A DNA stretch of 64,000 nt, from assembly GCA_903936645.1 (NCBI GenBank), contig CAIZWI010000183.1:5835-69834 (forward strand), written 5' to 3'. Shown one piece after another: positions 1 through 64,000 of the stretch. The position numbers were made by a program, and so were the translations under genes. Numbering within the stretch: the stretch's first letter is position 1; the number at the start of each line of letters is the position of its first letter. Source of the DNA: an uncultured Verrucomicrobia subdivision 3 bacterium (GTDB lineage Bacteria > Verrucomicrobiota > Verrucomicrobiia > Limisphaerales > UBA11358). The notes under the pieces were generated by a model. It was not told the DNA's origin and did no database searches. It saw nothing but the letters and a program-made list of their open reading frames with translations.

Positions 1-1341
1 CCCAAAGTGGATGCCAATGGCCAGGGTGCCCGCAATCCCAACCCTCACTATGACGCCGCCGCCCGGACCGATCCGCAAAATCCCCATTACGGCGACCCAG
101 ACTTCACCGAGCCATCCTATGTGGACTATACCACGGCCGTTAAAAATTTCTTCACGCGCCGCACCATGTGGTGGGGTTACCACGACTGGGCCGGGAAACG
201 CTTCGTTGGCACCGAAGATAACTGGAGCTTCGGCCTCGACCTGGGGGATCCACGCGTGGCCAGAATGACGCCGGATGAACGGGTCTCAAAACATCTGGGC
301 CAGCATGAAGAAGCCGCCGTCACCCCCGCGCAGCATCCGTCCAGCCTGGTCGGCAAGTCCTGGACACCCGAAGCCGGTGAGCCGCCCTTGAACCAGTTTG
401 ATTTGGCTGAGCCAACCTTCGTGCCCTGGCTGGGCCGGAAGGTCGAACACCCGGAAGGTTACGGCATTTATTTCCAGCAGCGCTGGGATGAGGCCATCCA
501 AGGCAACCCCCAATTCATTTACCTCAACGATTGGAACGAATGGATCGCTGGCAAATATCCGCCGAACGGCCGTCCCACGACCCCGTTCATGCGCCGCGAC
601 AGCCCTTATTTTTTTGTGGACCAATACAACGCCGAATTCAACCGCACCCTGGGGCCGGTCAAGGGCGCCTACACGGACAATTACTACATGCAGATGGTGC
701 AAAACATCCGCCGCTACAAGGGCGTGCGGCCCGTTCCGGAACTCCACGGTCTGCATCCCATCAAGCTGGCGGCAGGCTTCGGCGGCTGGGCCGGCATCAA
801 TGTCGAATACCGCGATACCGTGGGCGACACCCTTCACCGCGATTACGACGGCTACGGTGGCTTGCATTATACGAACAACCTTGGTCGCAACGACATCATC
901 ACCAGCAAGGTCGCGGTGGATAAAAAGCACGTTTATTTTTATGTGGAAACCCAGGCTGCCCTCACCCCGCACACCGGCACGAATTGGATGTTGCTGCTGA
1001 TTGACGCCGACCAAAACCCCGCCACCGGCTGGTTTGGTTACGATTACATCATCAATCTCCGGGTGGTGAATGAACAGACCACAACCCTTGAACGTTACGC
1101 CCCCGAGGCTCCGGGCGGTCCTTGGATCGAGGTGGCCCGGCTGAATTATCGTTATCAGGGCCGGCAACTGGAACTCGCTGTGCCCCGCCGTTTGCTGGGC
1201 TTGCCAGAGGATGCGTTCGCCTTTGATTTCCATTGGTGTGACCATCCGCCGGATCTGCAAGACCCCATCTCCCTCTGCCTCGCCGGCGACAGCGCGCCAA
1301 ACCGGCGTTTCAACTACCGGTGTGTATGGCAGAAAAACTGA
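1..1341 (+). CDS. Hypothetical protein, possibly glycoside-hydrolase-like; 5' end lies outside the window
   Basis: The frame is open from nt 1 with no upstream stop; stop codon at 1339-1341. Motif FIYLNDWNEWIAGKY and a beta-rich C-terminal part (NWMLLLIDADQNPATGWFGYDY). The opposite-strand 324-aa ORF looks like a GC-rich shadow. The function call is weak. Confidence 0.55.
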   Translation, partial: PKVDANGQGARNPNPHYDAAARTDPQNPHYGDPDFTEPSYVDYTTAVKNFFTRRTMWWGYHDWAGKRFVGTEDNWSFGLDLGDPRVARMTPDERVSKHLGQHEEAAVTPAQHPSSLVGKSWTPEAGEPPLNQFDLAEPTFVPWLGRKVEHPEGYGIYFQQRWDEAIQGNPQFIYLNDWNEWIAGKYPPNGRPTTPFMRRDSPYFFVDQYNAEFNRTLGPVKGAYTDNYYMQMVQNIRRYKGVRPVPELHGLHPIKLAAGFGGWAGINVEYRDTVGDTLHRDYDGYGGLHYTNNLGRNDIITSKVAVDKKHVYFYVETQAALTPHTGTNWMLLLIDADQNPATGWFGYDYIINLRVVNEQTTTLERYAPEAPGGPWIEVARLNYRYQGRQLELAVPRRLLGLPEDAFAFDFHWCDHPPDLQDPISLCLAGDSAPNRRFNYRCVWQKN

Positions 1342-1578
1342 CGGTCACGGCCTAACTCGAACTCCTGCCCGCCTTAAGCTCTGTTCTTGGCGTTGAACCC
1401 TGTGGGGATCGAGCCAGCGAGGCGGGGGGATGACCCCGCCTGGTGGGCGTGCAAATTGGACTTGTGCAGGCTCGGAAAAATTAGCGGCAAATGGCCGCCC
1501 AATGCCCGGCCACCCAGTAAATTTAATAATGGGGGTTGTCTCCTTGTCCTGCGATAATAGGTGTGATTAATTGTCCCC

Positions 1579-4500
1579 GTGTCCCGCTCAGAGGAACCAA
1601 AGTTACAACCAGGCAAGGCATCGATTGTGCCGGCCATACCGGATCACGAAGTCCTTTGCCAAATTGGCGCGGGCGCGTATGGCGAGGTCTGGATGGCCCG
1701 GAATGCCATCGGCATGCTGCGGGCGGTCAAGCTGGTCTGGCGCAGTAACTTTAAAAGTGAGCGCCCCTATGAGCGGGAGTTTTCGGGCATGCTCAAATTC
1801 GAGCCGCTCTCCCGTTCCCACGAGGGGTTTGTGGATATTCTACAAATCGGCCGGAATAATCAGGCTGGCTATTTTTACTATGTCATGGAACTGGCCGATG
1901 ATGCCAGCCTGCCAGCCGCCCAGACCGCACCCGGCTCCAGTACGCAATTCGCCCAGCCCGGCGACACCACCCGGCTCCGGCGGGATTATCGTCCGCGCAC
2001 CTTGAGTTCCGAGGTCCGGGAGGCCGGCCGGCTGTCGCCCACTGATTGCATCCGCTATTTTCTCACCCTCGCCAACGCCCTGGATGCCCTGCATCGGGCC
2101 GGGTTGATTCACCGGGATATCAAACCCAGCAACATCATCATCGTCGGCGGGGTGGCCAAGCTGGCGGACATCGGGTTGGTGACGGCGGTGGATTCGGAAC
2201 GAAGTTTTGTGGGGACGGAGGGCTTCATTCCACCCGAGGGGCCTGGGACCCCCCAAGCGGACATCTATTCGCTCGGCAAAGTGCTGTACGAAGTGGCCAC
2301 CGGGAAGGACCGGATGGAATTTCCCTCCCTGCCTTGCGACCCGCTGACTGGTCGCACGGATGAGGAACTACTTGAATTGAATGCCGTGCTCACCCGGGCC
2401 TGTCTGCCGGACGCGCGCGAACGCTACCAAACGGCGGCGCAAATGCATGCGGATCTGGCCCTGTTGCTGAGTGGGCGCTCCGTGAAGCAAATGCGCGCGG
2501 TGCAACGGCAGTTGCGCCTGGCCTGGCGGGCGGGCCAGGCGGCCATGCTCCTGGCGCTGGTGGGCTTCGTCCTTGCCTTTTTTAATCTCAGGCAGACACG
2601 GATTGAAAAGGAGAATTTGCGGCGCTCCGAGGAATTGCGCCACCAGCGGGAGGCGGCACTGGTGGAGGCCAATCTGGCCCGTGCGAGCGCCGAGCGGTTG
2701 AGCGGCCAGGTGGGCCGGCGGCAGGCCGCGTTGACCGCCCTGACTCAAGCGGCGGAACTAGCTGGTGCCACGGTGGCTTTGCGCAGCGAGGCAGTGGCCT
2801 CCCTGGCGCTCACCGATTTGTCTCCCGAACCCGAAATCCCCGGCCCGGAGGTCGTGAGCACCGTGCAACATGCCTTGTCCCCGGATTTATCGCTCCGGGC
2901 GCTGACCACCACCAATGGCGACCTCCTGCTGCTGCGCGCGAGCGATAACGCCCAAATCGGTCGGCTGCCCGGCGATGGTCGGCTCGCCAATTGGGTCGGC
3001 CCCTTCAGTCCGGACGGGCGTCTGCTGGCCGTTTATAATGGATTTAAAGAGGTGGTGGTGCGGCGGGTGGCGGATGGTGGGGAGCTCTTGCACGTGCCGC
3101 ATGAGGCGGCCTGGGATTCCCGGTCGGATCCCGGCTGGTGGGTGGCGCGAGGCTTTAGTCCCGATAGCCGTTATTTTGCCGTGGCTCACGGGGATGCGCG
3201 GCTGAGCATTCACGACCTTGCCGCGGGCGGCATTCGCGAATTCACCCTGCCAAACGATGTCTACACCCTGGCTTGGCGGCCCGACGGGCATACCCTTGCG
3301 CTGGGCACCCACACGGTTACCAATCAAATCGTCCTGCTGGACACAATTTCCGGCCAGTGGCAGACCGTCAATCTGCCGGTGGCGCGCAAGGTGGTGGCAC
3401 TGGCGTGGGATCCCCGCGGCTTGCATTTGGCCGTCGGTGCCGGGGACACCCGCATTTACTTGTTGTCCGCCGCGCGCACCAACACAGTCTGGCGGGTTTT
3501 GCAAGGCCACCAGCAGAACGTCATCGGCATGGCATTTCATCCGGGCGGTCGGCTGCTGGTTTCCAGCAGTTCAGATAACACCACCCGGTTGTGGGATGCC
3601 ACCGCCGGACGCGAATTGGCCGAATTGCCTCGCTGGGGATGGGATTTTATATTTAGTGCCGATGGCCGCCACTTGAGTTTTTATGACGCTGAATCCGGGG
3701 CCCTCATACGTTTTACCCTCATCGATCACGTGGTGAGCCGGGAAATTCAAAACGGGTCGGACGAGAATCTCAATCAAGTGGTACTGGCTCCGGATAGTTC
3801 GTGGGTGGGGCTGGCCGGGGAAAGCGGGCTGCGGTTTTTTGACACCCAGCAAGGACGATTGCTGGCCACCCTGCCCGGTGAGACGGCGGGGGCCGTGCTT
3901 GTGAAAGGACCGGCGACCGGCGAATTTACCCTGCTCGTTGCCGGTGGGGACCACCTGAATCAGCGGCAGATTCACCAGCGCGGACCCGGGCAATGGCAAT
4001 TTGGCCCACCAGCCAGTTTGCCCGCCAGCGGCATTGGTGAGTTGGTGGATTCCATGGGGGGGGCCACTTATGGTTACCTAAGCCCCGGTTCGGGCATGGT
4101 GGTGGGCTCAACCGCGGCAGCTCCGCGGCTGATGGATGACTCGGTCCCCATCCGGCGGATGGTGTTGAGTCCGGATGGCCGGTTGGCAGCGGCCAAGGGA
4201 TTTCTCTCCAGTGGCAAAAGAGTTCGATCCTTGATCGTCTGGGACACTTCGACGGGAAAAATCATCTGGCATCAAGTTTCGCATTGGCGGGGGCCGCTCG
4301 TCTTTGCTCCGGACAGCCGGCGGCTGGCCGTCAGTTGCCAGGATGGCGTGAGTGTCTGGGATGTTCCATCCAACCGCCTTTGCTGGCAGGTGCCCAAGCC
4401 CGGGGATGCCAATTCGCTGGACTGCCTGGCCTGGTCCCCCGATGGGCGCATGCTGGCCACGACGTGCTCCATGTTTCAAACGGCGCTCATGGATGCCGAG

Positions 4501-4743
4501 ACTGGTGCCATCATAACCCGGGTGGAATATCCCCATCGCAGTCTGATTACTTCGCTGAATTTCAGTCCAGATTCCGGGTTGCTCGCCGTGGGATGTGAAT
4601 CCGGCGGAGTCCTAATCTGGAATTTGCGCGATTTGCGCCGTGAACTGGCGGCTTTAAAACTGGACTGGGATCATCCGCCAGTGGCCGCAACGGCCACCTT
4701 GCCGGGTGGGGTGCAAATCCAAATGGCGGCCGGTGGGCCTTGA
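1579..4743 (+). CDS. Membrane-spanning Ser/Thr protein kinase with C-terminal WD40 beta-propeller repeats
   Basis: Kinase motifs: G-loop GAGAYGEVW, catalytic loop HRDIKPSNIII, DFG-like DIG, GTEGFIPPE. One TM segment (AAMLLALVGFVLAFF) is followed by a coiled-coil-like stretch. Several WD40 units are present, e.g. GHQQNVIGMAFHPGGRLLVSSSSDNTTRLWD. The GTG start at 1579 is uncertain. Confidence 0.9.
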   Translation: MSRSEEPKLQPGKASIVPAIPDHEVLCQIGAGAYGEVWMARNAIGMLRAVKLVWRSNFKSERPYEREFSGMLKFEPLSRSHEGFVDILQIGRNNQAGYFYYVMELADDASLPAAQTAPGSSTQFAQPGDTTRLRRDYRPRTLSSEVREAGRLSPTDCIRYFLTLANALDALHRAGLIHRDIKPSNIIIVGGVAKLADIGLVTAVDSERSFVGTEGFIPPEGPGTPQADIYSLGKVLYEVATGKDRMEFPSLPCDPLTGRTDEELLELNAVLTRACLPDARERYQTAAQMHADLALLLSGRSVKQMRAVQRQLRLAWRAGQAAMLLALVGFVLAFFNLRQTRIEKENLRRSEELRHQREAALVEANLARASAERLSGQVGRRQAALTALTQAAELAGATVALRSEAVASLALTDLSPEPEIPGPEVVSTVQHALSPDLSLRALTTTNGDLLLLRASDNAQIGRLPGDGRLANWVGPFSPDGRLLAVYNGFKEVVVRRVADGGELLHVPHEAAWDSRSDPGWWVARGFSPDSRYFAVAHGDARLSIHDLAAGGIREFTLPNDVYTLAWRPDGHTLALGTHTVTNQIVLLDTISGQWQTVNLPVARKVVALAWDPRGLHLAVGAGDTRIYLLSAARTNTVWRVLQGHQQNVIGMAFHPGGRLLVSSSSDNTTRLWDATAGRELAELPRWGWDFIFSADGRHLSFYDAESGALIRFTLIDHVVSREIQNGSDENLNQVVLAPDSSWVGLAGESGLRFFDTQQGRLLATLPGETAGAVLVKGPATGEFTLLVAGGDHLNQRQIHQRGPGQWQFGPPASLPASGIGELVDSMGGATYGYLSPGSGMVVGSTAAAPRLMDDSVPIRRMVLSPDGRLAAAKGFLSSGKRVRSLIVWDTSTGKIIWHQVSHWRGPLVFAPDSRRLAVSCQDGVSVWDVPSNRLCWQVPKPGDANSLDCLAWSPDGRMLATTCSMFQTALMDAETGAIITRVEYPHRSLITSLNFSPDSGLLAVGCESGGVLIWNLRDLRRELAALKLDWDHPPVAATATLPGGVQIQMAAGGP

Positions 4744-4753
4744 AGGCGCGCCC

Positions 4754-5413
4754 TCACAACATCTCTTTTTCCAGCCGGCCCACCTCTTTTTTGAGCAAGG
4801 CACTTACCCGGTGCTTGGCCAGGTATACGGTCATGATGCTCACGCCCAAAGCCCGGGCCACGGCGGCGCCGGACTGGCCGCGCACCACATACATTTCAAA
4901 CATCTGAAATTGCTCCGGTCGCACCTGCGTGCGCACGCGGCCCAGGGCGGCATCCGCCAGCTGGGTGCGCCAGGCCTCATCCCACACCGCCTCCGGGGCA
5001 GAGGCATTGGCCTCGTTCTGCGTATTAATTTCCTCCGCCACCTGGGTGTCGTCGGGGTTCAATTTGCCCACCTCCCGGGCCCGGTAACGCTTGCGCAGTT
5101 GATCTGCCACCCGACGCCGGGTAATAAGCAGCAGCCAGCTTTTGAAGGAACCCCGGGCCGGATCGTAGCGAAAATTTTTAAACTCATGGGCCACGGAGAT
5201 GAGGGTTTCCTGCACGACTTCCTGGGCCTCGGCGTCCCCCAGACCGGACTTGCTGGCAAAGGCATAAATGAGCCGCCAATAAGTATCAAAGAACTCCTGC
5301 CACGAATCCTGGTTGTCCCATTGCTTCAACCGGGTCAGCAGGCTCCGGCGTGTCGGGGCCAAATCCATTGGCAGTGGCTCATTCATTTCCAGAGAATTCG
5401 CCCGAAACACCAA
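4754..5413 (-). CDS. ECF-type RNA polymerase sigma-70 family factor
   Basis: Region 2 (ETLISVAHEFKNFRYDPARGSFKSWLLLITRRRVADQLRKR) and region 4 HTH (QFQMFEMYVVRGQSGAAVARALGVSIMTVYLAKHRV). Its stop lies 10 nt from the kinase stop (convergent). Its start faces the large operon (divergent). Confidence 0.9.
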   Translation of the reverse strand: MVFRANSLEMNEPLPMDLAPTRRSLLTRLKQWDNQDSWQEFFDTYWRLIYAFASKSGLGDAEAQEVVQETLISVAHEFKNFRYDPARGSFKSWLLLITRRRVADQLRKRYRAREVGKLNPDDTQVAEEINTQNEANASAPEAVWDEAWRTQLADAALGRVRTQVRPEQFQMFEMYVVRGQSGAAVARALGVSIMTVYLAKHRVSALLKKEVGRLEKEML

Positions 5414-5445
5414 AATCTTTCAAGATATATTTACTGCCTGGCGCG

Positions 5446-5472
5446 CTGACCGGGAAATTCCCCAAGGGTCAG
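5446..5472. promoter_or_regulatory. Inverted repeat in the divergent sigma/operon promoter region
   Basis: CTGACC-N15-GGTCAG, with a nested palindrome GGGAAATTCCC at 5452-5462. It lies between the sigma start (5413) and the operon start (5584/5599). The structure is certain; the function is not established. Confidence 0.3.
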
Positions 5473-5598
5473 AATAAATTCTTCACTTATTTTGAAAGGT
5501 TTTTGCCCGGCCGGCGAATTCTCCCGATATCTGGTAAAAATCAGGCCAGAGTTGCCAGCCCCAGCGTTGGATTAAATGATTAATTGCGCACAAATTTT

Positions 5599-8370
5599 AT
5601 GATCTTGAAATCATTATGCAGCAGTCGCCCAGGCGGCAGATGGATTGCCGGTCTGGTGGCGGTAATGCTGGCGGCGGGCGTGGTTTCCGGCCAGGCCCAA
5701 TGGTTGACCCAGACCAATGTCCTCAAGCCGGGCTGGACGGCTGTTTACTTGAACGTGGATGCCTCCAGTCAAACGCTCGACAGCCTCGTGGGTTTCAATC
5801 CCGCCTGTCCCATTGACCAAATCTGGTTTTGGAAAACACTACCCAGCACGGCCCAGTACATCAGCACGCCGGCAAGTCCCCTGGCTGGCAGCAGTGAATG
5901 GCTCGCCTATTACCGCCCGGGTGCCGGCTCGGTAAGCACTTTTTTCTCCCTGGCGCCCAATACCGCCTACCTCGTGCATAATTCCGCCAGTACAAACTTT
6001 ACCTGGAAGGTGCAGGGCCAGCCCGTGGCACCGCGGTTTATTTGGGACAACACCGGCCTTAATTTCATTGGCTTTTCCACCCCAGCCGCCAGCCCGCCCA
6101 CCTTTCAAAATTTTTTGGCCCCGGCCCCGCTCCTCGCCAGTGGTGTGCAAATTTTTCAATACGCGGGTGGTCCTTTTGGCCCGCTGAACCCCGCCCCGGT
6201 ATTCTCCCTTTACACCACGCCCGTGACCCGCGGCCAGGCATTTTGGTTGAGCGACACTAACCTCAATAATACTTATTTTGGGCCTTTCACCATTACTTTG
6301 CCCACGTCCGGTGGAATCAATTATGGGGCGAATGTGGGGCAGGCAACACTGCATTTGTTGAACGTGGCCTCCAATGCCATCCAGATTTCCTTGCGTCTGC
6401 TGCCCTCGGAAGCGCCGCCCTATGGGCAGACCCCCATCATCGGTCCACCGCCCCTGCTGGTGGAGGGTGCGTTGAACTCTTCGAATCTCACCTATGGATA
6501 TACCGCGCTCGCCACCAGCAGCTCGGCTGGCGCGACCAACTTGTTTACCTGGACGCTGGCTCCCGGTGGACGGCCGGGCTCGGACGTCGCCGTGGTGCTC
6601 GGCGTCAATCGATTTGCCCTCACAAACTCCCCCGGCGCTTTTTACGCGGGCATTTTGCAGTTTACGGATTCCCTCGGTTTGTCCGAGGTAAATGTGCCCG
6701 TCTCGGCCACCGCCGCCAACAACGCCGGTTTGTGGGTGGGCAATGCGAGCGTCTCGCAGGTGGGCAGCTACCTCAAGAGTTACGCGACCAACGCGGATGG
6801 TTCTTATCTGCTCAGCGCGGTCACCAACCAGGTGTATGCCACGAATGCCCTGCCGTTCCTCACCACCAACGTAGTGATTAATAATTTTATCACCACCAAC
6901 GTCGCGATTAACTATTTCAACGTTACCAATACTGTGGTGAATACCTTCACCACCAACCGGGTGGCCATTGTTACCAATGGCTGGTTGGTTGTCACGAATC
7001 TCGCGATCAACACCTATGTGCTGACCAATCAAATCATCACCACCACCCCGACCAACCTGTATTTTGACGGCACCGCCATTGTCTGGCTGAGTTCGTTCTC
7101 GACTAACTTCTATCGCTCCACCTACGCCCTGACCAACCTCTTGGTGGCCACCAATCAAGTTGCTGCGGTTACCACCAACCGCACGCCCGTGGCGGTCACA
7201 AACCTCGCCTTTAATTTCGTATCCATTACCAACCAGGTCGTCACCAATGGCCCGTTTTTGGGCCCGGTCACGAATCTGGCCTTCAGTTTTCAGCGTTTCA
7301 CCAACTCGTTTGTGACGACCAATCTGGGCTATGTGCTGCTGGGCACGAATCTGACGGCCCTCGTCACGGCCACTAATTATCTGAGTGTCACCAATTATGC
7401 CCTCACGAATCTCACACTCAACGCCTACAGCACCACCAACCTGGTGGTCACCAACTCAGCGCTGGCGATCATCACCAATGGGCCGGCGGAAATTGTCGTG
7501 AACCCCCTGATCAATAATTACACCGTCTTTGGCAATTTGAGCCTGGCCTATAACACCAACGCCTTTGTGTTTAGCAATAATTTCGTTCTGATCTCCGGTG
7601 CCACCAATTATCTCGGCAGCACCACCAACCAGCTGGTGGCAAGCACCACGGTCACCAACAGCTCGGCCGGGACCAACTATGCAGTTTCCATTTTGACCAT
7701 TTCCACCAATGCCGCCTATCTGGTTGTCACCAACCAGTTGGTCAGCTCCTACAGCAACTATGTTGTCACTGGCATCAACACCAACCTGGGCGCGGTGCCC
7801 AACCCTTACCCCCTCTTCCTGATTGTGTTCAACGACGGCACGAATTCCTCCCTCCTGCAGCGCGTGTATTATGGTTTGCGACAGGACACCAACCTGGTCA
7901 TCGCCACCACCGAAAGCGCCCTTGATGCCTCTCATTTGGACAGCGCCCGGCGCATCTCCGCCGCGCATCTGCCGTGGACCGCTGCGAATAGCCCGATTGC
8001 CTTTACCGGCCAGCTTGGCCTGGGCGGCACGCTCACCGCCACTTTCGCGGAGGCCTATGACGACCAGCCCGCCAACCCTTTCCTCCACACTTATCATCCG
8101 GATCACAATAATCTGGACCTCACCAAGAGCCCGCCCCAGGAATTGCCGGTGGGCAGCCAGTCCTTCAATATTACCCGGCAAATCACCCTTGCGGTCGCCC
8201 CCAACACCACGGATTTTCTGAGCCTCACCAAAGGCAACACCAGTCTCGCCGGTGCTTACCAGGAAACCATTACCCTCACCGGTTTGGGCGGGGCCACCCG
8301 CACGTTTAAGACCGCCGGCACCTTTTCCCTTACGCGCGTCAGCTCCATTGCCACCCTGACCACCCAATAA
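5599..8370 (+). CDS. Exported 923-aa protein with a long Thr-Asn-rich beta-repeat region (operon gene 1)
   Basis: Signal-peptide-like start MILKSLCSSRPGGRWIAGLVAVMLAAGVVSGQA. The ORF is also open from TTG 5584. It has a central TN-dipeptide-rich region and a C-terminal motif NPFLHTYHPDHNNLD. I recognise no family. The antisense 439-aa ORF is judged a shadow. Confidence 0.8.
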   Translation: MILKSLCSSRPGGRWIAGLVAVMLAAGVVSGQAQWLTQTNVLKPGWTAVYLNVDASSQTLDSLVGFNPACPIDQIWFWKTLPSTAQYISTPASPLAGSSEWLAYYRPGAGSVSTFFSLAPNTAYLVHNSASTNFTWKVQGQPVAPRFIWDNTGLNFIGFSTPAASPPTFQNFLAPAPLLASGVQIFQYAGGPFGPLNPAPVFSLYTTPVTRGQAFWLSDTNLNNTYFGPFTITLPTSGGINYGANVGQATLHLLNVASNAIQISLRLLPSEAPPYGQTPIIGPPPLLVEGALNSSNLTYGYTALATSSSAGATNLFTWTLAPGGRPGSDVAVVLGVNRFALTNSPGAFYAGILQFTDSLGLSEVNVPVSATAANNAGLWVGNASVSQVGSYLKSYATNADGSYLLSAVTNQVYATNALPFLTTNVVINNFITTNVAINYFNVTNTVVNTFTTNRVAIVTNGWLVVTNLAINTYVLTNQIITTTPTNLYFDGTAIVWLSSFSTNFYRSTYALTNLLVATNQVAAVTTNRTPVAVTNLAFNFVSITNQVVTNGPFLGPVTNLAFSFQRFTNSFVTTNLGYVLLGTNLTALVTATNYLSVTNYALTNLTLNAYSTTNLVVTNSALAIITNGPAEIVVNPLINNYTVFGNLSLAYNTNAFVFSNNFVLISGATNYLGSTTNQLVASTTVTNSSAGTNYAVSILTISTNAAYLVVTNQLVSSYSNYVVTGINTNLGAVPNPYPLFLIVFNDGTNSSLLQRVYYGLRQDTNLVIATTESALDASHLDSARRISAAHLPWTAANSPIAFTGQLGLGGTLTATFAEAYDDQPANPFLHTYHPDHNNLDLTKSPPQELPVGSQSFNITRQITLAVAPNTTDFLSLTKGNTSLAGAYQETITLTGLGGATRTFKTAGTFSLTRVSSIATLTTQ
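6820..7790 (+). repeat. Degenerate coding repeat: hydrophobic beta-strand-like segments punctuated by Thr-Asn
   Basis: About 35 TN dipeptides by manual count in ~323 aa, e.g. LTTNVVINNFITTNVAINYFNVTNTVVNTFTTNRVAIVTNGWLVVTNLAINTYVLTN. At nucleotide level, ACCACCAAC / GTCACCAAC recur. Confidence 0.8.
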
Positions 8371-8406
8371 ATTTTAATTGAATAACCAACCCCTGCAAAC
8401 CTTGCC

Positions 8407-10383
8407 ATGAAAATCCAAACGCCCCTCCTGTTCACCCTCGTGCGCCGCTGCCTCTTGCCGGTGCTGGCTTTTGCCGCGAGCGCCACCTGCGGCCACGCCA
8501 CCACTTACAATCCGCCCCAGCTCATGGCCTACCAGGGCTACCTCACCGATGCCAGTGGCAACGCCTTGGGCAGCACCAACACGGGGCCGAAAAATTATAA
8601 CGTGGTCTTCCGCATTTGGGATAACCAGGCCGGTGGCACCATCAGTGGCACCGATGAACTCTACGCCGAGCAGCAAACCGTTACCGTAAACAACGGTTAC
8701 TTCAGCGTCTTGCTCGGCCAGGGCAGCCCTTACGCCACTGAGCCCCACACCAACCAACTTTCCGGTCTGTTCACCGGCACCACACCCAATACCCTCTATG
8801 TGGAAATGACCGTGTTGGGAATTGGGATCTCCGGCGCCAATATCACCATCGCGCCCCGGTTGCAACTGCTCACCTCGGCCTATTCCTTCCTCTCCGCCAA
8901 TGCGGTCAACGCGGTTAATGCGAATACCGCCGTCAGCGCCGCCAGTTTGTTGGTGCCAAACAGTGTTTCCAACCCCAACAATGTGCCCGCGGTGACGGTC
9001 ACCCCGGCTGGGAATGTGGGCATCGGCACCAACAACCCCACCGTCCCCTTGCAGGTGGCGGGGGCGATTGGGGCAGGCTCGCTTAATTTGTCCAGCTCCA
9101 GTGCGAGCCCCTTGCTGGCCTTGCAGAATCCGGTCACCGACCCTGCCGGCTTCTGGGGCTTTTATTACGGACAGGGCGGTAGTAACAGCTTGAGCCTGAA
9201 TTATTCCAATGGTGTCAACTCGGCCGCGGCCTTGACGCTCGCCACCAATGGGAATGTGGGCATTGGCGGGGTCTTCACTCCGCAGTCTCCGCTCGACGTA
9301 GAAACTACCAATTCTTTAGCTGCCACGATCGCTGGTAACAATGCCAGCGGAACCTGGCTTTCCTTGGGGAGCGATTATGGCTATGGCAATTACTGGAACA
9401 TGATCGCCAAGCCCGGCTTGAGTTTGAACATGGATCAGCTCGTGATCAGCTGGGGCAACACGCCTGCCAATGAAACCACCGATGTTCTAACGCTGCAAAA
9501 TGGCGGTAATGGGGTGGGTTCGATCGGCGGCCGGGTCGGCATCAACACCACCGCACCGCAGGCGCCGCTGGATGTGGAAGGCACGGCTTTAACCCAATAC
9601 GAAAGTTACTTTTCCTATTTTCAAACATCCGGCACCACCTTGTACCTCGGCGCTGGCAATACCATCCGGCAAAACACGGTGGCGGGTAATCAATACGTGA
9701 GTATTTTCACCAGCGGCAACATCGGCGCTACCGTTTATTATGCCTTTTCTGATGCCCGCATCAAAAATATTTCCGGCATTTCTTCCAGCGCAACGGATCT
9801 GGCGACGCTGCGGGGCATTCAAGTGACCGATTTTACTTATAAAGACGTGGTGGCCAAAGGCAGCAGCCCCGTGAAAAAAGTGGTCGCCCAACAGGTGGAA
9901 AAAGTTTTCCCCCAGGCTGTTAGCCAGGGCAAGGGAGTGATTCCGGATATTTATCGGCCGGCTTCGGTTCACGCTGGCTGGGTCCAAGTCTCGACGGATC
10001 TCAAGCCGGGTGAGCGCGTGCGTTTGATCGGCCAGGACAACGTCTCCGCGGTGTATGATGTGCTCTCCGTCACGAAAGATGCCTTCCAGGTCAAGCTGCC
10101 GGAAACCTTGGACCACGTCTTCGTTTATGGCCGCGAGGTGAATGATTTCCGCACGGTCGACTACGACGCCATTGCCATGCTCAATGTCAGTGCCACCCAG
10201 GAACTGGCCAATCGTTTGGACAAATTAGAGGCCCGGGCCAGCCAGGTCGCCGCTTTGGAGCGGGAAGTGGGTGATTTGAAAAAGCTTGTCACCCAATTGG
10301 CGGAAGCCGCCAAGACTTCCAAATTGACCGCGCAGCGCGCCGTTGATGCCTCCGCGGTCACCACCGCCGGCCTGGATCGCTAA
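8407..10383 (+). CDS. Tail-fibre-like exported protein with C-terminal S74 intramolecular-chaperone (endosialidase chaperone) domain (operon gene 2)
   Basis: Signal peptide at the N-terminus. Three GNVGIGT-type motifs (GNVGIGTNNPTVPLQV, GNVGIGGVFTPQSPLDV, GRVGINTTAPQAPLDV). Autocleavage-type motif YAFSDARIKNISG, with the Ser codon at 9748-9750, followed by LRGIQVTDFTYKD...KKVVAQQVEKVFPQAV and a terminal coiled coil. Confidence 0.85.
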   Translation: MKIQTPLLFTLVRRCLLPVLAFAASATCGHATTYNPPQLMAYQGYLTDASGNALGSTNTGPKNYNVVFRIWDNQAGGTISGTDELYAEQQTVTVNNGYFSVLLGQGSPYATEPHTNQLSGLFTGTTPNTLYVEMTVLGIGISGANITIAPRLQLLTSAYSFLSANAVNAVNANTAVSAASLLVPNSVSNPNNVPAVTVTPAGNVGIGTNNPTVPLQVAGAIGAGSLNLSSSSASPLLALQNPVTDPAGFWGFYYGQGGSNSLSLNYSNGVNSAAALTLATNGNVGIGGVFTPQSPLDVETTNSLAATIAGNNASGTWLSLGSDYGYGNYWNMIAKPGLSLNMDQLVISWGNTPANETTDVLTLQNGGNGVGSIGGRVGINTTAPQAPLDVEGTALTQYESYFSYFQTSGTTLYLGAGNTIRQNTVAGNQYVSIFTSGNIGATVYYAFSDARIKNISGISSSATDLATLRGIQVTDFTYKDVVAKGSSPVKKVVAQQVEKVFPQAVSQGKGVIPDIYRPASVHAGWVQVSTDLKPGERVRLIGQDNVSAVYDVLSVTKDAFQVKLPETLDHVFVYGREVNDFRTVDYDAIAMLNVSATQELANRLDKLEARASQVAALEREVGDLKKLVTQLAEAAKTSKLTAQRAVDASAVTTAGLDR

Positions 10384-10417
10384 ACCAACCTTGGGCAACC
10401 GCCCGTCGTCAATTCTT

Positions 10418-13400
10418 ATGAAACAAAAGCTTTGCCTGCTGTGCTGCCTGCTGGCCCTGTGGACCGGCGCCGGGCGGCTGCTGGGCCAACAATTAATCGG
10501 GATTCAGTACAGTCAAACGGCCATCACCTATAACTTGCAAGCGATGGGTGGGGTGCCCATTTCGGCGGTGGTCAACCACCCGCCTGGCTCCAACGGCAAG
10601 TTGCCTCCCACCGACGCCCTGGGATTTTATATCCCGGCCACCACCAATCAGTTTGCCGGCCTGCTGGGCTTCAGTGGGCTCACGGCACCCACCAATTGGG
10701 TGATTTTGAATGGCAATGCTGCCTTGCTCAACGGGAACACCGCCTTCTCCGCCCCGGTGGCGCAGGCCATGGGCCTGCCGGTTGGATTCAATAATGGAAC
10801 AGTGGCCTTGGTGCTCCAAAATGTGCATATTGGGACGCCCTTTGTCGCGGCTCCCGTTTCTTATAACTTTGGCAGTATCATCACCCCGCCGGCCAACGAC
10901 GTTCATGGCCTTGTCCTGACCAACCCGCCGTCATCCTACTGGCAGAGCGTGCCCTGGTCGGCCAGCAATCATACGAATGACCCTTACTATTACAGTCCCA
11001 ATGCCGGGGTGGTGTTTGCCACCCAGCCCGGCCAGGTGAATATCACCTGGATCACCGCCGGGTCCTATACCGATGTCAGCCCGCTTAATTATGTGAATCC
11101 TGGCGGTGCCGCTTATCCCAGTTTTTACACCAATGGGGCTTATATCTACTTGCTGTACACGTCCACCTACATTGTTTCGGGCACCCCGGTGAAGCCGCCG
11201 CAAAAAATGTATTGGACCGAAAATTCCTTCATCAAATTGGGGCACCCTGTCTCGGTGGCCAACGGTCGCGTCACCTCCGTGCATGTCCAATATAACACCG
11301 ATTTTCCGGCGAAGGTGGCCACGCCCTACCAGGATCCCAATTACGCCGCCCCGGCTCCGGCCACCAATACATTTCAGGAATACCGGACCCTTTGGTTTGA
11401 CTCGACCCTCAATGCCATCCGGGCTTATAACGCCCAGGGCCGGGTGTTCGTGGAACTGCTGGGCGCCCCCATCCCCGGGGCGAATGCCAGCCAGTATCTT
11501 GGCTTTGAAATTGTCGACGTGAGCCAGGCTCCCGTAGCTGCGAATGTTACCATTCCGCTGGGCAACCCACTGACGCCTTACCAGGATGGTTTCGAAAATG
11601 CGAGCCTTACGCCCGCACCGATTCAAAATACTGTCGGCACCCAATTCTATTATCTCCAGCCGGGCACTCCGCCCACGCTGTACGCCGATAAATTTACCGC
11701 CGACCCGAATGATTTGCAGGTTTACTGGCTTAGTCCAGGTGTCGGTGGCTTGCTTTGGCCGAACCTGTTTGTCGATTACAATCTCGTCTGGCCGGCGGAT
11801 CCTGCGCAATATAGTTATTACCTCCGTCCCCTAGTGGCCACTCCGGCGCAGGCCGCCCTGACCGCCGTGCTCTTGGCTGGCAGCGAATCCCCCGCGTTGG
11901 ATTATCAGGATCCGCTGGACCAAACGCGCGGATTTATGTCGGCCGCCTCCCAGTTCTATACTTGGCTCAGCCCGGCTTACCCGGCGCATCGCTCCCTGCT
12001 GCGGTTTAATTCTGGGAATCAAGTGCGGTTTGAGCGCGTTTTCTCCTACCTGGGCCAGGCGCTTCAAACCAACGCTCTCTTTGCCGGCTCCGTGGCCACC
12101 AATCTGACGGCTTGGAATCCGTCCAACAATACCCTTACCAATTACGCCAGTGGCTTCAACCCTCCTTACGCCACCAACCTCCCCGCTTATGTGGGTCAGG
12201 CCCTGACCGATCCGCCGGGCGAAATCGGTTCTACCAATGGCACCTATGGCGATTATTGGGCGGGGTATATTAATACGAACCTGAATAATTCCCCGATGCT
12301 GTCCAGCTTGAACACCAACTTGGGCAACTCTTATGACCCCTATACCTATGTGGACCCGTTTGTGAGCGGCTTTGCCTCCGCCAATCAGGGTGCCATCATT
12401 CCCGTGAATGCCATCCCCGGGCACAACCTCCTGGAGGTTTGGTGGTTTCGGCGTAATGCCGCTGACCCGGTCCTCGGCTTCCAACCCGTCTATTGGCCCT
12501 CGATCATCGCCGATTACACCATCCAATGGCCGGCCAATGCGCCGCAAATCGTGATGGCGGACAATGCCGGCAGCCATCAACTGCCCAGCCCCCAGTCTTC
12601 GGGAAATATTTATTCTCAGCCCGATCCCACCCAGCCCGGCTTCAATCCCAACGAGGAGCACGCCCTCATGCTGGCCGGCACCGCCTACGCGTTACGGGAC
12701 GATCTGAATAATACCAATCCCGGAAGTCAGTTTACGTCGGTGCCTTATGCCCTGATTGGGTATACCAATGTGGATGGCCGTCCCGCCATGCTGGCCTATC
12801 AGGTACGGCGCGAGGCTCCGGAGGCAGGTAAACTGTTTGATTACATCGTTAATGCCGGCACCCAGTTGCAGGCACCCATGCCGCTGCCGTTGATGGCCCT
12901 GCCGCTTGCGCCCAACACCAATTATCCGACCGGTGTGACAAATTTTGATACCGCCCCGCAAGCGGCGGGCGGTGATCTGCCGTCGGGCTGGAATCCCACC
13001 ACCGATCCCTCCGGCCCATTCTCGCTTTATCAGGGTTTTACTTTTCAGGACCGCAAACATAATTTTTGGGTCTATCGTGGTCCTCATGCCGGCCTGCCTG
13101 TGCTGGCTGCGGGCGCCTACAATACCAATAGCGGTAATTTTGACCCCCTCCCTGCGGGTACCGCTGTCGTCGGGTCCAATTATAATTACTACATTCATCT
13201 CTCTCGTTTGCTGCCTTCCCTGACGGTGGGAGCCTCGAATCTGCCGCCCGGTCTGGCCATCCTGGAAAATGTTACAAACGGACTCAGCATCAGTGGCATT
13301 CCGACCATGCCCGGCACTTACACGGCGGGGATAACCATCGCGGACACGGATGGCAGTTCGGTGAGCCTGCCACTGTCGCTCACCATCGTTGCCACCGGCT

Positions 13401-16400
13401 CGGTGGTCGCGCTGGGGCCCCTCGCCATCACCAGCACCAATGCCTATTCCGGTGCGGTGGTGACGTATAACCGCCCCCCTGCCTTGGCCGCACCGCCCAC
13501 CCCTGCCAATAGCTTCACGATGCGCTTTTATTACAAAACGCAGGCTGGCTTTGACTGGCCCGGCGTGGCTAATCCGCCTCCGGTGGGGTCCATCGTACCC
13601 TACCTGTTGCCTGTGCAAAACGGTGCACCCATCGGCGATGCCACCAGCAGCAACACCCCCAGCTTAAATATTGTTTACCGGCCCGTCTGGCCTGGTTTGG
13701 GGGCCGACGGCCAGTCTCCGTTGCCCACCTTGCAATTGGGCCAGACGCTGACCACGGCCATTAATGGCCTCGCCGCCGTGCGCGGTCAGGACAGCGTGGA
13801 AGTCCTCTATCAGCAATCGATCGCCACCAATGCAGTTCTCGCTAATACGGCGGCCAGTGTGGTGCTCTTCGACCCCACGGTGCAAAAAACCTGCACCCTG
13901 AGCGCCGTTCCTTATGGGATGCTAACTGATACTGCCAACGGGCTGGTTTACTTTCCCAACCTTCCGCCGAATTTAATCAGCCGCTTTTGGTATGATCCGA
14001 ATCAGCAGAAATTGGTGCTTGCCGGCAAGTTTGTCCCCGATCCGGTCAATGGCAATTATGTGATGTTAAATGTCCTTAGCGCCAATGACCTTGCAGCCTT
14101 GTACAATTTATATCCCTCCCCGAACACAACGGAAAACTACCACGCCTGGGCCTCGCAGGTGGATAGTTTGATGGCCCCGGTTTACACCAAGGCCGAGAAT
14201 CCGGCGGTGCCGGGCAGCTATGTCATCAATCCCAAGCTAACCGTGAACCGCCGCGCCGCGGATCTGGTGGAAGTCACCAACTCCGACACGGCGGTGGATT
14301 CGTATGCCATGAGCGCCACTGGTCCGGGTCAGGGCTACATTAGCTATGTGGTCGCCAACGGCCATGATCCCAAGTACACCGGCGACCCCATCACAGTTTA
14401 CATTGCCCGGGTCGGTGCGCCTTTGTTCGCCGGCAATCTGGTGGTGGCCAACATGGCCAACGCGAGTCCATTCAGCCAGCTGGTCACCTTCCAGCACACG
14501 GCCGATCTGGCCGGCCGGACCGGTAATTACGCTTATGATTGGCGCATTCAGCCGCCTGTTAATGGTGCGGTACCGCGGGCGGATGAATCCACCTGGACCC
14601 CGCTGCCGCAAACGAGCCCTGGTCCTGTGTTCACGCTGGGAGCCGCCGGTATTCAAGGCCTCAGTGATAATTATATTTCCATGCGTTATGGCTACACCAA
14701 TGCCGCCACCGGAAACATTGTTTGGTCGGCGTGGGTCAACCCCATCCTGGCACAAGGCTGGATCAAACGTGTCACTGAAAACCTGGACCCCATCGCGGGT
14801 GAAACCCAGAATTTGTATAATAACCCCGCCACCACCACGGCCAGCATCATCAGCCTGGCGGGTGCGCGTTGGGATGGCAACGTGCCATTGAATGCGGCCT
14901 CCCTGACCAATAACGGACTGATTCAACTGTATGAAACCGTGCTCAACATTGGCAAATCGCTCAGCATCAATTCCGGGATCAACTATGGCCCGGCCAACCA
15001 GGCCTTGTTGCTCGCGGCCGGTTATCTGAACGACTTTTACACGACGCTCGGTAATGCTGCCTGGGCCAATTCGCTTAATCCCACGATTGGTTTTGGCACC
15101 GATAACCAGGCCTACGGTAATATTGCCACCTCGCAATTTGTCTTCGAGGGCCAGGAATCTACCCTGTTGGAGCAAAACCTGGCATTGCTGCGCGGGCGGG
15201 ATGACAGTCTTTCCCCGGGCGTGTCGGTGCCCCCGGTCTATAACCACTTATGGTGGAACTACACCTACGGTTTGGCGGCTGGCCAGGTCATGTACGCTCT
15301 GAATTACAACATCACCGACCAAAACGGCGATGGCGTGGTGAATGCCGCGGATGCCCAGATCATGTATCCCCAAGGCCATGGTGATGCTTATGGGCATTAT
15401 CTCACGGCGCTCATGAACTATTACGAGCTCCTGATGAACCCGAATTTTGATTGGATTCCCCAAAGCCAGGCGGTCACGGTTCTGGGTGCCACTGTGGCGG
15501 TAAATTATCAGGACGAACAAAAATTTGCGGCCACCTCAGCAGCTCTGGCGCGTTCGGGACGACAAGTTTTTGATCTAACCTGGCGGCAGGACTATGTCCC
15601 CGGCACGGCCGGTGGTTGGAATTATTTTGCCAGCAACCATGTGGGGCAATACACCTACATGGACAACCAGGGCAACACCCAGCCAATCACGCGCTACTGG
15701 GGGATGGACCATTGGGCGTCGCGGGTGGGGCAGGGAACGTATTTAAACTGGGTCGTGGGCAACTCCATCCTTCCGCCCAAGGATCTCAACCCAAATGATC
15801 AGGGTATCCAGATTGTTGACCGCACCACCGTGTCCGATCTCCAGGAACTGCCCCAGACGGCTGCTGCGCTCCAAACTGACTTGAATAATGCCAACGCCGG
15901 ATTTACCCCGCTGGGACTGGCCCAGAACGCCATTCCTTTTGACATCAATCCGCAACAGGTGACGGGAGCCAACCCGCAAACCCACTTTGACCAAATTTAC
16001 GACCGCGCGGTGCAAGCCTTGAACAATGCTGTGGTGGCCTTTAATGCCGCCCAGAACGTCACCCAAAATTTGCGCCAGCAACAGAATTCACTCACCGACC
16101 TGCAAGACGCCGCCAATGCCCAGGAACAAGCCTATACCGACCAGTTGATTGAACTGTTTGGCACGCCCTATCCGGACGATATTGGAGCCGGCCAAACTTA
16201 TCCTCAAGGCTACACCGGTCCGGATTTGTTCCATTACATGTATGTCGAAAATCCCGCCACCAATACTTTTGGTGGCCAATTGACGGACCCAACCACCTTT
16301 CAATCCTTTAAGGTGGACATGCAAAAATTGAGTGATGGCTGGCCCACCAATTACCTTTATGATTTTTACAAAATCGTGCCGCAAAAAAACCAGTATTATG

Positions 16401-18343
16401 ATCCAGGATCGGAATATGTCCTATTTAATATCGGTGCGGATGGCTTCAGTAAACCGGCCAGTTGGACCACCCAGCGGAATGCGGTTGGCAGCCTGCAAAC
16501 TGCGGCGGGAGCGGTGAATGTTGCCCAGGATAAACTTCGCGAGGACTTGAGCGGGATCGAGTCTGACAAAGACAGCTTTGATCGCGCCGTCGCCCTGTTT
16601 TACGCCCAAAAAGACACCAATGACCTGACTTTGGCGATCCAGGCGGACAGTACGAAGCAGCAGCAAGATCAAAACCTGGCTCAAGAAGAGGTTGCCATCA
16701 CTACATCTAGTGGTGCCATCGCGACTGGTCTGTTCTCGGATGAAATGGACTTGCTTACCAAGGACGCCCCTTCGACCACCATTCTCGGAACTGCTGTTGG
16801 TGGGGATCAAGTGAAGCTTTTTACAGAGGCTGCGGCCCTTCCGATTAACATACTCAAGGAGACCACAGCTATCACTATTGCCCAGGCTAATGACGAACTC
16901 GCCAACCGAATCAAAAATTTTCAAAACGCCGCCGCCCTGAATACGCAAAAAATTGCCACCAATGCCTACTACACCAGCCTGCAGAATTCCTCGGTAACTC
17001 TCGCCAAACAACTGAGCGACTTGCATGGGAAATTGGGCAATATCCATGCCGACCAGATCGCTCTTAATAATGCCCATGCCAGTTATCAGGCCCTCGTGGC
17101 CAAGGGCAACCGAATTCTAATGGAGCGTCAGACGTTCCGGCAGCACACCGCCGCCAAGGTTCAGGGTTACACCGTGGCAAATTCCGCCTTCCTGGTCTTT
17201 CAGAATGAAGATTTGGAACGGTACAATACGCTCTTCGATCTCGCTGCCAAGTATGCCTGGATGGCTGCCAGCGCTTATGATTACGAGACCGGCCAATTGG
17301 GCACCCCGGCGGGCAAGCGTTACTTGAATCAAATCATCAGTTCCTCCGCCCTCGGCGTAATTCAAAACGGCCAGCCCCAGATCTCCGGCACCACCACCGG
17401 CGACCCCGGTTTGGCCAACGCCCTCGCCGAAATGAAGGCCGACTATGACACCCTCAAAGGCCGCCTCGGCTTTAATAACCCCGATGGCTATGGCACCACT
17501 GTGTCGCTTCGCTCCGAAAACTACCGCATCAATGCTGATTCGACCGGTGATAACAACTGGAAACAGGTGCTCGAACAGGGACTGGTGCCCGACCTGCTGG
17601 CGGACAGCGATGTCAGACGCAATTGCCTGCAAATTGACAATGGCAGTGGTGCGGCAGTGCCGGGGATTGAATTGACCTTCAGCACAACTATTACGGATGG
17701 TCAAAACCTCTTCGGGCAACCCGTCGGACCGGGCGACCACGCCTTCAGCTCCAGTTCCTTCGCCACCAAAATCTTCTCGCTGGGGGTGGATTTGGACGGT
17801 TATGTGGGAATGGACAACCCGGTTTCCAACAGCGGTGCGGGCGGTACGACTCCCGCCGATCCCACCTTGGATCCCAATGGCATGTCAGCCACGCCTTACG
17901 TATATTTGATCCCCTGTGGTGCCGACTCCATGCGCAGTCCGCCGTTGGGGGACACGAGCACGATCCGCACGTGGAATGTGGATGACGTGGCCATTCCGCT
18001 ACCCTTTAACATTGGTGCCTCAGACTTTTCCGACGCACCGTTTTATCAGGCCGCCGATTCGCTCTCCGAACCGCTCTTTGCCGTGCGCAAACACCAGGCT
18101 TTCCGTCCCGTTTCCAGCCTGGCGGCCTTCAACACCAGCATCTACGGGGCCACCGGCGCTTTGCAACCTTCGCAATATACCAACAAACGCCTGATCGGAC
18201 GGTCGGTATGGAACAGCAAATGGAAATTGGTCATTCCGGGGAAAACCCTCCTGGCCGATCCTAACCAGGGCCTGCAACGCTTCATTAATTCCGTGAAGGA
18301 TATTCACTTGTACTTCGTCACCTATTCCTATTCCGGTAATTAA
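10418..18343 (+). CDS. Giant (2641-aa) exported protein with a He_PIG-type Ig unit and a long C-terminal helical hairpin (operon gene 3)
   Basis: Uninterrupted ORF. ATG 10418 gives the signal peptide MKQKLCLLCCLLALWTGAGRLLG. The ORF is open from 10343, but that start overlaps gene 2. Ig unit LPPGLAILENVTNGLSISGIPTMPGTYTAGITIADTDG (~13225-13395). Q/A/N/L-rich helical region ~15990-17300. All antisense ORFs here are arginine/glycine-rich shadows. Confidence 0.85.
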   Translation: MKQKLCLLCCLLALWTGAGRLLGQQLIGIQYSQTAITYNLQAMGGVPISAVVNHPPGSNGKLPPTDALGFYIPATTNQFAGLLGFSGLTAPTNWVILNGNAALLNGNTAFSAPVAQAMGLPVGFNNGTVALVLQNVHIGTPFVAAPVSYNFGSIITPPANDVHGLVLTNPPSSYWQSVPWSASNHTNDPYYYSPNAGVVFATQPGQVNITWITAGSYTDVSPLNYVNPGGAAYPSFYTNGAYIYLLYTSTYIVSGTPVKPPQKMYWTENSFIKLGHPVSVANGRVTSVHVQYNTDFPAKVATPYQDPNYAAPAPATNTFQEYRTLWFDSTLNAIRAYNAQGRVFVELLGAPIPGANASQYLGFEIVDVSQAPVAANVTIPLGNPLTPYQDGFENASLTPAPIQNTVGTQFYYLQPGTPPTLYADKFTADPNDLQVYWLSPGVGGLLWPNLFVDYNLVWPADPAQYSYYLRPLVATPAQAALTAVLLAGSESPALDYQDPLDQTRGFMSAASQFYTWLSPAYPAHRSLLRFNSGNQVRFERVFSYLGQALQTNALFAGSVATNLTAWNPSNNTLTNYASGFNPPYATNLPAYVGQALTDPPGEIGSTNGTYGDYWAGYINTNLNNSPMLSSLNTNLGNSYDPYTYVDPFVSGFASANQGAIIPVNAIPGHNLLEVWWFRRNAADPVLGFQPVYWPSIIADYTIQWPANAPQIVMADNAGSHQLPSPQSSGNIYSQPDPTQPGFNPNEEHALMLAGTAYALRDDLNNTNPGSQFTSVPYALIGYTNVDGRPAMLAYQVRREAPEAGKLFDYIVNAGTQLQAPMPLPLMALPLAPNTNYPTGVTNFDTAPQAAGGDLPSGWNPTTDPSGPFSLYQGFTFQDRKHNFWVYRGPHAGLPVLAAGAYNTNSGNFDPLPAGTAVVGSNYNYYIHLSRLLPSLTVGASNLPPGLAILENVTNGLSISGIPTMPGTYTAGITIADTDGSSVSLPLSLTIVATGSVVALGPLAITSTNAYSGAVVTYNRPPALAAPPTPANSFTMRFYYKTQAGFDWPGVANPPPVGSIVPYLLPVQNGAPIGDATSSNTPSLNIVYRPVWPGLGADGQSPLPTLQLGQTLTTAINGLAAVRGQDSVEVLYQQSIATNAVLANTAASVVLFDPTVQKTCTLSAVPYGMLTDTANGLVYFPNLPPNLISRFWYDPNQQKLVLAGKFVPDPVNGNYVMLNVLSANDLAALYNLYPSPNTTENYHAWASQVDSLMAPVYTKAENPAVPGSYVINPKLTVNRRAADLVEVTNSDTAVDSYAMSATGPGQGYISYVVANGHDPKYTGDPITVYIARVGAPLFAGNLVVANMANASPFSQLVTFQHTADLAGRTGNYAYDWRIQPPVNGAVPRADESTWTPLPQTSPGPVFTLGAAGIQGLSDNYISMRYGYTNAATGNIVWSAWVNPILAQGWIKRVTENLDPIAGETQNLYNNPATTTASIISLAGARWDGNVPLNAASLTNNGLIQLYETVLNIGKSLSINSGINYGPANQALLLAAGYLNDFYTTLGNAAWANSLNPTIGFGTDNQAYGNIATSQFVFEGQESTLLEQNLALLRGRDDSLSPGVSVPPVYNHLWWNYTYGLAAGQVMYALNYNITDQNGDGVVNAADAQIMYPQGHGDAYGHYLTALMNYYELLMNPNFDWIPQSQAVTVLGATVAVNYQDEQKFAATSAALARSGRQVFDLTWRQDYVPGTAGGWNYFASNHVGQYTYMDNQGNTQPITRYWGMDHWASRVGQGTYLNWVVGNSILPPKDLNPNDQGIQIVDRTTVSDLQELPQTAAALQTDLNNANAGFTPLGLAQNAIPFDINPQQVTGANPQTHFDQIYDRAVQALNNAVVAFNAAQNVTQNLRQQQNSLTDLQDAANAQEQAYTDQLIELFGTPYPDDIGAGQTYPQGYTGPDLFHYMYVENPATNTFGGQLTDPTTFQSFKVDMQKLSDGWPTNYLYDFYKIVPQKNQYYDPGSEYVLFNIGADGFSKPASWTTQRNAVGSLQTAAGAVNVAQDKLREDLSGIESDKDSFDRAVALFYAQKDTNDLTLAIQADSTKQQQDQNLAQEEVAITTSSGAIATGLFSDEMDLLTKDAPSTTILGTAVGGDQVKLFTEAAALPINILKETTAITIAQANDELANRIKNFQNAAALNTQKIATNAYYTSLQNSSVTLAKQLSDLHGKLGNIHADQIALNNAHASYQALVAKGNRILMERQTFRQHTAAKVQGYTVANSAFLVFQNEDLERYNTLFDLAAKYAWMAASAYDYETGQLGTPAGKRYLNQIISSSALGVIQNGQPQISGTTTGDPGLANALAEMKADYDTLKGRLGFNNPDGYGTTVSLRSENYRINADSTGDNNWKQVLEQGLVPDLLADSDVRRNCLQIDNGSGAAVPGIELTFSTTITDGQNLFGQPVGPGDHAFSSSSFATKIFSLGVDLDGYVGMDNPVSNSGAGGTTPADPTLDPNGMSATPYVYLIPCGADSMRSPPLGDTSTIRTWNVDDVAIPLPFNIGASDFSDAPFYQAADSLSEPLFAVRKHQAFRPVSSLAAFNTSIYGATGALQPSQYTNKRLIGRSVWNSKWKLVIPGKTLLADPNQGLQRFINSVKDIHLYFVTYSYSGN

Positions 18344-18361
18344 TCAAAAAACCTTCTCCCT

Positions 18362-19258
18362 ATGAAATTCATCATTTCTGGCTTGTTACGGGTTGTTTCG
18401 GGAACCTGCCCCCGCCGCTCAAGGCTGGCTTCGTTGAGCCTTTATGCTTTGGCGTTTGGCCTGCTCACGGCCACCCGCGCCGTCGCCTTCCCGCCGGCAC
18501 CGGCGGGTATTATCTATGGCATGGTGAAAGACCAGTACGGCACGCCTTTGAGCGCGGCTGGCAATCAGGTAATTCTACGCACGCCAGGTGGCGTGCAAGT
18601 GGCTGGTAATATCCAGCCTGGCCTCGCCATTGGCGTCAATTACCTGGTAAATGTGCCCATGGACGCCGCCACCAGCGGTGGACCTTATAAAACCACCGCG
18701 CTCGTGGCTGGTGCCCAATATAAACTCTACGTGGTGGTGGGCAATTCCACCAATCTGCCCATGGAAATGACCGGGGCCAATTCGGTTCTGGGCATTCCCG
18801 CCGCGCTCACTCACCAGGACCTTACCATTGGCACGGATGCCAATGGCGATGGCATCCCCGATGCCTGGGAAACGGTTTTCTTATCGGAAGTGGGCGCCAA
18901 CCTTGCCCTGTCGCAAATCAATCCCAACGCTGATTACGCCCACAACGGCCGCAGTCTCAAGCAAGAATACTTGCTTGGCAATTACCCCTTCAATCCCGGG
19001 GATAATTTCAGTGTGCAAATTCTCGGGCAGACAGGCGGTTCCGCGCTGCTCGCCTTCACCGCCATGACCGGCCGTACGTACAGTGTAAACGCCTCCAGTG
19101 ATTTGCAAACGTGGACACCCGTTTCGTTTACAGTTCCGGCGGCGGGTTCTGCCACCATGACTTCTTTCTACTCCTCGAAAGTACAGCCCATCCAGCTTCA
19201 GACCCTTCAGCCCACCAGTGGTCCTACGATGCAATTCTTCCGGCTGCAACTGCAATAA
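18362..19258 (+). CDS. Exported protein with CarboxypepD_reg-like beta-sandwich, DANGDGIPDAWE Ca-binding-like motif and C-terminal 'FYRL-type' beta domain (operon gene 4)
   Basis: Hydrophobic N-terminal segment. Motifs GIIYGMVKDQYGTPLSAAGNQVILRT and GTDANGDGIPDAWE. The C-terminus reads RTYSVNASSDLQTWTPV...MQFFRLQLQ. It starts 18 nt after gene 3. Confidence 0.75.
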   Translation: MKFIISGLLRVVSGTCPRRSRLASLSLYALAFGLLTATRAVAFPPAPAGIIYGMVKDQYGTPLSAAGNQVILRTPGGVQVAGNIQPGLAIGVNYLVNVPMDAATSGGPYKTTALVAGAQYKLYVVVGNSTNLPMEMTGANSVLGIPAALTHQDLTIGTDANGDGIPDAWETVFLSEVGANLALSQINPNADYAHNGRSLKQEYLLGNYPFNPGDNFSVQILGQTGGSALLAFTAMTGRTYSVNASSDLQTWTPVSFTVPAAGSATMTSFYSSKVQPIQLQTLQPTSGPTMQFFRLQLQ

Positions 19259-19261
19259 TCG

Positions 19262-19888
19262 TTGCCTGTTCTTATTAAAACTTCCTCCTCAAAATTACGG
19301 CCGGTCTTTGTGCCTCTGGTGCTGAGCCTTGGCATCATGCTGGCCCTCGTGCCCAGTTGGCGTCACCAACGGCCGGTGCTCGCCGGCACGCCGGTAGTCG
19401 AGCTTTCCCGCACGAATTTGACCCGTCAGCACGACCAGTGGTACCAATTGGGTCGTACGAATCCGTTTACCGGTGTCATGCTGGAATTTTATCCCGGCGG
19501 CATGCCCATGTCCCGTTCGGTTATATCCAATGGGCTCCTCAACGGGTTATCGCAGGGGTGGTTTACCAACGGGCAAATCCAGATTTCGGAAACCTACCGC
19601 GATAACTTTTCCGACGGCTTGCGGACCAAGTGGTATCCCAACGGGCAAAAGCTTTCAGAAGCCCCGATTGTGCACGGTAAAATCGAAGGCCTCTTCCGGC
19701 ACTGGCACCAGAATGGCGCGCTGGCTGAGGAGATTCCCATGCATAACGGCCAGCCCAACGGGGTGGGCCGGTCCTGGTATCTTAGCGGTTATTTGCAGGC
19801 CGAAGTGGAATTGCGTGACGGCAAGCTGATCAACCAAAAAAAGTGGGCGGATGGCGAACACAAGGCCTCATCCCCGAACCAATCCTAA
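19262..19888 (+). CDS. Membrane-anchored MORN-variant repeat protein (YwqK-like) (operon gene 5)
   Basis: N-terminal TM segment VFVPLVLSLGIMLALV. Repeats of the type WYPNGQKLSEAPIVHGKIEGLFRHWHQNGALAEEIPMHNGQPNGVGRSWYLSGY. A TTG start at 19262 is inferred, 3 nt after the gene 4 stop. Confidence 0.7.
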   Translation: MPVLIKTSSSKLRPVFVPLVLSLGIMLALVPSWRHQRPVLAGTPVVELSRTNLTRQHDQWYQLGRTNPFTGVMLEFYPGGMPMSRSVISNGLLNGLSQGWFTNGQIQISETYRDNFSDGLRTKWYPNGQKLSEAPIVHGKIEGLFRHWHQNGALAEEIPMHNGQPNGVGRSWYLSGYLQAEVELRDGKLINQKKWADGEHKASSPNQS

Positions 19889-19915
19889 GGGGGCCATTGC
19901 TAACTATTTCCAACG

Positions 19916-21799
19916 ATGAGACTCTTTCATAAGCCATTAATACTGATGCTGGCGCTGGGGTGTGTCAGCCTCCCCGCCGGCCGGGTGGCGGCCCAGGGCA
20001 CGGCCTTTAACTACCAGGGGTTCTTAAATACCGCCGGCACCCCCGCCAACGGTTCGTTCGGGGTTTCTTTCACGCTTTACCCCACTGCCACCAACGGCAC
20101 CCGTATCTCGGGCACTACCAATTCGGCCGTGCTCTTTACCAACGGACTCTTTGCCACCACGGTCGATTTTGGTCCCGGCATTTTCACCGGGGCCAGTTAC
20201 TGGCTCGAGGTGGCGGTGCAAACCAATGCTGGCGGGGCTTATTATCTGCTGCCGCCCCGGCAGCTCATCACCCCCACACCCTATGCGCTTTACGCCACCA
20301 CCGCTGCTAGTGCGACCGTGGCCGGCCTGGCCAGCAATGTGGTGCCGGGTTTGAACATCGCCAACGCCGTGATCACCAGCTCCAGTTTCGCCGGCAACGG
20401 TGCTGGCCTGACGAATCTGGTATATGCCAACCTGACGGGCGCGCCGCTAATTCCCGCCACCAATGGCTTCGTCACCAGCGCCGTGACCAATGGCCTGGCG
20501 ACCACGAATTTTGTGTTGGGCTTCTTCGGCAACTCCCTTACGTGGACGACCATTCCGCCCTATACCAACTCCAGCTTGTCCTTTGCTCCCGCGGCCACCT
20601 TGCCCGCCGGGCATTATCCCGAGGCGGTGGTCGCGGCGGATGTTAACCTGGATGGCAGCCTGGATTTGGTGGCAGCCAACAGCGGCAGCGGCTCCTTGAC
20701 AGTTTTTACCAACAATACTCATGGTAGTTTTGGCAGCAACGCCACGATTCCCGTGGGCAGCCAGCCGATGGCCCTGGCGACGGCGGATATTAACGGCGAT
20801 GGCGCTGCCGACCTTGCCTGTGTCAATTGGGGGGATAATACCTTGCAGGTGCTCACCAACAATGGCACCGGTCGACTGGGCAGCCAGGTGCCGCTCCCCA
20901 CGGGCAACCAGCCCGTCGCCCTGATCACCGCGGATGTGAACCGCGATGGCAAACCGGATTTTATTACCGTGAATTATGGGGACAATACGCTCAGTGTTTT
21001 CACCAACAACGGGTCTGGCATCATGGGTGGCAACGCCACCTGCGCCGTGGGGAACAACCCCCTTGCCATTGCCGCCGGCGATCTGAACGGGGATGGCTGG
21101 GTGGACCTGGTCGTGGCCAATTCCGGGGACGGCACAGTGACCGTCCTGACCAACAACCGCGCTGGAGGCTTCTTGCTGGCGGCCACCTTAACTGCCGGTG
21201 GCGCGCCCTCGGCTGTGGCCCTGGTAAATGTCTATGGGAATGGCCAGCCCGCGCTGGTCGCCGCCAATTATAACGACAACACCCTGACCCTATTTACGAA
21301 CAATGGTGCAGGCGGCTTTGGCCGCGAAACCACCCTCGCCGTGGGCTCCGGACCGGCCGCCCTTGCGACCGCCGATGTGAATTTGGACGGCTATACGGAT
21401 TTGATCGTGGCCGACAAAGCCGCCAATACCTTGAATGTGTTGCTCAACAATTATAACGGATCCTTTGTCTGGGTCACCAATCTGACGGTGGGAAGCTATC
21501 CCAGCGCCCTGGTGGCGGCGGATTTAAACGGGGATGGCCAGCCGGATCTCGCCAGCGCCAACCAGAACAGCTTCTCCCTGACGGTGCTGACCAACGCCTC
21601 CACGGTGGCAATAAGCGCCCAGGCCAGCGGACCGGTGGCTAATTTTAATGGCAACTTTAATGGCAGCGGCACTGGTCTGACCAATGTGTCCGCCAGTGCC
21701 ATCACAGGTGGTCTGACCACGAATTTGCCCGTGACCGTGCCGGGCGGGAAGACCAACATGCTGGTTTTCCAAAATGGCATTCTGGTGCAAATCAAATGA
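19916..21799 (+). CDS. Exported protein with a tail-fibre-like N-terminal module fused to an FG-GAP/VCBS beta-propeller (operon gene 6)
   Basis: Signal peptide, then an N-module FNYQGFLNTAGTPANG...YWLEVAVQT...PRQLITPTPYALYA that parallels gene 2. At least 7 repeats of the type VNLDGSLDLVAANSGSGSLTVFTNN / INGDGAADLACVNWGDNTLQVLTNN. Confidence 0.85.
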   Translation: MRLFHKPLILMLALGCVSLPAGRVAAQGTAFNYQGFLNTAGTPANGSFGVSFTLYPTATNGTRISGTTNSAVLFTNGLFATTVDFGPGIFTGASYWLEVAVQTNAGGAYYLLPPRQLITPTPYALYATTAASATVAGLASNVVPGLNIANAVITSSSFAGNGAGLTNLVYANLTGAPLIPATNGFVTSAVTNGLATTNFVLGFFGNSLTWTTIPPYTNSSLSFAPAATLPAGHYPEAVVAADVNLDGSLDLVAANSGSGSLTVFTNNTHGSFGSNATIPVGSQPMALATADINGDGAADLACVNWGDNTLQVLTNNGTGRLGSQVPLPTGNQPVALITADVNRDGKPDFITVNYGDNTLSVFTNNGSGIMGGNATCAVGNNPLAIAAGDLNGDGWVDLVVANSGDGTVTVLTNNRAGGFLLAATLTAGGAPSAVALVNVYGNGQPALVAANYNDNTLTLFTNNGAGGFGRETTLAVGSGPAALATADVNLDGYTDLIVADKAANTLNVLLNNYNGSFVWVTNLTVGSYPSALVAADLNGDGQPDLASANQNSFSLTVLTNASTVAISAQASGPVANFNGNFNGSGTGLTNVSASAITGGLTTNLPVTVPGGKTNMLVFQNGILVQIK

Positions 21800-22842
21800 G
21801 ACGCACGCTCTGCCTGGCCGGTTTGCTGCTGCTGCTCCTACCCCGGCTTGGGCTGGCCCAAGTAGTACTGCTGCACTCCGTCATCGCCGGGGGGGGCGGC
21901 CTGAGCCAGACGGCGGTAATGCAGGCCGGAGGCACCTTGGGCCAGCCGGTGGCCGGCGGCGTGAATCCACTGATTGCCGGGTTTTGGAACCAAAATCCGG
22001 TCCGCTCTAACGTCCCCGTCCCGGCGCTGATTTTGACCAGTAGTGCCAATCCGGGCGGTTATCTGGCCAGCCTGGTATTTACCGCCACGGTGCAGACCAA
22101 CGGACAAACTGCCGCCAATGCCACCGGCGTCATGGTGTTTTTAACCAACGGGGTGCCCTTCAGCACCAACCTGCTCGCGGGCGGCAGTGCCGCCAGTCCG
22201 GCCGTCAATCAACTACCCCGGGCCGCTACCAACCGGGTACAGGCCAGTTACCGTGGTGATCTGAACTATGCCGCCACCACGGCCAGCCTCATTCAAGTGG
22301 TGACCAACCATCCGCCAGTGGCCGCACCGGTCAACCTTACCCGCACGGCGGGGCTGAATCTGATTATCTATTGGTCGCAACTCACCAATGCGTGGTCCGA
22401 TCCCGACGGCGACGCCGTGACTCTGGCCGGGCTCAACCTGGTCACGGCCAACAGCGTGACCGTGCGGACCAACGGTGTGGTGATCCTTTACCCTAATCCG
22501 GCCAGTTTGAATTTGAGTGACCAAATAACGTATGCCATTACCGACGGGCAAGGCGGGACCAACACTGGGTTAATCCAAATCACCACCACCCCCTTTGTGG
22601 CAGGCCAGCAAACTGCGGGCATTCAGGTCAGTGGCGGGGTGGTCACGGCCAGCTTTCTCGGCATTCCGGGCTACGTTTACGAGACGCAACGCAGCACCAA
22701 TTTAAGTCAGGATTTGGGTTGGGTAAACATTGCCACCAACACCGTCGGTGCCAGCGGCCAGTTTCATATCAGCGATAGTTTCCCTGATTTGGGGGGCCAA
22801 ACCCCCGGCACTGCCTATTATCGCCTGGCCTGGCATCCCTAG
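21796..22842 (+). CDS. Exported protein with bacterial Ig-like and cadherin-like domains and a C-terminal 'FYRL-type' domain (operon gene 7)
   Basis: ATGA start/stop overlap with gene 6. Big_3-like segment (LVFTATVQTNGQTAANATGVMVFLTNG...ASYRGDLNYAATTASL). Cadherin-like segment (WSDPDGDAVTLAG...ITYAITDGQGGTNTGLIQI). The C-terminus reads YVYETQRSTNLSQDLGWVNI...AYYRLAWHP. Confidence 0.8.
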   Translation: MRRTLCLAGLLLLLLPRLGLAQVVLLHSVIAGGGGLSQTAVMQAGGTLGQPVAGGVNPLIAGFWNQNPVRSNVPVPALILTSSANPGGYLASLVFTATVQTNGQTAANATGVMVFLTNGVPFSTNLLAGGSAASPAVNQLPRAATNRVQASYRGDLNYAATTASLIQVVTNHPPVAAPVNLTRTAGLNLIIYWSQLTNAWSDPDGDAVTLAGLNLVTANSVTVRTNGVVILYPNPASLNLSDQITYAITDGQGGTNTGLIQITTTPFVAGQQTAGIQVSGGVVTASFLGIPGYVYETQRSTNLSQDLGWVNIATNTVGASGQFHISDSFPDLGGQTPGTAYYRLAWHP

Positions 22843-22853
22843 GCTTCATACCC

Positions 22854-23627
22854 ATGACCTATCCACGCCTTCCCAGGAAGCTCTCGCTCATCTTGGTCTT
22901 GTCGCTCATGACCCTCCCGACGTGGGGCGCGATCGAACTGAGCCAGTCCTTTACCGCGGACCAGACCATTCCCGAGGGCAATCCCACCGGCCTGACCGCC
23001 AAGGGTTTTTTTACTCAAACCATCATTGATCCGCGCGCGAACCAGGTCGCGTCCATCTCCCTGGGCATTCAGCTAACGGGCGGTTACAACGGATCCTTGT
23101 TTGGATTTTTAGTGGCCCCGAACGGTCGCATGGTTACCCTTATGGACCGGCCAGGCACGGCGGCCGATGGCTTTGGAGCAGCTTCATCCGGGATGAATAT
23201 CACCCTGGCCGACAATGCCACCGTCAATATCCAGTCCGTCACCGACGGCTATGGGACCACCCTGACTGGCAACTACCAGCCCAAAAACCCAATGGGCACG
23301 CTGGGCTGCACCCCGGATAATTTAACTGGCAACTGGCAACTGTTCCTGGCCTCCACCATGAGTGGCGGTGGTAACGCCACCTTAAAAAGCTGGACACTGG
23401 ACATCCATCTGGTTTCCCCTGTGCCGGAACCTGGCAGTTTTTATGCCGCCCTGGCCCTGCTCCTCCTGCTCCTGGCCACCCAGCTCCTGCGCCAGATGGA
23501 CCCTCGCCGCCTGCTTTGCCGACCCGTCCCGCAAGCACGATGGCCCAGGAACCGTCCCGCCGCCAGATATGCGGTCGCGGATTTGCTTGCCCGCCAGCGC
23601 GAACCGGGCATAATCATGCTTAGATGA
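22854..23627 (+). CDS. Proprotein-convertase P-domain protein with PEP-CTERM anchor (operon gene 8)
   Basis: Signal peptide. P-domain pattern (IPEGNPTGLT...ISLGIQLTGGYNGSLFGFLVAPNGRMVTLMDRPG...GNWQLFLASTMSGGGNATLKSWTLDI). VPEP at 23421-23432, followed by the TM segment ALALLLLLLATQLL and a basic residue cluster. An unusual ~40-aa tail follows the anchor. Confidence 0.8.
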   Translation: MTYPRLPRKLSLILVLSLMTLPTWGAIELSQSFTADQTIPEGNPTGLTAKGFFTQTIIDPRANQVASISLGIQLTGGYNGSLFGFLVAPNGRMVTLMDRPGTAADGFGAASSGMNITLADNATVNIQSVTDGYGTTLTGNYQPKNPMGTLGCTPDNLTGNWQLFLASTMSGGGNATLKSWTLDIHLVSPVPEPGSFYAALALLLLLLATQLLRQMDPRRLLCRPVPQARWPRNRPAARYAVADLLARQREPGIIMLR

Positions 23628-23681
23628 TCTTGATCGGTTTACCCGTCCACCGGACACACCGCCTCATCATCTCAACGCGAT

Positions 23682-23758
23682 GCGCGCGTAGCTCAACTGG
23701 ATAGAGCGTCGGTCTCCGAAGCCGAAGGTTGTGGGTTCAACTCCCGCCGCGCGCACCA
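23682..23758 (+). tRNA. tRNA-Arg (anticodon CCG), with encoded CCA
   Basis: Manual cloverleaf. Acceptor stem GCGCGCG/CGCGCGC. D arm GCTC-AACTGGATA-GAGC. Anticodon stem TCGGT/GCCGA with loop CTCCGAA (anticodon CCG). T arm GTGGG-TTCAACT-CCCGC. Discriminator A, then CCA at 23756-23758. Confidence 0.9.
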
Positions 23759-23765
23759 TTGTTTA

Positions 23766-26543
23766 TCACCGCTTTTCCGCGAATCCCGCGTACGGAGCCA
23801 CTTCAGCCGCGCTCAATACCGCACCTTTGCCCAGGGGACGCAGACAGAGGGTCAGCACGTTTTTCTCGCCGGGCCCCGTTTTCATCCAGCATTCCGGGAG
23901 ATAGAATTTCCGTTGTGGCCCCGCCTCCCAATAACGGCCCAAGGGATGATCGTTCAAGTAAATCCAGCCGTTGCCCGAGGCGGCCAGCACCACGCCCCAG
24001 GGAGCCCAGGTATTGGGTGCGGCGGCGGGCAGGGTGAATTCCAGGCGATACCAAGTGGCCAGGTCGGTGGCCGGGCCGGCCGGCATGTCGCCTTGTTTGA
24101 CCGCGAGGGGGTTGGTCACATCCAGGGGAACGGTGGTCCAGCCGCTGGGGACGTTCGCGGGGGAATACCATTGGGCGGCCACGCCATCCAGTTGCGGGGC
24201 GAGCTCCCAGCTCAGGGCCAGATGGGTGACGGGTTGGGCATACAACCGTGCGGGCTTGGTGAGGCCGCCCATGCCATCCTTGTTGGTGACAATCACGGCG
24301 ATCACATTGCGCCCCACTTTCAGATTTGCGGTGACGTCCTTTTCAAAGGGCTCGGACCAGTCGCTGGATTGACCAACCGCCTGGCCGTTCACATAGACCG
24401 TGCCGGTATCATCAATCGAATCAAATCGCAACCGGGTGTTGGGGGCCAGATCAGCCGCCGTCAATTCGATGGTGGTGCGGAATACTGCCGTGGCTTGGTG
24501 GTCATCCAGCACATGTCCCGCTGCGCCTTTGATATCCTGGCGCAAGGTAAATTTGCCCCAGCTGGAATCATCCACGTCCACTCCGGTGAGCGACACCCCA
24601 TCGTCATTTACCAAATGCGAGCGCCAGTTCACGAGCGGCTGCCCGGCCGGAATGGCATTGCACAATTGACCGGAGACCAGCCCGGCCAGCTCTTCCATGC
24701 CCTTGCCACCATTGCTTTGCCCGGCATTTTCATAAAGCAGCACAATGTCATTGTCCCCCGGGTGCAAGTACCCGGCCAGGTTCAGCACCAGGTTTTTTTG
24801 GTTTTGGGCGGCGCGCTTTAACAGGGCGCCATTTTCCGCGTCGAAATTCTTTTGGCGGCCGCCGGCGGGATCGTTTTGCAACAACCGCCCATTTACCGAT
24901 ACCACCACATTGTCCGCCCGGAACAGGCTGAGTTGGAGCGCCGGCAGATGGGTCAATTGCTCCGCAGTCAGGCTGAAGTGCGTGCGGTAGAGCACGAAAC
25001 GGGTGTCCAAGATGCCCAGGCTGGGGAGCGAATCCCCGTCTTTGACAGGCTGCCAGCCCTGGCTGGCCGTTTCGGGATGGGTCAGGGCACTGGCAATCCG
25101 CACCGGGGCGGGATCTGCCGGACGTTCCGGTGGCGTGACCGGCTGCGGCTGCCATTCGCCGGAGGGCAGGCAGAGCACCTTCATGCCGAACGGCTCGAGG
25201 TTGTATTTCACGGGAATGGGATCGCCGCTGTCGGGTTTCAATACGACTTCACCCTGCCGGGGGGCTGAGCGGTCGGAATTGAAACAGAAGACAAAGGTCT
25301 GGCCGTTGGGATTGCGCCGGACCAGGAAATCCAGATTCTTATCGGTGGCATCCCACGTGCAATTCACGAGATCGGAACGGGCGATGGCCGGACCGTACTT
25401 TTTCACCAGGTTGCCAATGGCCGCCACGGCGTAATAACGGTCGCCCACACCGCCGTGCTCGCGGATGGGGGCGTTGTAATCATAAGAGGTGGTGAGGGAA
25501 CGCGCACCCCAGCCATCCACATGAATGCCGCCGTGCAGCATGTAATAACTGGTGATGGTGGCGCCGCCGGCATACGCCATGAGCGTCACGCCATTGATCT
25601 CCGCGGCGGTTACGCCATCTTGATCCTCGCTCAGCACCCCGCCGATCTGGGAAAACCAGCCACCCTGCAACTCGGGAACCATGCCCGGGGCATTCGGTTG
25701 CGCATTTTTGGCTTTGAGCACGTCGCGGTAGACATTTTTTACGTTCCAGCGCGGATATTCATTAGGCCCGTCAAACACCTGGCTGAGCAGGGGATCCGTG
25801 CTGCCGCGAATTTCCTTGGTCCAGCACGTCATGATGGGCACTTCAATGCCGTCGGCCTTGGCGTATTGATAGAGGGCGCGCAGATGGTTTTCTTTGGCCT
25901 CGCGGCTGCCCACGTTGAAATCGTATTCATTTTCGATCTGAAAGAGGATGATGCCGTGGGCACCTTTCGACTTGTGGGTAAGCTGTTCTGCGGCCAGCAC
26001 CGGGCAGACCGCGTCGTACCAATGCTTGGACCAGGCGAGGTAAGTGGCGTCATCCGAGCGCAGCCACATGTCCGGGCGCCGGGGTTGCGCGGGCTTGAAA
26101 TTCAGGAGCCAGCGGGGATAGCCCCCGCCATCCCATTCCGCGCAGATGTACGGACCCGGCCGGATGATCACATACAGGCCAAACTCATCCTCCGCCATTT
26201 TGAGCCAGTCTTTGAGATCCGTCAGGTCCACCTTGGAGAAATCATCCAGGCCCGCCGGCTGGGCACGTTCGTGCCAGTTCCAGGGCACATACGATTCCAC
26301 CGCATTAAAGCCCGCTGCCTTGATCTTTTGAAACCGGCTGCGCCAGAGTTCCTTGGGACACCGGAAATAGTGGAAGGCACCGCTGAAAATTAGCGTGTCC
26401 TGGCCGTCAATCGTGAGGCAATGGCCGTCGTAATGGATGCGGTCCGGCTGGGCGAATTGCTTGGGCGGCCGTTCCTCGGCGGCACTGGCCAGGCCGGCGA
26501 GGATTAAATTCAGACCAAGCAGCAGGGTCAGGGCATTTTTCAT
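23766..26543 (-). CDS. Secreted beta-galactosidase, glycoside hydrolase family 35
   Basis: Signal peptide MKNALTLLLGLNLILAGLASA. GH35 N-terminal signature FHYFRCPKELWRSRFQKIKAAGFNAVESYVPWNWHE and catalytic-region motif FQIENEYD. Long beta-sandwich C-terminal part. Confidence 0.85.
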   Translation of the reverse strand: MKNALTLLLGLNLILAGLASAAEERPPKQFAQPDRIHYDGHCLTIDGQDTLIFSGAFHYFRCPKELWRSRFQKIKAAGFNAVESYVPWNWHERAQPAGLDDFSKVDLTDLKDWLKMAEDEFGLYVIIRPGPYICAEWDGGGYPRWLLNFKPAQPRRPDMWLRSDDATYLAWSKHWYDAVCPVLAAEQLTHKSKGAHGIILFQIENEYDFNVGSREAKENHLRALYQYAKADGIEVPIMTCWTKEIRGSTDPLLSQVFDGPNEYPRWNVKNVYRDVLKAKNAQPNAPGMVPELQGGWFSQIGGVLSEDQDGVTAAEINGVTLMAYAGGATITSYYMLHGGIHVDGWGARSLTTSYDYNAPIREHGGVGDRYYAVAAIGNLVKKYGPAIARSDLVNCTWDATDKNLDFLVRRNPNGQTFVFCFNSDRSAPRQGEVVLKPDSGDPIPVKYNLEPFGMKVLCLPSGEWQPQPVTPPERPADPAPVRIASALTHPETASQGWQPVKDGDSLPSLGILDTRFVLYRTHFSLTAEQLTHLPALQLSLFRADNVVVSVNGRLLQNDPAGGRQKNFDAENGALLKRAAQNQKNLVLNLAGYLHPGDNDIVLLYENAGQSNGGKGMEELAGLVSGQLCNAIPAGQPLVNWRSHLVNDDGVSLTGVDVDDSSWGKFTLRQDIKGAAGHVLDDHQATAVFRTTIELTAADLAPNTRLRFDSIDDTGTVYVNGQAVGQSSDWSEPFEKDVTANLKVGRNVIAVIVTNKDGMGGLTKPARLYAQPVTHLALSWELAPQLDGVAAQWYSPANVPSGWTTVPLDVTNPLAVKQGDMPAGPATDLATWYRLEFTLPAAAPNTWAPWGVVLAASGNGWIYLNDHPLGRYWEAGPQRKFYLPECWMKTGPGEKNVLTLCLRPLGKGAVLSAAEVAPYAGFAEKR

Positions 26544-26617
26544 GGTAATTTTACAATGGTAATTGCTGGGAACACATCATAGGCTGGCGGCCTGGAATTG
26601 TCCAGCCGGCGACCAGG

Positions 26618-26731
26618 GTGCCGGCCTCTTTCCCAACGAGGCCTCCCAGCTGCGCCTCCTCAGGGCGATCCTGGCCGAGACCAGTGATGAATGGGAAATT
26701 GGAAATATTTACCTCAACATGGATTCCTAAA
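26618..26731 (+). pseudogene. Relic 3' end of an IS256-family (mutator-type) transposase gene
   Basis: In-frame translation GAGLFPNEASQLRLLRAILAETSDEWEIGNIYLNMDS*, with stop at 26729-26731. This matches the conserved C-terminal pattern of IS256 transposases as I remember it (FPNEAS.LRL....L.E..EEW......YL.M). An in-frame stop lies only ~20 codons upstream, and no catalytic part is present. Confidence 0.6.
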
Positions 26732-26943
26732 ACGCAACCTAAGACACGCCCTGCTAAAAAATTTTTACACTGAAAAATTTGCGCCGCCCACTGCCATTAC
26801 TGGGAATAATTTCGCTCCGGAATGCACCAATCCCTATTCTTAGAAAGGTTGGCGATGGTGGCTCGACGGATTGATGTCATCTGTAATTGTTTATTGAAAC
26901 TTGCCCACCGCCCGCTTGCCAGGTTTTACAATCTAAACGCGGC

Positions 26944-27894
26944 TTATTTCTTTTTAACCCCAATCACTCGCAGCATTTTGCCGGCGGTGGCGCGCAGCCG
27001 GGCCCGGGCATCGCCGGCGAGCGCGCGGAGGTGGGCGGGCAGCCGGTTCTTTTTTTGCAGGCTCCACGGGATGGGATGGGTGCGGTGGCCGGATTGCTGG
27101 AGCCAGTCGAACAATTCCATCATGTGCGGATGGCAGTACCAGTGGCGGAGACACCAGTCTTTCCAGGGCTTGGGGTTCGCGCCGAAATGGGCCACGTGGC
27201 GGTTGGCCTCGCGGTCCAGCCGGAATTCGCTGATGGGCGGGGCAATATTGGAAAACGCCAGGAGCGAACTCATGACGGATTCATCGGTCATGAAATAAGC
27301 GGGGTTGCGGTTATCCACCACCCCGGCATGGCTGGGGGGGATGACTTTGGCGATTTGGGATTTCCATTGCCGGATGAAATCCAGGTGGCGCTGGTGCAGG
27401 ACGAAGGTGTTGGTCACACAGGTGGTGTTCACCAGCGGGACTTTGAGCTGGCCCACGTCGGCCTGCCATTGTTTCAGCACGGATTGGGGCAGGCCGCCGG
27501 CGGCTTCGCCCGGGGCATAATGATTGCGCCAGACCCAGGCATTTTCGGCGGGTTGCCGCATCCGGATTTGAAATTCCCCGTTCGTGGGGAGGAGAAAACT
27601 GCTGATGTCGCCGATGACCATGCAATCGGCATCCAGCCAGGCGACGTACTCCGTGCTGGCACTCAGGAGCGCCTCGGATTTGCGATTGGCGACGTTCCGT
27701 GGGTCATTGTCCTCCAGCGGCAGGACTTTTACCGTGGGAAATTGCTCCAGCAAGGCGATGTCTTCGGCGGTGAACCCCGTCTGAAGGATGTGGACGGGGG
27801 TGGTGGGCAAATGCTTCGCACAACTGGCCGCGAGAATGAAGGCACCCCAATGATAATTGCGATCGCAGGCGGAAACGATGGTCAGGTTTTTCAT
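26944..27894 (-). CDS. Glycosyltransferase family 8-like protein
   Basis: Start MKNLTIVSACDRNY. DxD-type motif WLDADCMV. GT8-type motif HFGANPKPW. The ORF is open to 27921, but ATG 27894 fits better. Confidence 0.6.
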   Translation of the reverse strand: MKNLTIVSACDRNYHWGAFILAASCAKHLPTTPVHILQTGFTAEDIALLEQFPTVKVLPLEDNDPRNVANRKSEALLSASTEYVAWLDADCMVIGDISSFLLPTNGEFQIRMRQPAENAWVWRNHYAPGEAAGGLPQSVLKQWQADVGQLKVPLVNTTCVTNTFVLHQRHLDFIRQWKSQIAKVIPPSHAGVVDNRNPAYFMTDESVMSSLLAFSNIAPPISEFRLDREANRHVAHFGANPKPWKDWCLRHWYCHPHMMELFDWLQQSGHRTHPIPWSLQKKNRLPAHLRALAGDARARLRATAGKMLRVIGVKKK

Positions 27895-27907
27895 AGTGAT
27901 TTCCCGG

Positions 27908-28366
27908 TCAACGAGGAGCATTTATATTAAAAAACGTGCCGCGCCACCATGATATATCGGTGAACGCCTCCACCTGGTTGCCCGGTTCGATCCGAATGGT
28001 CAGGCGGTAGCCGCCGTGGGAAGGAATGGGATTTTCGCTGTCCCAACTCCAAGGTGGATCAGTGGCCATTTCCATGTGAACCGTCCCGGTGGGGCCGCGG
28101 GGCTCGAGTTTGAAGCGGACGGATTCCTGATCCTGCAAGGCCGGGTAGGCTTTGGTCTGGCTGCAGGCGCGCACGAGCAACGGGGGCAGAATCCCCCCGG
28201 TTTCATTGTAGATAACGATGGAGGAGACGTCGGAGCGGAGCAGGGCGATGACCGTGGCACCAATGAGGCCGAGGATGAGGCATAGCGGCAGGAACACGCG
28301 TTTCCGCAGCCAGAGGGGGCGCAGTTGGCTCTTTTTCATGGGGAGTTTGGTGGTTTCACCCGTCAC
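27908..28366 (-). CDS. Hypothetical membrane-anchored protein
   Basis: 152-aa ORF with a single N-terminal TM segment (VFLPLCLILGLIGATVIALL). No family recognised. Alternative start at 28339. Confidence 0.5.
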   Translation of the reverse strand: MTGETTKLPMKKSQLRPLWLRKRVFLPLCLILGLIGATVIALLRSDVSSIVIYNETGGILPPLLVRACSQTKAYPALQDQESVRFKLEPRGPTGTVHMEMATDPPWSWDSENPIPSHGGYRLTIRIEPGNQVEAFTDISWWRGTFFNINAPR

Positions 28367-28600
28367 AGCCTAGCCCCTCACTGGCTGGCAATAAAGCGCC
28401 AAGTGCACCGAAACGACCCGAAAATGCGGAAATTAATGCGGTGTCCCGGGCAAAATCCGTTGCGTGCGACCAGCGGCGCACCCGGATCGGTGGTTTTGGT
28501 CCAGGATGCCGCTCCCCACCGGCCATAAATCGTCACGGTTCCGGCTTGCGCCGGAGAGTGGCGTTTGTTCCAATTCAGCGCGCGCGGCAAGCGGCAAACC

Positions 28601-30079
28601 ATGCAATCCAAACATTACCCAAAACATTATTGCGGGGTCTTCGGCATTTTCGGTCATCCGAATGCAGCCGAGTTAACCTACTACGGCCTTTATGCCCTGC
28701 AGCATCGTGGCCAGGAGAGCGCCGGCATTGTCACCTGTCACGATGGCAAGTTCTACAAGCACCATGGCATGGGTCTGGTGCCGCATATTTTTGATCCGAA
28801 AGTGCTGCATGAACTCCATGGCCAGCGGGCCATTGGGCACACCCGCTACTCCACCACCGGCGCCTCCTCCCTGCGCAATGCACAGCCGCTTACGGTGGAC
28901 TGCATGCGCGGGCAGATTGCCGTGGCGCACAATGGCAACCTCACGAACGCCGCTATTTTGCGCGATGAATTGGAAAGCAAGGGGCTGGTTTTCCAGACGA
29001 CGGTGGACAGCGAAATTATCATCATGATGCTGGCCCAACCCACCCTGGGTCACGTCCAGAACACCATCGTGCAGACGCTGCGCCGCATCGAGGGGGCTTA
29101 TTCGTTGGTAATCATGACGGAAAAGGAATTGATCGGCGCCCGGGATCCCCACGGCTTCCGGCCACTTTCGATCGGCCGCACGGACAATGGAGCGTGGGTG
29201 CTTTCGAGCGAGACGACGGCGTTTGACCTCATCCACGCGGTTTTTGTGCGGGATGTGGAACCGGGCGAGGTCGTGATTATCAATGACAAGGGCCTGACGA
29301 GCATTAAAGCCTTTCCCGAACATACGAAGCGGGCGTTGTGCGTGTTTGAATATGTCTATTTTGCGCGGCCGGACAGTGTGATTAACGGTCACTCCGTCTA
29401 TGAAGTCCGCAAGGAAATGGGCCGGCAACTGGCGCGGGAGCATCAAATCGAAGCCGACCTGGTGATCCCGGTGCCGGACAGCGGGGTATGCGCCGCGATG
29501 GGGTATTCCGAGGAATCGGGCATTCCTTACGAGATGGCCTTTATCCGGAACCATTACGTGGGCCGCAGCTTCCTGGCCCCCACGCAACTCATCCGCGATT
29601 TTAATGTGCGGGTGAAGCTCAACCTGATCGCCTCGCTCGTGAAAGACAAGCGCGTGGTGATCGTGGACGACTCGATTGTGCGCGGCACCACCGCGCGGTC
29701 GCGCGTGAAGACGCTGAAGGACGCCGGGGCGGCCGAGGTTCATGTGGCCGTCAGTTGCCCGCCGCACATGCACCCCTGTGTTTACGGCATTGATTTTCCG
29801 GACCGCAGCAAGTTGATGGCGGCGACCAACACCGTGGATGAAATCCGCCAGTACCTCAATGCCGATTCGCTGCATTACCTGACCCCGGCCGGCATGATCA
29901 AGGCAACGGGCCAGGATAAATCGGCCTTTTGCATGGCGTGTTACGACGGCAAATATCCAGTGCCATTTGATCCCTTGCTGGACAAGAGCATCATGGAACG
30001 GCGCAAGCGGCTCACCCAAACCCTCGGCGAGGGGGCCGCGCTGGAAAATGCCCAGTACAAGCTCTTGAAAGAGACGTGA
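28601..30079 (+). CDS. purF: Amidophosphoribosyltransferase
   Basis: Short propeptide, then CGVFGIFG with the catalytic Cys. Motifs YALQHRGQESAGI and the PRPP-binding loop VVIVDDSIVRGTT. C-terminal Cys ligands are present. The antisense 477-aa ORF is a shadow. Confidence 0.92.
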   Translation: MQSKHYPKHYCGVFGIFGHPNAAELTYYGLYALQHRGQESAGIVTCHDGKFYKHHGMGLVPHIFDPKVLHELHGQRAIGHTRYSTTGASSLRNAQPLTVDCMRGQIAVAHNGNLTNAAILRDELESKGLVFQTTVDSEIIIMMLAQPTLGHVQNTIVQTLRRIEGAYSLVIMTEKELIGARDPHGFRPLSIGRTDNGAWVLSSETTAFDLIHAVFVRDVEPGEVVIINDKGLTSIKAFPEHTKRALCVFEYVYFARPDSVINGHSVYEVRKEMGRQLAREHQIEADLVIPVPDSGVCAAMGYSEESGIPYEMAFIRNHYVGRSFLAPTQLIRDFNVRVKLNLIASLVKDKRVVIVDDSIVRGTTARSRVKTLKDAGAAEVHVAVSCPPHMHPCVYGIDFPDRSKLMAATNTVDEIRQYLNADSLHYLTPAGMIKATGQDKSAFCMACYDGKYPVPFDPLLDKSIMERRKRLTQTLGEGAALENAQYKLLKET

Positions 30080-30141
30080 GCGGCTCGTGGTTCGCGGAAA
30101 CCGCATTGACGCAACCCCGGGGCGACCACAGAATCACTCGT

Positions 30142-31083
30142 ATGATGAAAGCGTCCGCCTTAGTCGGGAAGCGGCCGGAGTCCATGCGGTTTCACGCACC
30201 GCTAGTGCCAACCATCGACCAGATCATGGTCGAGGAGCGGGCCAATGCCTTCACCAAGCGGAGCCTCAAAACCAGTGCCAAGCTCGCGGGCCTGAAAATG
30301 GCCGTGAGCATGTGCGATCTCACCACGCTGGAAGGCAAAGACACTCCCGGCAAAGTCGCCTATCTTTGCCGCAAAGCGGTGCAACCCATCGAGGCTAAAT
30401 ATGGCGTGCCACCCTGCGCCGCGGTGTGTGTGTATCCGAATCTGGTCAAACCGGCGCGGGTGTTTCTGGGACCTAATTCACCGGTAAAAATCGCTGCCGT
30501 GGCCACCGGCTTTCCCAGCGGGCAATATCCCCTGCGCACCAAGTTGGAGGAAGTGCGCCGCACCGTGGCGGATGGCGCGGATGAAATTGACATGGTGATT
30601 GATCGCGGGGCGTTTCTGGCGGGTGAACACGCGCGGATGTTCGATGAAATTGCGGCCACGAAACAAGCCTGCGGCGCGGCCCATCTCAAGGTGATTCTCG
30701 AAACCGGCGAACTGGTCACCTACGATAATGTGCGCCTGGCCAGCGACATCGCCATGCGGGCGGGCGGGGATTTTATCAAGACCAGCACGGGCAAAGTGTC
30801 GCCCGCAGCGACGCTCCCGGTCACCCTGGTGATGCTGGAGGCGATTCGGGATCATTTTTTTGCCACCGGCGTGCGCATTGGCATGAAACCGGCCGGCGGC
30901 ATCCGCACGGCCAAACAAGCACTGGCCTATTTGGTCATGGTAAAGGAAACCCTGGGGGATGACTGGCTGACCCCTGACCTGTTTCGCATCGGCGCGAGTT
31001 CGCTGGTGACGGATTTGCTGATGCAGATTGTGAAATGCAGCGAGGCGAATTACCAGGCGGCGGATTATTTTTCGCTCCCGTGA
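30142..31083 (+). CDS. deoC: Deoxyribose-phosphate aldolase, long DERA type
   Basis: Motifs DLTTLEG, GADEIDMVIDRG, AHLKVILETGEL, FIKTSTGK and GMKPAGGIRTAKQALAYLVMVKETLGDDWLTPDLFRIGASSL. These closely parallel the long animal/bacterial DERA form as I remember it. Start chosen at MMKAS; the ORF is open from 30076. Confidence 0.85.
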   Translation: MMKASALVGKRPESMRFHAPLVPTIDQIMVEERANAFTKRSLKTSAKLAGLKMAVSMCDLTTLEGKDTPGKVAYLCRKAVQPIEAKYGVPPCAAVCVYPNLVKPARVFLGPNSPVKIAAVATGFPSGQYPLRTKLEEVRRTVADGADEIDMVIDRGAFLAGEHARMFDEIAATKQACGAAHLKVILETGELVTYDNVRLASDIAMRAGGDFIKTSTGKVSPAATLPVTLVMLEAIRDHFFATGVRIGMKPAGGIRTAKQALAYLVMVKETLGDDWLTPDLFRIGASSLVTDLLMQIVKCSEANYQAADYFSLP

Positions 31084-31116
31084 ACAGGTCACTGGATGAA
31101 CCTTAAAACTTAATAA

Positions 31117-32658
31117 ATGAAAGCCAAAACCCAAGACGCCAAAATTTCCCCGAAGGGTTCCGTGGTGCCGGCGATGGCACCCCCGGTCATCCCGCTTAAA
31201 GACCGCCACCTGAATTTTGGCGGCAAATGGGAGTACGCGCCTTCGCCCGAGGATGCCCGGGCCTATCCGATCGCGCCGCGGCATGAGTTGTTCATCAATG
31301 GCAAGTTCGTGGCCCCGGCCTCGGGCACTTATTTTCCCTCCATCAATCCGGCGACGGAAGAGCAACTGACTGAGATTGCCGAGGCGAATGCGGCGGATGT
31401 GGATGCGGCCGTCAGGGCCGCGCGCCGCGCTTACGACCGGGTGTGGGGTAAAATGCCGGCGCGGGAACGCGGCAAGTATTTGTATCGCATCGCGCGCATC
31501 ATCCAGGAAAAAGCCCGGGAACTGGCGGTGCTGGAAACCATCGACGGCGGCAAGCCCATCAAGGAAAGCCGGGACGTGGATTTGCCCCTGGTGGCCGCGC
31601 ATTTCTTTTATTATGCGGGCTGGGCCGACAAGTTGAAATATGCCTTCCCCGGCAAAACCCCCCGGCCGCTGGGCGTGGCCGGGCAGATCATTCCCTGGAA
31701 TTTCCCGCTCTTGATGGCGGCCTGGAAGCTGGCCCCGGCCCTGGCTTGTGGCAATACCGTGGTGCTCAAACCGGCGGAAACCACCAGCCTCACCGCCCTG
31801 CGTCTGGCGCAGATTTTCCAAGAAGCCGGCCTGCCGGAGGGGGTGGTCAACCTGGTCACCGGGGCGGGCGCGACCGGCGCGGCCATCGTGAATCATCCGG
31901 ACATCAACAAAATCGCCTTCACTGGTTCCACCGAGGTGGGCAAGCTCATCGCGCGGGCCGTGGCCGGTTCCCGCAAGCACCTCACGCTGGAACTGGGGGG
32001 CAAGGCGGCGAATATTATTTTCGAGGACGCCCCCCTGGACCAGGCGGTGGAGGGCGTGATTGCCGGGATTTATTTTAATCAAGGCCACGTCTGCTGTGCA
32101 GGCTCGCGGTTGCTGGTGCAGGAGGGCGTTTACGCGCGGGTTGTCAAAAAATTGCGCGACCGCATCCAAACCCTGCGCGTGGGTAATCCGCTGGATAAAA
32201 ACACCGATATTGGCGCGATCAACTCGGCTGGACAACTGGCGAAGATTCGCGAACTGGTGCAGAGTGGGCTGGATGAAGGCGCGACCTTGCAGCAAACCCA
32301 GTGTGCGCTGCCGGCTCGGGGGTTCTGGTACCCGCCCAGCTTTCTTACGGGCGTCACCCACGCTCACCGCGTGGCGCAGGAGGAGATTTTTGGTCCGGTC
32401 CTGAGTGTCATGACCTTCCGCACTCCCGAGGAGGCCCTGGAACGCGCCAACAATACCCCTTACGGCTTGAGTGCGGGCATTTGGACCGACAAGGGCAGCA
32501 AGATTTTTAAAATGGCCGCCAAACTCAACGCCGGCGTGATCTGGGCCAATTGCTACAACAAGTTTGATCCAGCCAGCCCCTTTGGCGGATACAAAGAAAG
32601 CGGTTTTGGCCGTGAAGGCGGGTTGCCGGGCCTCGCCGCCTACTGCCGGCTGGATTAG
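31117..32658 (+). CDS. NAD(P)-dependent aldehyde dehydrogenase (full length)
   Basis: Motifs IIPWNFPLLMAAWKLAPALACGNTVVLKPAE, catalytic Glu in ELGGKAANIIF, catalytic Cys in FNQGHVCCAGSRLLV, and EEIFGPV. Confidence 0.9.
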   Translation: MKAKTQDAKISPKGSVVPAMAPPVIPLKDRHLNFGGKWEYAPSPEDARAYPIAPRHELFINGKFVAPASGTYFPSINPATEEQLTEIAEANAADVDAAVRAARRAYDRVWGKMPARERGKYLYRIARIIQEKARELAVLETIDGGKPIKESRDVDLPLVAAHFFYYAGWADKLKYAFPGKTPRPLGVAGQIIPWNFPLLMAAWKLAPALACGNTVVLKPAETTSLTALRLAQIFQEAGLPEGVVNLVTGAGATGAAIVNHPDINKIAFTGSTEVGKLIARAVAGSRKHLTLELGGKAANIIFEDAPLDQAVEGVIAGIYFNQGHVCCAGSRLLVQEGVYARVVKKLRDRIQTLRVGNPLDKNTDIGAINSAGQLAKIRELVQSGLDEGATLQQTQCALPARGFWYPPSFLTGVTHAHRVAQEEIFGPVLSVMTFRTPEEALERANNTPYGLSAGIWTDKGSKIFKMAAKLNAGVIWANCYNKFDPASPFGGYKESGFGREGGLPGLAAYCRLD

Positions 32659-32686
32659 CCAAGCCACCATGAACCAACCTTAAATC

Positions 32687-32893
32687 ATGCGCAAAATCAT
32701 TGGTTTGATCTGCCTGGTGCTGGGCGGGATATTGATTTTCCAAGGGCGGAGCATCCCCGAGGACTTGGATCATCAGCTCAAAAATTTCCTGCCGGGCATG
32801 CCGGTGTACCGCACCACTTATTTGTATATTGCCGGTGGTTTGTTGATCGCGTACGGCCTGTTGAACCTGGTCTGGCCCCGTAAAAAAAGTTGA
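32687..32893 (+). CDS. Small two-TM membrane protein (DUF3185-like)
   Basis: 68 aa with two hydrophobic helices (IIGLICLVLGGILIF and YLYIAGGLLIAYGLLNLVW) and a basic C-terminus. It is wedged between the two ALDH-family genes. Confidence 0.55.
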   Translation: MRKIIGLICLVLGGILIFQGRSIPEDLDHQLKNFLPGMPVYRTTYLYIAGGLLIAYGLLNLVWPRKKS

Positions 32894-32897
32894 ATCT

Positions 32898-33773
32898 ATG
32901 AGCACGCCCCGCCTCGAAGTCAAAAAAACCTACAAGCTGTTCATCGGCGGGAAATTCCCGCGCAGCGAGAGTGGCCGCTATTTGCCGGCCCATTCTGCGG
33001 CCGGCGCGCACCTGGATAATTACGCCCATGCCTCCCGCAAGGATTTTCGGGATGCGGTGGTCGCGGCGCGGTCGGCTGCTGGCGGCTGGGCCCGGGCCAC
33101 GGCCTATCTGCGCGGGCAAATCCTGTACCGCGCAGCGGAGATGTTGCAAAATCGAGCCGGTGAGTTGGTGTCAGAAATCGCCCGGTCCACCGGCGCCCGC
33201 CCGGCGCAGGCGCGGCGGGAAGTCACCCTCGCCATTGACCGGCTGGTGCATTATGCCGGGTGGACCGACAAGTTTGCGCAGATTTTCAGCAGCGTGAATC
33301 CGGTGGCCTCGCCCCATTTTAATTTTACCATGCCCGAACCCACCGGCGTGGTGGTGGTGCTGGCTCCGGACGAACCTGCCCTGCTGGCGCTCGTCTCCTT
33401 GATCGCGCCGGTCATTCTGAGTGGCAACACTGCGGTGGTCATCGCTTCGGAAACCTTTCCGCTCCCGGCAGCCACCTTTGCCGAAATCCTGGCCACCAGC
33501 GACCTGCCTGGTGGCGTGGTGAACCTGCTCACCGGCCAGCGCGCCGAACTCGTCCCTCACCTGGCCAGCCACATGGATGTGAATGCCATTGTAGACGGCA
33601 CGGGCAGCGCTGAATTGCAAGCCACGTTGCAAGGCGGGTCCGCGGTGAATCTCAAGCGTTATACGCGCCGTGACCTGAAGGCGGCTGACTGGTTTGCCGA
33701 TAAGGCGGAAGATCCTTATTGGATATTAGACACGGTGGAATACAAAACGGCATGGCATCCGATGGGGGTGTGA
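32898..33773 (+). CDS. Truncated aldehyde-dehydrogenase-like protein lacking the catalytic domain
   Basis: 291 aa. It aligns by eye with the N-terminal/cofactor half of ALDHs (YKLFIGGKF..., VVVVLAPDEPALLALVSLIAPVILSGNTAVVIASE, PGGVVNLLTG). It ends before any ELGGK or catalytic-Cys motif. Confidence 0.7.
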   Translation: MSTPRLEVKKTYKLFIGGKFPRSESGRYLPAHSAAGAHLDNYAHASRKDFRDAVVAARSAAGGWARATAYLRGQILYRAAEMLQNRAGELVSEIARSTGARPAQARREVTLAIDRLVHYAGWTDKFAQIFSSVNPVASPHFNFTMPEPTGVVVVLAPDEPALLALVSLIAPVILSGNTAVVIASETFPLPAATFAEILATSDLPGGVVNLLTGQRAELVPHLASHMDVNAIVDGTGSAELQATLQGGSAVNLKRYTRRDLKAADWFADKAEDPYWILDTVEYKTAWHPMGV

Positions 33774-33780
33774 AGTTGGG

Positions 33781-34725
33781 TTACCCCACCGCCACGCCCT
33801 GCGGCCCCGGCCCGCCATTCACCAGAAACAAAACCGCCATGCGCACCGCCAGGCCATTGGTGACCTGCTCCAAAATCAGGGAACGGCCGCTGTCGGCGAT
33901 ATCGCTGTCGATCTCCACCCCGCGGTTGATCGGGCCGGGATGCATGATCAGGGCGTCCGGTTTCGTTCGCGCCAGGCGGGCCTTCGTCAGGCCGAAAAGA
34001 GTCGTATATTCACCGATACTCGGAAACATCGTCTGCCGCTGGCGCTCGTGCTGAATGCGCAACAAATTGATGATGTCGGCATGCTCAATCGCCTCTTCCA
34101 TGTTGTGGGTGACCCGGCAGCCCATTTGTTCAAAGGTTTTCGGCACCAGCGTGGAGGGGCCGCACAGGGTGACATTGGCCCCGAGCTTGGTGAGCGCCCA
34201 GATGTTTGAGCGGGCGACCCGGCTGTACAAGATGTCCCCGAGAATGGTCACATTCAGCCCTTCGATCCGCCCCTTTTTTTCCCGAATGGTAAACGTGTCG
34301 AGCAACGCCTGCGTGGGATGCTCGTGCGCCCCGTCACCCGCGTTGATAATGTGCGCATTGACGACGCGGGAGAGGAAGTGCGGCGCACCGGAGGCACTGT
34401 GACGGATAATGATGAAATCCGCGTTAAGGGCCTCCAGATTGCGGGCGGTGTCCTTGAGGGTTTCCCCTTTTTTGAACGAGGAGGCATCCGCGGAAAAATT
34501 GACGATGTCCGCGGTCAGTCGCTGGGCGGCCAGTTCAAAGCTGATGCGCGTGCGGGTCGAGGGTTCAATGAACAGGTTGACCACGGTCTTGCCCCGCAGG
34601 GCCGGGACTTTTTTGATGGCCCGCTCCCCCACCGCCTTGAAAGCCCGGGCGGTGTCCAGGACCGTGACGATTTCCCCGGCGCTGAGGGATTCGATATCCA
34701 GCAGATGTTTGCGATGCCAGCTCAT
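33781..34725 (-). CDS. pyrB: Aspartate carbamoyltransferase catalytic subunit
   Basis: Motifs STRTRISFELAAQRL and HPTQALLD. ATG at 34725 (MSWHRKHLLDIESL) lies directly after the pyrR stop. The ORF is open further upstream, but that part overlaps pyrR. Confidence 0.9.
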   Translation of the reverse strand: MSWHRKHLLDIESLSAGEIVTVLDTARAFKAVGERAIKKVPALRGKTVVNLFIEPSTRTRISFELAAQRLTADIVNFSADASSFKKGETLKDTARNLEALNADFIIIRHSASGAPHFLSRVVNAHIINAGDGAHEHPTQALLDTFTIREKKGRIEGLNVTILGDILYSRVARSNIWALTKLGANVTLCGPSTLVPKTFEQMGCRVTHNMEEAIEHADIINLLRIQHERQRQTMFPSIGEYTTLFGLTKARLARTKPDALIMHPGPINRGVEIDSDIADSGRSLILEQVTNGLAVRMAVLFLVNGGPGPQGVAVG

Positions 34726-34726
34726 G

Positions 34727-35257
34727 TTATTTCTCCAGAACGACCTCATCCGCCCGGCCTGGTACCTCGAGCCGCACCCGGATCTTCTCCGAGAGGGCGG
34801 TGGGGATGTTTTTGCCCACAAAATCCGCCTTGATGGGAAGTTCGCGATGGCCCCGGTCCACCAGCACCGCCAGTTGAATCTTTTTCGGCCGGCCAAAATC
34901 GTTGATGGCGTCCATGGCCGCGCGTGTGGTGCGTCCGCTAAAAAGCACATCGTCGACCAAAACCACGGTTTTGCCGGTCACATCAAACGGGATCACCGTG
35001 GGTCTCACCGCCGGGGCAATCCGGCCGCCCAAGTCATCCCGGTACAGGGTCACATCCAAAATCCCCACGGGCACCGGCTGCTGCCAAATCTCCGCGAGGA
35101 TGGCACTGAGGCGGAGGGCGAGGACATCTCCTCCCACGGGAATACCCACGAGCACCACCTCGGTGCTGTTCTCGTTGCGTTCAGCGATTTCGTGAGCAAT
35201 GCGGTTCAACGCCCGCTGAATGGCGGCTGCCGGCAAGACGACCAGGGTTTCAGGCAT
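34727..35257 (-). CDS. pyrR: Bifunctional pyr operon regulator / uracil phosphoribosyltransferase
   Basis: 176 aa with the PRPP-binding motif [21 protein letters not shown]. It lies immediately upstream of pyrB. Confidence 0.88.
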
Positions 35258-35380
35258 AAAGGCAGGTTGCCTGACTCCCGGTGCTGGAGTCCGTTGGGCA
35301 GGTAAGTGTCGGTTTCATGGGGTCCTTGGCCAGCTCACAGGCAGGCGTTAAAGGATCAAATTGAGCTAAGGCTGTTTAAT

Positions 35381-35602
35381 TCAATTTGTGGCCGCAGTCT
35401 GACGGTTACGGCGCCAGTTGGAGCGATGCTTGACAATCCAATCCGTCAGCGCATGCTCGAATCCAATATCCCGGCCGGCTTTTTCCGATTCAATCCACTT
35501 GTGCCGGAGGATCTCCTCCCGCTCAGCCTGAAACTCGCGATAGAGCGATGAATTCTTCAGCAAATCGTTAGCCGACGAAGAGTCTTTTACAGGGGTCGAC
35601 AT
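35381..35602 (-). CDS. Small conserved hypothetical protein
   Basis: 73-aa ORF with a well-composed motif ILRHKWIESEKAGRDIGFEHALTDWIVKH. I have seen this in small proteins of other phyla but cannot name the family. Confidence 0.5.
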   Translation of the reverse strand: MSTPVKDSSSANDLLKNSSLYREFQAEREEILRHKWIESEKAGRDIGFEHALTDWIVKHRSNWRRNRQTAATN

Positions 35603-35712
35603 AGATAGAGTTTATTGTTACAACGACGTTAAATCCGAACGCGCCGAGTTGCAACAGAAATTTGGCATCTCCCGGGTACCGCAAATGTGGTATGGACGGA
35701 GCCAGTTTTGGC

Positions 35713-36741
35713 TTAGCCGAGTTTTCGGGCGATTTGCAAAAATGCCTGGCTGGCGGGGTGATTGGGCGCGGAAACCATGATGGGTGTGCCTGCATCGCCA
35801 CCCTCACGAATGGCGGTGAAAATGGGCACCTCCCCGAGAAACGGGGCATTTTGCCGGCCTGCTTCCGCCCGGCCACCGCCGTGGCCAAAGATTTCCACCC
35901 GGTCACCGGTCGGGGTGGTAAAATAGCTCATATTTTCCACCAGGCCGAGAATCGGCACATTGACCTTGTTGAACATGGCAATGCCCTTGCGGACCACCCC
36001 CAGCGACGCCTCCTGCGGCGTGGTGATGATCACCCCGCCATCCAGGGGAACGGTCTGGCACAGCGAAAGTTGGGCATCGCCCGTGCCGGGCGGAAGATCC
36101 ACCAGCAGAAAATCCAAGTCGGTCCACGTCACCGCCATCAAGAATTGCTGGATCGTCTTCGTGATCATCGGGCCGCGCCAGATGACCGGTTGGTCGTCTT
36201 CGAGCAACAAACCAATGCTCATGACTTTGACCCCGTGGGCCGTGGGCGGCACCAACTGGCCGCCCTCACTCACACTGGGCTTCTCATGAATGCCCATCAT
36301 CAAAGGAATGCTGGGGCCGTAAATATCACAATCCAGCAGCCCCACCCGTGCGCCCAGATGATGCAAGGCACAGGCCAGGTTGGCCGAGCAGGTGGATTTA
36401 CCCACTCCGCCTTTGCCGCTGGCGATGGCGATGACCCGTTTCACCCCTGGCACCCGGTTTTGCCCGGCCAGTCCCACCTTCGGCGCCGCGGCCCCGCCCG
36501 CGGGCTGGCGCACGTCCACATGCACATGACTTACCCCGGGAAGGGCCTTCAAAATGCGCTCCGATTCGGCCTTGATCTGCTGGCCAGCCTCCGGATTCAC
36601 CGACGTTAACTGCATGGTCACGCTGACCGCCCCGTTGGCCGCCGTGATTTCCTTGATGAGGCCGAAGGAGACGATGTCGCGGGAATAGCCGGGATATTTG
36701 ACCGCTTTGAGCGCGTTTTGTATGGAGTCCTGGGTCAGCAT
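35713..36741 (-). CDS. apbC: Fe-S cluster carrier ATPase (Mrp/ApbC/NBP35 family) with N-terminal DUF59/MIP18 domain
   Basis: Motifs VKYPGYSRDIVSFGLIKEI and the deviant Walker A IASGKGGVGKSTCSANLA, with the CxxC region absent/variant. Confidence 0.88.
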   Translation of the reverse strand: MLTQDSIQNALKAVKYPGYSRDIVSFGLIKEITAANGAVSVTMQLTSVNPEAGQQIKAESERILKALPGVSHVHVDVRQPAGGAAAPKVGLAGQNRVPGVKRVIAIASGKGGVGKSTCSANLACALHHLGARVGLLDCDIYGPSIPLMMGIHEKPSVSEGGQLVPPTAHGVKVMSIGLLLEDDQPVIWRGPMITKTIQQFLMAVTWTDLDFLLVDLPPGTGDAQLSLCQTVPLDGGVIITTPQEASLGVVRKGIAMFNKVNVPILGLVENMSYFTTPTGDRVEIFGHGGGRAEAGRQNAPFLGEVPIFTAIREGGDAGTPIMVSAPNHPASQAFLQIARKLG

Positions 36742-36899
36742 AAATTTTAGTGGGTATAAATTGCCACGCCCCGGCCTGAACGCAAGCCCGGTTGAGCGGG
36801 TGCTTCAATATGGCTTAACGAGGAAATGAGGGGTTTGCCATCCGCCGGCACCCGCCGGGGCAGGGTGGGGAGGCCGGGCTCGCTGGGCCCGGCTTGCGC

Positions 36900-38138
36900 T
36901 CAGCGCCGCCGGCCGCCCGGGGCGAAATGGTAGCCGCCATGCACCCGCACCGCGCGCGCCTTGCCGGGGAATCCGCCCTTGGCCTGGCCGGGCTTGCCTT
37001 CCTCGAATAGCACCGTATAACGATAGTCAAAATCGGGCAGTTTGACCCGCGCGATTTTCTGGCTGATAAACCGTTCAATGGCGTAGACGTGCGGGGCGTC
37101 CTCGGCGGTCATGATGGTGAAGGCGTCGCCGCTGGACTCCGCCCGGCCGGTGCGGCCAATCCGGTGGATGTAATCCTCCGGATGCTGCGGCACATCGTAG
37201 TTGACCACGTGGCTCACATCGGCAATGTCCAGGCCGCGCGCCGCGATGTCCGTGGCCACCAGCACTTCAAACCGTCCGTCGCGAAAGCCTTGCAACGCCT
37301 GTTCCCGTTCTTTTTGGGTGCGGTTGGAGTGGAGCACACAAACGGCGTGCTGGTTCTTTTTCAACAGCCCCGCAATGCGGTCCGCCCCATGCTTGGTGCG
37401 GCAGAATACAATCACCGAATCGTAGCTGACCTGGTCCAATAACTTGAGGAGCAGATCGGATTTCTGCGTGTCAGAAACCGGATAAATCACGTGCTTGACC
37501 GTCTCGGCCGGCGTGCGGCGCGCGCCGATCTCCACCGTCTCCGGATCATGCATCGCCCAGTTGATGAGCGTTTCAATCTGCGGGGGGATGGTGGCGGAGA
37601 AGAGGGCGGTGTGGCGCTGGCGGGGACATTTTTCAACCAGATGGCGGACGTCCGGTAGAAAACCCATGTCCAGCATCCGGTCCGCCTCGTCCAGCACCAG
37701 AAATTCCACTTTATCCAGGCGCAGGGTGCCTTTTTCCAAATGATCCAATAATCGACCCGGCGTGGCGACCACGACGTCCGCCCCCGCCTTGAGTTCGTCG
37801 GTTTGCCGTCCGTAGCCCACGCCGCCGTAAACCACCGTGATTTTCAAGTTGGTGAAGCGGGCGTAATCGCGGATGGCCGTTTCCACTTGGGCGGCCAGTT
37901 CGCGGGTGGGCTCCAAAATCAGGGCCCGCGGCCCCGGCCCGGCATTGCCCAAGCGGGAGAGGATCGGCAGCGCGAACGCCGCCGTCTTGCCCGTGCCGGT
38001 TTGGGCACTGCCAATGACATCTTTGCCAGCCAGCACCAGCGGAATGGCGCGCAATTGAATGGGGGTGGGCTCCACGTATCCCATGGCCCGCACACCCTGC
38101 AATATATTCTCGGACAGTCCGAGCTCAGTAAAACTCAT
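36900..38138 (-). CDS. rhlE: DEAD-box ATP-dependent RNA helicase (RhlE-like)
   Basis: Q-motif region, AQTGTGKTAAFALP, VLDEADRMLDMGF, SAT, HRIGRTGRA, and a short Gly/Arg C-terminal tail. Confidence 0.9.
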   Translation of the reverse strand: MSFTELGLSENILQGVRAMGYVEPTPIQLRAIPLVLAGKDVIGSAQTGTGKTAAFALPILSRLGNAGPGPRALILEPTRELAAQVETAIRDYARFTNLKITVVYGGVGYGRQTDELKAGADVVVATPGRLLDHLEKGTLRLDKVEFLVLDEADRMLDMGFLPDVRHLVEKCPRQRHTALFSATIPPQIETLINWAMHDPETVEIGARRTPAETVKHVIYPVSDTQKSDLLLKLLDQVSYDSVIVFCRTKHGADRIAGLLKKNQHAVCVLHSNRTQKEREQALQGFRDGRFEVLVATDIAARGLDIADVSHVVNYDVPQHPEDYIHRIGRTGRAESSGDAFTIMTAEDAPHVYAIERFISQKIARVKLPDFDYRYTVLFEEGKPGQAKGGFPGKARAVRVHGGYHFAPGGRRR

Positions 38139-38150
38139 TACTCAAGACTA

Positions 38151-39923
38151 TCACGAAACCGGCGGCACGGAAGCATTTTGATTATCGGTTGCCGGGACTG
38201 CCTCCCCAACGGGGGCAGTTTCAGCCACCGGTGCCGGAGTTTCCACCACTGCGACGGGCTGGGTCACCTGGTCGGGAACGGCGGATGCCAGTTCCGGTGC
38301 CACCGTGATATCCGCGACCGGAACTTCGGCTGTCGGGGCCACGGCTTCGGCGGCGGGAGCCGGAGCTACGGGAACTTCCGGAGCCACTGTCGTGGCCGCG
38401 GGAACCGCCGGAGCCACTGCGGCAGCTTTGGGTTCCTTCACGGGCTTGGGGGCCGGTTTCTTGGCGGTTTCCAATTTCCCGTCAGCGAATTCCAGCACAT
38501 GACCCTGATGGATCAACCAGTGCAAATCCGCGATCAAAGCAGTCTGTTCGGCCGTCGGCACCGCCTGGTCAGCGGCGGGCGCTTTGGGCGCGTCCGGTGC
38601 GATTTCTATGACCGTCACCACCGGCGCGGGAGCCAGGGCTTCCACCATTTTCCGGCGCGAACATTTCGGATGTTCGTTGATATAATTGACAATGCGCTTG
38701 ATGTTTTCGGATACCGGACTCGCATCGAGATCCAAGTACTGCGGGCGGGCCACCGCCACGTGGGTGACGGTTTTGTTGACCTTGAAGAAATGCAGGCCGT
38801 GCGACGCAAACGAGCGGCTCAGGCTGGTCGCCAGCGGCAGCGGGAAATGCTTTTGCTGTTCCCATTCCGCGCGGATCAGGCGCTGCAGCTCATGGCTCTT
38901 CAAGGTGCGGCTGGGCACCCCGGCAATGGTGTAGGATTCCACCGACTTTACGATCGCATCCTTGTGGACCGCGCGGAAATGCTTCTCCACGTCCTCCTGC
39001 GAGGCCAGGCGCAACGGTTCCGGCACATTCAAGCACACGAATTCGGTCTTGAAGCTCTGGTCTTCCACCCATTTCTTCACCACGGCTTCTTCCCGCACGA
39101 TTTTCACCCGGGCTTTGAAGGCCTCGAAGGGCATGCGCGAAAAACGTTCGTTGTGCAGCTTGTGGAGCTGGTTTTGGTAATCGTGGTGATTCGGCGGCCC
39201 CAGAATCACCCCGCTCAGACCGCACTGCGCCACGAACGTATAAACGCCCTTGGGCGGTTCCGTGGGGGTGCGTTCCGGGGTATAAAACGTGGCAAAATGA
39301 TTCTTGAGAATGTGCGCCACCGCCTCTTCCTCGCTGAGCCAGGGCGTGTCGTCCAGGGCGCAGGAGAACAAAGGCTGCTTCGGCGTGCCGTCGGAATTTT
39401 TGCGCACGGCCAGGTTCACCGAGTAACGCTCCGGCTTGTCCAACACCAGTTGCGCGATCTGGAACAACGGATAAGCGCGACCCGTCACGCGAATCTGGCG
39501 GGCGAGGGATTCCACGCCGTGTTCCACCGGCACAATCGTGACGGCAATTTCCGGCAGGGGTGCCGGTGCCGCCGGCCGTTCCGGACGTTGGAAACGGGCA
39601 CCGCCGCGGTCATCGCGCCGGGGGCCGTCTTTGCGGCGATCGCCACCGCCACCACCGCCAAAGCGGGGACCACCAGCCGCCCCGCCGGGACCGGCCGGCC
39701 GGGGACCCGCACCGCCGGGACGCGGACCGGAACCGGTGCGCGGACGACCGCCACCGCCACCGCCGCCAAACGAGTCGCCCCGCGAACCACCCCGGCGGCG
39801 CTCGGGTTGGTCGCCCTCCGTGCCGGTGTATTTTTCAAAACGGTTGCTGGCAGGCTGTTCCTGGGCCCAGGAGGGCAAAAAAAGTTTTTCCAGGTCCAAG
39901 TCGGTTTCTAAATTACTGTTCAT
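38151..39923 (-). CDS. Hypothetical 590-aa protein: N-terminal RGG/Gly-Arg-rich region, globular middle, Ala/Pro/Val-rich tail
   Basis: RGG region RRRGGSRGDSFGGGGGGGRPRTG...GPRFGGGGGGDRRKDGPRRDDRGGARFQRPER. The central part is well composed (YPLFQIAQLVLDKPERYSV...). The + strand 702-aa ORF is His/Arg/Gly junk and overlaps the helicase antisense. The gene sits 21 nt after recA and 12 nt before the helicase gene. Confidence 0.75.
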   Translation of the reverse strand: MNSNLETDLDLEKLFLPSWAQEQPASNRFEKYTGTEGDQPERRRGGSRGDSFGGGGGGGRPRTGSGPRPGGAGPRPAGPGGAAGGPRFGGGGGGDRRKDGPRRDDRGGARFQRPERPAAPAPLPEIAVTIVPVEHGVESLARQIRVTGRAYPLFQIAQLVLDKPERYSVNLAVRKNSDGTPKQPLFSCALDDTPWLSEEEAVAHILKNHFATFYTPERTPTEPPKGVYTFVAQCGLSGVILGPPNHHDYQNQLHKLHNERFSRMPFEAFKARVKIVREEAVVKKWVEDQSFKTEFVCLNVPEPLRLASQEDVEKHFRAVHKDAIVKSVESYTIAGVPSRTLKSHELQRLIRAEWEQQKHFPLPLATSLSRSFASHGLHFFKVNKTVTHVAVARPQYLDLDASPVSENIKRIVNYINEHPKCSRRKMVEALAPAPVVTVIEIAPDAPKAPAADQAVPTAEQTALIADLHWLIHQGHVLEFADGKLETAKKPAPKPVKEPKAAAVAPAVPAATTVAPEVPVAPAPAAEAVAPTAEVPVADITVAPELASAVPDQVTQPVAVVETPAPVAETAPVGEAVPATDNQNASVPPVS

Positions 39924-39944
39924 GCGATCTAAGGGTTCAGTTGA

Positions 39945-41051
39945 TTAAGCGGCGATGACCACCGCGCGTTTGGCGAGAATAGCATCCACGATTTTTTTAG
40001 CGAGCGCGGGCTTTTCCGCGAGCGCCTTCTGGGCGGCGTCTTTGCCCTGTCCGATCAGTTCGCCCTCGAACTGGAGCCAGGCGCCTTTCTTATCCACCAC
40101 GCCGTCGGCCACGCCCACTTCGAGGATGCTGCCTTCTTTGTTGATGCCGTGGTTATAAATGATGTCAAACTCGGCTTCACAAAACGGCGGGGCCACTTTG
40201 TTTTTCACGATCTTGACTTTCACATGGTTGCCCATGGCATTGCCGGCGTCGTCTTTCAACGTGTCTTTGCGGCGGATATCGATACGCACACTGGCGTAGA
40301 ATTTGAGGGCTTTGCCCCCGGGCGTCGTTTCGGGATTGCCGAACATGACCCCCACTTTTTCCCGCAACTGGTTCGTGAAGATGCAGGTGGTTTTGGACTT
40401 GTTCAACACCGCCGTCAGCTTGCGCAGGGCCTGCGACATGAGGCGGGCTTGCATGCCCATTGTGGCCATGCCCATTTCCCCTTCAAGTTCGGCCTTGGGC
40501 ACCAGGGCGGCCACGGAGTCGATCACGATCACATCGAGGGCGTTGGACTTGGCGAGGGTTTCGCAAATGGTCAGGGCTTCTTCGCCGGAGTCCGGCTGGG
40601 AAACCAATAGCTCGTCGAGGTTCACACCCAATTTCTTGGCATAAGCGGGATCAAGAGCGTGTTCCGCGTCGATGAAGGCCGCCAGACCGCCGGCTTTTTG
40701 GGCATTGGCGATCACGTGCAGCATGAGGGTCGTTTTACCGGAGGATTCCGGGCCGAAGATTTCAATCACGCGGCCGCGGGGAATGCCTCCCACGCCGAGG
40801 GCGAGGTCCACGGCCAGGGCACCAGTCGGGATCACCCCGATTTTGACACGCGATTGGGCGTCGCCCAACCGCATGATGGCACCTTCACCGTAGGCCTTGG
40901 TGATCGAGGAAATTGCCGATTCGAGTTCGCGCGCATGCGGCGAAGGAGCTTTGGGCTCGGCCGACTTCTCAGCGGCTTTTTCAACGGCTTTGTCAGCGGG
41001 CTTCTCGATGGACTTTTCAGTCTTTTCCTTTTCAGGAGACTTGGGCGGCAT
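39945..41051 (-). CDS. recA: Recombinase RecA with Lys/Glu-rich N-terminal extension
   Basis: Walker [14 protein letters not shown]. Motifs [20 protein letters not shown] and [20 protein letters not shown]. About 35 extra N-terminal residues ([33 protein letters not shown]). Confidence 0.93.
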
Positions 41052-41205
41052 AGTTCGTTTTTTTAGATTCGGTCGAGTATCCTAGGCAATCGCCGGGGAA
41101 TAGTCAAACGCGATGGTTGAATTTAGGAGGTGGGCTGCGCGGCGGGCCGGCGCCGGGTGTTTTGGAATCGTGCAGACTCCCTTTTGCGGATCATGATTGA
41201 GCTTC

Positions 41206-41231
41206 ATATGGATGGATATGGTCGGATATGG
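41206..41231. repeat. Three ATATGG copies phased at exactly 10 bp, upstream of recA
   Basis: ATATGG begins at 41206, 41216 and 41226 (cATATGGatggATATGGtcggATATGGgg), 155-180 nt upstream of the recA start. Confidence 0.5.
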
Positions 41232-41417
41232 GGTGATTGTTTAATCAGTTAATTTGTTAAGGCTCAAATGGCCAAACGGGTGCCGGGCCGGATGCATTTG
41301 TGCCGCCGGCCGGTCGGATGGGCTCAGGGCGGTGCGGCCCGGGTACGCCCCGGAACCACCCACCCGCCCCCGACGATTTAGCTCCCGTTGACCATTCATC
41401 GTCCCGCAGCCTAACCC

Positions 41418-41448
41418 TGGACCCTGGACATCGGCTGTCCAGGGTCCA
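41418..41448. other. Perfect 13-bp inverted repeat (hairpin or operator) in the 650-bp exbD/recA intergenic region
   Basis: TGGACCCTGGACA-tcggc-TGTCCAGGGTCCA. No U-tract follows on either strand, so it is not a canonical terminator. Confidence 0.5.
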
Positions 41449-41699
41449 AAATAGTTTGAATTATTTTTCGGGGTGACAAATGAGGTGAAATGCCCAGTTT
41501 ATGTGGCGGGTTGGCGGTGGTTTCCTCCGCCGGCCGATGGCCAAAACGGCAATGCGTTCTAGAATGTCATCCACTGCCTCATCTGGAGGCCACTGAATTT
41601 GAGGACCGGCAGCGCAGGCGACTGCGTCAGGGGTAATTCCAAGCCAATCGTACCTAAGCGTGCCTTTGCCGCGGTGCCACCTCAGACTTTGGACTAATT

Positions 41700-42110
41700 C
41701 TAAGGCGCTTCCGTGGCCAGGCCAACCTTGGTTATGTCGAGTTGGCGCAGCACGTCCAGGACGTTCACCATGCTTTGATAGTCCACATCATCCGAACCTT
41801 TCACCACCACACTGAGGTCAGGATTGTCCGACTTCATTTGTTGCAAGTCGGCTTTCAGGATGGGAATGGTCACCGCCTGCTCATTCAGAAAGGTCTGGCC
41901 CTGACCATCCACAGTAATGCGGTTGATCTTGGGCTTGGGCTCGTTGGTTTTGGGGGGTGGCTTGCCCGAGGGCAGGTTCATTTCCAAATTATTCATCATT
42001 TGCGGCGTCGTAATGATGAAAATGACCAACAGCACAAAAACGAGGTCCAGCAACGGCGTGATGTTGAGCTCGTTGAGCGTGCTATGGGTGGATTTGGAGG
42101 TTTTTCTCAT
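41700..42110 (-). CDS. exbD: Biopolymer transport protein ExbD/TolR
   Basis: 136 aa. ELNITPLLDLVFVLLVIFIITT N-terminal TM motif and a periplasmic domain. Confidence 0.85.
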   Translation of the reverse strand: MRKTSKSTHSTLNELNITPLLDLVFVLLVIFIITTPQMMNNLEMNLPSGKPPPKTNEPKPKINRITVDGQGQTFLNEQAVTIPILKADLQQMKSDNPDLSVVVKGSDDVDYQSMVNVLDVLRQLDITKVGLATEAP

Positions 42111-42769
42111 TGGATCGCGGGTTCCGTTTCCTCCTGCACATCAAAGCGAATGACCACCCGTGGGGGGAAATTAGTCGGGGCCAGACGGTCAATTTTGGTC
42201 ACCGCGGCGAGGGCGTCCTTCACCGTTTGATCCCATTTGGCATTGCCGGAGCCTTTAAGCCATTGCGGATCGCTGAGGGTGCCATTGCGGGCGACCGCGA
42301 TGTTAACCTCGGCCACAAATTTGTCATCGGCCATGTTCTCCGGACGGTCCCATTTGGCGCGGAGGGTGTATTCGATAAACCCTTTGTAAAGCTGCACGGG
42401 ATCCGAACTGGTTTCCACGGTCTTGCCACCATCGAAATCAAAAGCGGCAACTTCCGTGTTCGCCGGGGCCACCACCGGGGCGGCGGTGGGCGGTGCACTG
42501 GCCTTGGGGGCCTCGGTGATTTTAGGCGTCTCGACTTTGGGCGGCTCCACTTTCGGGGGTTCCACCTTGGGTTCCGGGGGCTTAGGCTTTTCCGGCGGTT
42601 TCTCTTTGATGATGGAAACGCTGATTTTCTCCAATTTCTTGCCCAGCAAACCCTCGCGGGCGGCAAAGTAAAAGAGCACCAGGACCAAGAGCGCGTGAAA
42701 GGTGAACGAGATGAGCAGGTTCACCTTCGACGAGTTTTTGACCTCGCGCGGTTTGGTTTGGGGAATCAT
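42107..42769 (-). CDS. tonB: TonB-family energy transducer
   Basis: N-terminal TM segment, Pro/Lys/Glu-rich spacer (PEKPKPPEPKVEPPKVEPPKVETPK) and a C-terminal TonB-like domain. It has 4-nt overlaps with neighbouring genes. Confidence 0.8.
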   Translation of the reverse strand: MIPQTKPREVKNSSKVNLLISFTFHALLVLVLFYFAAREGLLGKKLEKISVSIIKEKPPEKPKPPEPKVEPPKVEPPKVETPKITEAPKASAPPTAAPVVAPANTEVAAFDFDGGKTVETSSDPVQLYKGFIEYTLRAKWDRPENMADDKFVAEVNIAVARNGTLSDPQWLKGSGNAKWDQTVKDALAAVTKIDRLAPTNFPPRVVIRFDVQEETEPAIQ

Positions 42770-42770
42770 G

Positions 42771-43181
42771 TTATTTCAGCGGTTCGGTGGCCAGGTCGAC
42801 CTTCGGGACGTTGGCCTGCTGGCACACATCCAGCACCGCCCGGATTTGCTTGTACTTCGTATGGCTGTCCCCGCGAATAATCACGGCCAGATCGGGATCA
42901 TCCGTGCGCAAACTAATCAGGGTTTGCAGCATTTCATTGGCATCTGCCACTTGCTTCTTATTCAAGTAGAGCGAGCCATCGGACTGCACGGAAATGTAAT
43001 TGGCCTTGCGCGGGGGATCCTTGAGCTGCTTGTAGGCTTTAGGTAGTTTCAGGTCCAAATCCTTCACCGGCGGAATGGTCGTGATGATGAAAATCACCAG
43101 CAACACAAACGCCAAATCCAGCAGCGGAGTGATATTCAACTCCGTCACGGAATGGTGAACTGAATGGGAACACTTTTTCAT
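42771..43181 (-). CDS. exbD: Biopolymer transport protein ExbD/TolR
   Basis: 136 aa. ELNITPLLDLAFVLLVIFIITT motif. Paralogue of 41700-42110. Confidence 0.85.
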   Translation of the reverse strand: MKKCSHSVHHSVTELNITPLLDLAFVLLVIFIITTIPPVKDLDLKLPKAYKQLKDPPRKANYISVQSDGSLYLNKKQVADANEMLQTLISLRTDDPDLAVIIRGDSHTKYKQIRAVLDVCQQANVPKVDLATEPLK

Positions 43182-44023
43182 CGATTCAGCGCACTCGTAA
43201 TACGATTGGCCAGCACTTCATTGGCGCTGCGGATTTCCTCGGACAACGGCCGGTGATCCACATAAACGTGCTCAATATGATTGGCAAAACGGCTGGCGAA
43301 GAGGTCCAGTTCCTGGGTGATCGCCCGGATGGTGGTCACCATGAAATTGTACGCGAACATCGCCGGAATGGCCACCAGCAAACCGGTGACGGTGGCCACC
43401 AAGGCGGCCGCCACACCAGGGGCCATGGTGGTCAAACTGGCCGAGTTCGCCTCGGCAATGCCGGCGAAAGTGGACATAACACCCCAAACAGTACCGAGCA
43501 ACCCTATGAAGGGGCCGCCCGCCACGGCGGTGGACAAGACGATCATGCCCTTTTCAAGCGACATGGCCTGCACGCCTGCGGATTCTTCCAGAATTACGCG
43601 AATTGCCTCATAAGAAGAATTACTGACTTTGGTTGTCGTGGTTTTGGCCAGCATATCCGTGTTGGTATGTTCGGCACCTTCCACAAATTTAACGGCTTGT
43701 ACTGTCACCGGATTATTCTTCAATTGATAAGCGAGCTCATCGGCGCCGCGAATGTAAAGCTGGTAGGCCGGCGCCCCTTGATACTCCACGCCCTTCTTCT
43801 GAATATCCAGTGGATCCCGCGTGGAAGCATAAGCCTCCATGAACTTTTTCGAGGCTTTGCGGGCAATCACCAGCTGGCGGAACTTGGAAAGAATGATCGT
43901 CCAGCTAAACAGCGAGAGCAGGAGGAGCACGATCACGGTGATCTGCCCTTCCGCAGTCGCATTTTTGATGGCGAACACCGCGGCGTTCGAGGCTAACAAC
44001 GGAATAATCATCATATGAGTCAT
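43178..44023 (-). CDS. exbB: MotA/TolQ/ExbB proton-channel protein
   Basis: 281 aa. TM helices and the motif GGPFIGLLGTVWGVMSTFAGIA...MAPGVAAALVATVTGL. Confidence 0.85.
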   Translation of the reverse strand: MTHMMIIPLLASNAAVFAIKNATAEGQITVIVLLLLSLFSWTIILSKFRQLVIARKASKKFMEAYASTRDPLDIQKKGVEYQGAPAYQLYIRGADELAYQLKNNPVTVQAVKFVEGAEHTNTDMLAKTTTTKVSNSSYEAIRVILEESAGVQAMSLEKGMIVLSTAVAGGPFIGLLGTVWGVMSTFAGIAEANSASLTTMAPGVAAALVATVTGLLVAIPAMFAYNFMVTTIRAITQELDLFASRFANHIEHVYVDHRPLSEEIRSANEVLANRITSALNR

Positions 44024-44059
44024 GTATGTTTCTATATTCTGAACATTAATTAAAATACT

Positions 44060-45031
44060 TCAAGCCCAAATCCCTGAGGCACCCCAAGTCCCCGGGCGAA
44101 AGGATCCGGTCAAAAGCAGGGCTAACCCGGCGACCATCGCCACCCCGGCCAGCAGGCGATTGACGGCATGGCGGGCACTTTGCGGGCGGGGATGCAAGCT
44201 TTTGGGCAGGTTTTCCCGGCGCCACTCGCTCGGGGTCATCCCAAAACGCTTCTTGAACATGGCGTTAAACAAGCCCAGATGGCGGTAGCCGCTCTCATAG
44301 GCCACGTTGATGATTTTAGCGTTGGAATTCACCAGCAATTGCCGGGCGCGCTGGAGGCGCAGCTCGATTTGCCGGGCGCGCAGGGAATCACCAAATTCAT
44401 CCCGAAACAACCGGCTGAAATGCCGCTCACTGCAATGCAATTGGGCAGCCAATTCGGCCAGCGTGTGGTCCGCCAGTTCGGCTTGTGGGATCTGGCCCAC
44501 CAATTGGCGAAAGCGCGCGCGCAACTTGTCATCCGCAGCCGCTCCCGGCAGCGGGTCGGTCAGCAGGCTGCCATAAACTTCGGACCAGAGTTGCAAACAG
44601 GCGCACCGGCAGGTTAGGTGATCGGTGGCCGGGGTAACCATCAGCCGGGCAAATTTTTGCCCCCAATGGTCACTGGCTAGGAAGACGATGGCCTGACTTT
44701 CGGGATTTTGGCGGGCCTCGGCAAATTGTTGACTTTCAGTCAGGGTGAGCACGCCGGTCAATAATTGGGGCAGAACAGTAAAATATTGAAGTTGCAGTGG
44801 CCCCAGTTGACTGGCGCGTAGCAGGCCATTGACGTTACCGGGCGTAAAAACGCCATCCCCGGCGGCGAGTGGCCGGGCGGGCGCACCGCTCTGCAGCCAA
44901 TAGCCCTGACCAGCCACGACCCGGATGCCCTGCCAGCCGTTGCCCCTGGGGGGCCATTCGGCCGAAGGAGGCAGCTCCTTCTCGAGCAAAACAAGATGTC
45001 GTTCCGAAGTCATCGGCCTTTCAGAATGCAT
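44060..45031 (-). CDS. AraC-family transcriptional regulator with an extra C-terminal hydrophobic tail
   Basis: HTH pair LAAQLHCSERHFSRLFRDEFG...INVAYESGYRHLGLFNAMFKKRFGMTPSEWRR, followed by ~45 further residues including LLAGVAMVAGLALLLTGSF. Alternative ATG at 45013. Confidence 0.8.
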   Translation of the reverse strand: MHSERPMTSERHLVLLEKELPPSAEWPPRGNGWQGIRVVAGQGYWLQSGAPARPLAAGDGVFTPGNVNGLLRASQLGPLQLQYFTVLPQLLTGVLTLTESQQFAEARQNPESQAIVFLASDHWGQKFARLMVTPATDHLTCRCACLQLWSEVYGSLLTDPLPGAAADDKLRARFRQLVGQIPQAELADHTLAELAAQLHCSERHFSRLFRDEFGDSLRARQIELRLQRARQLLVNSNAKIINVAYESGYRHLGLFNAMFKKRFGMTPSEWRRENLPKSLHPRPQSARHAVNRLLAGVAMVAGLALLLTGSFRPGTWGASGIWA

Positions 45032-45038
45032 GGGCGAT

Positions 45039-45076
45039 GTTACCAGCCCGCGTCATTCAAGTTACTTTTAGGTTAC
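45039..45076 (-). promoter_or_regulatory. Phased GTAAC pentamers upstream of the AraC-type gene
   Basis: GTTAC on the + strand at 45039, 45061 and 45072 (= GTAAC on the gene strand). Spacings are 22 and 11 bp. The function is hypothetical. Confidence 0.3.
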
Positions 45077-45176
45077 AGATAAGGGTGGCCACCGGACACA
45101 ATGGCCCATTTTTACCAGATTTCAGACGAAATGACCCGTTGCCAAACCGGGGAATAAACTCTGAAGGGAACCGCCG

Positions 45177-45210
45177 AAATAAAAAGGGACAGGGTCGTTG
45201 ACCCTGTCCC
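45177..45210 (-). terminator. Rho-independent terminator of gene 45271-46386
   Basis: 11-bp perfect stem GGGACAGGGTC-gtt-GACCCTGTCCC (45186-45210), followed on the minus strand by TTTTTATTT. Confidence 0.75.
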
Positions 45211-45270
45211 CAAGTTGTCAAAGCTGCCCGCGACTCCCGCAGGCGGGGAGTCCGGCCTGGCGGCCATGGT

Positions 45271-46386
45271 TTACGGGGAAACCAGTTTGAAAAAGGCCTG
45301 GGCTTTGGCGGTGTTGTTGGTATAGCCAAACGTGCCGCTGGCGGAAAAGGTGTTGGTATACACCGGCGTCCAAGTGGCCACGGCCGCGTTCAAATTGGTG
45401 GTGCTGAGAATGCGATACTGCACGCCGGCAGGGCAGTTCATGCCGCCAAATACCAGATTGCTGCCCACCAGGGTTGGTTTGGCGAGCGTGGGGGCGGCCG
45501 AAACCACCACCAAAGCCGATTTGGTAATCGTGTTGTTGCCCCCGGGACCGGTGGCCTTCAAACTGACCGTGTAGCTGCCCGCCGCCGCGTAAGTGTTCGT
45601 GGCATTGCTGGAAACCGTGTTCGTGTAAGTGTGGCCGTCGCCAAATGTCCACAGCCAGTTGGTGATAGTACCAGTGGAGGTATCCCCAAAAACGACTTTC
45701 AGCGGGGCAAAGCCCGCGACCGGCGTGCCCGTAAAACCAGCCACCGGAGCGGTGACAACCGAAACCTTCGAATAGGTTAACACGCCGCTGGTGCTCAAGG
45801 TAAAGTTACCGGAAAGGACCGGGTTCGATCCATCCGCCTGTACTTGCCAGAAGCTGGCCGTGGCCTGCCCGACCACATTCGGATTAACGATGGCATTGAC
45901 AAAGGCAGAGGCGGGGGTGCCACTGATGGTTTGGCCGTTCCAACTGTTGGGATCCGTGTTCACGATCGTCAGGGTGTCCCCCGAACCGGTATTATAAATA
46001 CCCCCCGGAAAATTTTGCAGGATGCTGTTGATACCGGTATCCGCCGCATTGAACTGGGCCTTGTTGGCGGCGGCGGGTGCCTGGCCACTGGTGGTAAGCC
46101 AATAAGTGTTCACCCCGGAAAAATTCGGCAGAAAGGAGTCCGCCGCGCCGGCATCCCCCACCACGCCCCAATTGACTGTGGTGAGGCTCACGCCCGTGAG
46201 CTGGCTGGCCAGATTCCACGTTTGACCGTTCACCAAAGAGGTGACCGGCCCGAGGTCGAGTAAATGGTCGTTGCCGGACTGGGTGGTAAAACCCACGATG
46301 AGGTCCCCGTAGGATTCGGCTTTCACTGAGGCCACACTGCTCAGACTGACCGCCACGAGGAAGCACGCTTTAAATGTTTTATTCAT
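45271..46386 (-). CDS. Exported protein: shared N-terminal domain (paralogue of 49856-50578), PKD domain and C-terminal 'FYRL-type' domain
   Basis: Signal peptide MNKTFKACFLVAVSLSSVASVKA. AESYGDLIVGFTTQ is identical in the paralogue. PKD signature FGDGHTYTNTVSSNATNTYAAAGSYTVSLKATGPGG. The C-terminus reads VQYRILSTTNLNAAVATWTPV...AFFKLVSP. Confidence 0.8.
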   Translation of the reverse strand: MNKTFKACFLVAVSLSSVASVKAESYGDLIVGFTTQSGNDHLLDLGPVTSLVNGQTWNLASQLTGVSLTTVNWGVVGDAGAADSFLPNFSGVNTYWLTTSGQAPAAANKAQFNAADTGINSILQNFPGGIYNTGSGDTLTIVNTDPNSWNGQTISGTPASAFVNAIVNPNVVGQATASFWQVQADGSNPVLSGNFTLSTSGVLTYSKVSVVTAPVAGFTGTPVAGFAPLKVVFGDTSTGTITNWLWTFGDGHTYTNTVSSNATNTYAAAGSYTVSLKATGPGGNNTITKSALVVVSAAPTLAKPTLVGSNLVFGGMNCPAGVQYRILSTTNLNAAVATWTPVYTNTFSASGTFGYTNNTAKAQAFFKLVSP

Positions 46387-46569
46387 TTTAATGATTGAAA
46401 ATTGAACAAATAGACTAGGGACTAATCAGCGGGTTAACCATCGGTTTACGGCCACTGTATGGCGGAATCCAGACATTCAGACAAAATGCCATTAAACCAA
46501 TGGGCGGCAACGATTTAAAGTTTAAAATAAGTGCGGACATTCAGGTATGCTTACCGTGTTCGGACAATT

Positions 46570-46605
46570 GTAACCCAGCGGGGATTTTAGTCACCAATTC
46601 GTAAC
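46570..46605 (+). promoter_or_regulatory. Phased GTAAC/GTCAC pentamers upstream of the Sel1-repeat gene
   Basis: GTAAC at 46570, GTCAC at 46590, GTAAC at 46601. The 9-mer TGTAACCCA also occurs at 51100-51108. The function is hypothetical. Confidence 0.3.
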
Positions 46606-46758
46606 ATTCCAGGTCTTTTCCGAGCGTGGCAGCTTGTTATTCTAGTTGGCAGCTGCATTAAAGCGCAGTTCAACTGCCGATTGAAAGATATGGAACCAGT
46701 GATCCCGCCTGCCAGGCCAGGAGCGGAACAAACCAATGGTGGGAACGGCCAAACCCCA

Positions 46759-47658
46759 ATGCTTTGGCGAACATGGCTGAGGCTAGCCATTCTTTTGACA
46801 CTTGCCGACCATGGCGCGCTGGCGGACCAATTTACCATTGCCACCGCCTCGGCGGCTGCGGCAAAGGGTAATCCTCAGGCGCAGTATTATCTGGCCAGGC
46901 ATTATGCCAGGGGAGACGGGGTGCCATTGGATACCGCACAGGCGGCCAAGTGGATGCGCCAGGCGGCGGACCAGGGACTGGCGTTTGCGCAAAATGATCT
47001 CGGAGTGCTTTATGCTCACGGTCGGGGGGTGCCCCAGGATTTTGCCATCGCGGCGCAATGGTATCGGCGGGCGGCCGAAAACGGCGATGCCTTGGGTCAA
47101 TACAGCTATGGCCAATGTTGTTTGCAGGGCCGGGGAGTGCCCCAAGATGTGTCGGCCGCAACCAACTGGCTTCAAAAAGCGGCCTTACAGCATCAGCCGG
47201 ACGCCCTGCTCGCACTGGGCAACCTCTACTTCGCGGGGCAACCCAGTTTGCCCAAAAATTTGGAGACCGCCCGACGGTGGTACGAAGAAGCCGTAGCTGC
47301 CGGTTGTGTCGGCGCACTCAATACCTTGGGTCTGATCTATCAATATGGCGGTCCGGGGGTGGCGAAAGACGCCGCCCGCGCCGTCCAGTGTTATCGGCAG
47401 GCGGCCGAGCAGGGGGATGACCAGGGGCAGATGAATCTGGCTTGCTTGTATCGTGATGGTGCCGGTGTGCCGCGGGATTTAGTGGCAGCCTACCAGTGGT
47501 TTTATCTCGCCAGCCAGGCGGGTAATGGCGTGGCGAAACACTATCTCCAGGAATTAAACGGCACCGGGCCGCTCGCCACCAGTCCGTTGATCACCACGAA
47601 TGAAATTACGGAAGCCCTTCAACGGGCTGAGGCCTTTTCCCAACGGCGGAAGCATTGA
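46759..47658 (+). CDS. Secreted Sel1-repeat (TPR-like) protein
   Basis: Seven or so Sel1 units, e.g. AQYYLARHYARGDGVPLDTAQAAKWMRQAADQGLAFAQNDLGVLYAHGRGVPQD. ATG 46759 gives the signal peptide MLWRTWLRLAILLTLADHGALA. The ORF is open from 46681. Confidence 0.85.
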   Translation: MLWRTWLRLAILLTLADHGALADQFTIATASAAAAKGNPQAQYYLARHYARGDGVPLDTAQAAKWMRQAADQGLAFAQNDLGVLYAHGRGVPQDFAIAAQWYRRAAENGDALGQYSYGQCCLQGRGVPQDVSAATNWLQKAALQHQPDALLALGNLYFAGQPSLPKNLETARRWYEEAVAAGCVGALNTLGLIYQYGGPGVAKDAARAVQCYRQAAEQGDDQGQMNLACLYRDGAGVPRDLVAAYQWFYLASQAGNGVAKHYLQELNGTGPLATSPLITTNEITEALQRAEAFSQRRKH

Positions 47659-47696
47659 CCCGGAAAAAGCGAACTGGCATTAACCACCTGCCGGGG

Positions 47697-48488
47697 TTAT
47701 TGGGCATGGCCGAGGGTGGCCATTTGGTAATTTTCAAAAAAGTTAACTCCCAGCATGAGGCGCAGCATGTCATCGGCGGCGGGTTGGGCTTTTTGCCAGC
47801 GTTCGAGATAGGCGGGATCGTCCGGGTTTTGGTTTTGACCGCCAATATCCTTTAAGAAGCTCTGGCGAACGTCGTTAATGATGGCGATTTGATCAGGCGT
47901 CAGGCTCAGGGCAGCCGGGTCAATATTTTGAAAAGCCAAAGGCAGTGCCACTGGAGGTTGGGAGTTCGCCATTTCCTGGGAGGTGGCTGCGATGGTGGCG
48001 GGGTCTTCGGTGGGAGCCGGTTTGAGGCCCAATAAATCGCTGATTTCGGCGGCTTCCGCTCCCGGTAAGAGTTGGCGTTCAGTCTTCAAGGCTTGCTCGG
48101 AATTGAGCGCCCCCAAGCGAACCGACCAGGAGGCCCCAGCCAGCTCGGCGAGTTTCTGGTCCAAAGCCGCGTAACGTTGGGCGAAGACGGCATGCACATC
48201 CGCCGAGACAATCGCTCGCACACTGATTTCCGGGCAGCCACTGGCGCGGAGGTTGTGGACATACGTCCGATAATCTTTCGATGCCAACTGACTCCAGCGA
48301 AAAGGCTTGGCTTCCGGGTGGGACTGCACTTGGATTACAGCGGGTGAGGATATCAGGGTCGGCGCGGTGAGCGGGGCGGGCGACGGCAGGGCAGGGGCCG
48401 GCCGGTGGGTGAGTACGTAAACCAGCGAGGCCACCAAGAGGCCATTGAGCAGCAGGCCGGTTTTAAATAGCAGCGAAGTGGCATTCAT
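47697..48488 (-). CDS. Hypothetical membrane-anchored protein
   Basis: 263 aa. N-terminal TM segment LLFKTGLLLNGLLVASLVYVL. Motif FRWSQLASKDYRTYVHNLRASGCPEISVRAIV. No named family recognised. Confidence 0.6.
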   Translation of the reverse strand: MNATSLLFKTGLLLNGLLVASLVYVLTHRPAPALPSPAPLTAPTLISSPAVIQVQSHPEAKPFRWSQLASKDYRTYVHNLRASGCPEISVRAIVSADVHAVFAQRYAALDQKLAELAGASWSVRLGALNSEQALKTERQLLPGAEAAEISDLLGLKPAPTEDPATIAATSQEMANSQPPVALPLAFQNIDPAALSLTPDQIAIINDVRQSFLKDIGGQNQNPDDPAYLERWQKAQPAADDMLRLMLGVNFFENYQMATLGHAQ

Positions 48489-48537
48489 GGGGACAGTCTT
48501 AGATGGTGGATTTTTAAAGCTGTTCGCGCTGGGTGGG

Positions 48538-48576
48538 CAAAAGGAAAAGGCCGGCGTGAACCCAGTTCACGCCGGC
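48538..48576 (-). terminator. Rho-independent terminator of gene 48601-49788
   Basis: 12-bp perfect stem GCCGGCGTGAAC-cca-GTTCACGCCGGC (48550-48576), followed on the minus strand by CTTTTCCTTTTG. Confidence 0.75.
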
Positions 48577-48600
48577 GTAGGTCAAACAACGAATAACAAC

Positions 48601-49788
48601 TTAGTTGTGGGCCGGGTCGGTGGCCGGGTTCGTACGGGTCGCATGCATGGCCGAGAGGGGGATCACGAGGTTGCCGTCCGCCTGGGCGCTGATGCCCGTG
48701 GTGACGCTGGTCAAGGAAGCATAGACGTTCCCGATGTTGGCGCTCTGGCCGGCATAGGTGTTGGGGGTTTGATAAACATATTCATTGCCCCAGAAGGAGT
48801 AGGTGCCTTCTTCGACCGCGGCGACGCTGTAAGCCACGCCGTTGTAGCTCAGCACGGTGGCACCCGCCACAACGGCTGCGTTGGCATCACTCACGCCGAG
48901 GTAACCAATGGCAGAATAACCAGTGGTGCCCACGGAGTTGACCTTGTCCAAAGCGGCCGTGGTGTTTTTGCCCAGGGTGTTGGCGAGGGCGCCGCCCGAG
49001 GACTGGCCATAGTCACCAATATAGGTGTTGATGCCGTGCGAGGTGGCTTCAACGAGCATGGAACCGTCGGCGGAGCTGATCGTGATCTGTTTCGGGGAGG
49101 TGGCCACGCCGAAGCCAGCGTCACCAAAGGCGTTCACGCGGGTGCCGGAGGAACTGTCGCGACCAGCCACATAGACGTAGCTGTTCGTATCGGTGGCCAC
49201 GCCGGTGAACACGGCGAGTTTGGCGCCGCCGTTCAAAGCCTGACGGATTTGGGAATCCGTGATGTTGCTGCCGGTCCAGTTGCCCGGATTGCGCACCCAC
49301 TTGAAAGGGACAACGCCAACTTTAGCGCCCGTGAGCGTGGCAAGATTTTTGCCGGAGGGGGAATAAGCCTGGGCATTGTCGGCCAGAGCCAGGTCCACTG
49401 GGTGGGCCGTGGTGGCGGGGGTGGCGGTCGAGTCTGAGTTCGAGGTCTGGCCCGTGATCTGGGAATCGGAAATGAAGGATTCAGTTTTGCCGGGGGTCGC
49501 CACGTCCACGATCCCAGCTTCGGAGCCGGACCAGTAGCAGTTGATGATGGTGGTACCGCTGCCGCCCACCAGCGTGCCTTGGAACGCCATATAGGTGTCG
49601 CCGTTGCCTTTGCCACCGAATGCGGTGATCACCGGGGCGGTCGTGAAAACGGAGCCGGGATTGATCATCGTGGCGTAGACCGCCGCGCGGGCAGCGGTGG
49701 AACCAGTAACGAAGATTTCGTCGGCGTTGGCCAGACCAGCCACGCTCAAACCGAGGGCGGCCAGCAAAATGGATTTATTGATTTGCAT
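48601..49788 (-). CDS. Secreted protein with PstS-like periplasmic-binding-protein (type 2) fold features
   Basis: Signal peptide MQINKSILLAALGLSVAGLANA. GSTAARAAV near the N-terminus, SGSEAGI, VDLALADN and a late YSFWGNEYVY resemble the phosphate-binding-protein-like family. The function call is weak. Confidence 0.45.
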   Translation of the reverse strand: MQINKSILLAALGLSVAGLANADEIFVTGSTAARAAVYATMINPGSVFTTAPVITAFGGKGNGDTYMAFQGTLVGGSGTTIINCYWSGSEAGIVDVATPGKTESFISDSQITGQTSNSDSTATPATTAHPVDLALADNAQAYSPSGKNLATLTGAKVGVVPFKWVRNPGNWTGSNITDSQIRQALNGGAKLAVFTGVATDTNSYVYVAGRDSSSGTRVNAFGDAGFGVATSPKQITISSADGSMLVEATSHGINTYIGDYGQSSGGALANTLGKNTTAALDKVNSVGTTGYSAIGYLGVSDANAAVVAGATVLSYNGVAYSVAAVEEGTYSFWGNEYVYQTPNTYAGQSANIGNVYASLTSVTTGISAQADGNLVIPLSAMHATRTNPATDPAHN

Positions 49789-49855
49789 AATTTAGGATTA
49801 ATTTAGTTGTGGTTAATGTTGAATGAGTTTCTTAATGGTTTTCAGGAGTAATGAA

Positions 49856-50578
49856 TCAGGCAGTTTTGCGAACGGTGGATTTGCGGAAGGCCAGGAGCGC
49901 CACGCCGGCACCCAGGAGCAGACCGTAAGTGGAGGGTTCCGGCACCGAGTTGAAGCTCAGGTTGCCAGAGGAGTCCAGATTGAACTGGCCCACGGCGACG
50001 GGGGCGGAGACGCCATCATCCGCCACCTGCCAAAGGATGGCCGCACCCTGATTGACGGCGTTAGGATTGCCATAGGCGTTCACAAAATTGCTGGTCTTGG
50101 TGCCATTGATGGTCTGGGTGTTCCAGCTATTGTCATCCGTCGCGGCGATGGAGGTGTTATCGCCCGGATTAGTATTGGCAGACTTCCCGGGAAACTGATT
50201 CAGAATGCTGGTAATGCCGGTGTCGGCCGCGCCGAACACGCTCTTATTGGCGGCCACGGGGGCGGCCCCAGAGGTGGTGGCCCACAGGGTGTCATAGCTG
50301 CCGGAGAGCGTGGTCAAAAAGCCGCCATTGGAGGTATAGTCAGCCGCATAAGCGTCTCCGATGACACCGAAAGTGTAAGCGCCGCTGGTGAGGCCCAAGG
50401 CAGAAGCCGTCCAGGTTTGTCCGATGTTGAGCGAGGCCAGATTGCCCAGATCGTAGAGGTGGTCAGTGCCGGTTTGAGTGGTGAAACCAACGATCAAATC
50501 GCCGTAGGATTCGGCTTTGACCGCCGGGACACTGGCCAGACCGATGGCCGCCAGGAGAACTAATTTGTACATCTTCAT
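49856..50578 (-). CDS. PEP-CTERM-anchored exported protein (paralogue of the N-terminal domain of 45271-46386)
   Basis: Signal peptide. AESYGDLIVGFTTQTGTDHLYDLG... is colinear with the paralogue over ~200 aa. The C-terminus VPEPSTYGLLLGAGVALLAFRKSTVRKTA is a PEP-CTERM motif. Confidence 0.85.
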   Translation of the reverse strand: MKMYKLVLLAAIGLASVPAVKAESYGDLIVGFTTQTGTDHLYDLGNLASLNIGQTWTASALGLTSGAYTFGVIGDAYAADYTSNGGFLTTLSGSYDTLWATTSGAAPVAANKSVFGAADTGITSILNQFPGKSANTNPGDNTSIAATDDNSWNTQTINGTKTSNFVNAYGNPNAVNQGAAILWQVADDGVSAPVAVGQFNLDSSGNLSFNSVPEPSTYGLLLGAGVALLAFRKSTVRKTA

Positions 50579-51100
50579 GTTAATGTGGTTGTTTGGTTAA
50601 TTGTGTTCTGCGCGCTGTCGCATCCAAGGTCGCAATACCGCATGAGCCGCTGTGCCTCATATGGTTTGAGTGCGAAAAGACTACGGGAATTGGGCGGTTG
50701 TGACTTCATGCTGGCGGACAGGACGCGGCAGTTTTAGTACAAGGTTGAAAATTACATAAATAATTAAACATTAATAGGTTGTGAATACATTGTGGCAGGA
50801 TGGCCGTTTTTTTTGCGCGTCGTTGCAAGAAGGTTACATCTGACCCCGCCCGCCAAGGCGAACTTTGGGTCTAACCAGCGAGGCAAAGCCAGGCGGCGGG
50901 CTAATATCAAAATTCGAACTCCCATGTTCAGGGAGTTTCTGGCTGCATTTTAACATTTTGCCACAGGGGCTCGCGATGAGATGGAGCCGAATTGGCCATT
51001 GCAGAACAGGGTAACGACCAATCCCCGCCGGGGCGGAAATTTAAATTTATTCGAGTCAAAACCGTGCAGCTTCCAGGCAAACGTCAAGGCGCGTGTCTTT

Positions 51101-51127
51101 GTAACCCAATTGTAACAAATGCGTCAC
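51101..51127 (+). promoter_or_regulatory. Three GTAAC/GTCAC pentamers at exact 11-bp spacing upstream of the porin-TpsB-TpsA unit
   Basis: GTAAC at 51101, GTAAC at 51112, GTCAC at 51123, ending 34 nt before ATG 51161. The function is hypothetical. Confidence 0.35.
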
Positions 51128-51160
51128 TGTTTTGTCGCTGGGTCCAGATAGTATCCGTCG

Positions 51161-52756
51161 ATGCAAAATATGACTTCTTCGCTGCCGACTGTTTGCCGTC
51201 TGGCCCTAGTGGCGATGGCCGGGGTTATCCTGCCGCTTCATACCATGCAGGGAGCGGACAATGCCGACCCGGTGCTGGGGCTGATGCTCGAGAAGGGGAT
51301 GATTACCCAGGAGGAGGCGGCGAAGGTGCAATCGCAAGTTGATGCCCTGCACACCAACCCGGCGGCCCAATTTCCGGCATCGCAATGGAAAATCAGTTCC
51401 GGTTTCAAGGACTTGGAGATTTACGGGGATGCGCGGCTGCGTTATGAAGGCCGCACCGCCACGGATCCCAAGGGTGGCAGCATTGACCTCAATCGCTTGC
51501 GTTATGCGGTTCGCCTGGGCTTGCGCGGCGAATTGTACGATGATTTTTATTACGGCTTGCGCGTGGAAACCGGGGCCAATCCCCGTTCCCCGTTTGTGAC
51601 GGCCGGCACTTCCTCCACCACCACGCCCGTGCCTTATCAGGGACCCTTCGGCAAGTCCAACTCCGGGATCAGCATTGGCCAGGTATATTTTGGCTGGCAC
51701 CCCGAGGATTGGTTTGACGTCACCTTGGGCAAAATGCCCAATCCACTTTACTCCTCCAGCATGGTGTGGAGCCCCACCATCAACCCCGAGGGCATCGCCG
51801 AACATTTAAAATACACGGTGGGCGAAGCCGACTTTTTCGCCAATTTCAGCCAGTTCCTCTACCAGGACACGAATCCGACGAAAACCTCGGACGGCTATTT
51901 CAATCCCCTCACGACTTACAGTTCCACCCTGCCCTTCATGCTCGCCTGGCAGGCCGGGGTGAACTTTCACATCACCAAGAAAATTTCGTTCAAGGTGGGA
52001 CCGACCCTCTATAATTATACCAGCTTCCTCAATGGCGTGCCGCCGGGGCAGGACAATGTGTCCGCACCCGGATTCTACGGTACTTATGTGGGGCAGGGTA
52101 CTCCAACCGGGGTAAACAGTGTGGCGGCTGCGTATAACCTGGCCCCGAACGGTGGTGGTTTTGACGGCTTTGCGGCCAATCAAACCGGCATCAATGATTT
52201 GCTGGTGCTGGAAATTCCCTTCGAGCTGAATATCAAACTGGACCAACACGACCTGCGTTTCTTTGGCGATTACGCCCAAAATTTGCATGGGGCGCAACGG
52301 GCCCAGGCCGCCTATGAAGCCGCTAATTCCTCCTATTTTTCGGCGAGCGGGGCTGGCTACGCGATTAATACCATTTCCTCCCCCCAGACTCATGATGTGA
52401 CCGCCTACCAAATTGGCGCGGCTTATGGCAGCCAGGACAGTCTGGGGCTGGTCAACGGGGCCACCGCCAAACGGCACGCGTGGGAAATTCGTTCCTACTG
52501 GCAGCACGTGGAGCAATACTCGCTGGATCCCAACCTCATTGACTTGGACTTCATGGAAGGCGTGGAAAATTTGCAAGGGGTATATGTCGCTGCGGCGTAT
52601 GGGATTACCGACAACCTGATCGGCACCTTCCGTTATGGGCATGCCAGCCGCATCAACAGCAAGCTGGGCACCGGCGGGAGCGGACAGGATATTCCGCAAA
52701 TGAACCCCATCAACGATTACGACCTGTTTCAAGTGGATTTGACCTTGAAATTCTGA
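51161..52756 (+). CDS. Outer-membrane beta-barrel protein ('putative porin' type)
   Basis: Signal peptide. N-terminal helix LMLEKGMITQEEAAKVQ. Alternating beta-strand composition throughout. The terminal residues ...FQVDLTLKF end in Phe, as in OM barrels. Confidence 0.7.
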   Translation: MQNMTSSLPTVCRLALVAMAGVILPLHTMQGADNADPVLGLMLEKGMITQEEAAKVQSQVDALHTNPAAQFPASQWKISSGFKDLEIYGDARLRYEGRTATDPKGGSIDLNRLRYAVRLGLRGELYDDFYYGLRVETGANPRSPFVTAGTSSTTTPVPYQGPFGKSNSGISIGQVYFGWHPEDWFDVTLGKMPNPLYSSSMVWSPTINPEGIAEHLKYTVGEADFFANFSQFLYQDTNPTKTSDGYFNPLTTYSSTLPFMLAWQAGVNFHITKKISFKVGPTLYNYTSFLNGVPPGQDNVSAPGFYGTYVGQGTPTGVNSVAAAYNLAPNGGGFDGFAANQTGINDLLVLEIPFELNIKLDQHDLRFFGDYAQNLHGAQRAQAAYEAANSSYFSASGAGYAINTISSPQTHDVTAYQIGAAYGSQDSLGLVNGATAKRHAWEIRSYWQHVEQYSLDPNLIDLDFMEGVENLQGVYVAAAYGITDNLIGTFRYGHASRINSKLGTGGSGQDIPQMNPINDYDLFQVDLTLKF

Positions 52757-52812
52757 GTTGCGAACCCGTCGGGGGACCATGGAGCGGCCCTGACCAATTC
52801 AGAACCTAAAAC

Positions 52813-55314
52813 ATGTTTTTGCCCAAACAAAGCAGTGCTTGCCGCCTGGGGTTGAGCCGAATTCAGCTCAACCTCGCCCCGGATTGCGCCCGGTTGAGTC
52901 GAGTGAAACAGTCGGCTGCCGGCGGATTTCAAGCGAGTCCCCTGGACTCATCCCTCGCCCAGATTTTGCCTCAGCCAGAGCTGGCGCACCGGGCTGGGCG
53001 AACCGGTTTAATTTCCACCCCTGCACCGGCTTCGGGGTTGAAGGGGCTGGCCTTGCTGGTGCTGTGCTGGTTGCTGCTCGCCCGCTCTCAAGTGATGGCA
53101 GGTGAGCCAGCCACCCAAGGGATCGGCTTGGCTGGTCAGGCCAACTCCAATCTGGCCGTGGCTTATAATGTTCAGTCCTATGTGATTGAAGGCAAAAAGC
53201 TGCTCGATACCAACCAGGTTGCCACCCTCCTCGCCAAATACACCGGCACCAATGTGACGCTGCGGCAAATCATCCAGGCGGCCAGGGAAGTGGAAGCGGC
53301 GTACCACCAGCAAGGCCTGTCCGCGATGAACATCGTGATCGCGCCTCACCGGATTGCCGGGGGCGTTGTGCCGCTGAATATTTTTCAGGGGGCGCTCGCG
53401 CAGATTATCGTGGCGGGAAACCGTTATGCGATTGCCAGCAATCTGCTGGAGGTGGCCACCGCACCGCTGGCGGACGCCACCGCCAACACGCCGGCTACGA
53501 CCACCAACGCACCGGTCAAAAAGGTGGGGCCGCATTTCCGGGTGGATAATTATCAAGTGCTCGGCAACACCGTGCTGACCCCCGCCGCCATTGCCAAAAC
53601 CCTGTCCCATGTGGAAGGGGCTTACGGCACGAATGTGACGCTCGACGGCATCCGGGCGGCGGCCACGGCCTTGCAAACCGCTTATCGGGAGCGAGGTTTT
53701 GTGACGGTGGCGGTCTCCCTGCCGCAGCAAAAATTGACAAACGCGCTGGTGAAAATCCAAGTCACCGAAGGCCGGTTGGCGGATATCCGGGTGAAGGATA
53801 ACCAGTATTTCAGCTCCAACAACGTCATGCGGGCTTTGCCCAGCCTGCATACCAACCTGATTTTGAATCGCTTGGTCTTTGAGGCGGAACTCAACCGGGC
53901 CAACGCCAGTCAGGACCGGCAGATTTATCCCGTGATCGATCCGGGTCCGGATCCCGGCACCAGTGACCTCACGCTCAAGGTGAAAGACCGGTTTCCCCTC
54001 CATGGAAAAGTGGATTTCAACAACCAGAGTTCGCCGGGCACGCCGGACCTGCGGGTAAACACTTCAGCGGTGTATGACAACCTCTGGCAGCGCGAGCACT
54101 CACTGGGCCTTCAGTACAGCTTTTCACCGGAGCTTTACAAGTCGGTGACCCCGAATTTTAGACATCTAAATGATTCGCAGTGGAATTTTTACGACCAGCC
54201 GCTGGTGGCCAATTACAGTGGATTTTACCGCCTGCCGATTGGCAACCCCCAGGCTATTGATGAGGTCATCGCCAGCCATCCGGGGACTTTCGGGTACGAT
54301 GAGGCCACGCATAAATTTAATTTGCCGCCGCCCTCGGGCCAGCCGGAAATCAATTTTTACGCCAGCCGTTCCACGATTGACACCGGAGTGTCCACCCTGT
54401 CCTCCACTCCTCTATATGTTACGAATGGCAACGCGCTCGTGGAAAACATTGTGCAGCAGGATCTCACCGAAAATGATGATCTGGGCTTTCGCCTGAGCCT
54501 GCCCATCCGCAGTACCTCGGACTGGCATTCCGGATTTTCCGCCGGGCTGGACTACAAGTCTTATCAATTGACCAGTTACAAAACCAATATCTTTCTCTTT
54601 GCCGGCCAGGAAATTGATTATGTGGCCAACGCCACGAATCCCGTAAATTCCGCCGATTATTCGCCGGTGCCGGTAACCTTCAAAAGCCTGCAATATTTGC
54701 CATTGTCCGTCCGTTACGATGGCAGTCTGCGCGACGCCCTGGGCTTGAACGCCGTCGGGTTGGGCATCAGTGCCAACCTCTGGCACTCGGGTTCGCTGAC
54801 CAACTTGCAAAACATCACGGGATCCAAGCAATCCGGGGGGAACTGGGTGGTGTTGACCCCCAGCTATATGCGCACGTTTGAATTCTTCACCAACTGGATC
54901 ACCGCCCTGCGGGTGGACGGGCAGTGGTCGAGCGAACCGTTGATCAGCAACGAGCAGTTTGGGGCCGGCGGCGTAAGCAGCGTGCGCGGCTACCAGGAAG
55001 GCCAGGTATTCGGCGACACGGGCTGGCACATTACCGCCGAACAGCAGACCCCGAGCCATTTAGTTGGCTATTTGCCGGGTAATACTCCGTTGAGCCTGCG
55101 GGGATCCGTGTTTACTGATTTTGCCGACACCTATTTGATCGATCCGCTGGGCCGACCCGCCAGCACCTCGCTGTGGGGGGCGGGTATTGGCGGCGTGGCC
55201 TCGATCGGCACTCACTGGGAAGCCCGGTTTTTGTTTTCCGTGCCGTTGCTGAACACCGTCTCCACGTCGGCTTACCAGCCATTTTTTAATTTCGGTTTGA
55301 CTGCACAATTTTAA
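52813..55314 (+). CDS. Two-partner-secretion outer-membrane transporter (TpsB; ShlB/FhaC/HecB family)
   Basis: Two POTRA-like units (YNVQSYVIEGKKLL...IVAGNRY; FRVDNYQVLGNTVL...VTEGRLADIRVKDNQYF). The barrel ends FNFGLTAQF. The first ~75 codons look non-native. An in-frame TTG at 53038 would give a clean signal peptide MKGLALLVLCWLLLARSQVMA and is the more likely start. Confidence 0.85.
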   Translation: MFLPKQSSACRLGLSRIQLNLAPDCARLSRVKQSAAGGFQASPLDSSLAQILPQPELAHRAGRTGLISTPAPASGLKGLALLVLCWLLLARSQVMAGEPATQGIGLAGQANSNLAVAYNVQSYVIEGKKLLDTNQVATLLAKYTGTNVTLRQIIQAAREVEAAYHQQGLSAMNIVIAPHRIAGGVVPLNIFQGALAQIIVAGNRYAIASNLLEVATAPLADATANTPATTTNAPVKKVGPHFRVDNYQVLGNTVLTPAAIAKTLSHVEGAYGTNVTLDGIRAAATALQTAYRERGFVTVAVSLPQQKLTNALVKIQVTEGRLADIRVKDNQYFSSNNVMRALPSLHTNLILNRLVFEAELNRANASQDRQIYPVIDPGPDPGTSDLTLKVKDRFPLHGKVDFNNQSSPGTPDLRVNTSAVYDNLWQREHSLGLQYSFSPELYKSVTPNFRHLNDSQWNFYDQPLVANYSGFYRLPIGNPQAIDEVIASHPGTFGYDEATHKFNLPPPSGQPEINFYASRSTIDTGVSTLSSTPLYVTNGNALVENIVQQDLTENDDLGFRLSLPIRSTSDWHSGFSAGLDYKSYQLTSYKTNIFLFAGQEIDYVANATNPVNSADYSPVPVTFKSLQYLPLSVRYDGSLRDALGLNAVGLGISANLWHSGSLTNLQNITGSKQSGGNWVVLTPSYMRTFEFFTNWITALRVDGQWSSEPLISNEQFGAGGVSSVRGYQEGQVFGDTGWHITAEQQTPSHLVGYLPGNTPLSLRGSVFTDFADTYLIDPLGRPASTSLWGAGIGGVASIGTHWEARFLFSVPLLNTVSTSAYQPFFNFGLTAQF

Positions 55315-55320
55315 CCATTT

Positions 55321-58300
55321 ATGAAAACCCACCTCGGCTTTTCCTGGTGCCATCCGGCATGGATGACCGTTTCCATGCTGGCCTGGCAGCAATGTCAGTC
55401 GCCGGTGGCGGCCAATCCCACGGGCGGTACAGTTGCTTCCGGGACGGCCACCTTTAACACGGCCGGCGGACAGCTCACCATCAAGACTTCCGATCACGCC
55501 TACATTAACTGGCAGAGTTTTAACATTGGCGTGGGCGAAAATACCACCTTTGTGCAACCGGCCGCGACTTCCGTGGTGTGGAATCAAATCAATAGCGGCA
55601 GCCCCTCGCAAATTCTGGGCACCCTGAATGCCAACGGGTTTGTGGTGCTGCAAAATCAGTCGGGAATATACATTGGCGGGCAGGGCAGCATCAACACCCA
55701 TGGTTTGCTGCTCACCACGGCGCCCCCCTCCGGGGCCATGCCGGCCCTCTTCAGCAGCGACAACTGGACTTTTAACGCCCTCCCACCCACTGCCAAGATT
55801 ATTAATTATGGCCAGATCAATCTGACCGGCGGGGGATCGGCTTTTCTCATCGCCAACGATATTGAGAACCATGGCACGATCACTGCACCGGGTGGCAAGA
55901 TTGGGCTGTATGCGGGGGAACAGGTGTTGGTTTCCACCCGGCCGGATGGCCGCGGTTTGAGTGCTAAAGTGACGCTCCCGCAAGGCTCGGTGGATAATCA
56001 GGGCCGGCTCATTGCGGATGCCGGCAGCATTGCCGCCCAGGCCAAAATGGTCAACCAGAATGGGCTGGTTGAGGCGGACTCAGTGCGGGAGGTGAATGGC
56101 ACCATTGAATTGCTCGCGAGTGACAGTCTGACCCTGGGTTCCAGTTCTGTGCTGGCCGCCCATGGCGATGTCTCCGGCCTCAGTGCGGGCGGATCGGTCA
56201 AGGTAAAATCCAATAACGTATTTTCCGACCAGTCGGGTTCTACCATTGATATTTCGGGGGGTGCCCAGGGGGGCAATGCCGGCCAGTTGGAGATTTCCGC
56301 CGGGCAGCTCGGCCCCATAAAGTCCCATGTCAGCTCCCGGGCTTCCGTCGGTTATGCCGGCGGCAGTGTGCTCCTTGACCCTGCGGATATTACCCTGGAT
56401 GGCGCCTATGCATCCTCCATCAATGACCTGATCAGTGGCGGGGCCGCCACGATTGACATTGCCGCTGACAACAACATCGAAGTAACCACCGCCTGGAGCC
56501 TCGGCCAGCCCCCCGGACCCGGGGTCCTGAATCTTAAGGCTGGCAACAATATCACGTTGGATGACGGCAGTGGCATTTATATTGATGACCCCACCTATAA
56601 ATGGACGATTAACCTGACGGCGGGACTGGCCCTGCCGGCCGGGTCCCTTCCAACGGCGGGCCTGCGCAACAACGGTATTTATCTGGACGGGGAGGCCTTC
56701 CTTTATACCCAGTCTGGCGACATCAATTTAACTGCCGCGAATGAAATCCTGATTAATGGTGGTAACGGCGGACAGGTGGCCACTTTTGGGGGCGGTAATA
56801 TTACCGCCAGCGCGCTGTATGGCAATGTGAACACGGGTAACAACCCGCACGGTTATCTCTTTGGGCAGGCTAACAACAGCGCGCCAAACTATTATTCCGT
56901 GGACTACTTTTTAGGCGGCATCAGCACGGCTGCCGGGGGCAATGTCACCATTTCCGCCGGGGGCGACGTCACCAGTTTTCTGCCGGTGCAAACGGGTAAC
57001 TCCCAGGATAATCTCAATGCCATATACGACGGAGGCGCCGGCGCCTTTGGCCCGGCCCGCGGGGATGTGACCATCACAGCCGGAGGCAATGTTTATGGTC
57101 ATTATGTGGTGGCCAATGGCACCGGACGCATCACTGCGGGCGGGAATGCGGGTGCGCCCCTGTCCGTGGTGACCGGTGACCAAACCAAGGGTTTCGCCCT
57201 CAGCCTGATCAAGGGCAGCTGGAGCGTCGCCACGCCCCACGGGAATATCTATCTGCAGGACGTGCGCAATCCCAATGGCATCTTTGGCGAGACCCCCCAA
57301 CTGGTGGCCGCGAATTACGCCGGCTATCACGCATTCGATTACGACCCGCAGGCAGCCCTGTCCCTGGATGCAGCGGGCTCCGTGGAATTTACCGGTTATG
57401 AGGCCCCGCACACTGCCCCCAATTCCGGCTTGTTTATCCCGTTCATCCTGCCGCCGATTTTGGAGGTCAGCGCCGGGGCGGGTGGCTTTATTTTGGACAC
57501 CTCCCTGGTGGATAATTTCCCGGTGCCCGAACCGGTCATTCTCTTTCCCTCCCTTTATCAAAAGTTGACGATTGCCACGCATAACGGCGGAAATTTTGGC
57601 ATCCCGGATGCGCAAAATGCCTACACTTCGCCCGCTGTCACCCTGGAAATGTCGCGCAGCGCCAGCACCCGCTGGGTGGACAACAACTCTTTTGTATCCG
57701 GGGATCAAGCCGCCACCCTGGTCCCCCCACTGGACACCAGTTTGGTCAATATTAACATTGATGGCAGCATGAATGCCGTCAACCTCTATCTGGACAAAGC
57801 GGCCAGTCTCAAGGTGGGCGGAAACATGGTCAATTGCGGCTTTGTGGGGGTTAACCTCGCGGCCAGCGATACCACCTCCATTAATGTCAGCGGGAACATT
57901 TACGAAAGCCCCCTTTATTCCTTTGTGCCGCTGACCACCACGATTGCCAGCGCGAATCCACTCCAGCCGGATGCCTGGGACTCCGTGTTTACCCTGGCGT
58001 TGGATCCCAGCATGGTGGCCCGCATCAATAGTTTCAACGTTTACAAAGAAGCCGGTGGTCTCGCTGGTCTGGCCAATTATTTGAAGTTAAATAATTATTT
58101 GCTCTTTCCCAACGTCGGGAGCACCACGACCTATGGCTACAATCCCGGGTTTGTGTATGACGCTGCCACCAAACAATTAGGCTTCAATGGCCCGATGGCC
58201 TCGCGGTTCAGCACGTTTTTCCCCAAGGCGAATCCGGACACCCTGATCTCCGACCTGGCCAACGGCCAGTTCACTGTTTTGAAGGCTGACAGTCTGGGGA

Positions 58301-59730
58301 ATCCGCTCATTGATGCCAATGGGCACTTGGAGACCACCACCTACACTTTTAGCGCGGCCCCTCAAATCAACCGGTTATATTTGGACAGTCTGAATTCCGC
58401 TGATACTTCGGGGCTGGGTCTTCAAATTGGTGGGCCGGGGCATTTTACCGTGCATGCTTCCAGCATTGATTTGGGCGGCACTGCGGGTATTGGCTCCGCT
58501 GGTTTTGGTCGCTCCGGCTTGACGGCCGGTGCGTCCGGGTTCAATTACTCATTCCTCAGTTCATTGTTGCCGAATGCAGCCGAAGGCGGAGCCGATGTCA
58601 CCGTGCGCGCGGACAACAAGCTAACCATGGCCACTTCCGGTATTTATTCCCGGGATGGCGGCGATGTGACCGTGAGTGCCGGTTTGATTTATCAGCCCGA
58701 CGGCACCTACACCGTGAATTCCGGCGGGGAAATCGACCTCAGCCAGGGAAGCTTCATTTTTCCCACCGACGATTGCTATGGGATTTACACTTCCGGCCAC
58801 AGTGCGGTGAACGTCACCGCCAGTGGGAATATCAATGTGGGCAGCGCGCGCATCGCCACCTTCAATGGGGGCGATGTAACGGTTGAGTCCTTGAATGGCA
58901 CGGTGAGCGCCGGCTCCGGCGCCAATATTGCCCTCTCGGTCTACGGCTTTAATTTGGACGCCAGCGGCAAACCCAGGTTTATTGAATTTGGGAACTTGAA
59001 TGATGTGCCGTCCTTGCGCACGGATCCGGCACCTTATGGCAGCGGCATTCTGGCGGAATACCCCATTGCGAAATACCAGACCCCCGGTGGGCGCGGCCAG
59101 CCGGGTGATATTTACGTGACTGCCCACAATGGGAATATATCGGCGAGTGTCGGCGGCATTTCCCAATTTGCCCTGGATCAATCCATTGGCGGTGGCTCAT
59201 CGGCCAGCCCCTCGATCAATTTGGTCGCCGGCCAGCACGGCGTGAAAGCCACCGACGATCAAGGCAACATCAATCTTGGCTCAGGCGGTGCCGTGGGGGT
59301 CAACATCAATATTGACGCCCCGGTCGTCACCGGCTTGGTGGTTTCCCGCGAAAGCGCCAACATCACCGCCGCGCAAAGCTTCGTGGGCACTGTCCTGGCC
59401 GGTGGTTCGGCGAATTTTGCCGGCGGCGGCAGCGTGGCGGGTACCGTGGTCGGCATTGGTGGCATCAGTGTGGCCGGCGGAGCCGCCGTAACCGCCACCC
59501 TGCTTTCCCAGAACGTTTCCGTGGGGGCCGGCGGGGTGGAGTCCACCCTGGGCACCTCCGCCAGCGCCACGAGCGCGAGTCAAAGCGCCGCCGGTGCCGC
59601 CAGTAGTGACACGCGCCAGGCGGTCGCCAGCACGGATAACAGCGCGGACGACGATAAAAAGAAGAAGAAAAAAAATCAGCCGCTGATGCAGCATACCAAA
59701 CGCGTCACGGTGCTTTTATCGAAAAACTGA
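55321..59730 (+). CDS. TpsA exoprotein with N-terminal TPS (haemagglutination-activity) domain and beta-helical repeats
   Basis: TPS domain: ANPTGGTVASGTATFNTAGGQLTIKTSDHAYINWQSFNIGVGENTTFVQP...ILGTLNANGFVVLQNQSGIYIGG. Gly/Asn/Ala-rich beta-helix-like repeats follow. The tail reads SADDDKKKKKKNQPLMQ. It starts 6 nt after tpsB. Confidence 0.88.
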   Translation: MKTHLGFSWCHPAWMTVSMLAWQQCQSPVAANPTGGTVASGTATFNTAGGQLTIKTSDHAYINWQSFNIGVGENTTFVQPAATSVVWNQINSGSPSQILGTLNANGFVVLQNQSGIYIGGQGSINTHGLLLTTAPPSGAMPALFSSDNWTFNALPPTAKIINYGQINLTGGGSAFLIANDIENHGTITAPGGKIGLYAGEQVLVSTRPDGRGLSAKVTLPQGSVDNQGRLIADAGSIAAQAKMVNQNGLVEADSVREVNGTIELLASDSLTLGSSSVLAAHGDVSGLSAGGSVKVKSNNVFSDQSGSTIDISGGAQGGNAGQLEISAGQLGPIKSHVSSRASVGYAGGSVLLDPADITLDGAYASSINDLISGGAATIDIAADNNIEVTTAWSLGQPPGPGVLNLKAGNNITLDDGSGIYIDDPTYKWTINLTAGLALPAGSLPTAGLRNNGIYLDGEAFLYTQSGDINLTAANEILINGGNGGQVATFGGGNITASALYGNVNTGNNPHGYLFGQANNSAPNYYSVDYFLGGISTAAGGNVTISAGGDVTSFLPVQTGNSQDNLNAIYDGGAGAFGPARGDVTITAGGNVYGHYVVANGTGRITAGGNAGAPLSVVTGDQTKGFALSLIKGSWSVATPHGNIYLQDVRNPNGIFGETPQLVAANYAGYHAFDYDPQAALSLDAAGSVEFTGYEAPHTAPNSGLFIPFILPPILEVSAGAGGFILDTSLVDNFPVPEPVILFPSLYQKLTIATHNGGNFGIPDAQNAYTSPAVTLEMSRSASTRWVDNNSFVSGDQAATLVPPLDTSLVNINIDGSMNAVNLYLDKAASLKVGGNMVNCGFVGVNLAASDTTSINVSGNIYESPLYSFVPLTTTIASANPLQPDAWDSVFTLALDPSMVARINSFNVYKEAGGLAGLANYLKLNNYLLFPNVGSTTTYGYNPGFVYDAATKQLGFNGPMASRFSTFFPKANPDTLISDLANGQFTVLKADSLGNPLIDANGHLETTTYTFSAAPQINRLYLDSLNSADTSGLGLQIGGPGHFTVHASSIDLGGTAGIGSAGFGRSGLTAGASGFNYSFLSSLLPNAAEGGADVTVRADNKLTMATSGIYSRDGGDVTVSAGLIYQPDGTYTVNSGGEIDLSQGSFIFPTDDCYGIYTSGHSAVNVTASGNINVGSARIATFNGGDVTVESLNGTVSAGSGANIALSVYGFNLDASGKPRFIEFGNLNDVPSLRTDPAPYGSGILAEYPIAKYQTPGGRGQPGDIYVTAHNGNISASVGGISQFALDQSIGGGSSASPSINLVAGQHGVKATDDQGNINLGSGGAVGVNINIDAPVVTGLVVSRESANITAAQSFVGTVLAGGSANFAGGGSVAGTVVGIGGISVAGGAAVTATLLSQNVSVGAGGVESTLGTSASATSASQSAAGAASSDTRQAVASTDNSADDDKKKKKKNQPLMQHTKRVTVLLSKN

Positions 59731-59741
59731 GCGGCCCGGGG

Positions 59742-60371
59742 TTGCTTGGCCGTCTTCAGCTAACACCTTTTTGTTTCGGCACGCGTTCCCATGCCATATC
59801 TTTTCGGCCTGTGAACGCCGACTCAACCAGCTTGAACCGGGCCGTTTTTCTCGACCGTGACGGGGTGATCAACCGCTCCGTGGTGCGAAACGGCCTGCCC
59901 TACCCACCAGCCAGTCTGGCGGAACTTGAATTGCTGCCCGGGGTGCCTGAGGCCTGCCGCCAACTCAAGGCGGCCGGCTTTTTGCTGCTCATCGCCACCA
60001 ATCAGCCGGATGTGGGCCGTGGCACCACCCCCCAGGCGGCCGTGGACGAAATTCACGCCTATTTGCTTCAGCACCTGCCCATCTACCGCGTGGAAGTGTG
60101 TTTTCATCCGGGCCAGGGCCTTTCCGACTGCGCTTGCCGCAAACCCAAGCCCGGCATGCTGCTGCGTGCGGCCGCCGACCTGGGCATCAACCTGGCGCAG
60201 AGCTGGATGGTGGGAGATCGTTGGCGGGATATTGATTGCGGGCACGCCGCCGGTTGCCGGACGGTGTTCATTGATTATGGCTACGCCGAGGCCCTGCGCC
60301 AAAAACCGGATTTTTCGGCTGGCCATCTGGCCGCCGCCGCAGACATCATCTGCTCACACATCGAACTTTAG
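59742..60371 (+). CDS. gmhB: D-glycero-D-manno-heptose 1,7-bisphosphate phosphatase (HAD family)
   Basis: Motifs FLDRDGVIN, IATNQPDVGRG, Zn-site CFHPGQGLSDCACRKPKPGML, and MVGDRWRDIDCGHAAG. The start is uncertain (TTG 59742, or later). Confidence 0.8.
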   Translation: MLGRLQLTPFCFGTRSHAISFRPVNADSTSLNRAVFLDRDGVINRSVVRNGLPYPPASLAELELLPGVPEACRQLKAAGFLLLIATNQPDVGRGTTPQAAVDEIHAYLLQHLPIYRVEVCFHPGQGLSDCACRKPKPGMLLRAAADLGINLAQSWMVGDRWRDIDCGHAAGCRTVFIDYGYAEALRQKPDFSAGHLAAAADIICSHIEL

Positions 60372-60374
60372 ACC

Positions 60375-61094
60375 ATGCGAACACTGAACGACTTAAAGGT
60401 AAAAATTTTTGCGGATGGCGCCGACAAGGCCGGCATGCTGCAACTCAATGCCAACCCGCTCATCCAGGGCCTGACCACCAACCCCACGCTCATGCGCAAG
60501 GCCGGGCTTACGGATTTTGAGGCCTTTGCCCGTGATGTATTGCAGACCATTACCGTTAAGCCACTGTCGCTCGAAGTGTTTTCGGACGAATTTCCCGAGA
60601 TGAAGCGGCAGGCGCTCAAGATCAATTCTTGGGGCAATAACGTTTACGTGAAAATCCCCATCACCAACACCCGGGGCGAATCCGCCCTGCCGTTGGTGCG
60701 CGAATTGGCGGCGGACGGCGTGAAACTCAATGTCACCGCCATCCTCACCCTGGCCCAGGTGGAAGGCGTGGCCGCAGCCTTGCAGGCGCAGGTGCCCGCG
60801 GTCGTCTCCGTCTTTGCCGGGCGCATTGCCGATACCGGCGTCGACCCCGTTCCGGTCATGCAAACCAGCCAGACCATTCTGGCTGGCCTCCCCCAAGCCG
60901 AGTTGCTCTGGGCCAGTGTCCGCGAAATTCTGAATATCTTCCAGGCCGATGCCAGTGGCTGTGACATTGTCACCGTGCAGCACGACATCCTGGCCAAGGC
61001 CATCAAAATGGCCGGCATGGACCTCGCCGCCCTGTCCCTCGACACCGTCAAAATGTTTGCGCATGACGCGCAGGCGGCGGGTTTTACGCTTTAA
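60375..61094 (+). CDS. Transaldolase / fructose-6-phosphate-aldolase family protein (short type)
   Basis: Motifs KIFADGAD, GLTTNPTLM, VYVKIPITN, NVTAILT and VSVFAGRIADTGVDP. Confidence 0.75.
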   Translation: MRTLNDLKVKIFADGADKAGMLQLNANPLIQGLTTNPTLMRKAGLTDFEAFARDVLQTITVKPLSLEVFSDEFPEMKRQALKINSWGNNVYVKIPITNTRGESALPLVRELAADGVKLNVTAILTLAQVEGVAAALQAQVPAVVSVFAGRIADTGVDPVPVMQTSQTILAGLPQAELLWASVREILNIFQADASGCDIVTVQHDILAKAIKMAGMDLAALSLDTVKMFAHDAQAAGFTL

Positions 61095-61113
61095 CCGGCG
61101 TAGTGCCCTCCCC

Positions 61114-61152
61114 GGAAAAGTAAAATGGATGCGGAACCGTCTCCGCATCCAT
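61114..61152 (-). terminator. Hairpin terminator between convergent units
   Basis: 11-bp perfect stem ATGGATGCGGA-accgtc-TCCGCATCCAT (61125-61152). On the minus strand it is followed by TTTACTTTTCC. It may also stop the + strand transaldolase transcript. Confidence 0.55.
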
Positions 61153-61178
61153 CCTCTACCACTATTGTTGCGTCGGCC

Positions 61179-61499
61179 TTAATTCCGGCGGCGGAGCACC
61201 AGGAGACACCCCCCTCCCAAACCTGCCAGGGCCATCAGGGACGGCTCCGGGGTGGACCCCACGGCCAGACTGGTCAAACCGTAGGCAGTACTAATATCAG
61301 CCACCTTCGTCCCTTCACTGGTCTGGCCAAAAACCTGCCCGGCATAAAGGCCGGCAGACACGTTTCCCCCGGCCACTGCCAGGCTTGGAATGCCATTAAA
61401 ACCTGAGACCAGCGTGGCGATGCCCCTGCTTGCGCCGGGTATTCTGCACGAATCTGGCGGCGCCTCACCAGGCGGTGCTTCTGCAAAAACACCCGGCAA
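61179..61499 (-). CDS. Small ORF ending in a PEP-CTERM-like anchor; possibly a gene remnant
   Basis: The C-terminus reads GSTPEPSLMALAGLGGGCLLVLRRRN. There is no convincing signal peptide or ATG start (TTG). A signal-like stretch (RLFIAGLAAS) lies upstream in another frame. Confidence 0.3.
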   Translation of the reverse strand: MPGVFAEAPPGEAPPDSCRIPGASRGIATLVSGFNGIPSLAVAGGNVSAGLYAGQVFGQTSEGTKVADISTAYGLTSLAVGSTPEPSLMALAGLGGGCLLVLRRRN

Positions 61500-61610
61500 A
61501 CGCAGCCTTGCTTTGGCATGCTGGCGGCTAAGCCAGCAATGAAAAGCCTTTCCGCACGCTTCGCTCCCGGGGGGGCAAACAACCGGTTAAAATGCTGGGC
61601 CCATCGATCC

Positions 61611-62669
61611 TCACGCCAGCACCGCCGCCAGCACGCTCTCCACCGTGACGGAGGCCATGCAGGCCACCAGTTCCGCGCGCGTGCCCTTGATGTTGCCCCC
61701 GTCGTAACGGTAGTAATCAAGGCCACGACCGTCCACCACCGGATTTTTCACCAGCGTGAAGGGGTTGGCATAGGGCTGGATGGGCGGGTTCCACGTGGGG
61801 GTTTCGATCACGATTTGCCGCCGCACTTTCACTGCCGCCGCCAGGTGCATCATCACCGTGTCCACACTCAGAAACGCCGCGCATTGCTTGATCAGGTGCG
61901 CCGCCTGGGGCAGACCCGGAGTGGCCGGGAAAAACAACCCCGTCTCCCCCAGCGTGGCCCGGATCTGTTCGTGATCGGCCTGTTCATCCGGCCCGCCAAA
62001 GAATAACACCCGGGTGTCCGGCAACGCCACCCGCAGACGGCGGACCAGTTCCATGTAATGTTCCAGTGGCCAGCGTCGCAGCGCGAGGTTCTTCGTGCCG
62101 CCCGAACCCACATGAATCCCTAGCAGTGGTCGTCCGATGAGCCCGTGCCGGGTGAGATAATCTTGTGTCCAGGCCGCGGCGGCATCCGTCAGGAAAATTT
62201 CCGTCTCATGGTGGGGCAGCAAGGTTTTCGCCCCCATCAAAGGCAGCAGGGCGAGATTGTTCTCCACCGCGTGCCGCGTGTAATCCTGGGGCAGGGTCCG
62301 GTTGACCAGCCAGCGATCCAGTGGCCCCGAACATTCATACTCATGGCTCAGCCGCGTCTGCGCCCCAATGATGCGGGCCACCACGCGGTAATGAATCCGG
62401 CTCTGCGGATGCGTGTTGAGGGAGAAATCATAACTCTCCCGCCGGAGGGTGCCCAGGTAACGGAGCATTTCGACCGGGCCGCACTTCATCAAATCCTTCT
62501 GATGCACCCGGTTCAAATGCGGATTGCCCGCCAGCAGGTCGCGCGCAGCGGACCAGCGGACCAGTGCTTCAATGGTTGCCTTGGGAAAATTCGCCCGCAA
62601 CTCATGGATCAGCGGCGTGGCAAACAGCGTGTCGCCGTTGCCGGCCAGGGAAATGACCAAAATTTTCAC
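61611..62669 (-). CDS. Glycosyltransferase family 9 (LPS heptosyltransferase-type)
   Basis: N-terminus MKILVISLAGNGDTLFATPLIHELR. Motifs GIHVGSGG and FLSVDTVMMHLAAAV are typical of GT9. Confidence 0.82.
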   Translation of the reverse strand: MKILVISLAGNGDTLFATPLIHELRANFPKATIEALVRWSAARDLLAGNPHLNRVHQKDLMKCGPVEMLRYLGTLRRESYDFSLNTHPQSRIHYRVVARIIGAQTRLSHEYECSGPLDRWLVNRTLPQDYTRHAVENNLALLPLMGAKTLLPHHETEIFLTDAAAAWTQDYLTRHGLIGRPLLGIHVGSGGTKNLALRRWPLEHYMELVRRLRVALPDTRVLFFGGPDEQADHEQIRATLGETGLFFPATPGLPQAAHLIKQCAAFLSVDTVMMHLAAAVKVRRQIVIETPTWNPPIQPYANPFTLVKNPVVDGRGLDYYRYDGGNIKGTRAELVACMASVTVESVLAAVLA

Positions 62670-63151
62670 AAACGCGCAATTTTTTCCAGCAACCCCGTGG
62701 TGGATTTGCCGGGCACAAACGGCACCAGCACGATGCGCCCGCCTGCCGACTCCACCGCCCGCCGTTCGTTTTGATCCAGTGTCTCCAGGGTATAATCCCC
62801 GCCTTTGACATAAATATCCGGGGCCGCCGCCATTAGAAACCGTGTGGCCCGCACATCCGTGAAAATGCAGGCCCCGTCCACACTCTGCAAGGCAGCCAGT
62901 ACGGCCGCGCGGTCCGCCTCACCATTGACCGGCCGGTTTGGTCCCTTCAGGCCGCTCACGGCCGCATCGCTGTTGACTCCGATAAGCAGGGCATCCCCCA
63001 GGTTGCGGGCGGTTTCCAAATAGGTGATGTGACCCACATGCAACAGGTCAAAACAGCCATTGGTGACCACCAGCTTCCGGCCACTCGCCCGCAATGCCGC
63101 GCGCCAGGCCGGCAGGGCATCCCAGGCGATGATTTTATCCCGAAAATTCAT
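62666..63151 (-). CDS. D-glycero-beta-D-manno-heptose 1-phosphate adenylyltransferase (RfaE/HldE domain II type cytidylyltransferase)
   Basis: 161 aa. Motifs VVTNGCFDLLHVGHITYLETAR (HxGH) and LLIGVNSD. It has a 4-nt overlap with the GT9 gene. Confidence 0.82.
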   Translation of the reverse strand: MNFRDKIIAWDALPAWRAALRASGRKLVVTNGCFDLLHVGHITYLETARNLGDALLIGVNSDAAVSGLKGPNRPVNGEADRAAVLAALQSVDGACIFTDVRATRFLMAAAPDIYVKGGDYTLETLDQNERRAVESAGGRIVLVPFVPGKSTTGLLEKIARL

Positions 63152-64000
63152 GCCTCCATTTTGCCGAGCCCCGTCCGCTTGGCAACGAGATTAACAAGCC
63201 GCAGCCGAAACAGGCCGTGAGACCAAATGCTATCCTCTGCCCGGGGTTTGTCCTGGAGAGGCCTGCCGGGCCCTGGCTGCATTTGACAAAATCCACCCGG
63301 CACCATATACTCATCAAGAGAGTTGTTTGTTCTGGGCGGTTTTTCCGCCTGAATGCCTGCCGCGCATCCAATGGCTGCGTTGCCGTGCCGGCGAGTCCGC
63401 CCTAGCGGGCCGGGCAGAAACCGGTTCTTTGACATTGCCAGGCGGATGCCCTGAACCTGCCCCACGATTGAGGCCAATCCGGGTAATTACGGGTTAATCT
63501 GGCCTGATCCGGCATTTTAAAAATAATCCAACCCTACAGCACCCTTGGAATTCCAGTGCGCCTGGGCACTCGACCACCCGTTGATGGCCCCGGAACTGCA
63601 AGCCTTAGCCGGATCCATGCAGTAGAAATGGAAGTGATTGCGCCGTGTATTTTTGCGCAAGGTGAGGAGTGCGGCGCGCAGCATATTCTTGATGGATCTG
63701 GCAGCGCCGCACGACGAAGCCCCGCGCAAAAAGACCAAGCAAGCGCCGCCTTTCTATTGCCTGGTTCCGGACCTCCCTTGGTTGGGAAAATCTTGGTAAA
63801 TAGCGCTTAATCGCACCCAATCGTGCCTTTGCCAGGTTTTGACATGAGACATTGGACTCCCTCGGTCGGTTTCGTAAAGCCCCCATCTGACCCGTAAAAG
63901 CGAAGCAAGTGCTTGAAAATAAATGAAATGCATCAAATCCAAGAAAAATCCTGTCGAGCCCCGTCAACCCCCCCCCAGAGAAGTTAACCCGGTTGCTCTC

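Follow-up and report, generated by a model that had tools for sequence, protein, structure and literature searches.

A kinase-linked ECF sigma factor in a subdivision 3 Verrucomicrobium and its predicted control of a neighbouring operon

In a 64-kb stretch of DNA (hereafter the window) from a subdivision 3 (Pedosphaera/Limisphaerales-like) Verrucomicrobium, the gene for an ECF sigma factor lies between a gene for a transmembrane Ser/Thr kinase and a large operon, which raises the question of whether the kinase controls the sigma factor and the sigma factor in turn the operon. The locus is a well-supported, fairly ordinary example of an already known class, the ECF sigma systems linked to kinases. 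We consider it somewhat better than an even chance that it encodes a complete transmembrane module in which a cue would act on the kinase, the kinase would phosphorylate the sigma factor, and the sigma factor would activate both its own gene and the operon.

Gene layout and start of the sigma factor gene

The kinase gene (1579..4743, + strand; GTG start, 1054 aa), recognized from its ORF and from Pfam matches to Pkinase and WD40 as encoding a receptor-type Hanks Ser/Thr kinase, converges on the sigma factor gene (4754..5386, − strand; 210 aa from ATG 5386, with the ORF open to TTG 5413). The ORFs thus bear out the convergent layout and the 10-nt distance between stop codons given in a preliminary description of this DNA. 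The inter-stop gap (4744..4753) holds the palindrome GGCGCGCC, and a terminator scan listed no site within these 10 nt. Two other figures of that description had to be revised. It had placed the sigma start at 5413, but homologues begin at Met 5386 and the conserved promoter described below (−35 at 5417–5422, −10 at 5396–5400) falls within the 5413 extension; on these sequence grounds the true start is ATG 5386, and the sigma–operon intergenic region is therefore ~198–212 nt rather than 170–185 nt. Its statement that no anti-sigma ORF is adjacent agrees with our scan of 4700–5620, in which every ORF of 25 aa or more was an out-of-frame overlap carrying neither a TM helix nor an HxxxCxxC motif.

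Conserved pairing of the sigma factor with a kinase domain

A homologous kinase domain adjoins the sigma factor in 63 of the 75 Verrucomicrobiota loci that could be judged, a pairing far above chance and in keeping with the previously proposed partnership of the two proteins. In 60 of these 63 loci the kinase gene immediately follows the sigma gene on the same strand, and in three the genes are convergent; the sigma–kinase gap was 10–640 nt in 60 related loci. One locus with a closely related sigma factor (L090 in our numbering of loci, 80% identical) has no kinase within 10 kb. The kinases that adjoin sigma relatives are 50–68% identical to ours in the kinase domain, while their C-terminal part either shows 26% identity or finds no match. 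The sensor domain varies and has been swapped among 35 sigma-linked kinases (WD40 in 11, FGE-sulfatase, with or without PEGA, in 20). Conservation of this kind supports the view that the sigma factor and the kinase form a functional pair.

Architecture of the kinase

The cytoplasmic kinase domain (1645..2478, + strand; aa ~23–300, PF00069 at aa 25–244, supported by the AF2 secondary structure) is catalytically intact, with K51, H178-R-D180, N185, D197-I-G and T213 invariant among the 35 sigma-linked kinases. It is followed by the TM helix AAMLLALVGFVLAFFNL (2527..2592, + strand; aa ~317–338) and a helical stalk reaching to aa ~409. The Kyte-Doolittle scan yielded exactly this one TM-grade segment, as the preliminary description had held, the sole other hydrophobic window (aa 186–204) lying inside the kinase fold. 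In the AF2 model (pLDDT 86.8) the TM segment is part of one long helix (aa 302–374), and the strands C-terminal to it, across aa 413–1015, form a tandem WD40 double β-propeller (2815..4623, + strand). Pfam WD40 and β-propeller families match at aa 527–1020, and the top Foldseek matches to the model are the two-propeller WD40 proteins 2ymu, 1nr0, 4nsx and 5h3s. Because there is a single TM helix and the kinase domain needs ATP, the propellers are predicted to be periplasmic. The protein would then be a type-II membrane receptor, activated when a periplasmic or envelope cue binds the propellers; synteny and analogy make the double propeller the presumed sensor.

Transmembrane kinases that bear WD40 arrays in the periplasm are a common type in PVC bacteria (PMC11032199), and the membrane kinases surveyed in Planctomycetota are ordered like ours, from a cytoplasmic Pkinase through one TM helix to a periplasmic WD40 array at the C-terminal end. 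Both in that survey and among relatives of the window kinase, the other common sensor is FGE-sulfatase. The survey ties its kinases to no cognate ECF sigma factor, whereas the clade of the window kinase keeps synteny with a single sigma family and carries an invariant DIG instead of DFG.

The sigma factor and its possible phosphorylation

The sigma factor is a two-domain ECF protein (Sigma70_r2, Sigma70_r4_2 and the sigma70-ECF family TIGR02937), with homologues of 204–216 aa and an AF2 model (pLDDT 78.9) in which the sigma2 and sigma4 helices are present. Adjacent Hanks kinases are known to phosphorylate ECF sigma factors directly, a site in the linker included (PMC8999054; PMC13147305). A close likeness is to the ECF43 pairs EcfP-PknT of Vibrio parahaemolyticus and EcfK-PknS of Xanthomonas citri, in which an ECF sigma factor without an anti-sigma factor adjoins a receptor Ser/Thr kinase that crosses the membrane once and has a periplasmic domain of the repeat type (TPR in PknS), and targets a neighbouring envelope or surface cluster (T6SS for EcfK). 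The present pair differs in its WD40 rather than TPR sensor, its convergent genes and its phylum, Verrucomicrobiota, and that the kinase directly phosphorylates the sigma factor, as demonstrated for the ECF43 pairs, is here a prediction.

A further difference lies in the core-binding helix of sigma2.2 (5207..5236, − strand; residues 51–60, D-A-E-A-Q-E-V-V-Q-E by alignment). In ECF43, ECF59 and ECF60, Ser/Thr stands in place of the acidic DAED motif, and in ECF43 the DxxD is uncharged (consensus QTTA), with phospho-Thr supplying the charge. In our alignments the DAED of M. tuberculosis SigE stands opposite E53-A-Q-E56, and among 120 homologues the share with D or E is 99% at position 51, 76% at position 53 and 100% at position 56, with Q59 and E60 conserved as well, so that the acidic patch (ExxE) is retained. 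The charge-completion mechanism of ECF43/EcfP therefore does not apply, and even unphosphorylated the sigma factor might bind core RNA polymerase. For the same reason we rejected ECF43 as the analogue, although the preliminary description had offered it as an example of kinase-linked groups, found notably in PVC bacteria; the Ser/Thr kinase-linked groups of that superphylum are instead ECF59–ECF62 and ECF217. With ECF59–ECF62 (formerly ECFSTK1–4), ECF217, ECF267 and ECF283 the window pair shares a Ser/Thr kinase neighbour in place of an anti-sigma factor and a PVC-superphylum setting, a likeness drawn from gene neighbourhood; the named references of these groups are from Planctomycetes and Actinobacteria, and Verrucomicrobia were under-sampled in the classification. 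Kinase-linked groups other than ECF43 are reported in one review to keep a DAED-like motif (PMC8999054); a second review gives Ser at the position of this motif in ECF59 and the original ECF60.

An acidic patch of this kind, missing from ECF43, ECF59 and ECF60, means that the sigma factor is not obviously inactive by default, and it lends some weight to an indirect role of the kinase, whose substrate might be an unlinked anti-sigma factor or other regulator, or whose cytoplasmic part might hold the sigma factor at the membrane in the manner of an anti-sigma factor, leaving the step from sigma factor to operon as we propose it. Mycobacterial PknB, which acts on the anti-sigma factors RseA and RshA, is a precedent, and the same review names no known mechanism for kinase-linked groups that keep the DAED-like motif (PMC8999054). 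We nevertheless judge such a role unlikely: the locus is devoid of an anti-sigma-like gene, Pfam found no anti-sigma domain in the kinase, the 10–640-nt gaps of the 60 loci leave, by their lengths, scant space for one, and direct contact is the simplest reading of the tight one-to-one linkage of sigma factor and kinase domain.

We thus favour direct phosphorylation, by which the kinase would render the sigma factor competent; such gating is suggested by synteny and analogy. Both a phospho-acceptor site on the sigma factor and the nature of the signal are matters on which we infer rather than observe. As a speculation, regulation or phosphorylation might involve the N-terminal helix, whose motif P11-T-R-R-S-L-L-[ST]-R-L-K21 (5324..5356, − strand) is invariant in the family alignments, with T12, S15 and S/T18 conserved in 99% of homologues and aa 10–20 helical in the AF2 model. 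The other candidate, by analogy with T106 of EcfK, is the disordered acidic linker around T114.

A promoter motif shared by the sigma factor gene and the operon

The preliminary description had suggested looking for a −35/−10 pair common to the regions upstream of the sigma factor gene and of the operon, and exactly two divergent copies of one were found. When 79 regions upstream of sigma genes were searched for dyads without bias, a single one dominated, present in 29 of them, whereas shuffles gave at most 5; read as its reverse complement, this dyad is TGAAAGAT...CGTAT, which lies 7 nt before a divergent gene for a ~1955-aa alpha-2-macroglobulin. The ECF-type motif TGAAAG-N16/17-CG(A/T)AT is associated with the sigma family and has only two exact matches in the window, which face away from each other between the sigma gene and the operon (both within 5392–5523). 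Before the sigma gene (5392..5423, − strand) the −35 TGAAAG (5422–5417) and −10 CGAAT (5400–5396) are separated by a 16-nt spacer, and the promoter ends 9 nt before ATG 5386, so that a leaderless or near-leaderless mRNA is predicted. Before the operon (5492..5523, + strand) the same elements (5493–5498 and 5515–5519, 16-nt spacer) stand upstream of both possible start codons, TTG 5584 by 64 nt and ATG 5599 by 79 nt. A PWM built on 51 motif instances from other genomes gave 33.0 bits for the sigma promoter, the best in the window, and 30.2 for the operon promoter, with the next-best at 10.0 in the 128 kb searched; unlike the dyad search, the PWM and the motif regex were refined after the window had been seen. 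The longer sequence TTGAAAGNTTTT-N9-GGCGAATTCTC occurs in the window only in these two divergent places, and the extended sequence common to both promoters had no match in 100 shuffles. The kinase gene, being convergent and lacking a motif copy by PWM in the window, would stand outside the autoregulatory loop.

Across dozens of genomes the motif accompanies the sigma family, and in relatives it precedes other genes of the envelope, alpha-2-macroglobulin among them. It stands 5–11 nt before the sigma start codon in six loci (L002, L003, L022, L049, L071 and L087), and Limisphaerales-like loci combine this position with a second occurrence after the kinase. In L087 and L088 (sigma factor 83% identical) there are three copies, before the sigma gene, a downstream gene for an 863-aa secreted protein and a divergent homologue of op1, the first gene of our operon.

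By association, the sigma factor would read TGAAAG-N16-CGAAT. That both promoters might answer to another ECF sigma factor encoded elsewhere, with the local one a member of its regulon, is suggested by this manner of assignment, by the resemblance of the motif to generic ECF promoters such as the B. subtilis SigW type, and by a genome that is probably rich in ECF paralogues (the family has >5,400 members in the database, and several sigma loci come from the same MAG). We hold this to be very improbable, as the motif persists across ~50% divergence of the sigma family, precedes unrelated targets (alpha-2-macroglobulin, a PMP-like protein, a Kelch/op1/op2 operon and the 863-aa protein) and always lies within at most a few hundred bases of the sigma–kinase pair, and the 64-kb window contains no second sigma gene. 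Since the motif stands before both the sigma gene and the operon and follows the sigma family, autoregulation and control of the operon by the local sigma factor are computationally well supported: one promoter copy would give a probably leaderless mRNA and positive autoregulation, and the other would let the sigma factor switch on the operon.

In B. subtilis the SigW-type ECF promoter is TGAAAC-N16-CGTA. The arrangement here has in common with classical autoregulated ECF promoters the −35 and −10 blocks, the 16–17-nt spacer, the CGxA core of the −10 and the copy before the sigma gene. It differs from them in having no co-transcribed anti-sigma factor and in the −10 lying 5–11 nt from the start codons of the sigma and alpha-2-macroglobulin targets, which implies leaderless transcripts.

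The target operon

The operon (5599..23627, + strand; start at TTG 5584 or ATG 5599) comprises eight tightly spaced genes over ~18 kb, as judged from ORFs and gaps, whose products were annotated with Pfam, NCBIfam and PHROGs. The first, op1, encodes 923 aa; op2 a tail-fibre-like protein of 658 aa with an S74 chaperone domain; op3 a protein of ~2650 aa, followed by one of 298 aa; and the last four MORN, FG-GAP, Big_9/cadherin-like and P-domain proteins, the last with a PEP-CTERM-like tail. All eight products have signal-peptide-like N-termini, in line with the earlier designation as a surface operon, and secreted or envelope proteins of fibre-like, giant and repeat types are predicted.

Other Verrucomicrobiota also have op1, op2 and op3 together as a conserved trio. 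In four other genomes the cassette has no adjacent sigma gene, and in the three of these with readable upstream DNA the motif is absent there; conversely, the cassette does not adjoin sigma relatives of 79% and 73% identity. The earlier proposal that the sigma factor switches on the operon is supported for this locus by the promoter common to both, but the link is lineage-specific rather than a family-wide rule.

That the adjacency is incidental, a housekeeping promoter driving the operon and the second motif being a non-functional duplication of the sigma promoter, would suit those sigma-less cassettes, the unusually long identity between the two motif copies and a sigma70-like match at 5552–5580, but we give it only a slight chance, because the operon-side copy is kept before op1 in L087 and L088 although the sequence midway between the sigma gene and the operon has diverged, an independent clade (L027 and L071, sigma factor ~52% identical) has the motif before an operon with op1 and op2 homologues, and the sigma70-like match is weak (9/12), one of four such matches in 4.4 kb where 1.2 are expected. 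Under control by the local sigma factor, the same sigma70-like match could allow some sigma-independent expression of the operon.

Architecture of the sigma-kinase locus

The ORF listing and its translation placed a 1054-aa ORF for a Hanks-type Ser/Thr kinase at 1579-4743 (+) and the ECF sigma ORF at 4754-5413 (-), and the two genes converge with 10 nt between their stop codons, just as the preliminary description had it. The sigma start given there, TTG 5413, is corrected to ATG 5386 (gene 4754-5386 (-), 210 aa), because the homologues begin at that Met and because a promoter sits inside the 5413 extension. The reported absence of an anti-sigma gene also held: among ORFs of at least 25 aa in 4700-5620 none is anti-sigma-like, and a search for a canonical ECF/anti-sigma pair found no ORF for an ASD, ZAS or TM protein in that interval, the downstream neighbour of sigma being the convergent kinase 10 nt away. 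Beyond sigma, eight closely packed (+) genes (op1 to op8) extend from 5584/5599 to 23627, and no further sigma or kinase paralogue occurs elsewhere in the window. With the sigma start corrected, the anatomy of the sigma-kinase locus as first observed is real. The closest relative, CAIQWB010000132.1, a contig from the MAG of an uncultured Verrucomicrobia subdivision 3 bacterium, encodes a sigma protein 99% identical to that of the window, and the next-closest relatives carry the labels Pedosphaera or Limisphaerales.

The gap between the two stop codons (4744-4753) contains the palindrome GGCGCGCC. A terminator scan reported no terminator-like site in these 10 nt, so the kinase and sigma mRNAs, which run towards each other, may overlap in antisense.

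A promoter motif shared by sigma and the operon

When dyads were enumerated without bias in the 300 nt preceding each of 79 sigma genes, one dominated, ATACG-N14-ATCT, present in 29 of the 79 regions (maximum in shuffles, 5); it is the reverse complement of TGAAAGAT...CGTAT. At Chthoniobacterales-type loci this ECF-type motif faces away from sigma towards a divergent bacterial alpha-2-macroglobulin gene (~1955 aa), stopping 7-8 nt short of its ATG; no autoregulatory copy was found on the sigma strand there, and only the divergent gene has the motif. At Limisphaerales/Pedosphaera-type loci the form TG(A/C)AAG-N16/17-CGAA(T/C) lies 5-11 nt before the sigma start codon and the motif often recurs after the kinase. 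Taking all loci together, sigma's own strand carries the motif in only 12 of 79.

Within the 128 kb searched, exact TGAAAG-N16-CGAAT has two matches only, at 5396-5422 (-) and 5493-5519 (+). A position weight matrix (PWM) built from 51 instances in other genomes only scored the window sites at 33.0 and 30.2 bits, the next best match reaching 10.0 against a background mean of -40.6 (sd 11.2), and both sites share the longer sequence TTGAAAGNTTTT-N9-GGCGAATTCTC, for which 100 shuffles gave no matches. The (-) copy stops 9 nt short of sigma's ATG, a spacing that recurs in many relatives, and from this position a leaderless or near-leaderless sigma mRNA is predicted. From the (+) copy it is 64 nt to TTG 5584 and 79 nt to ATG 5599. 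The common -35/-10 pair that the preliminary description proposed to look for upstream of sigma and the operon is present, one copy before each, and together with some 80 relatives the locus offers a concrete, testable regulon in the form of two promoters with defined -35/-10 elements.

Matches with one mismatch occurred at chance level, and those at 39041-39067 and 51049-51075 were dismissed, one being intragenic and the other having its nearest start codon ~470 nt away. A weak sigma70-like promoter match (TTGCCA-17-AATGAT, 9/12) at 5552-5580 (+), located between the ECF-type promoter and the start of op1, could allow a basal level of operon expression independent of sigma. Nothing in Rfam matched the intergenic region or the 5' UTR.

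The placement of the motif 7-8 nt before an alpha-2-macroglobulin ATG was observed at L034:4002-9906 (-), a relative locus from the genome scan, and at ~35 other Chthoniobacterales/Udaeobacter-type loci (L019, L030, L040 and L057 among them). The alpha-2-macroglobulin mRNA is predicted to be leaderless at these loci, where, given the motif before this gene, the kinase-linked ECF sigma appears to control a periplasmic protease-inhibitor defence.

Pairing of sigma and kinase across Verrucomicrobiota

Relatives of the sigma are numerous, with >5,400 database members at E < 1e-5, and among the best 120 of these >5,400 matches every source label was Verrucomicrobia. A genome scan yielded 80 loci, against which the window proteins were run by tblastn before the kinase ORFs were rebuilt; 75 of the loci had enough flank to judge. 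A homologous kinase was found directly downstream of sigma on the same strand in 60 of these 75 loci and convergent on it in 3, the window included, so that it adjoins sigma in 63 in total; it lay 3-9 kb from sigma in 6 and was lacking in the other 6. Across these loci identity was 50-68% in the kinase domain, and the C-terminal part was 26% identical or unmatched. Pfam analysis of 35 sigma-linked kinases assigned Pkinase to 35/35, FGE-sulfatase to 20 (PEGA to 16) and WD40 to 11. Comparative genomics thus strongly supports the predicted coupling of sigma and kinase, and what emerges is a single clade of dedicated, active kinase domains tied to a single sigma family, with sensors that are interchangeable and predicted to be periplasmic. 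The locus and its relatives are a clean example of such a clade combined with exchangeable sensors.

Single loci depart from the common arrangement. L090 (sigma 80% identical) has no kinase within 10 kb. At L002:10655-16815 (-), where sigma is 79% identical, two WD40 kinases in tandem, of 1013 and 1014 aa, converge on sigma, which suggests two sensory inputs to one sigma. At L089:939-6718 (+), with a sigma 82% identical, a cluster comprising T6SS-type VgrG, DUF2169 and a PAAR-like toxin-immunity set is located directly upstream of sigma.

Domains, predicted topology and predicted fold of the kinase

Pfam placed Pkinase at aa 25-244 of the kinase (PF00069, 85.6 bits) and many WD40 and beta-propeller family matches at aa 527-1020. 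The features of a Hanks-type Ser/Thr kinase are all present, namely the Gly-rich loop, the VAIK Lys, HRD plus Asn, the DFG Asp, the activation-loop Thr and APE. Across the 35 sigma-linked kinases, G30-x-G32-x-x-G35, K51, H178-R-D180, N185, D197-I-G199, T213 and P219-E220 are each conserved in at least 90%, if not invariant; K51, HRD 178-180, N185, D197 (in DIG) and T213 are invariant outright. The Mg-binding motif at residues 197-199 reads DIG instead of DFG; since DIG is invariant in 35/35 aligned sigma-linked kinases, it may be a signature motif of the clade that these kinase domains form.

A hydropathy scan agreed with the single TM helix described earlier, giving one TM-grade segment at aa ~317-338, outside the kinase fold, and the sequence on the N-terminal side of the predicted helix has the more positive net charge. 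One such helix between the kinase domain and the WD40 part would put the propellers outside the cytoplasm. In an AlphaFold2 (AF2) model built on 50 database homologues (pLDDT 86.8), the kinase domain leads into one long helix (aa 302-374) with the TM segment in it; next comes a short helical stalk, and after it beta structure that is continuous over aa 413-1015 and forms a predicted tandem propeller. The best PDB matches to aa 413-1015 were two-propeller WD40 proteins: 2ymu, Aip1 (1nr0), Utp21 (4nsx) and Gemin5. PVC bacteria commonly have single-pass kinases whose WD40 arrays are periplasmic (PMC11032199).

Sigma retains an acidic sigma2.2 patch

The sigma has the sigma2 and sigma4 domains only of an ECF (group 4) sigma-70 factor, with PF04542 (Sigma70_r2) at 45 bits (cutoff 24), TIGR02937 (sigma70-ECF) at 65.7 bits (cutoff 42.9) and PF08281 (Sigma70_r4_2, region 4) at 20.4 bits, slightly under its cutoff; in its AF2 model a disordered linker connects the helical bundles of sigma2 and sigma4. 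An NCBIfam/Pfam search returned only generic ECF models above cutoff. TIGR02989, the Rhodopirellula/Verrucomicrobium family, was rejected at 38 bits (cutoff 124.6), as was PF07638 at 20.5 bits (cutoff 21.1).

Kinase-linked ECF sigmas are a recognised branch of bacterial signalling that has been barely studied, and eight STK-linked groups are distinguished in the literature consulted (ECF43, ECF59-62, ECF217, ECF267 and ECF283). To our knowledge, only two ECF43 systems have been characterised, both proteobacterial and both relying on a missing acidic motif, whereas the window sigma keeps that motif. In ECF43 (EcfP, EcfK) uncharged residues stand in place of the acidic DAED motif of sigma2.2, and a phospho-Thr makes good the lost binding to the beta' clamp (PMC8999054, PMC13147305), and EcfK has a second phosphorylation site in the linker (PMC13147305). 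The preliminary description named ECF43 as an example of kinase-linked groups, and the sigma does share with that group an adjacent kinase (63/75 related loci) and the lack of any anti-sigma-like ORF. The analogy fails at the defining trait of ECF43, an uncharged sigma2.2 with a phospho-acceptor Thr (QTTA or STTA), because the corresponding E53-A-Q-E56, which aligns opposite the DAED of M. tuberculosis SigE, is acidic: in 120 homologues acidic residues occupy position 51 in 99%, position 53 in 76% and position 56 in 100%, and Ser/Thr occurs at positions 53-56 in at most 9%. ECF59 and the original ECF60, for which a Ser at the sigma2.2 acidic position is reported (PMC8103513), were rejected on the same 120-homologue data. 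STK-linked groups other than ECF43 are reported to keep a DAED-like motif, e.g. ECF61, ECF62 and ECF217, and the sigma combines, as they do, a kinase neighbour, no anti-sigma factor and an acidic sigma2.2. By these sequence traits it resembles, in kind only, the less understood STK-linked groups with a DAED-like motif.

We infer that the kinase gates sigma by direct phosphorylation, and this gating cannot use the one mechanism demonstrated for ECF/kinase pairs. Speculative candidates for regulatory sites are the N-terminal helix P-T-R-R-S-L-L-[ST]-R-L, which is invariant in family alignments with T12, S15 and S/T18 99% conserved, and the disordered acidic linker around T114. It is conceivable, if rather unlikely in our view, that the Verrucomicrobiota-wide sigma family constitutes a second mechanistic class of kinase-controlled ECF sigmas. 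Such a sigma would keep its core-binding helix fully acidic and would be switched by phosphorylation in the N-terminal helix or the acidic linker or, alternatively, by being reversibly sequestered on the kinase; the promoters it acts from would yield leaderless mRNAs, with one conserved kinase domain plugging into swappable periplasmic sensors (WD40, FGE-sulfatase/PEGA). Its outputs would be cassettes for envelope defence or for adhesion: alpha-2-macroglobulin in certain lineages, the fibre and giant-protein apparatus here. The sigma-kinase-operon system belongs to an already known kind, with informative details, and the locus would extend, not overturn, knowledge of ECF regulation.

The operon, its products and the conservation of its link to sigma

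All eight operon products have signal-peptide-like N-termini. The first, op1 (5599-8370 (+), 923 aa), has TN-rich repeats and no known domains; op2 (8407-10383 (+)) is phage-tail-fibre-like, carrying a Peptidase_S74 intramolecular chaperone domain at its C-terminus and giving a weak N-terminal match to Bdellovibrio MAT-fibre; op3 (10343-18343 (+)) encodes ~2650 aa with no known domains. This op1-op2-op3 trio, referred to here as the cassette, is conserved across Verrucomicrobiota, and the remaining genes contribute MORN, FG-GAP, Big_9/cadherin-like and P-domain modules. "Surface or secreted operon" is a fair description. The last product (22854-23627 (+)) ends in VPEP, a hydrophobic stretch and basic residues, a PEP-CTERM-like sorting signal that would imply exosortase-dependent surface anchoring.

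The link between operon and sigma is partly conserved. At L087/L088 (sigma 83% identical) an op1 homologue is again divergent from sigma, and the motif stands there three times, before sigma, before op1 and before an additional secreted protein of 863 aa. Its operon-side copy is nearly identical to that of the window, and the middle of the intergenic region has diverged. L027 and L071, where the kinases are of the FGE-sulfatase type and sigma is ~52% identical, have another copy of the motif beyond the kinase, ahead of a Kelch protein (directly in L071, at ~1.5 kb in L027) that is followed by op1 and op2 homologues. Adjacency of the operon to the closest sigma relatives did not hold as a rule, since it is found in L087/L088 (83%) and not in L002 (79%) or L003 (73%). 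In four of four other genomes with the cassette neither sigma nor kinase was found next to it, and the motif is absent upstream of the cassette in the three of these with readable DNA (all but P0129). With linkage varying in this way, the family behaves as a portable sensor-regulator module that has been joined to one set of envelope genes or another depending on the lineage. Comparative genomics strongly supports the putative wiring of sigma to the operon. The locus provides a lead on how the large, uncharacterised secreted fibre/giant-protein cassettes of soil and freshwater Verrucomicrobia get switched on.

The N-terminus of the FG-GAP protein op6 (first ~100-125 aa, 19916-20284 (+)) is 44-45% identical to the N-termini of the Kelch proteins at L071:14529-16700 and L027:14274-16286, which suggests a common N-terminal module with interchangeable propeller heads; no significant match supported an N-terminal module common to op2 and op6 (BLASTP E = 2.5). 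A tRNA gene (23682-23755 (+), Rfam RF00005, 68.9 bits) begins 55 nt after the last operon gene; beyond it, in convergent orientation, lies a gene for a GH35 beta-galactosidase (23766-26543 (-)).
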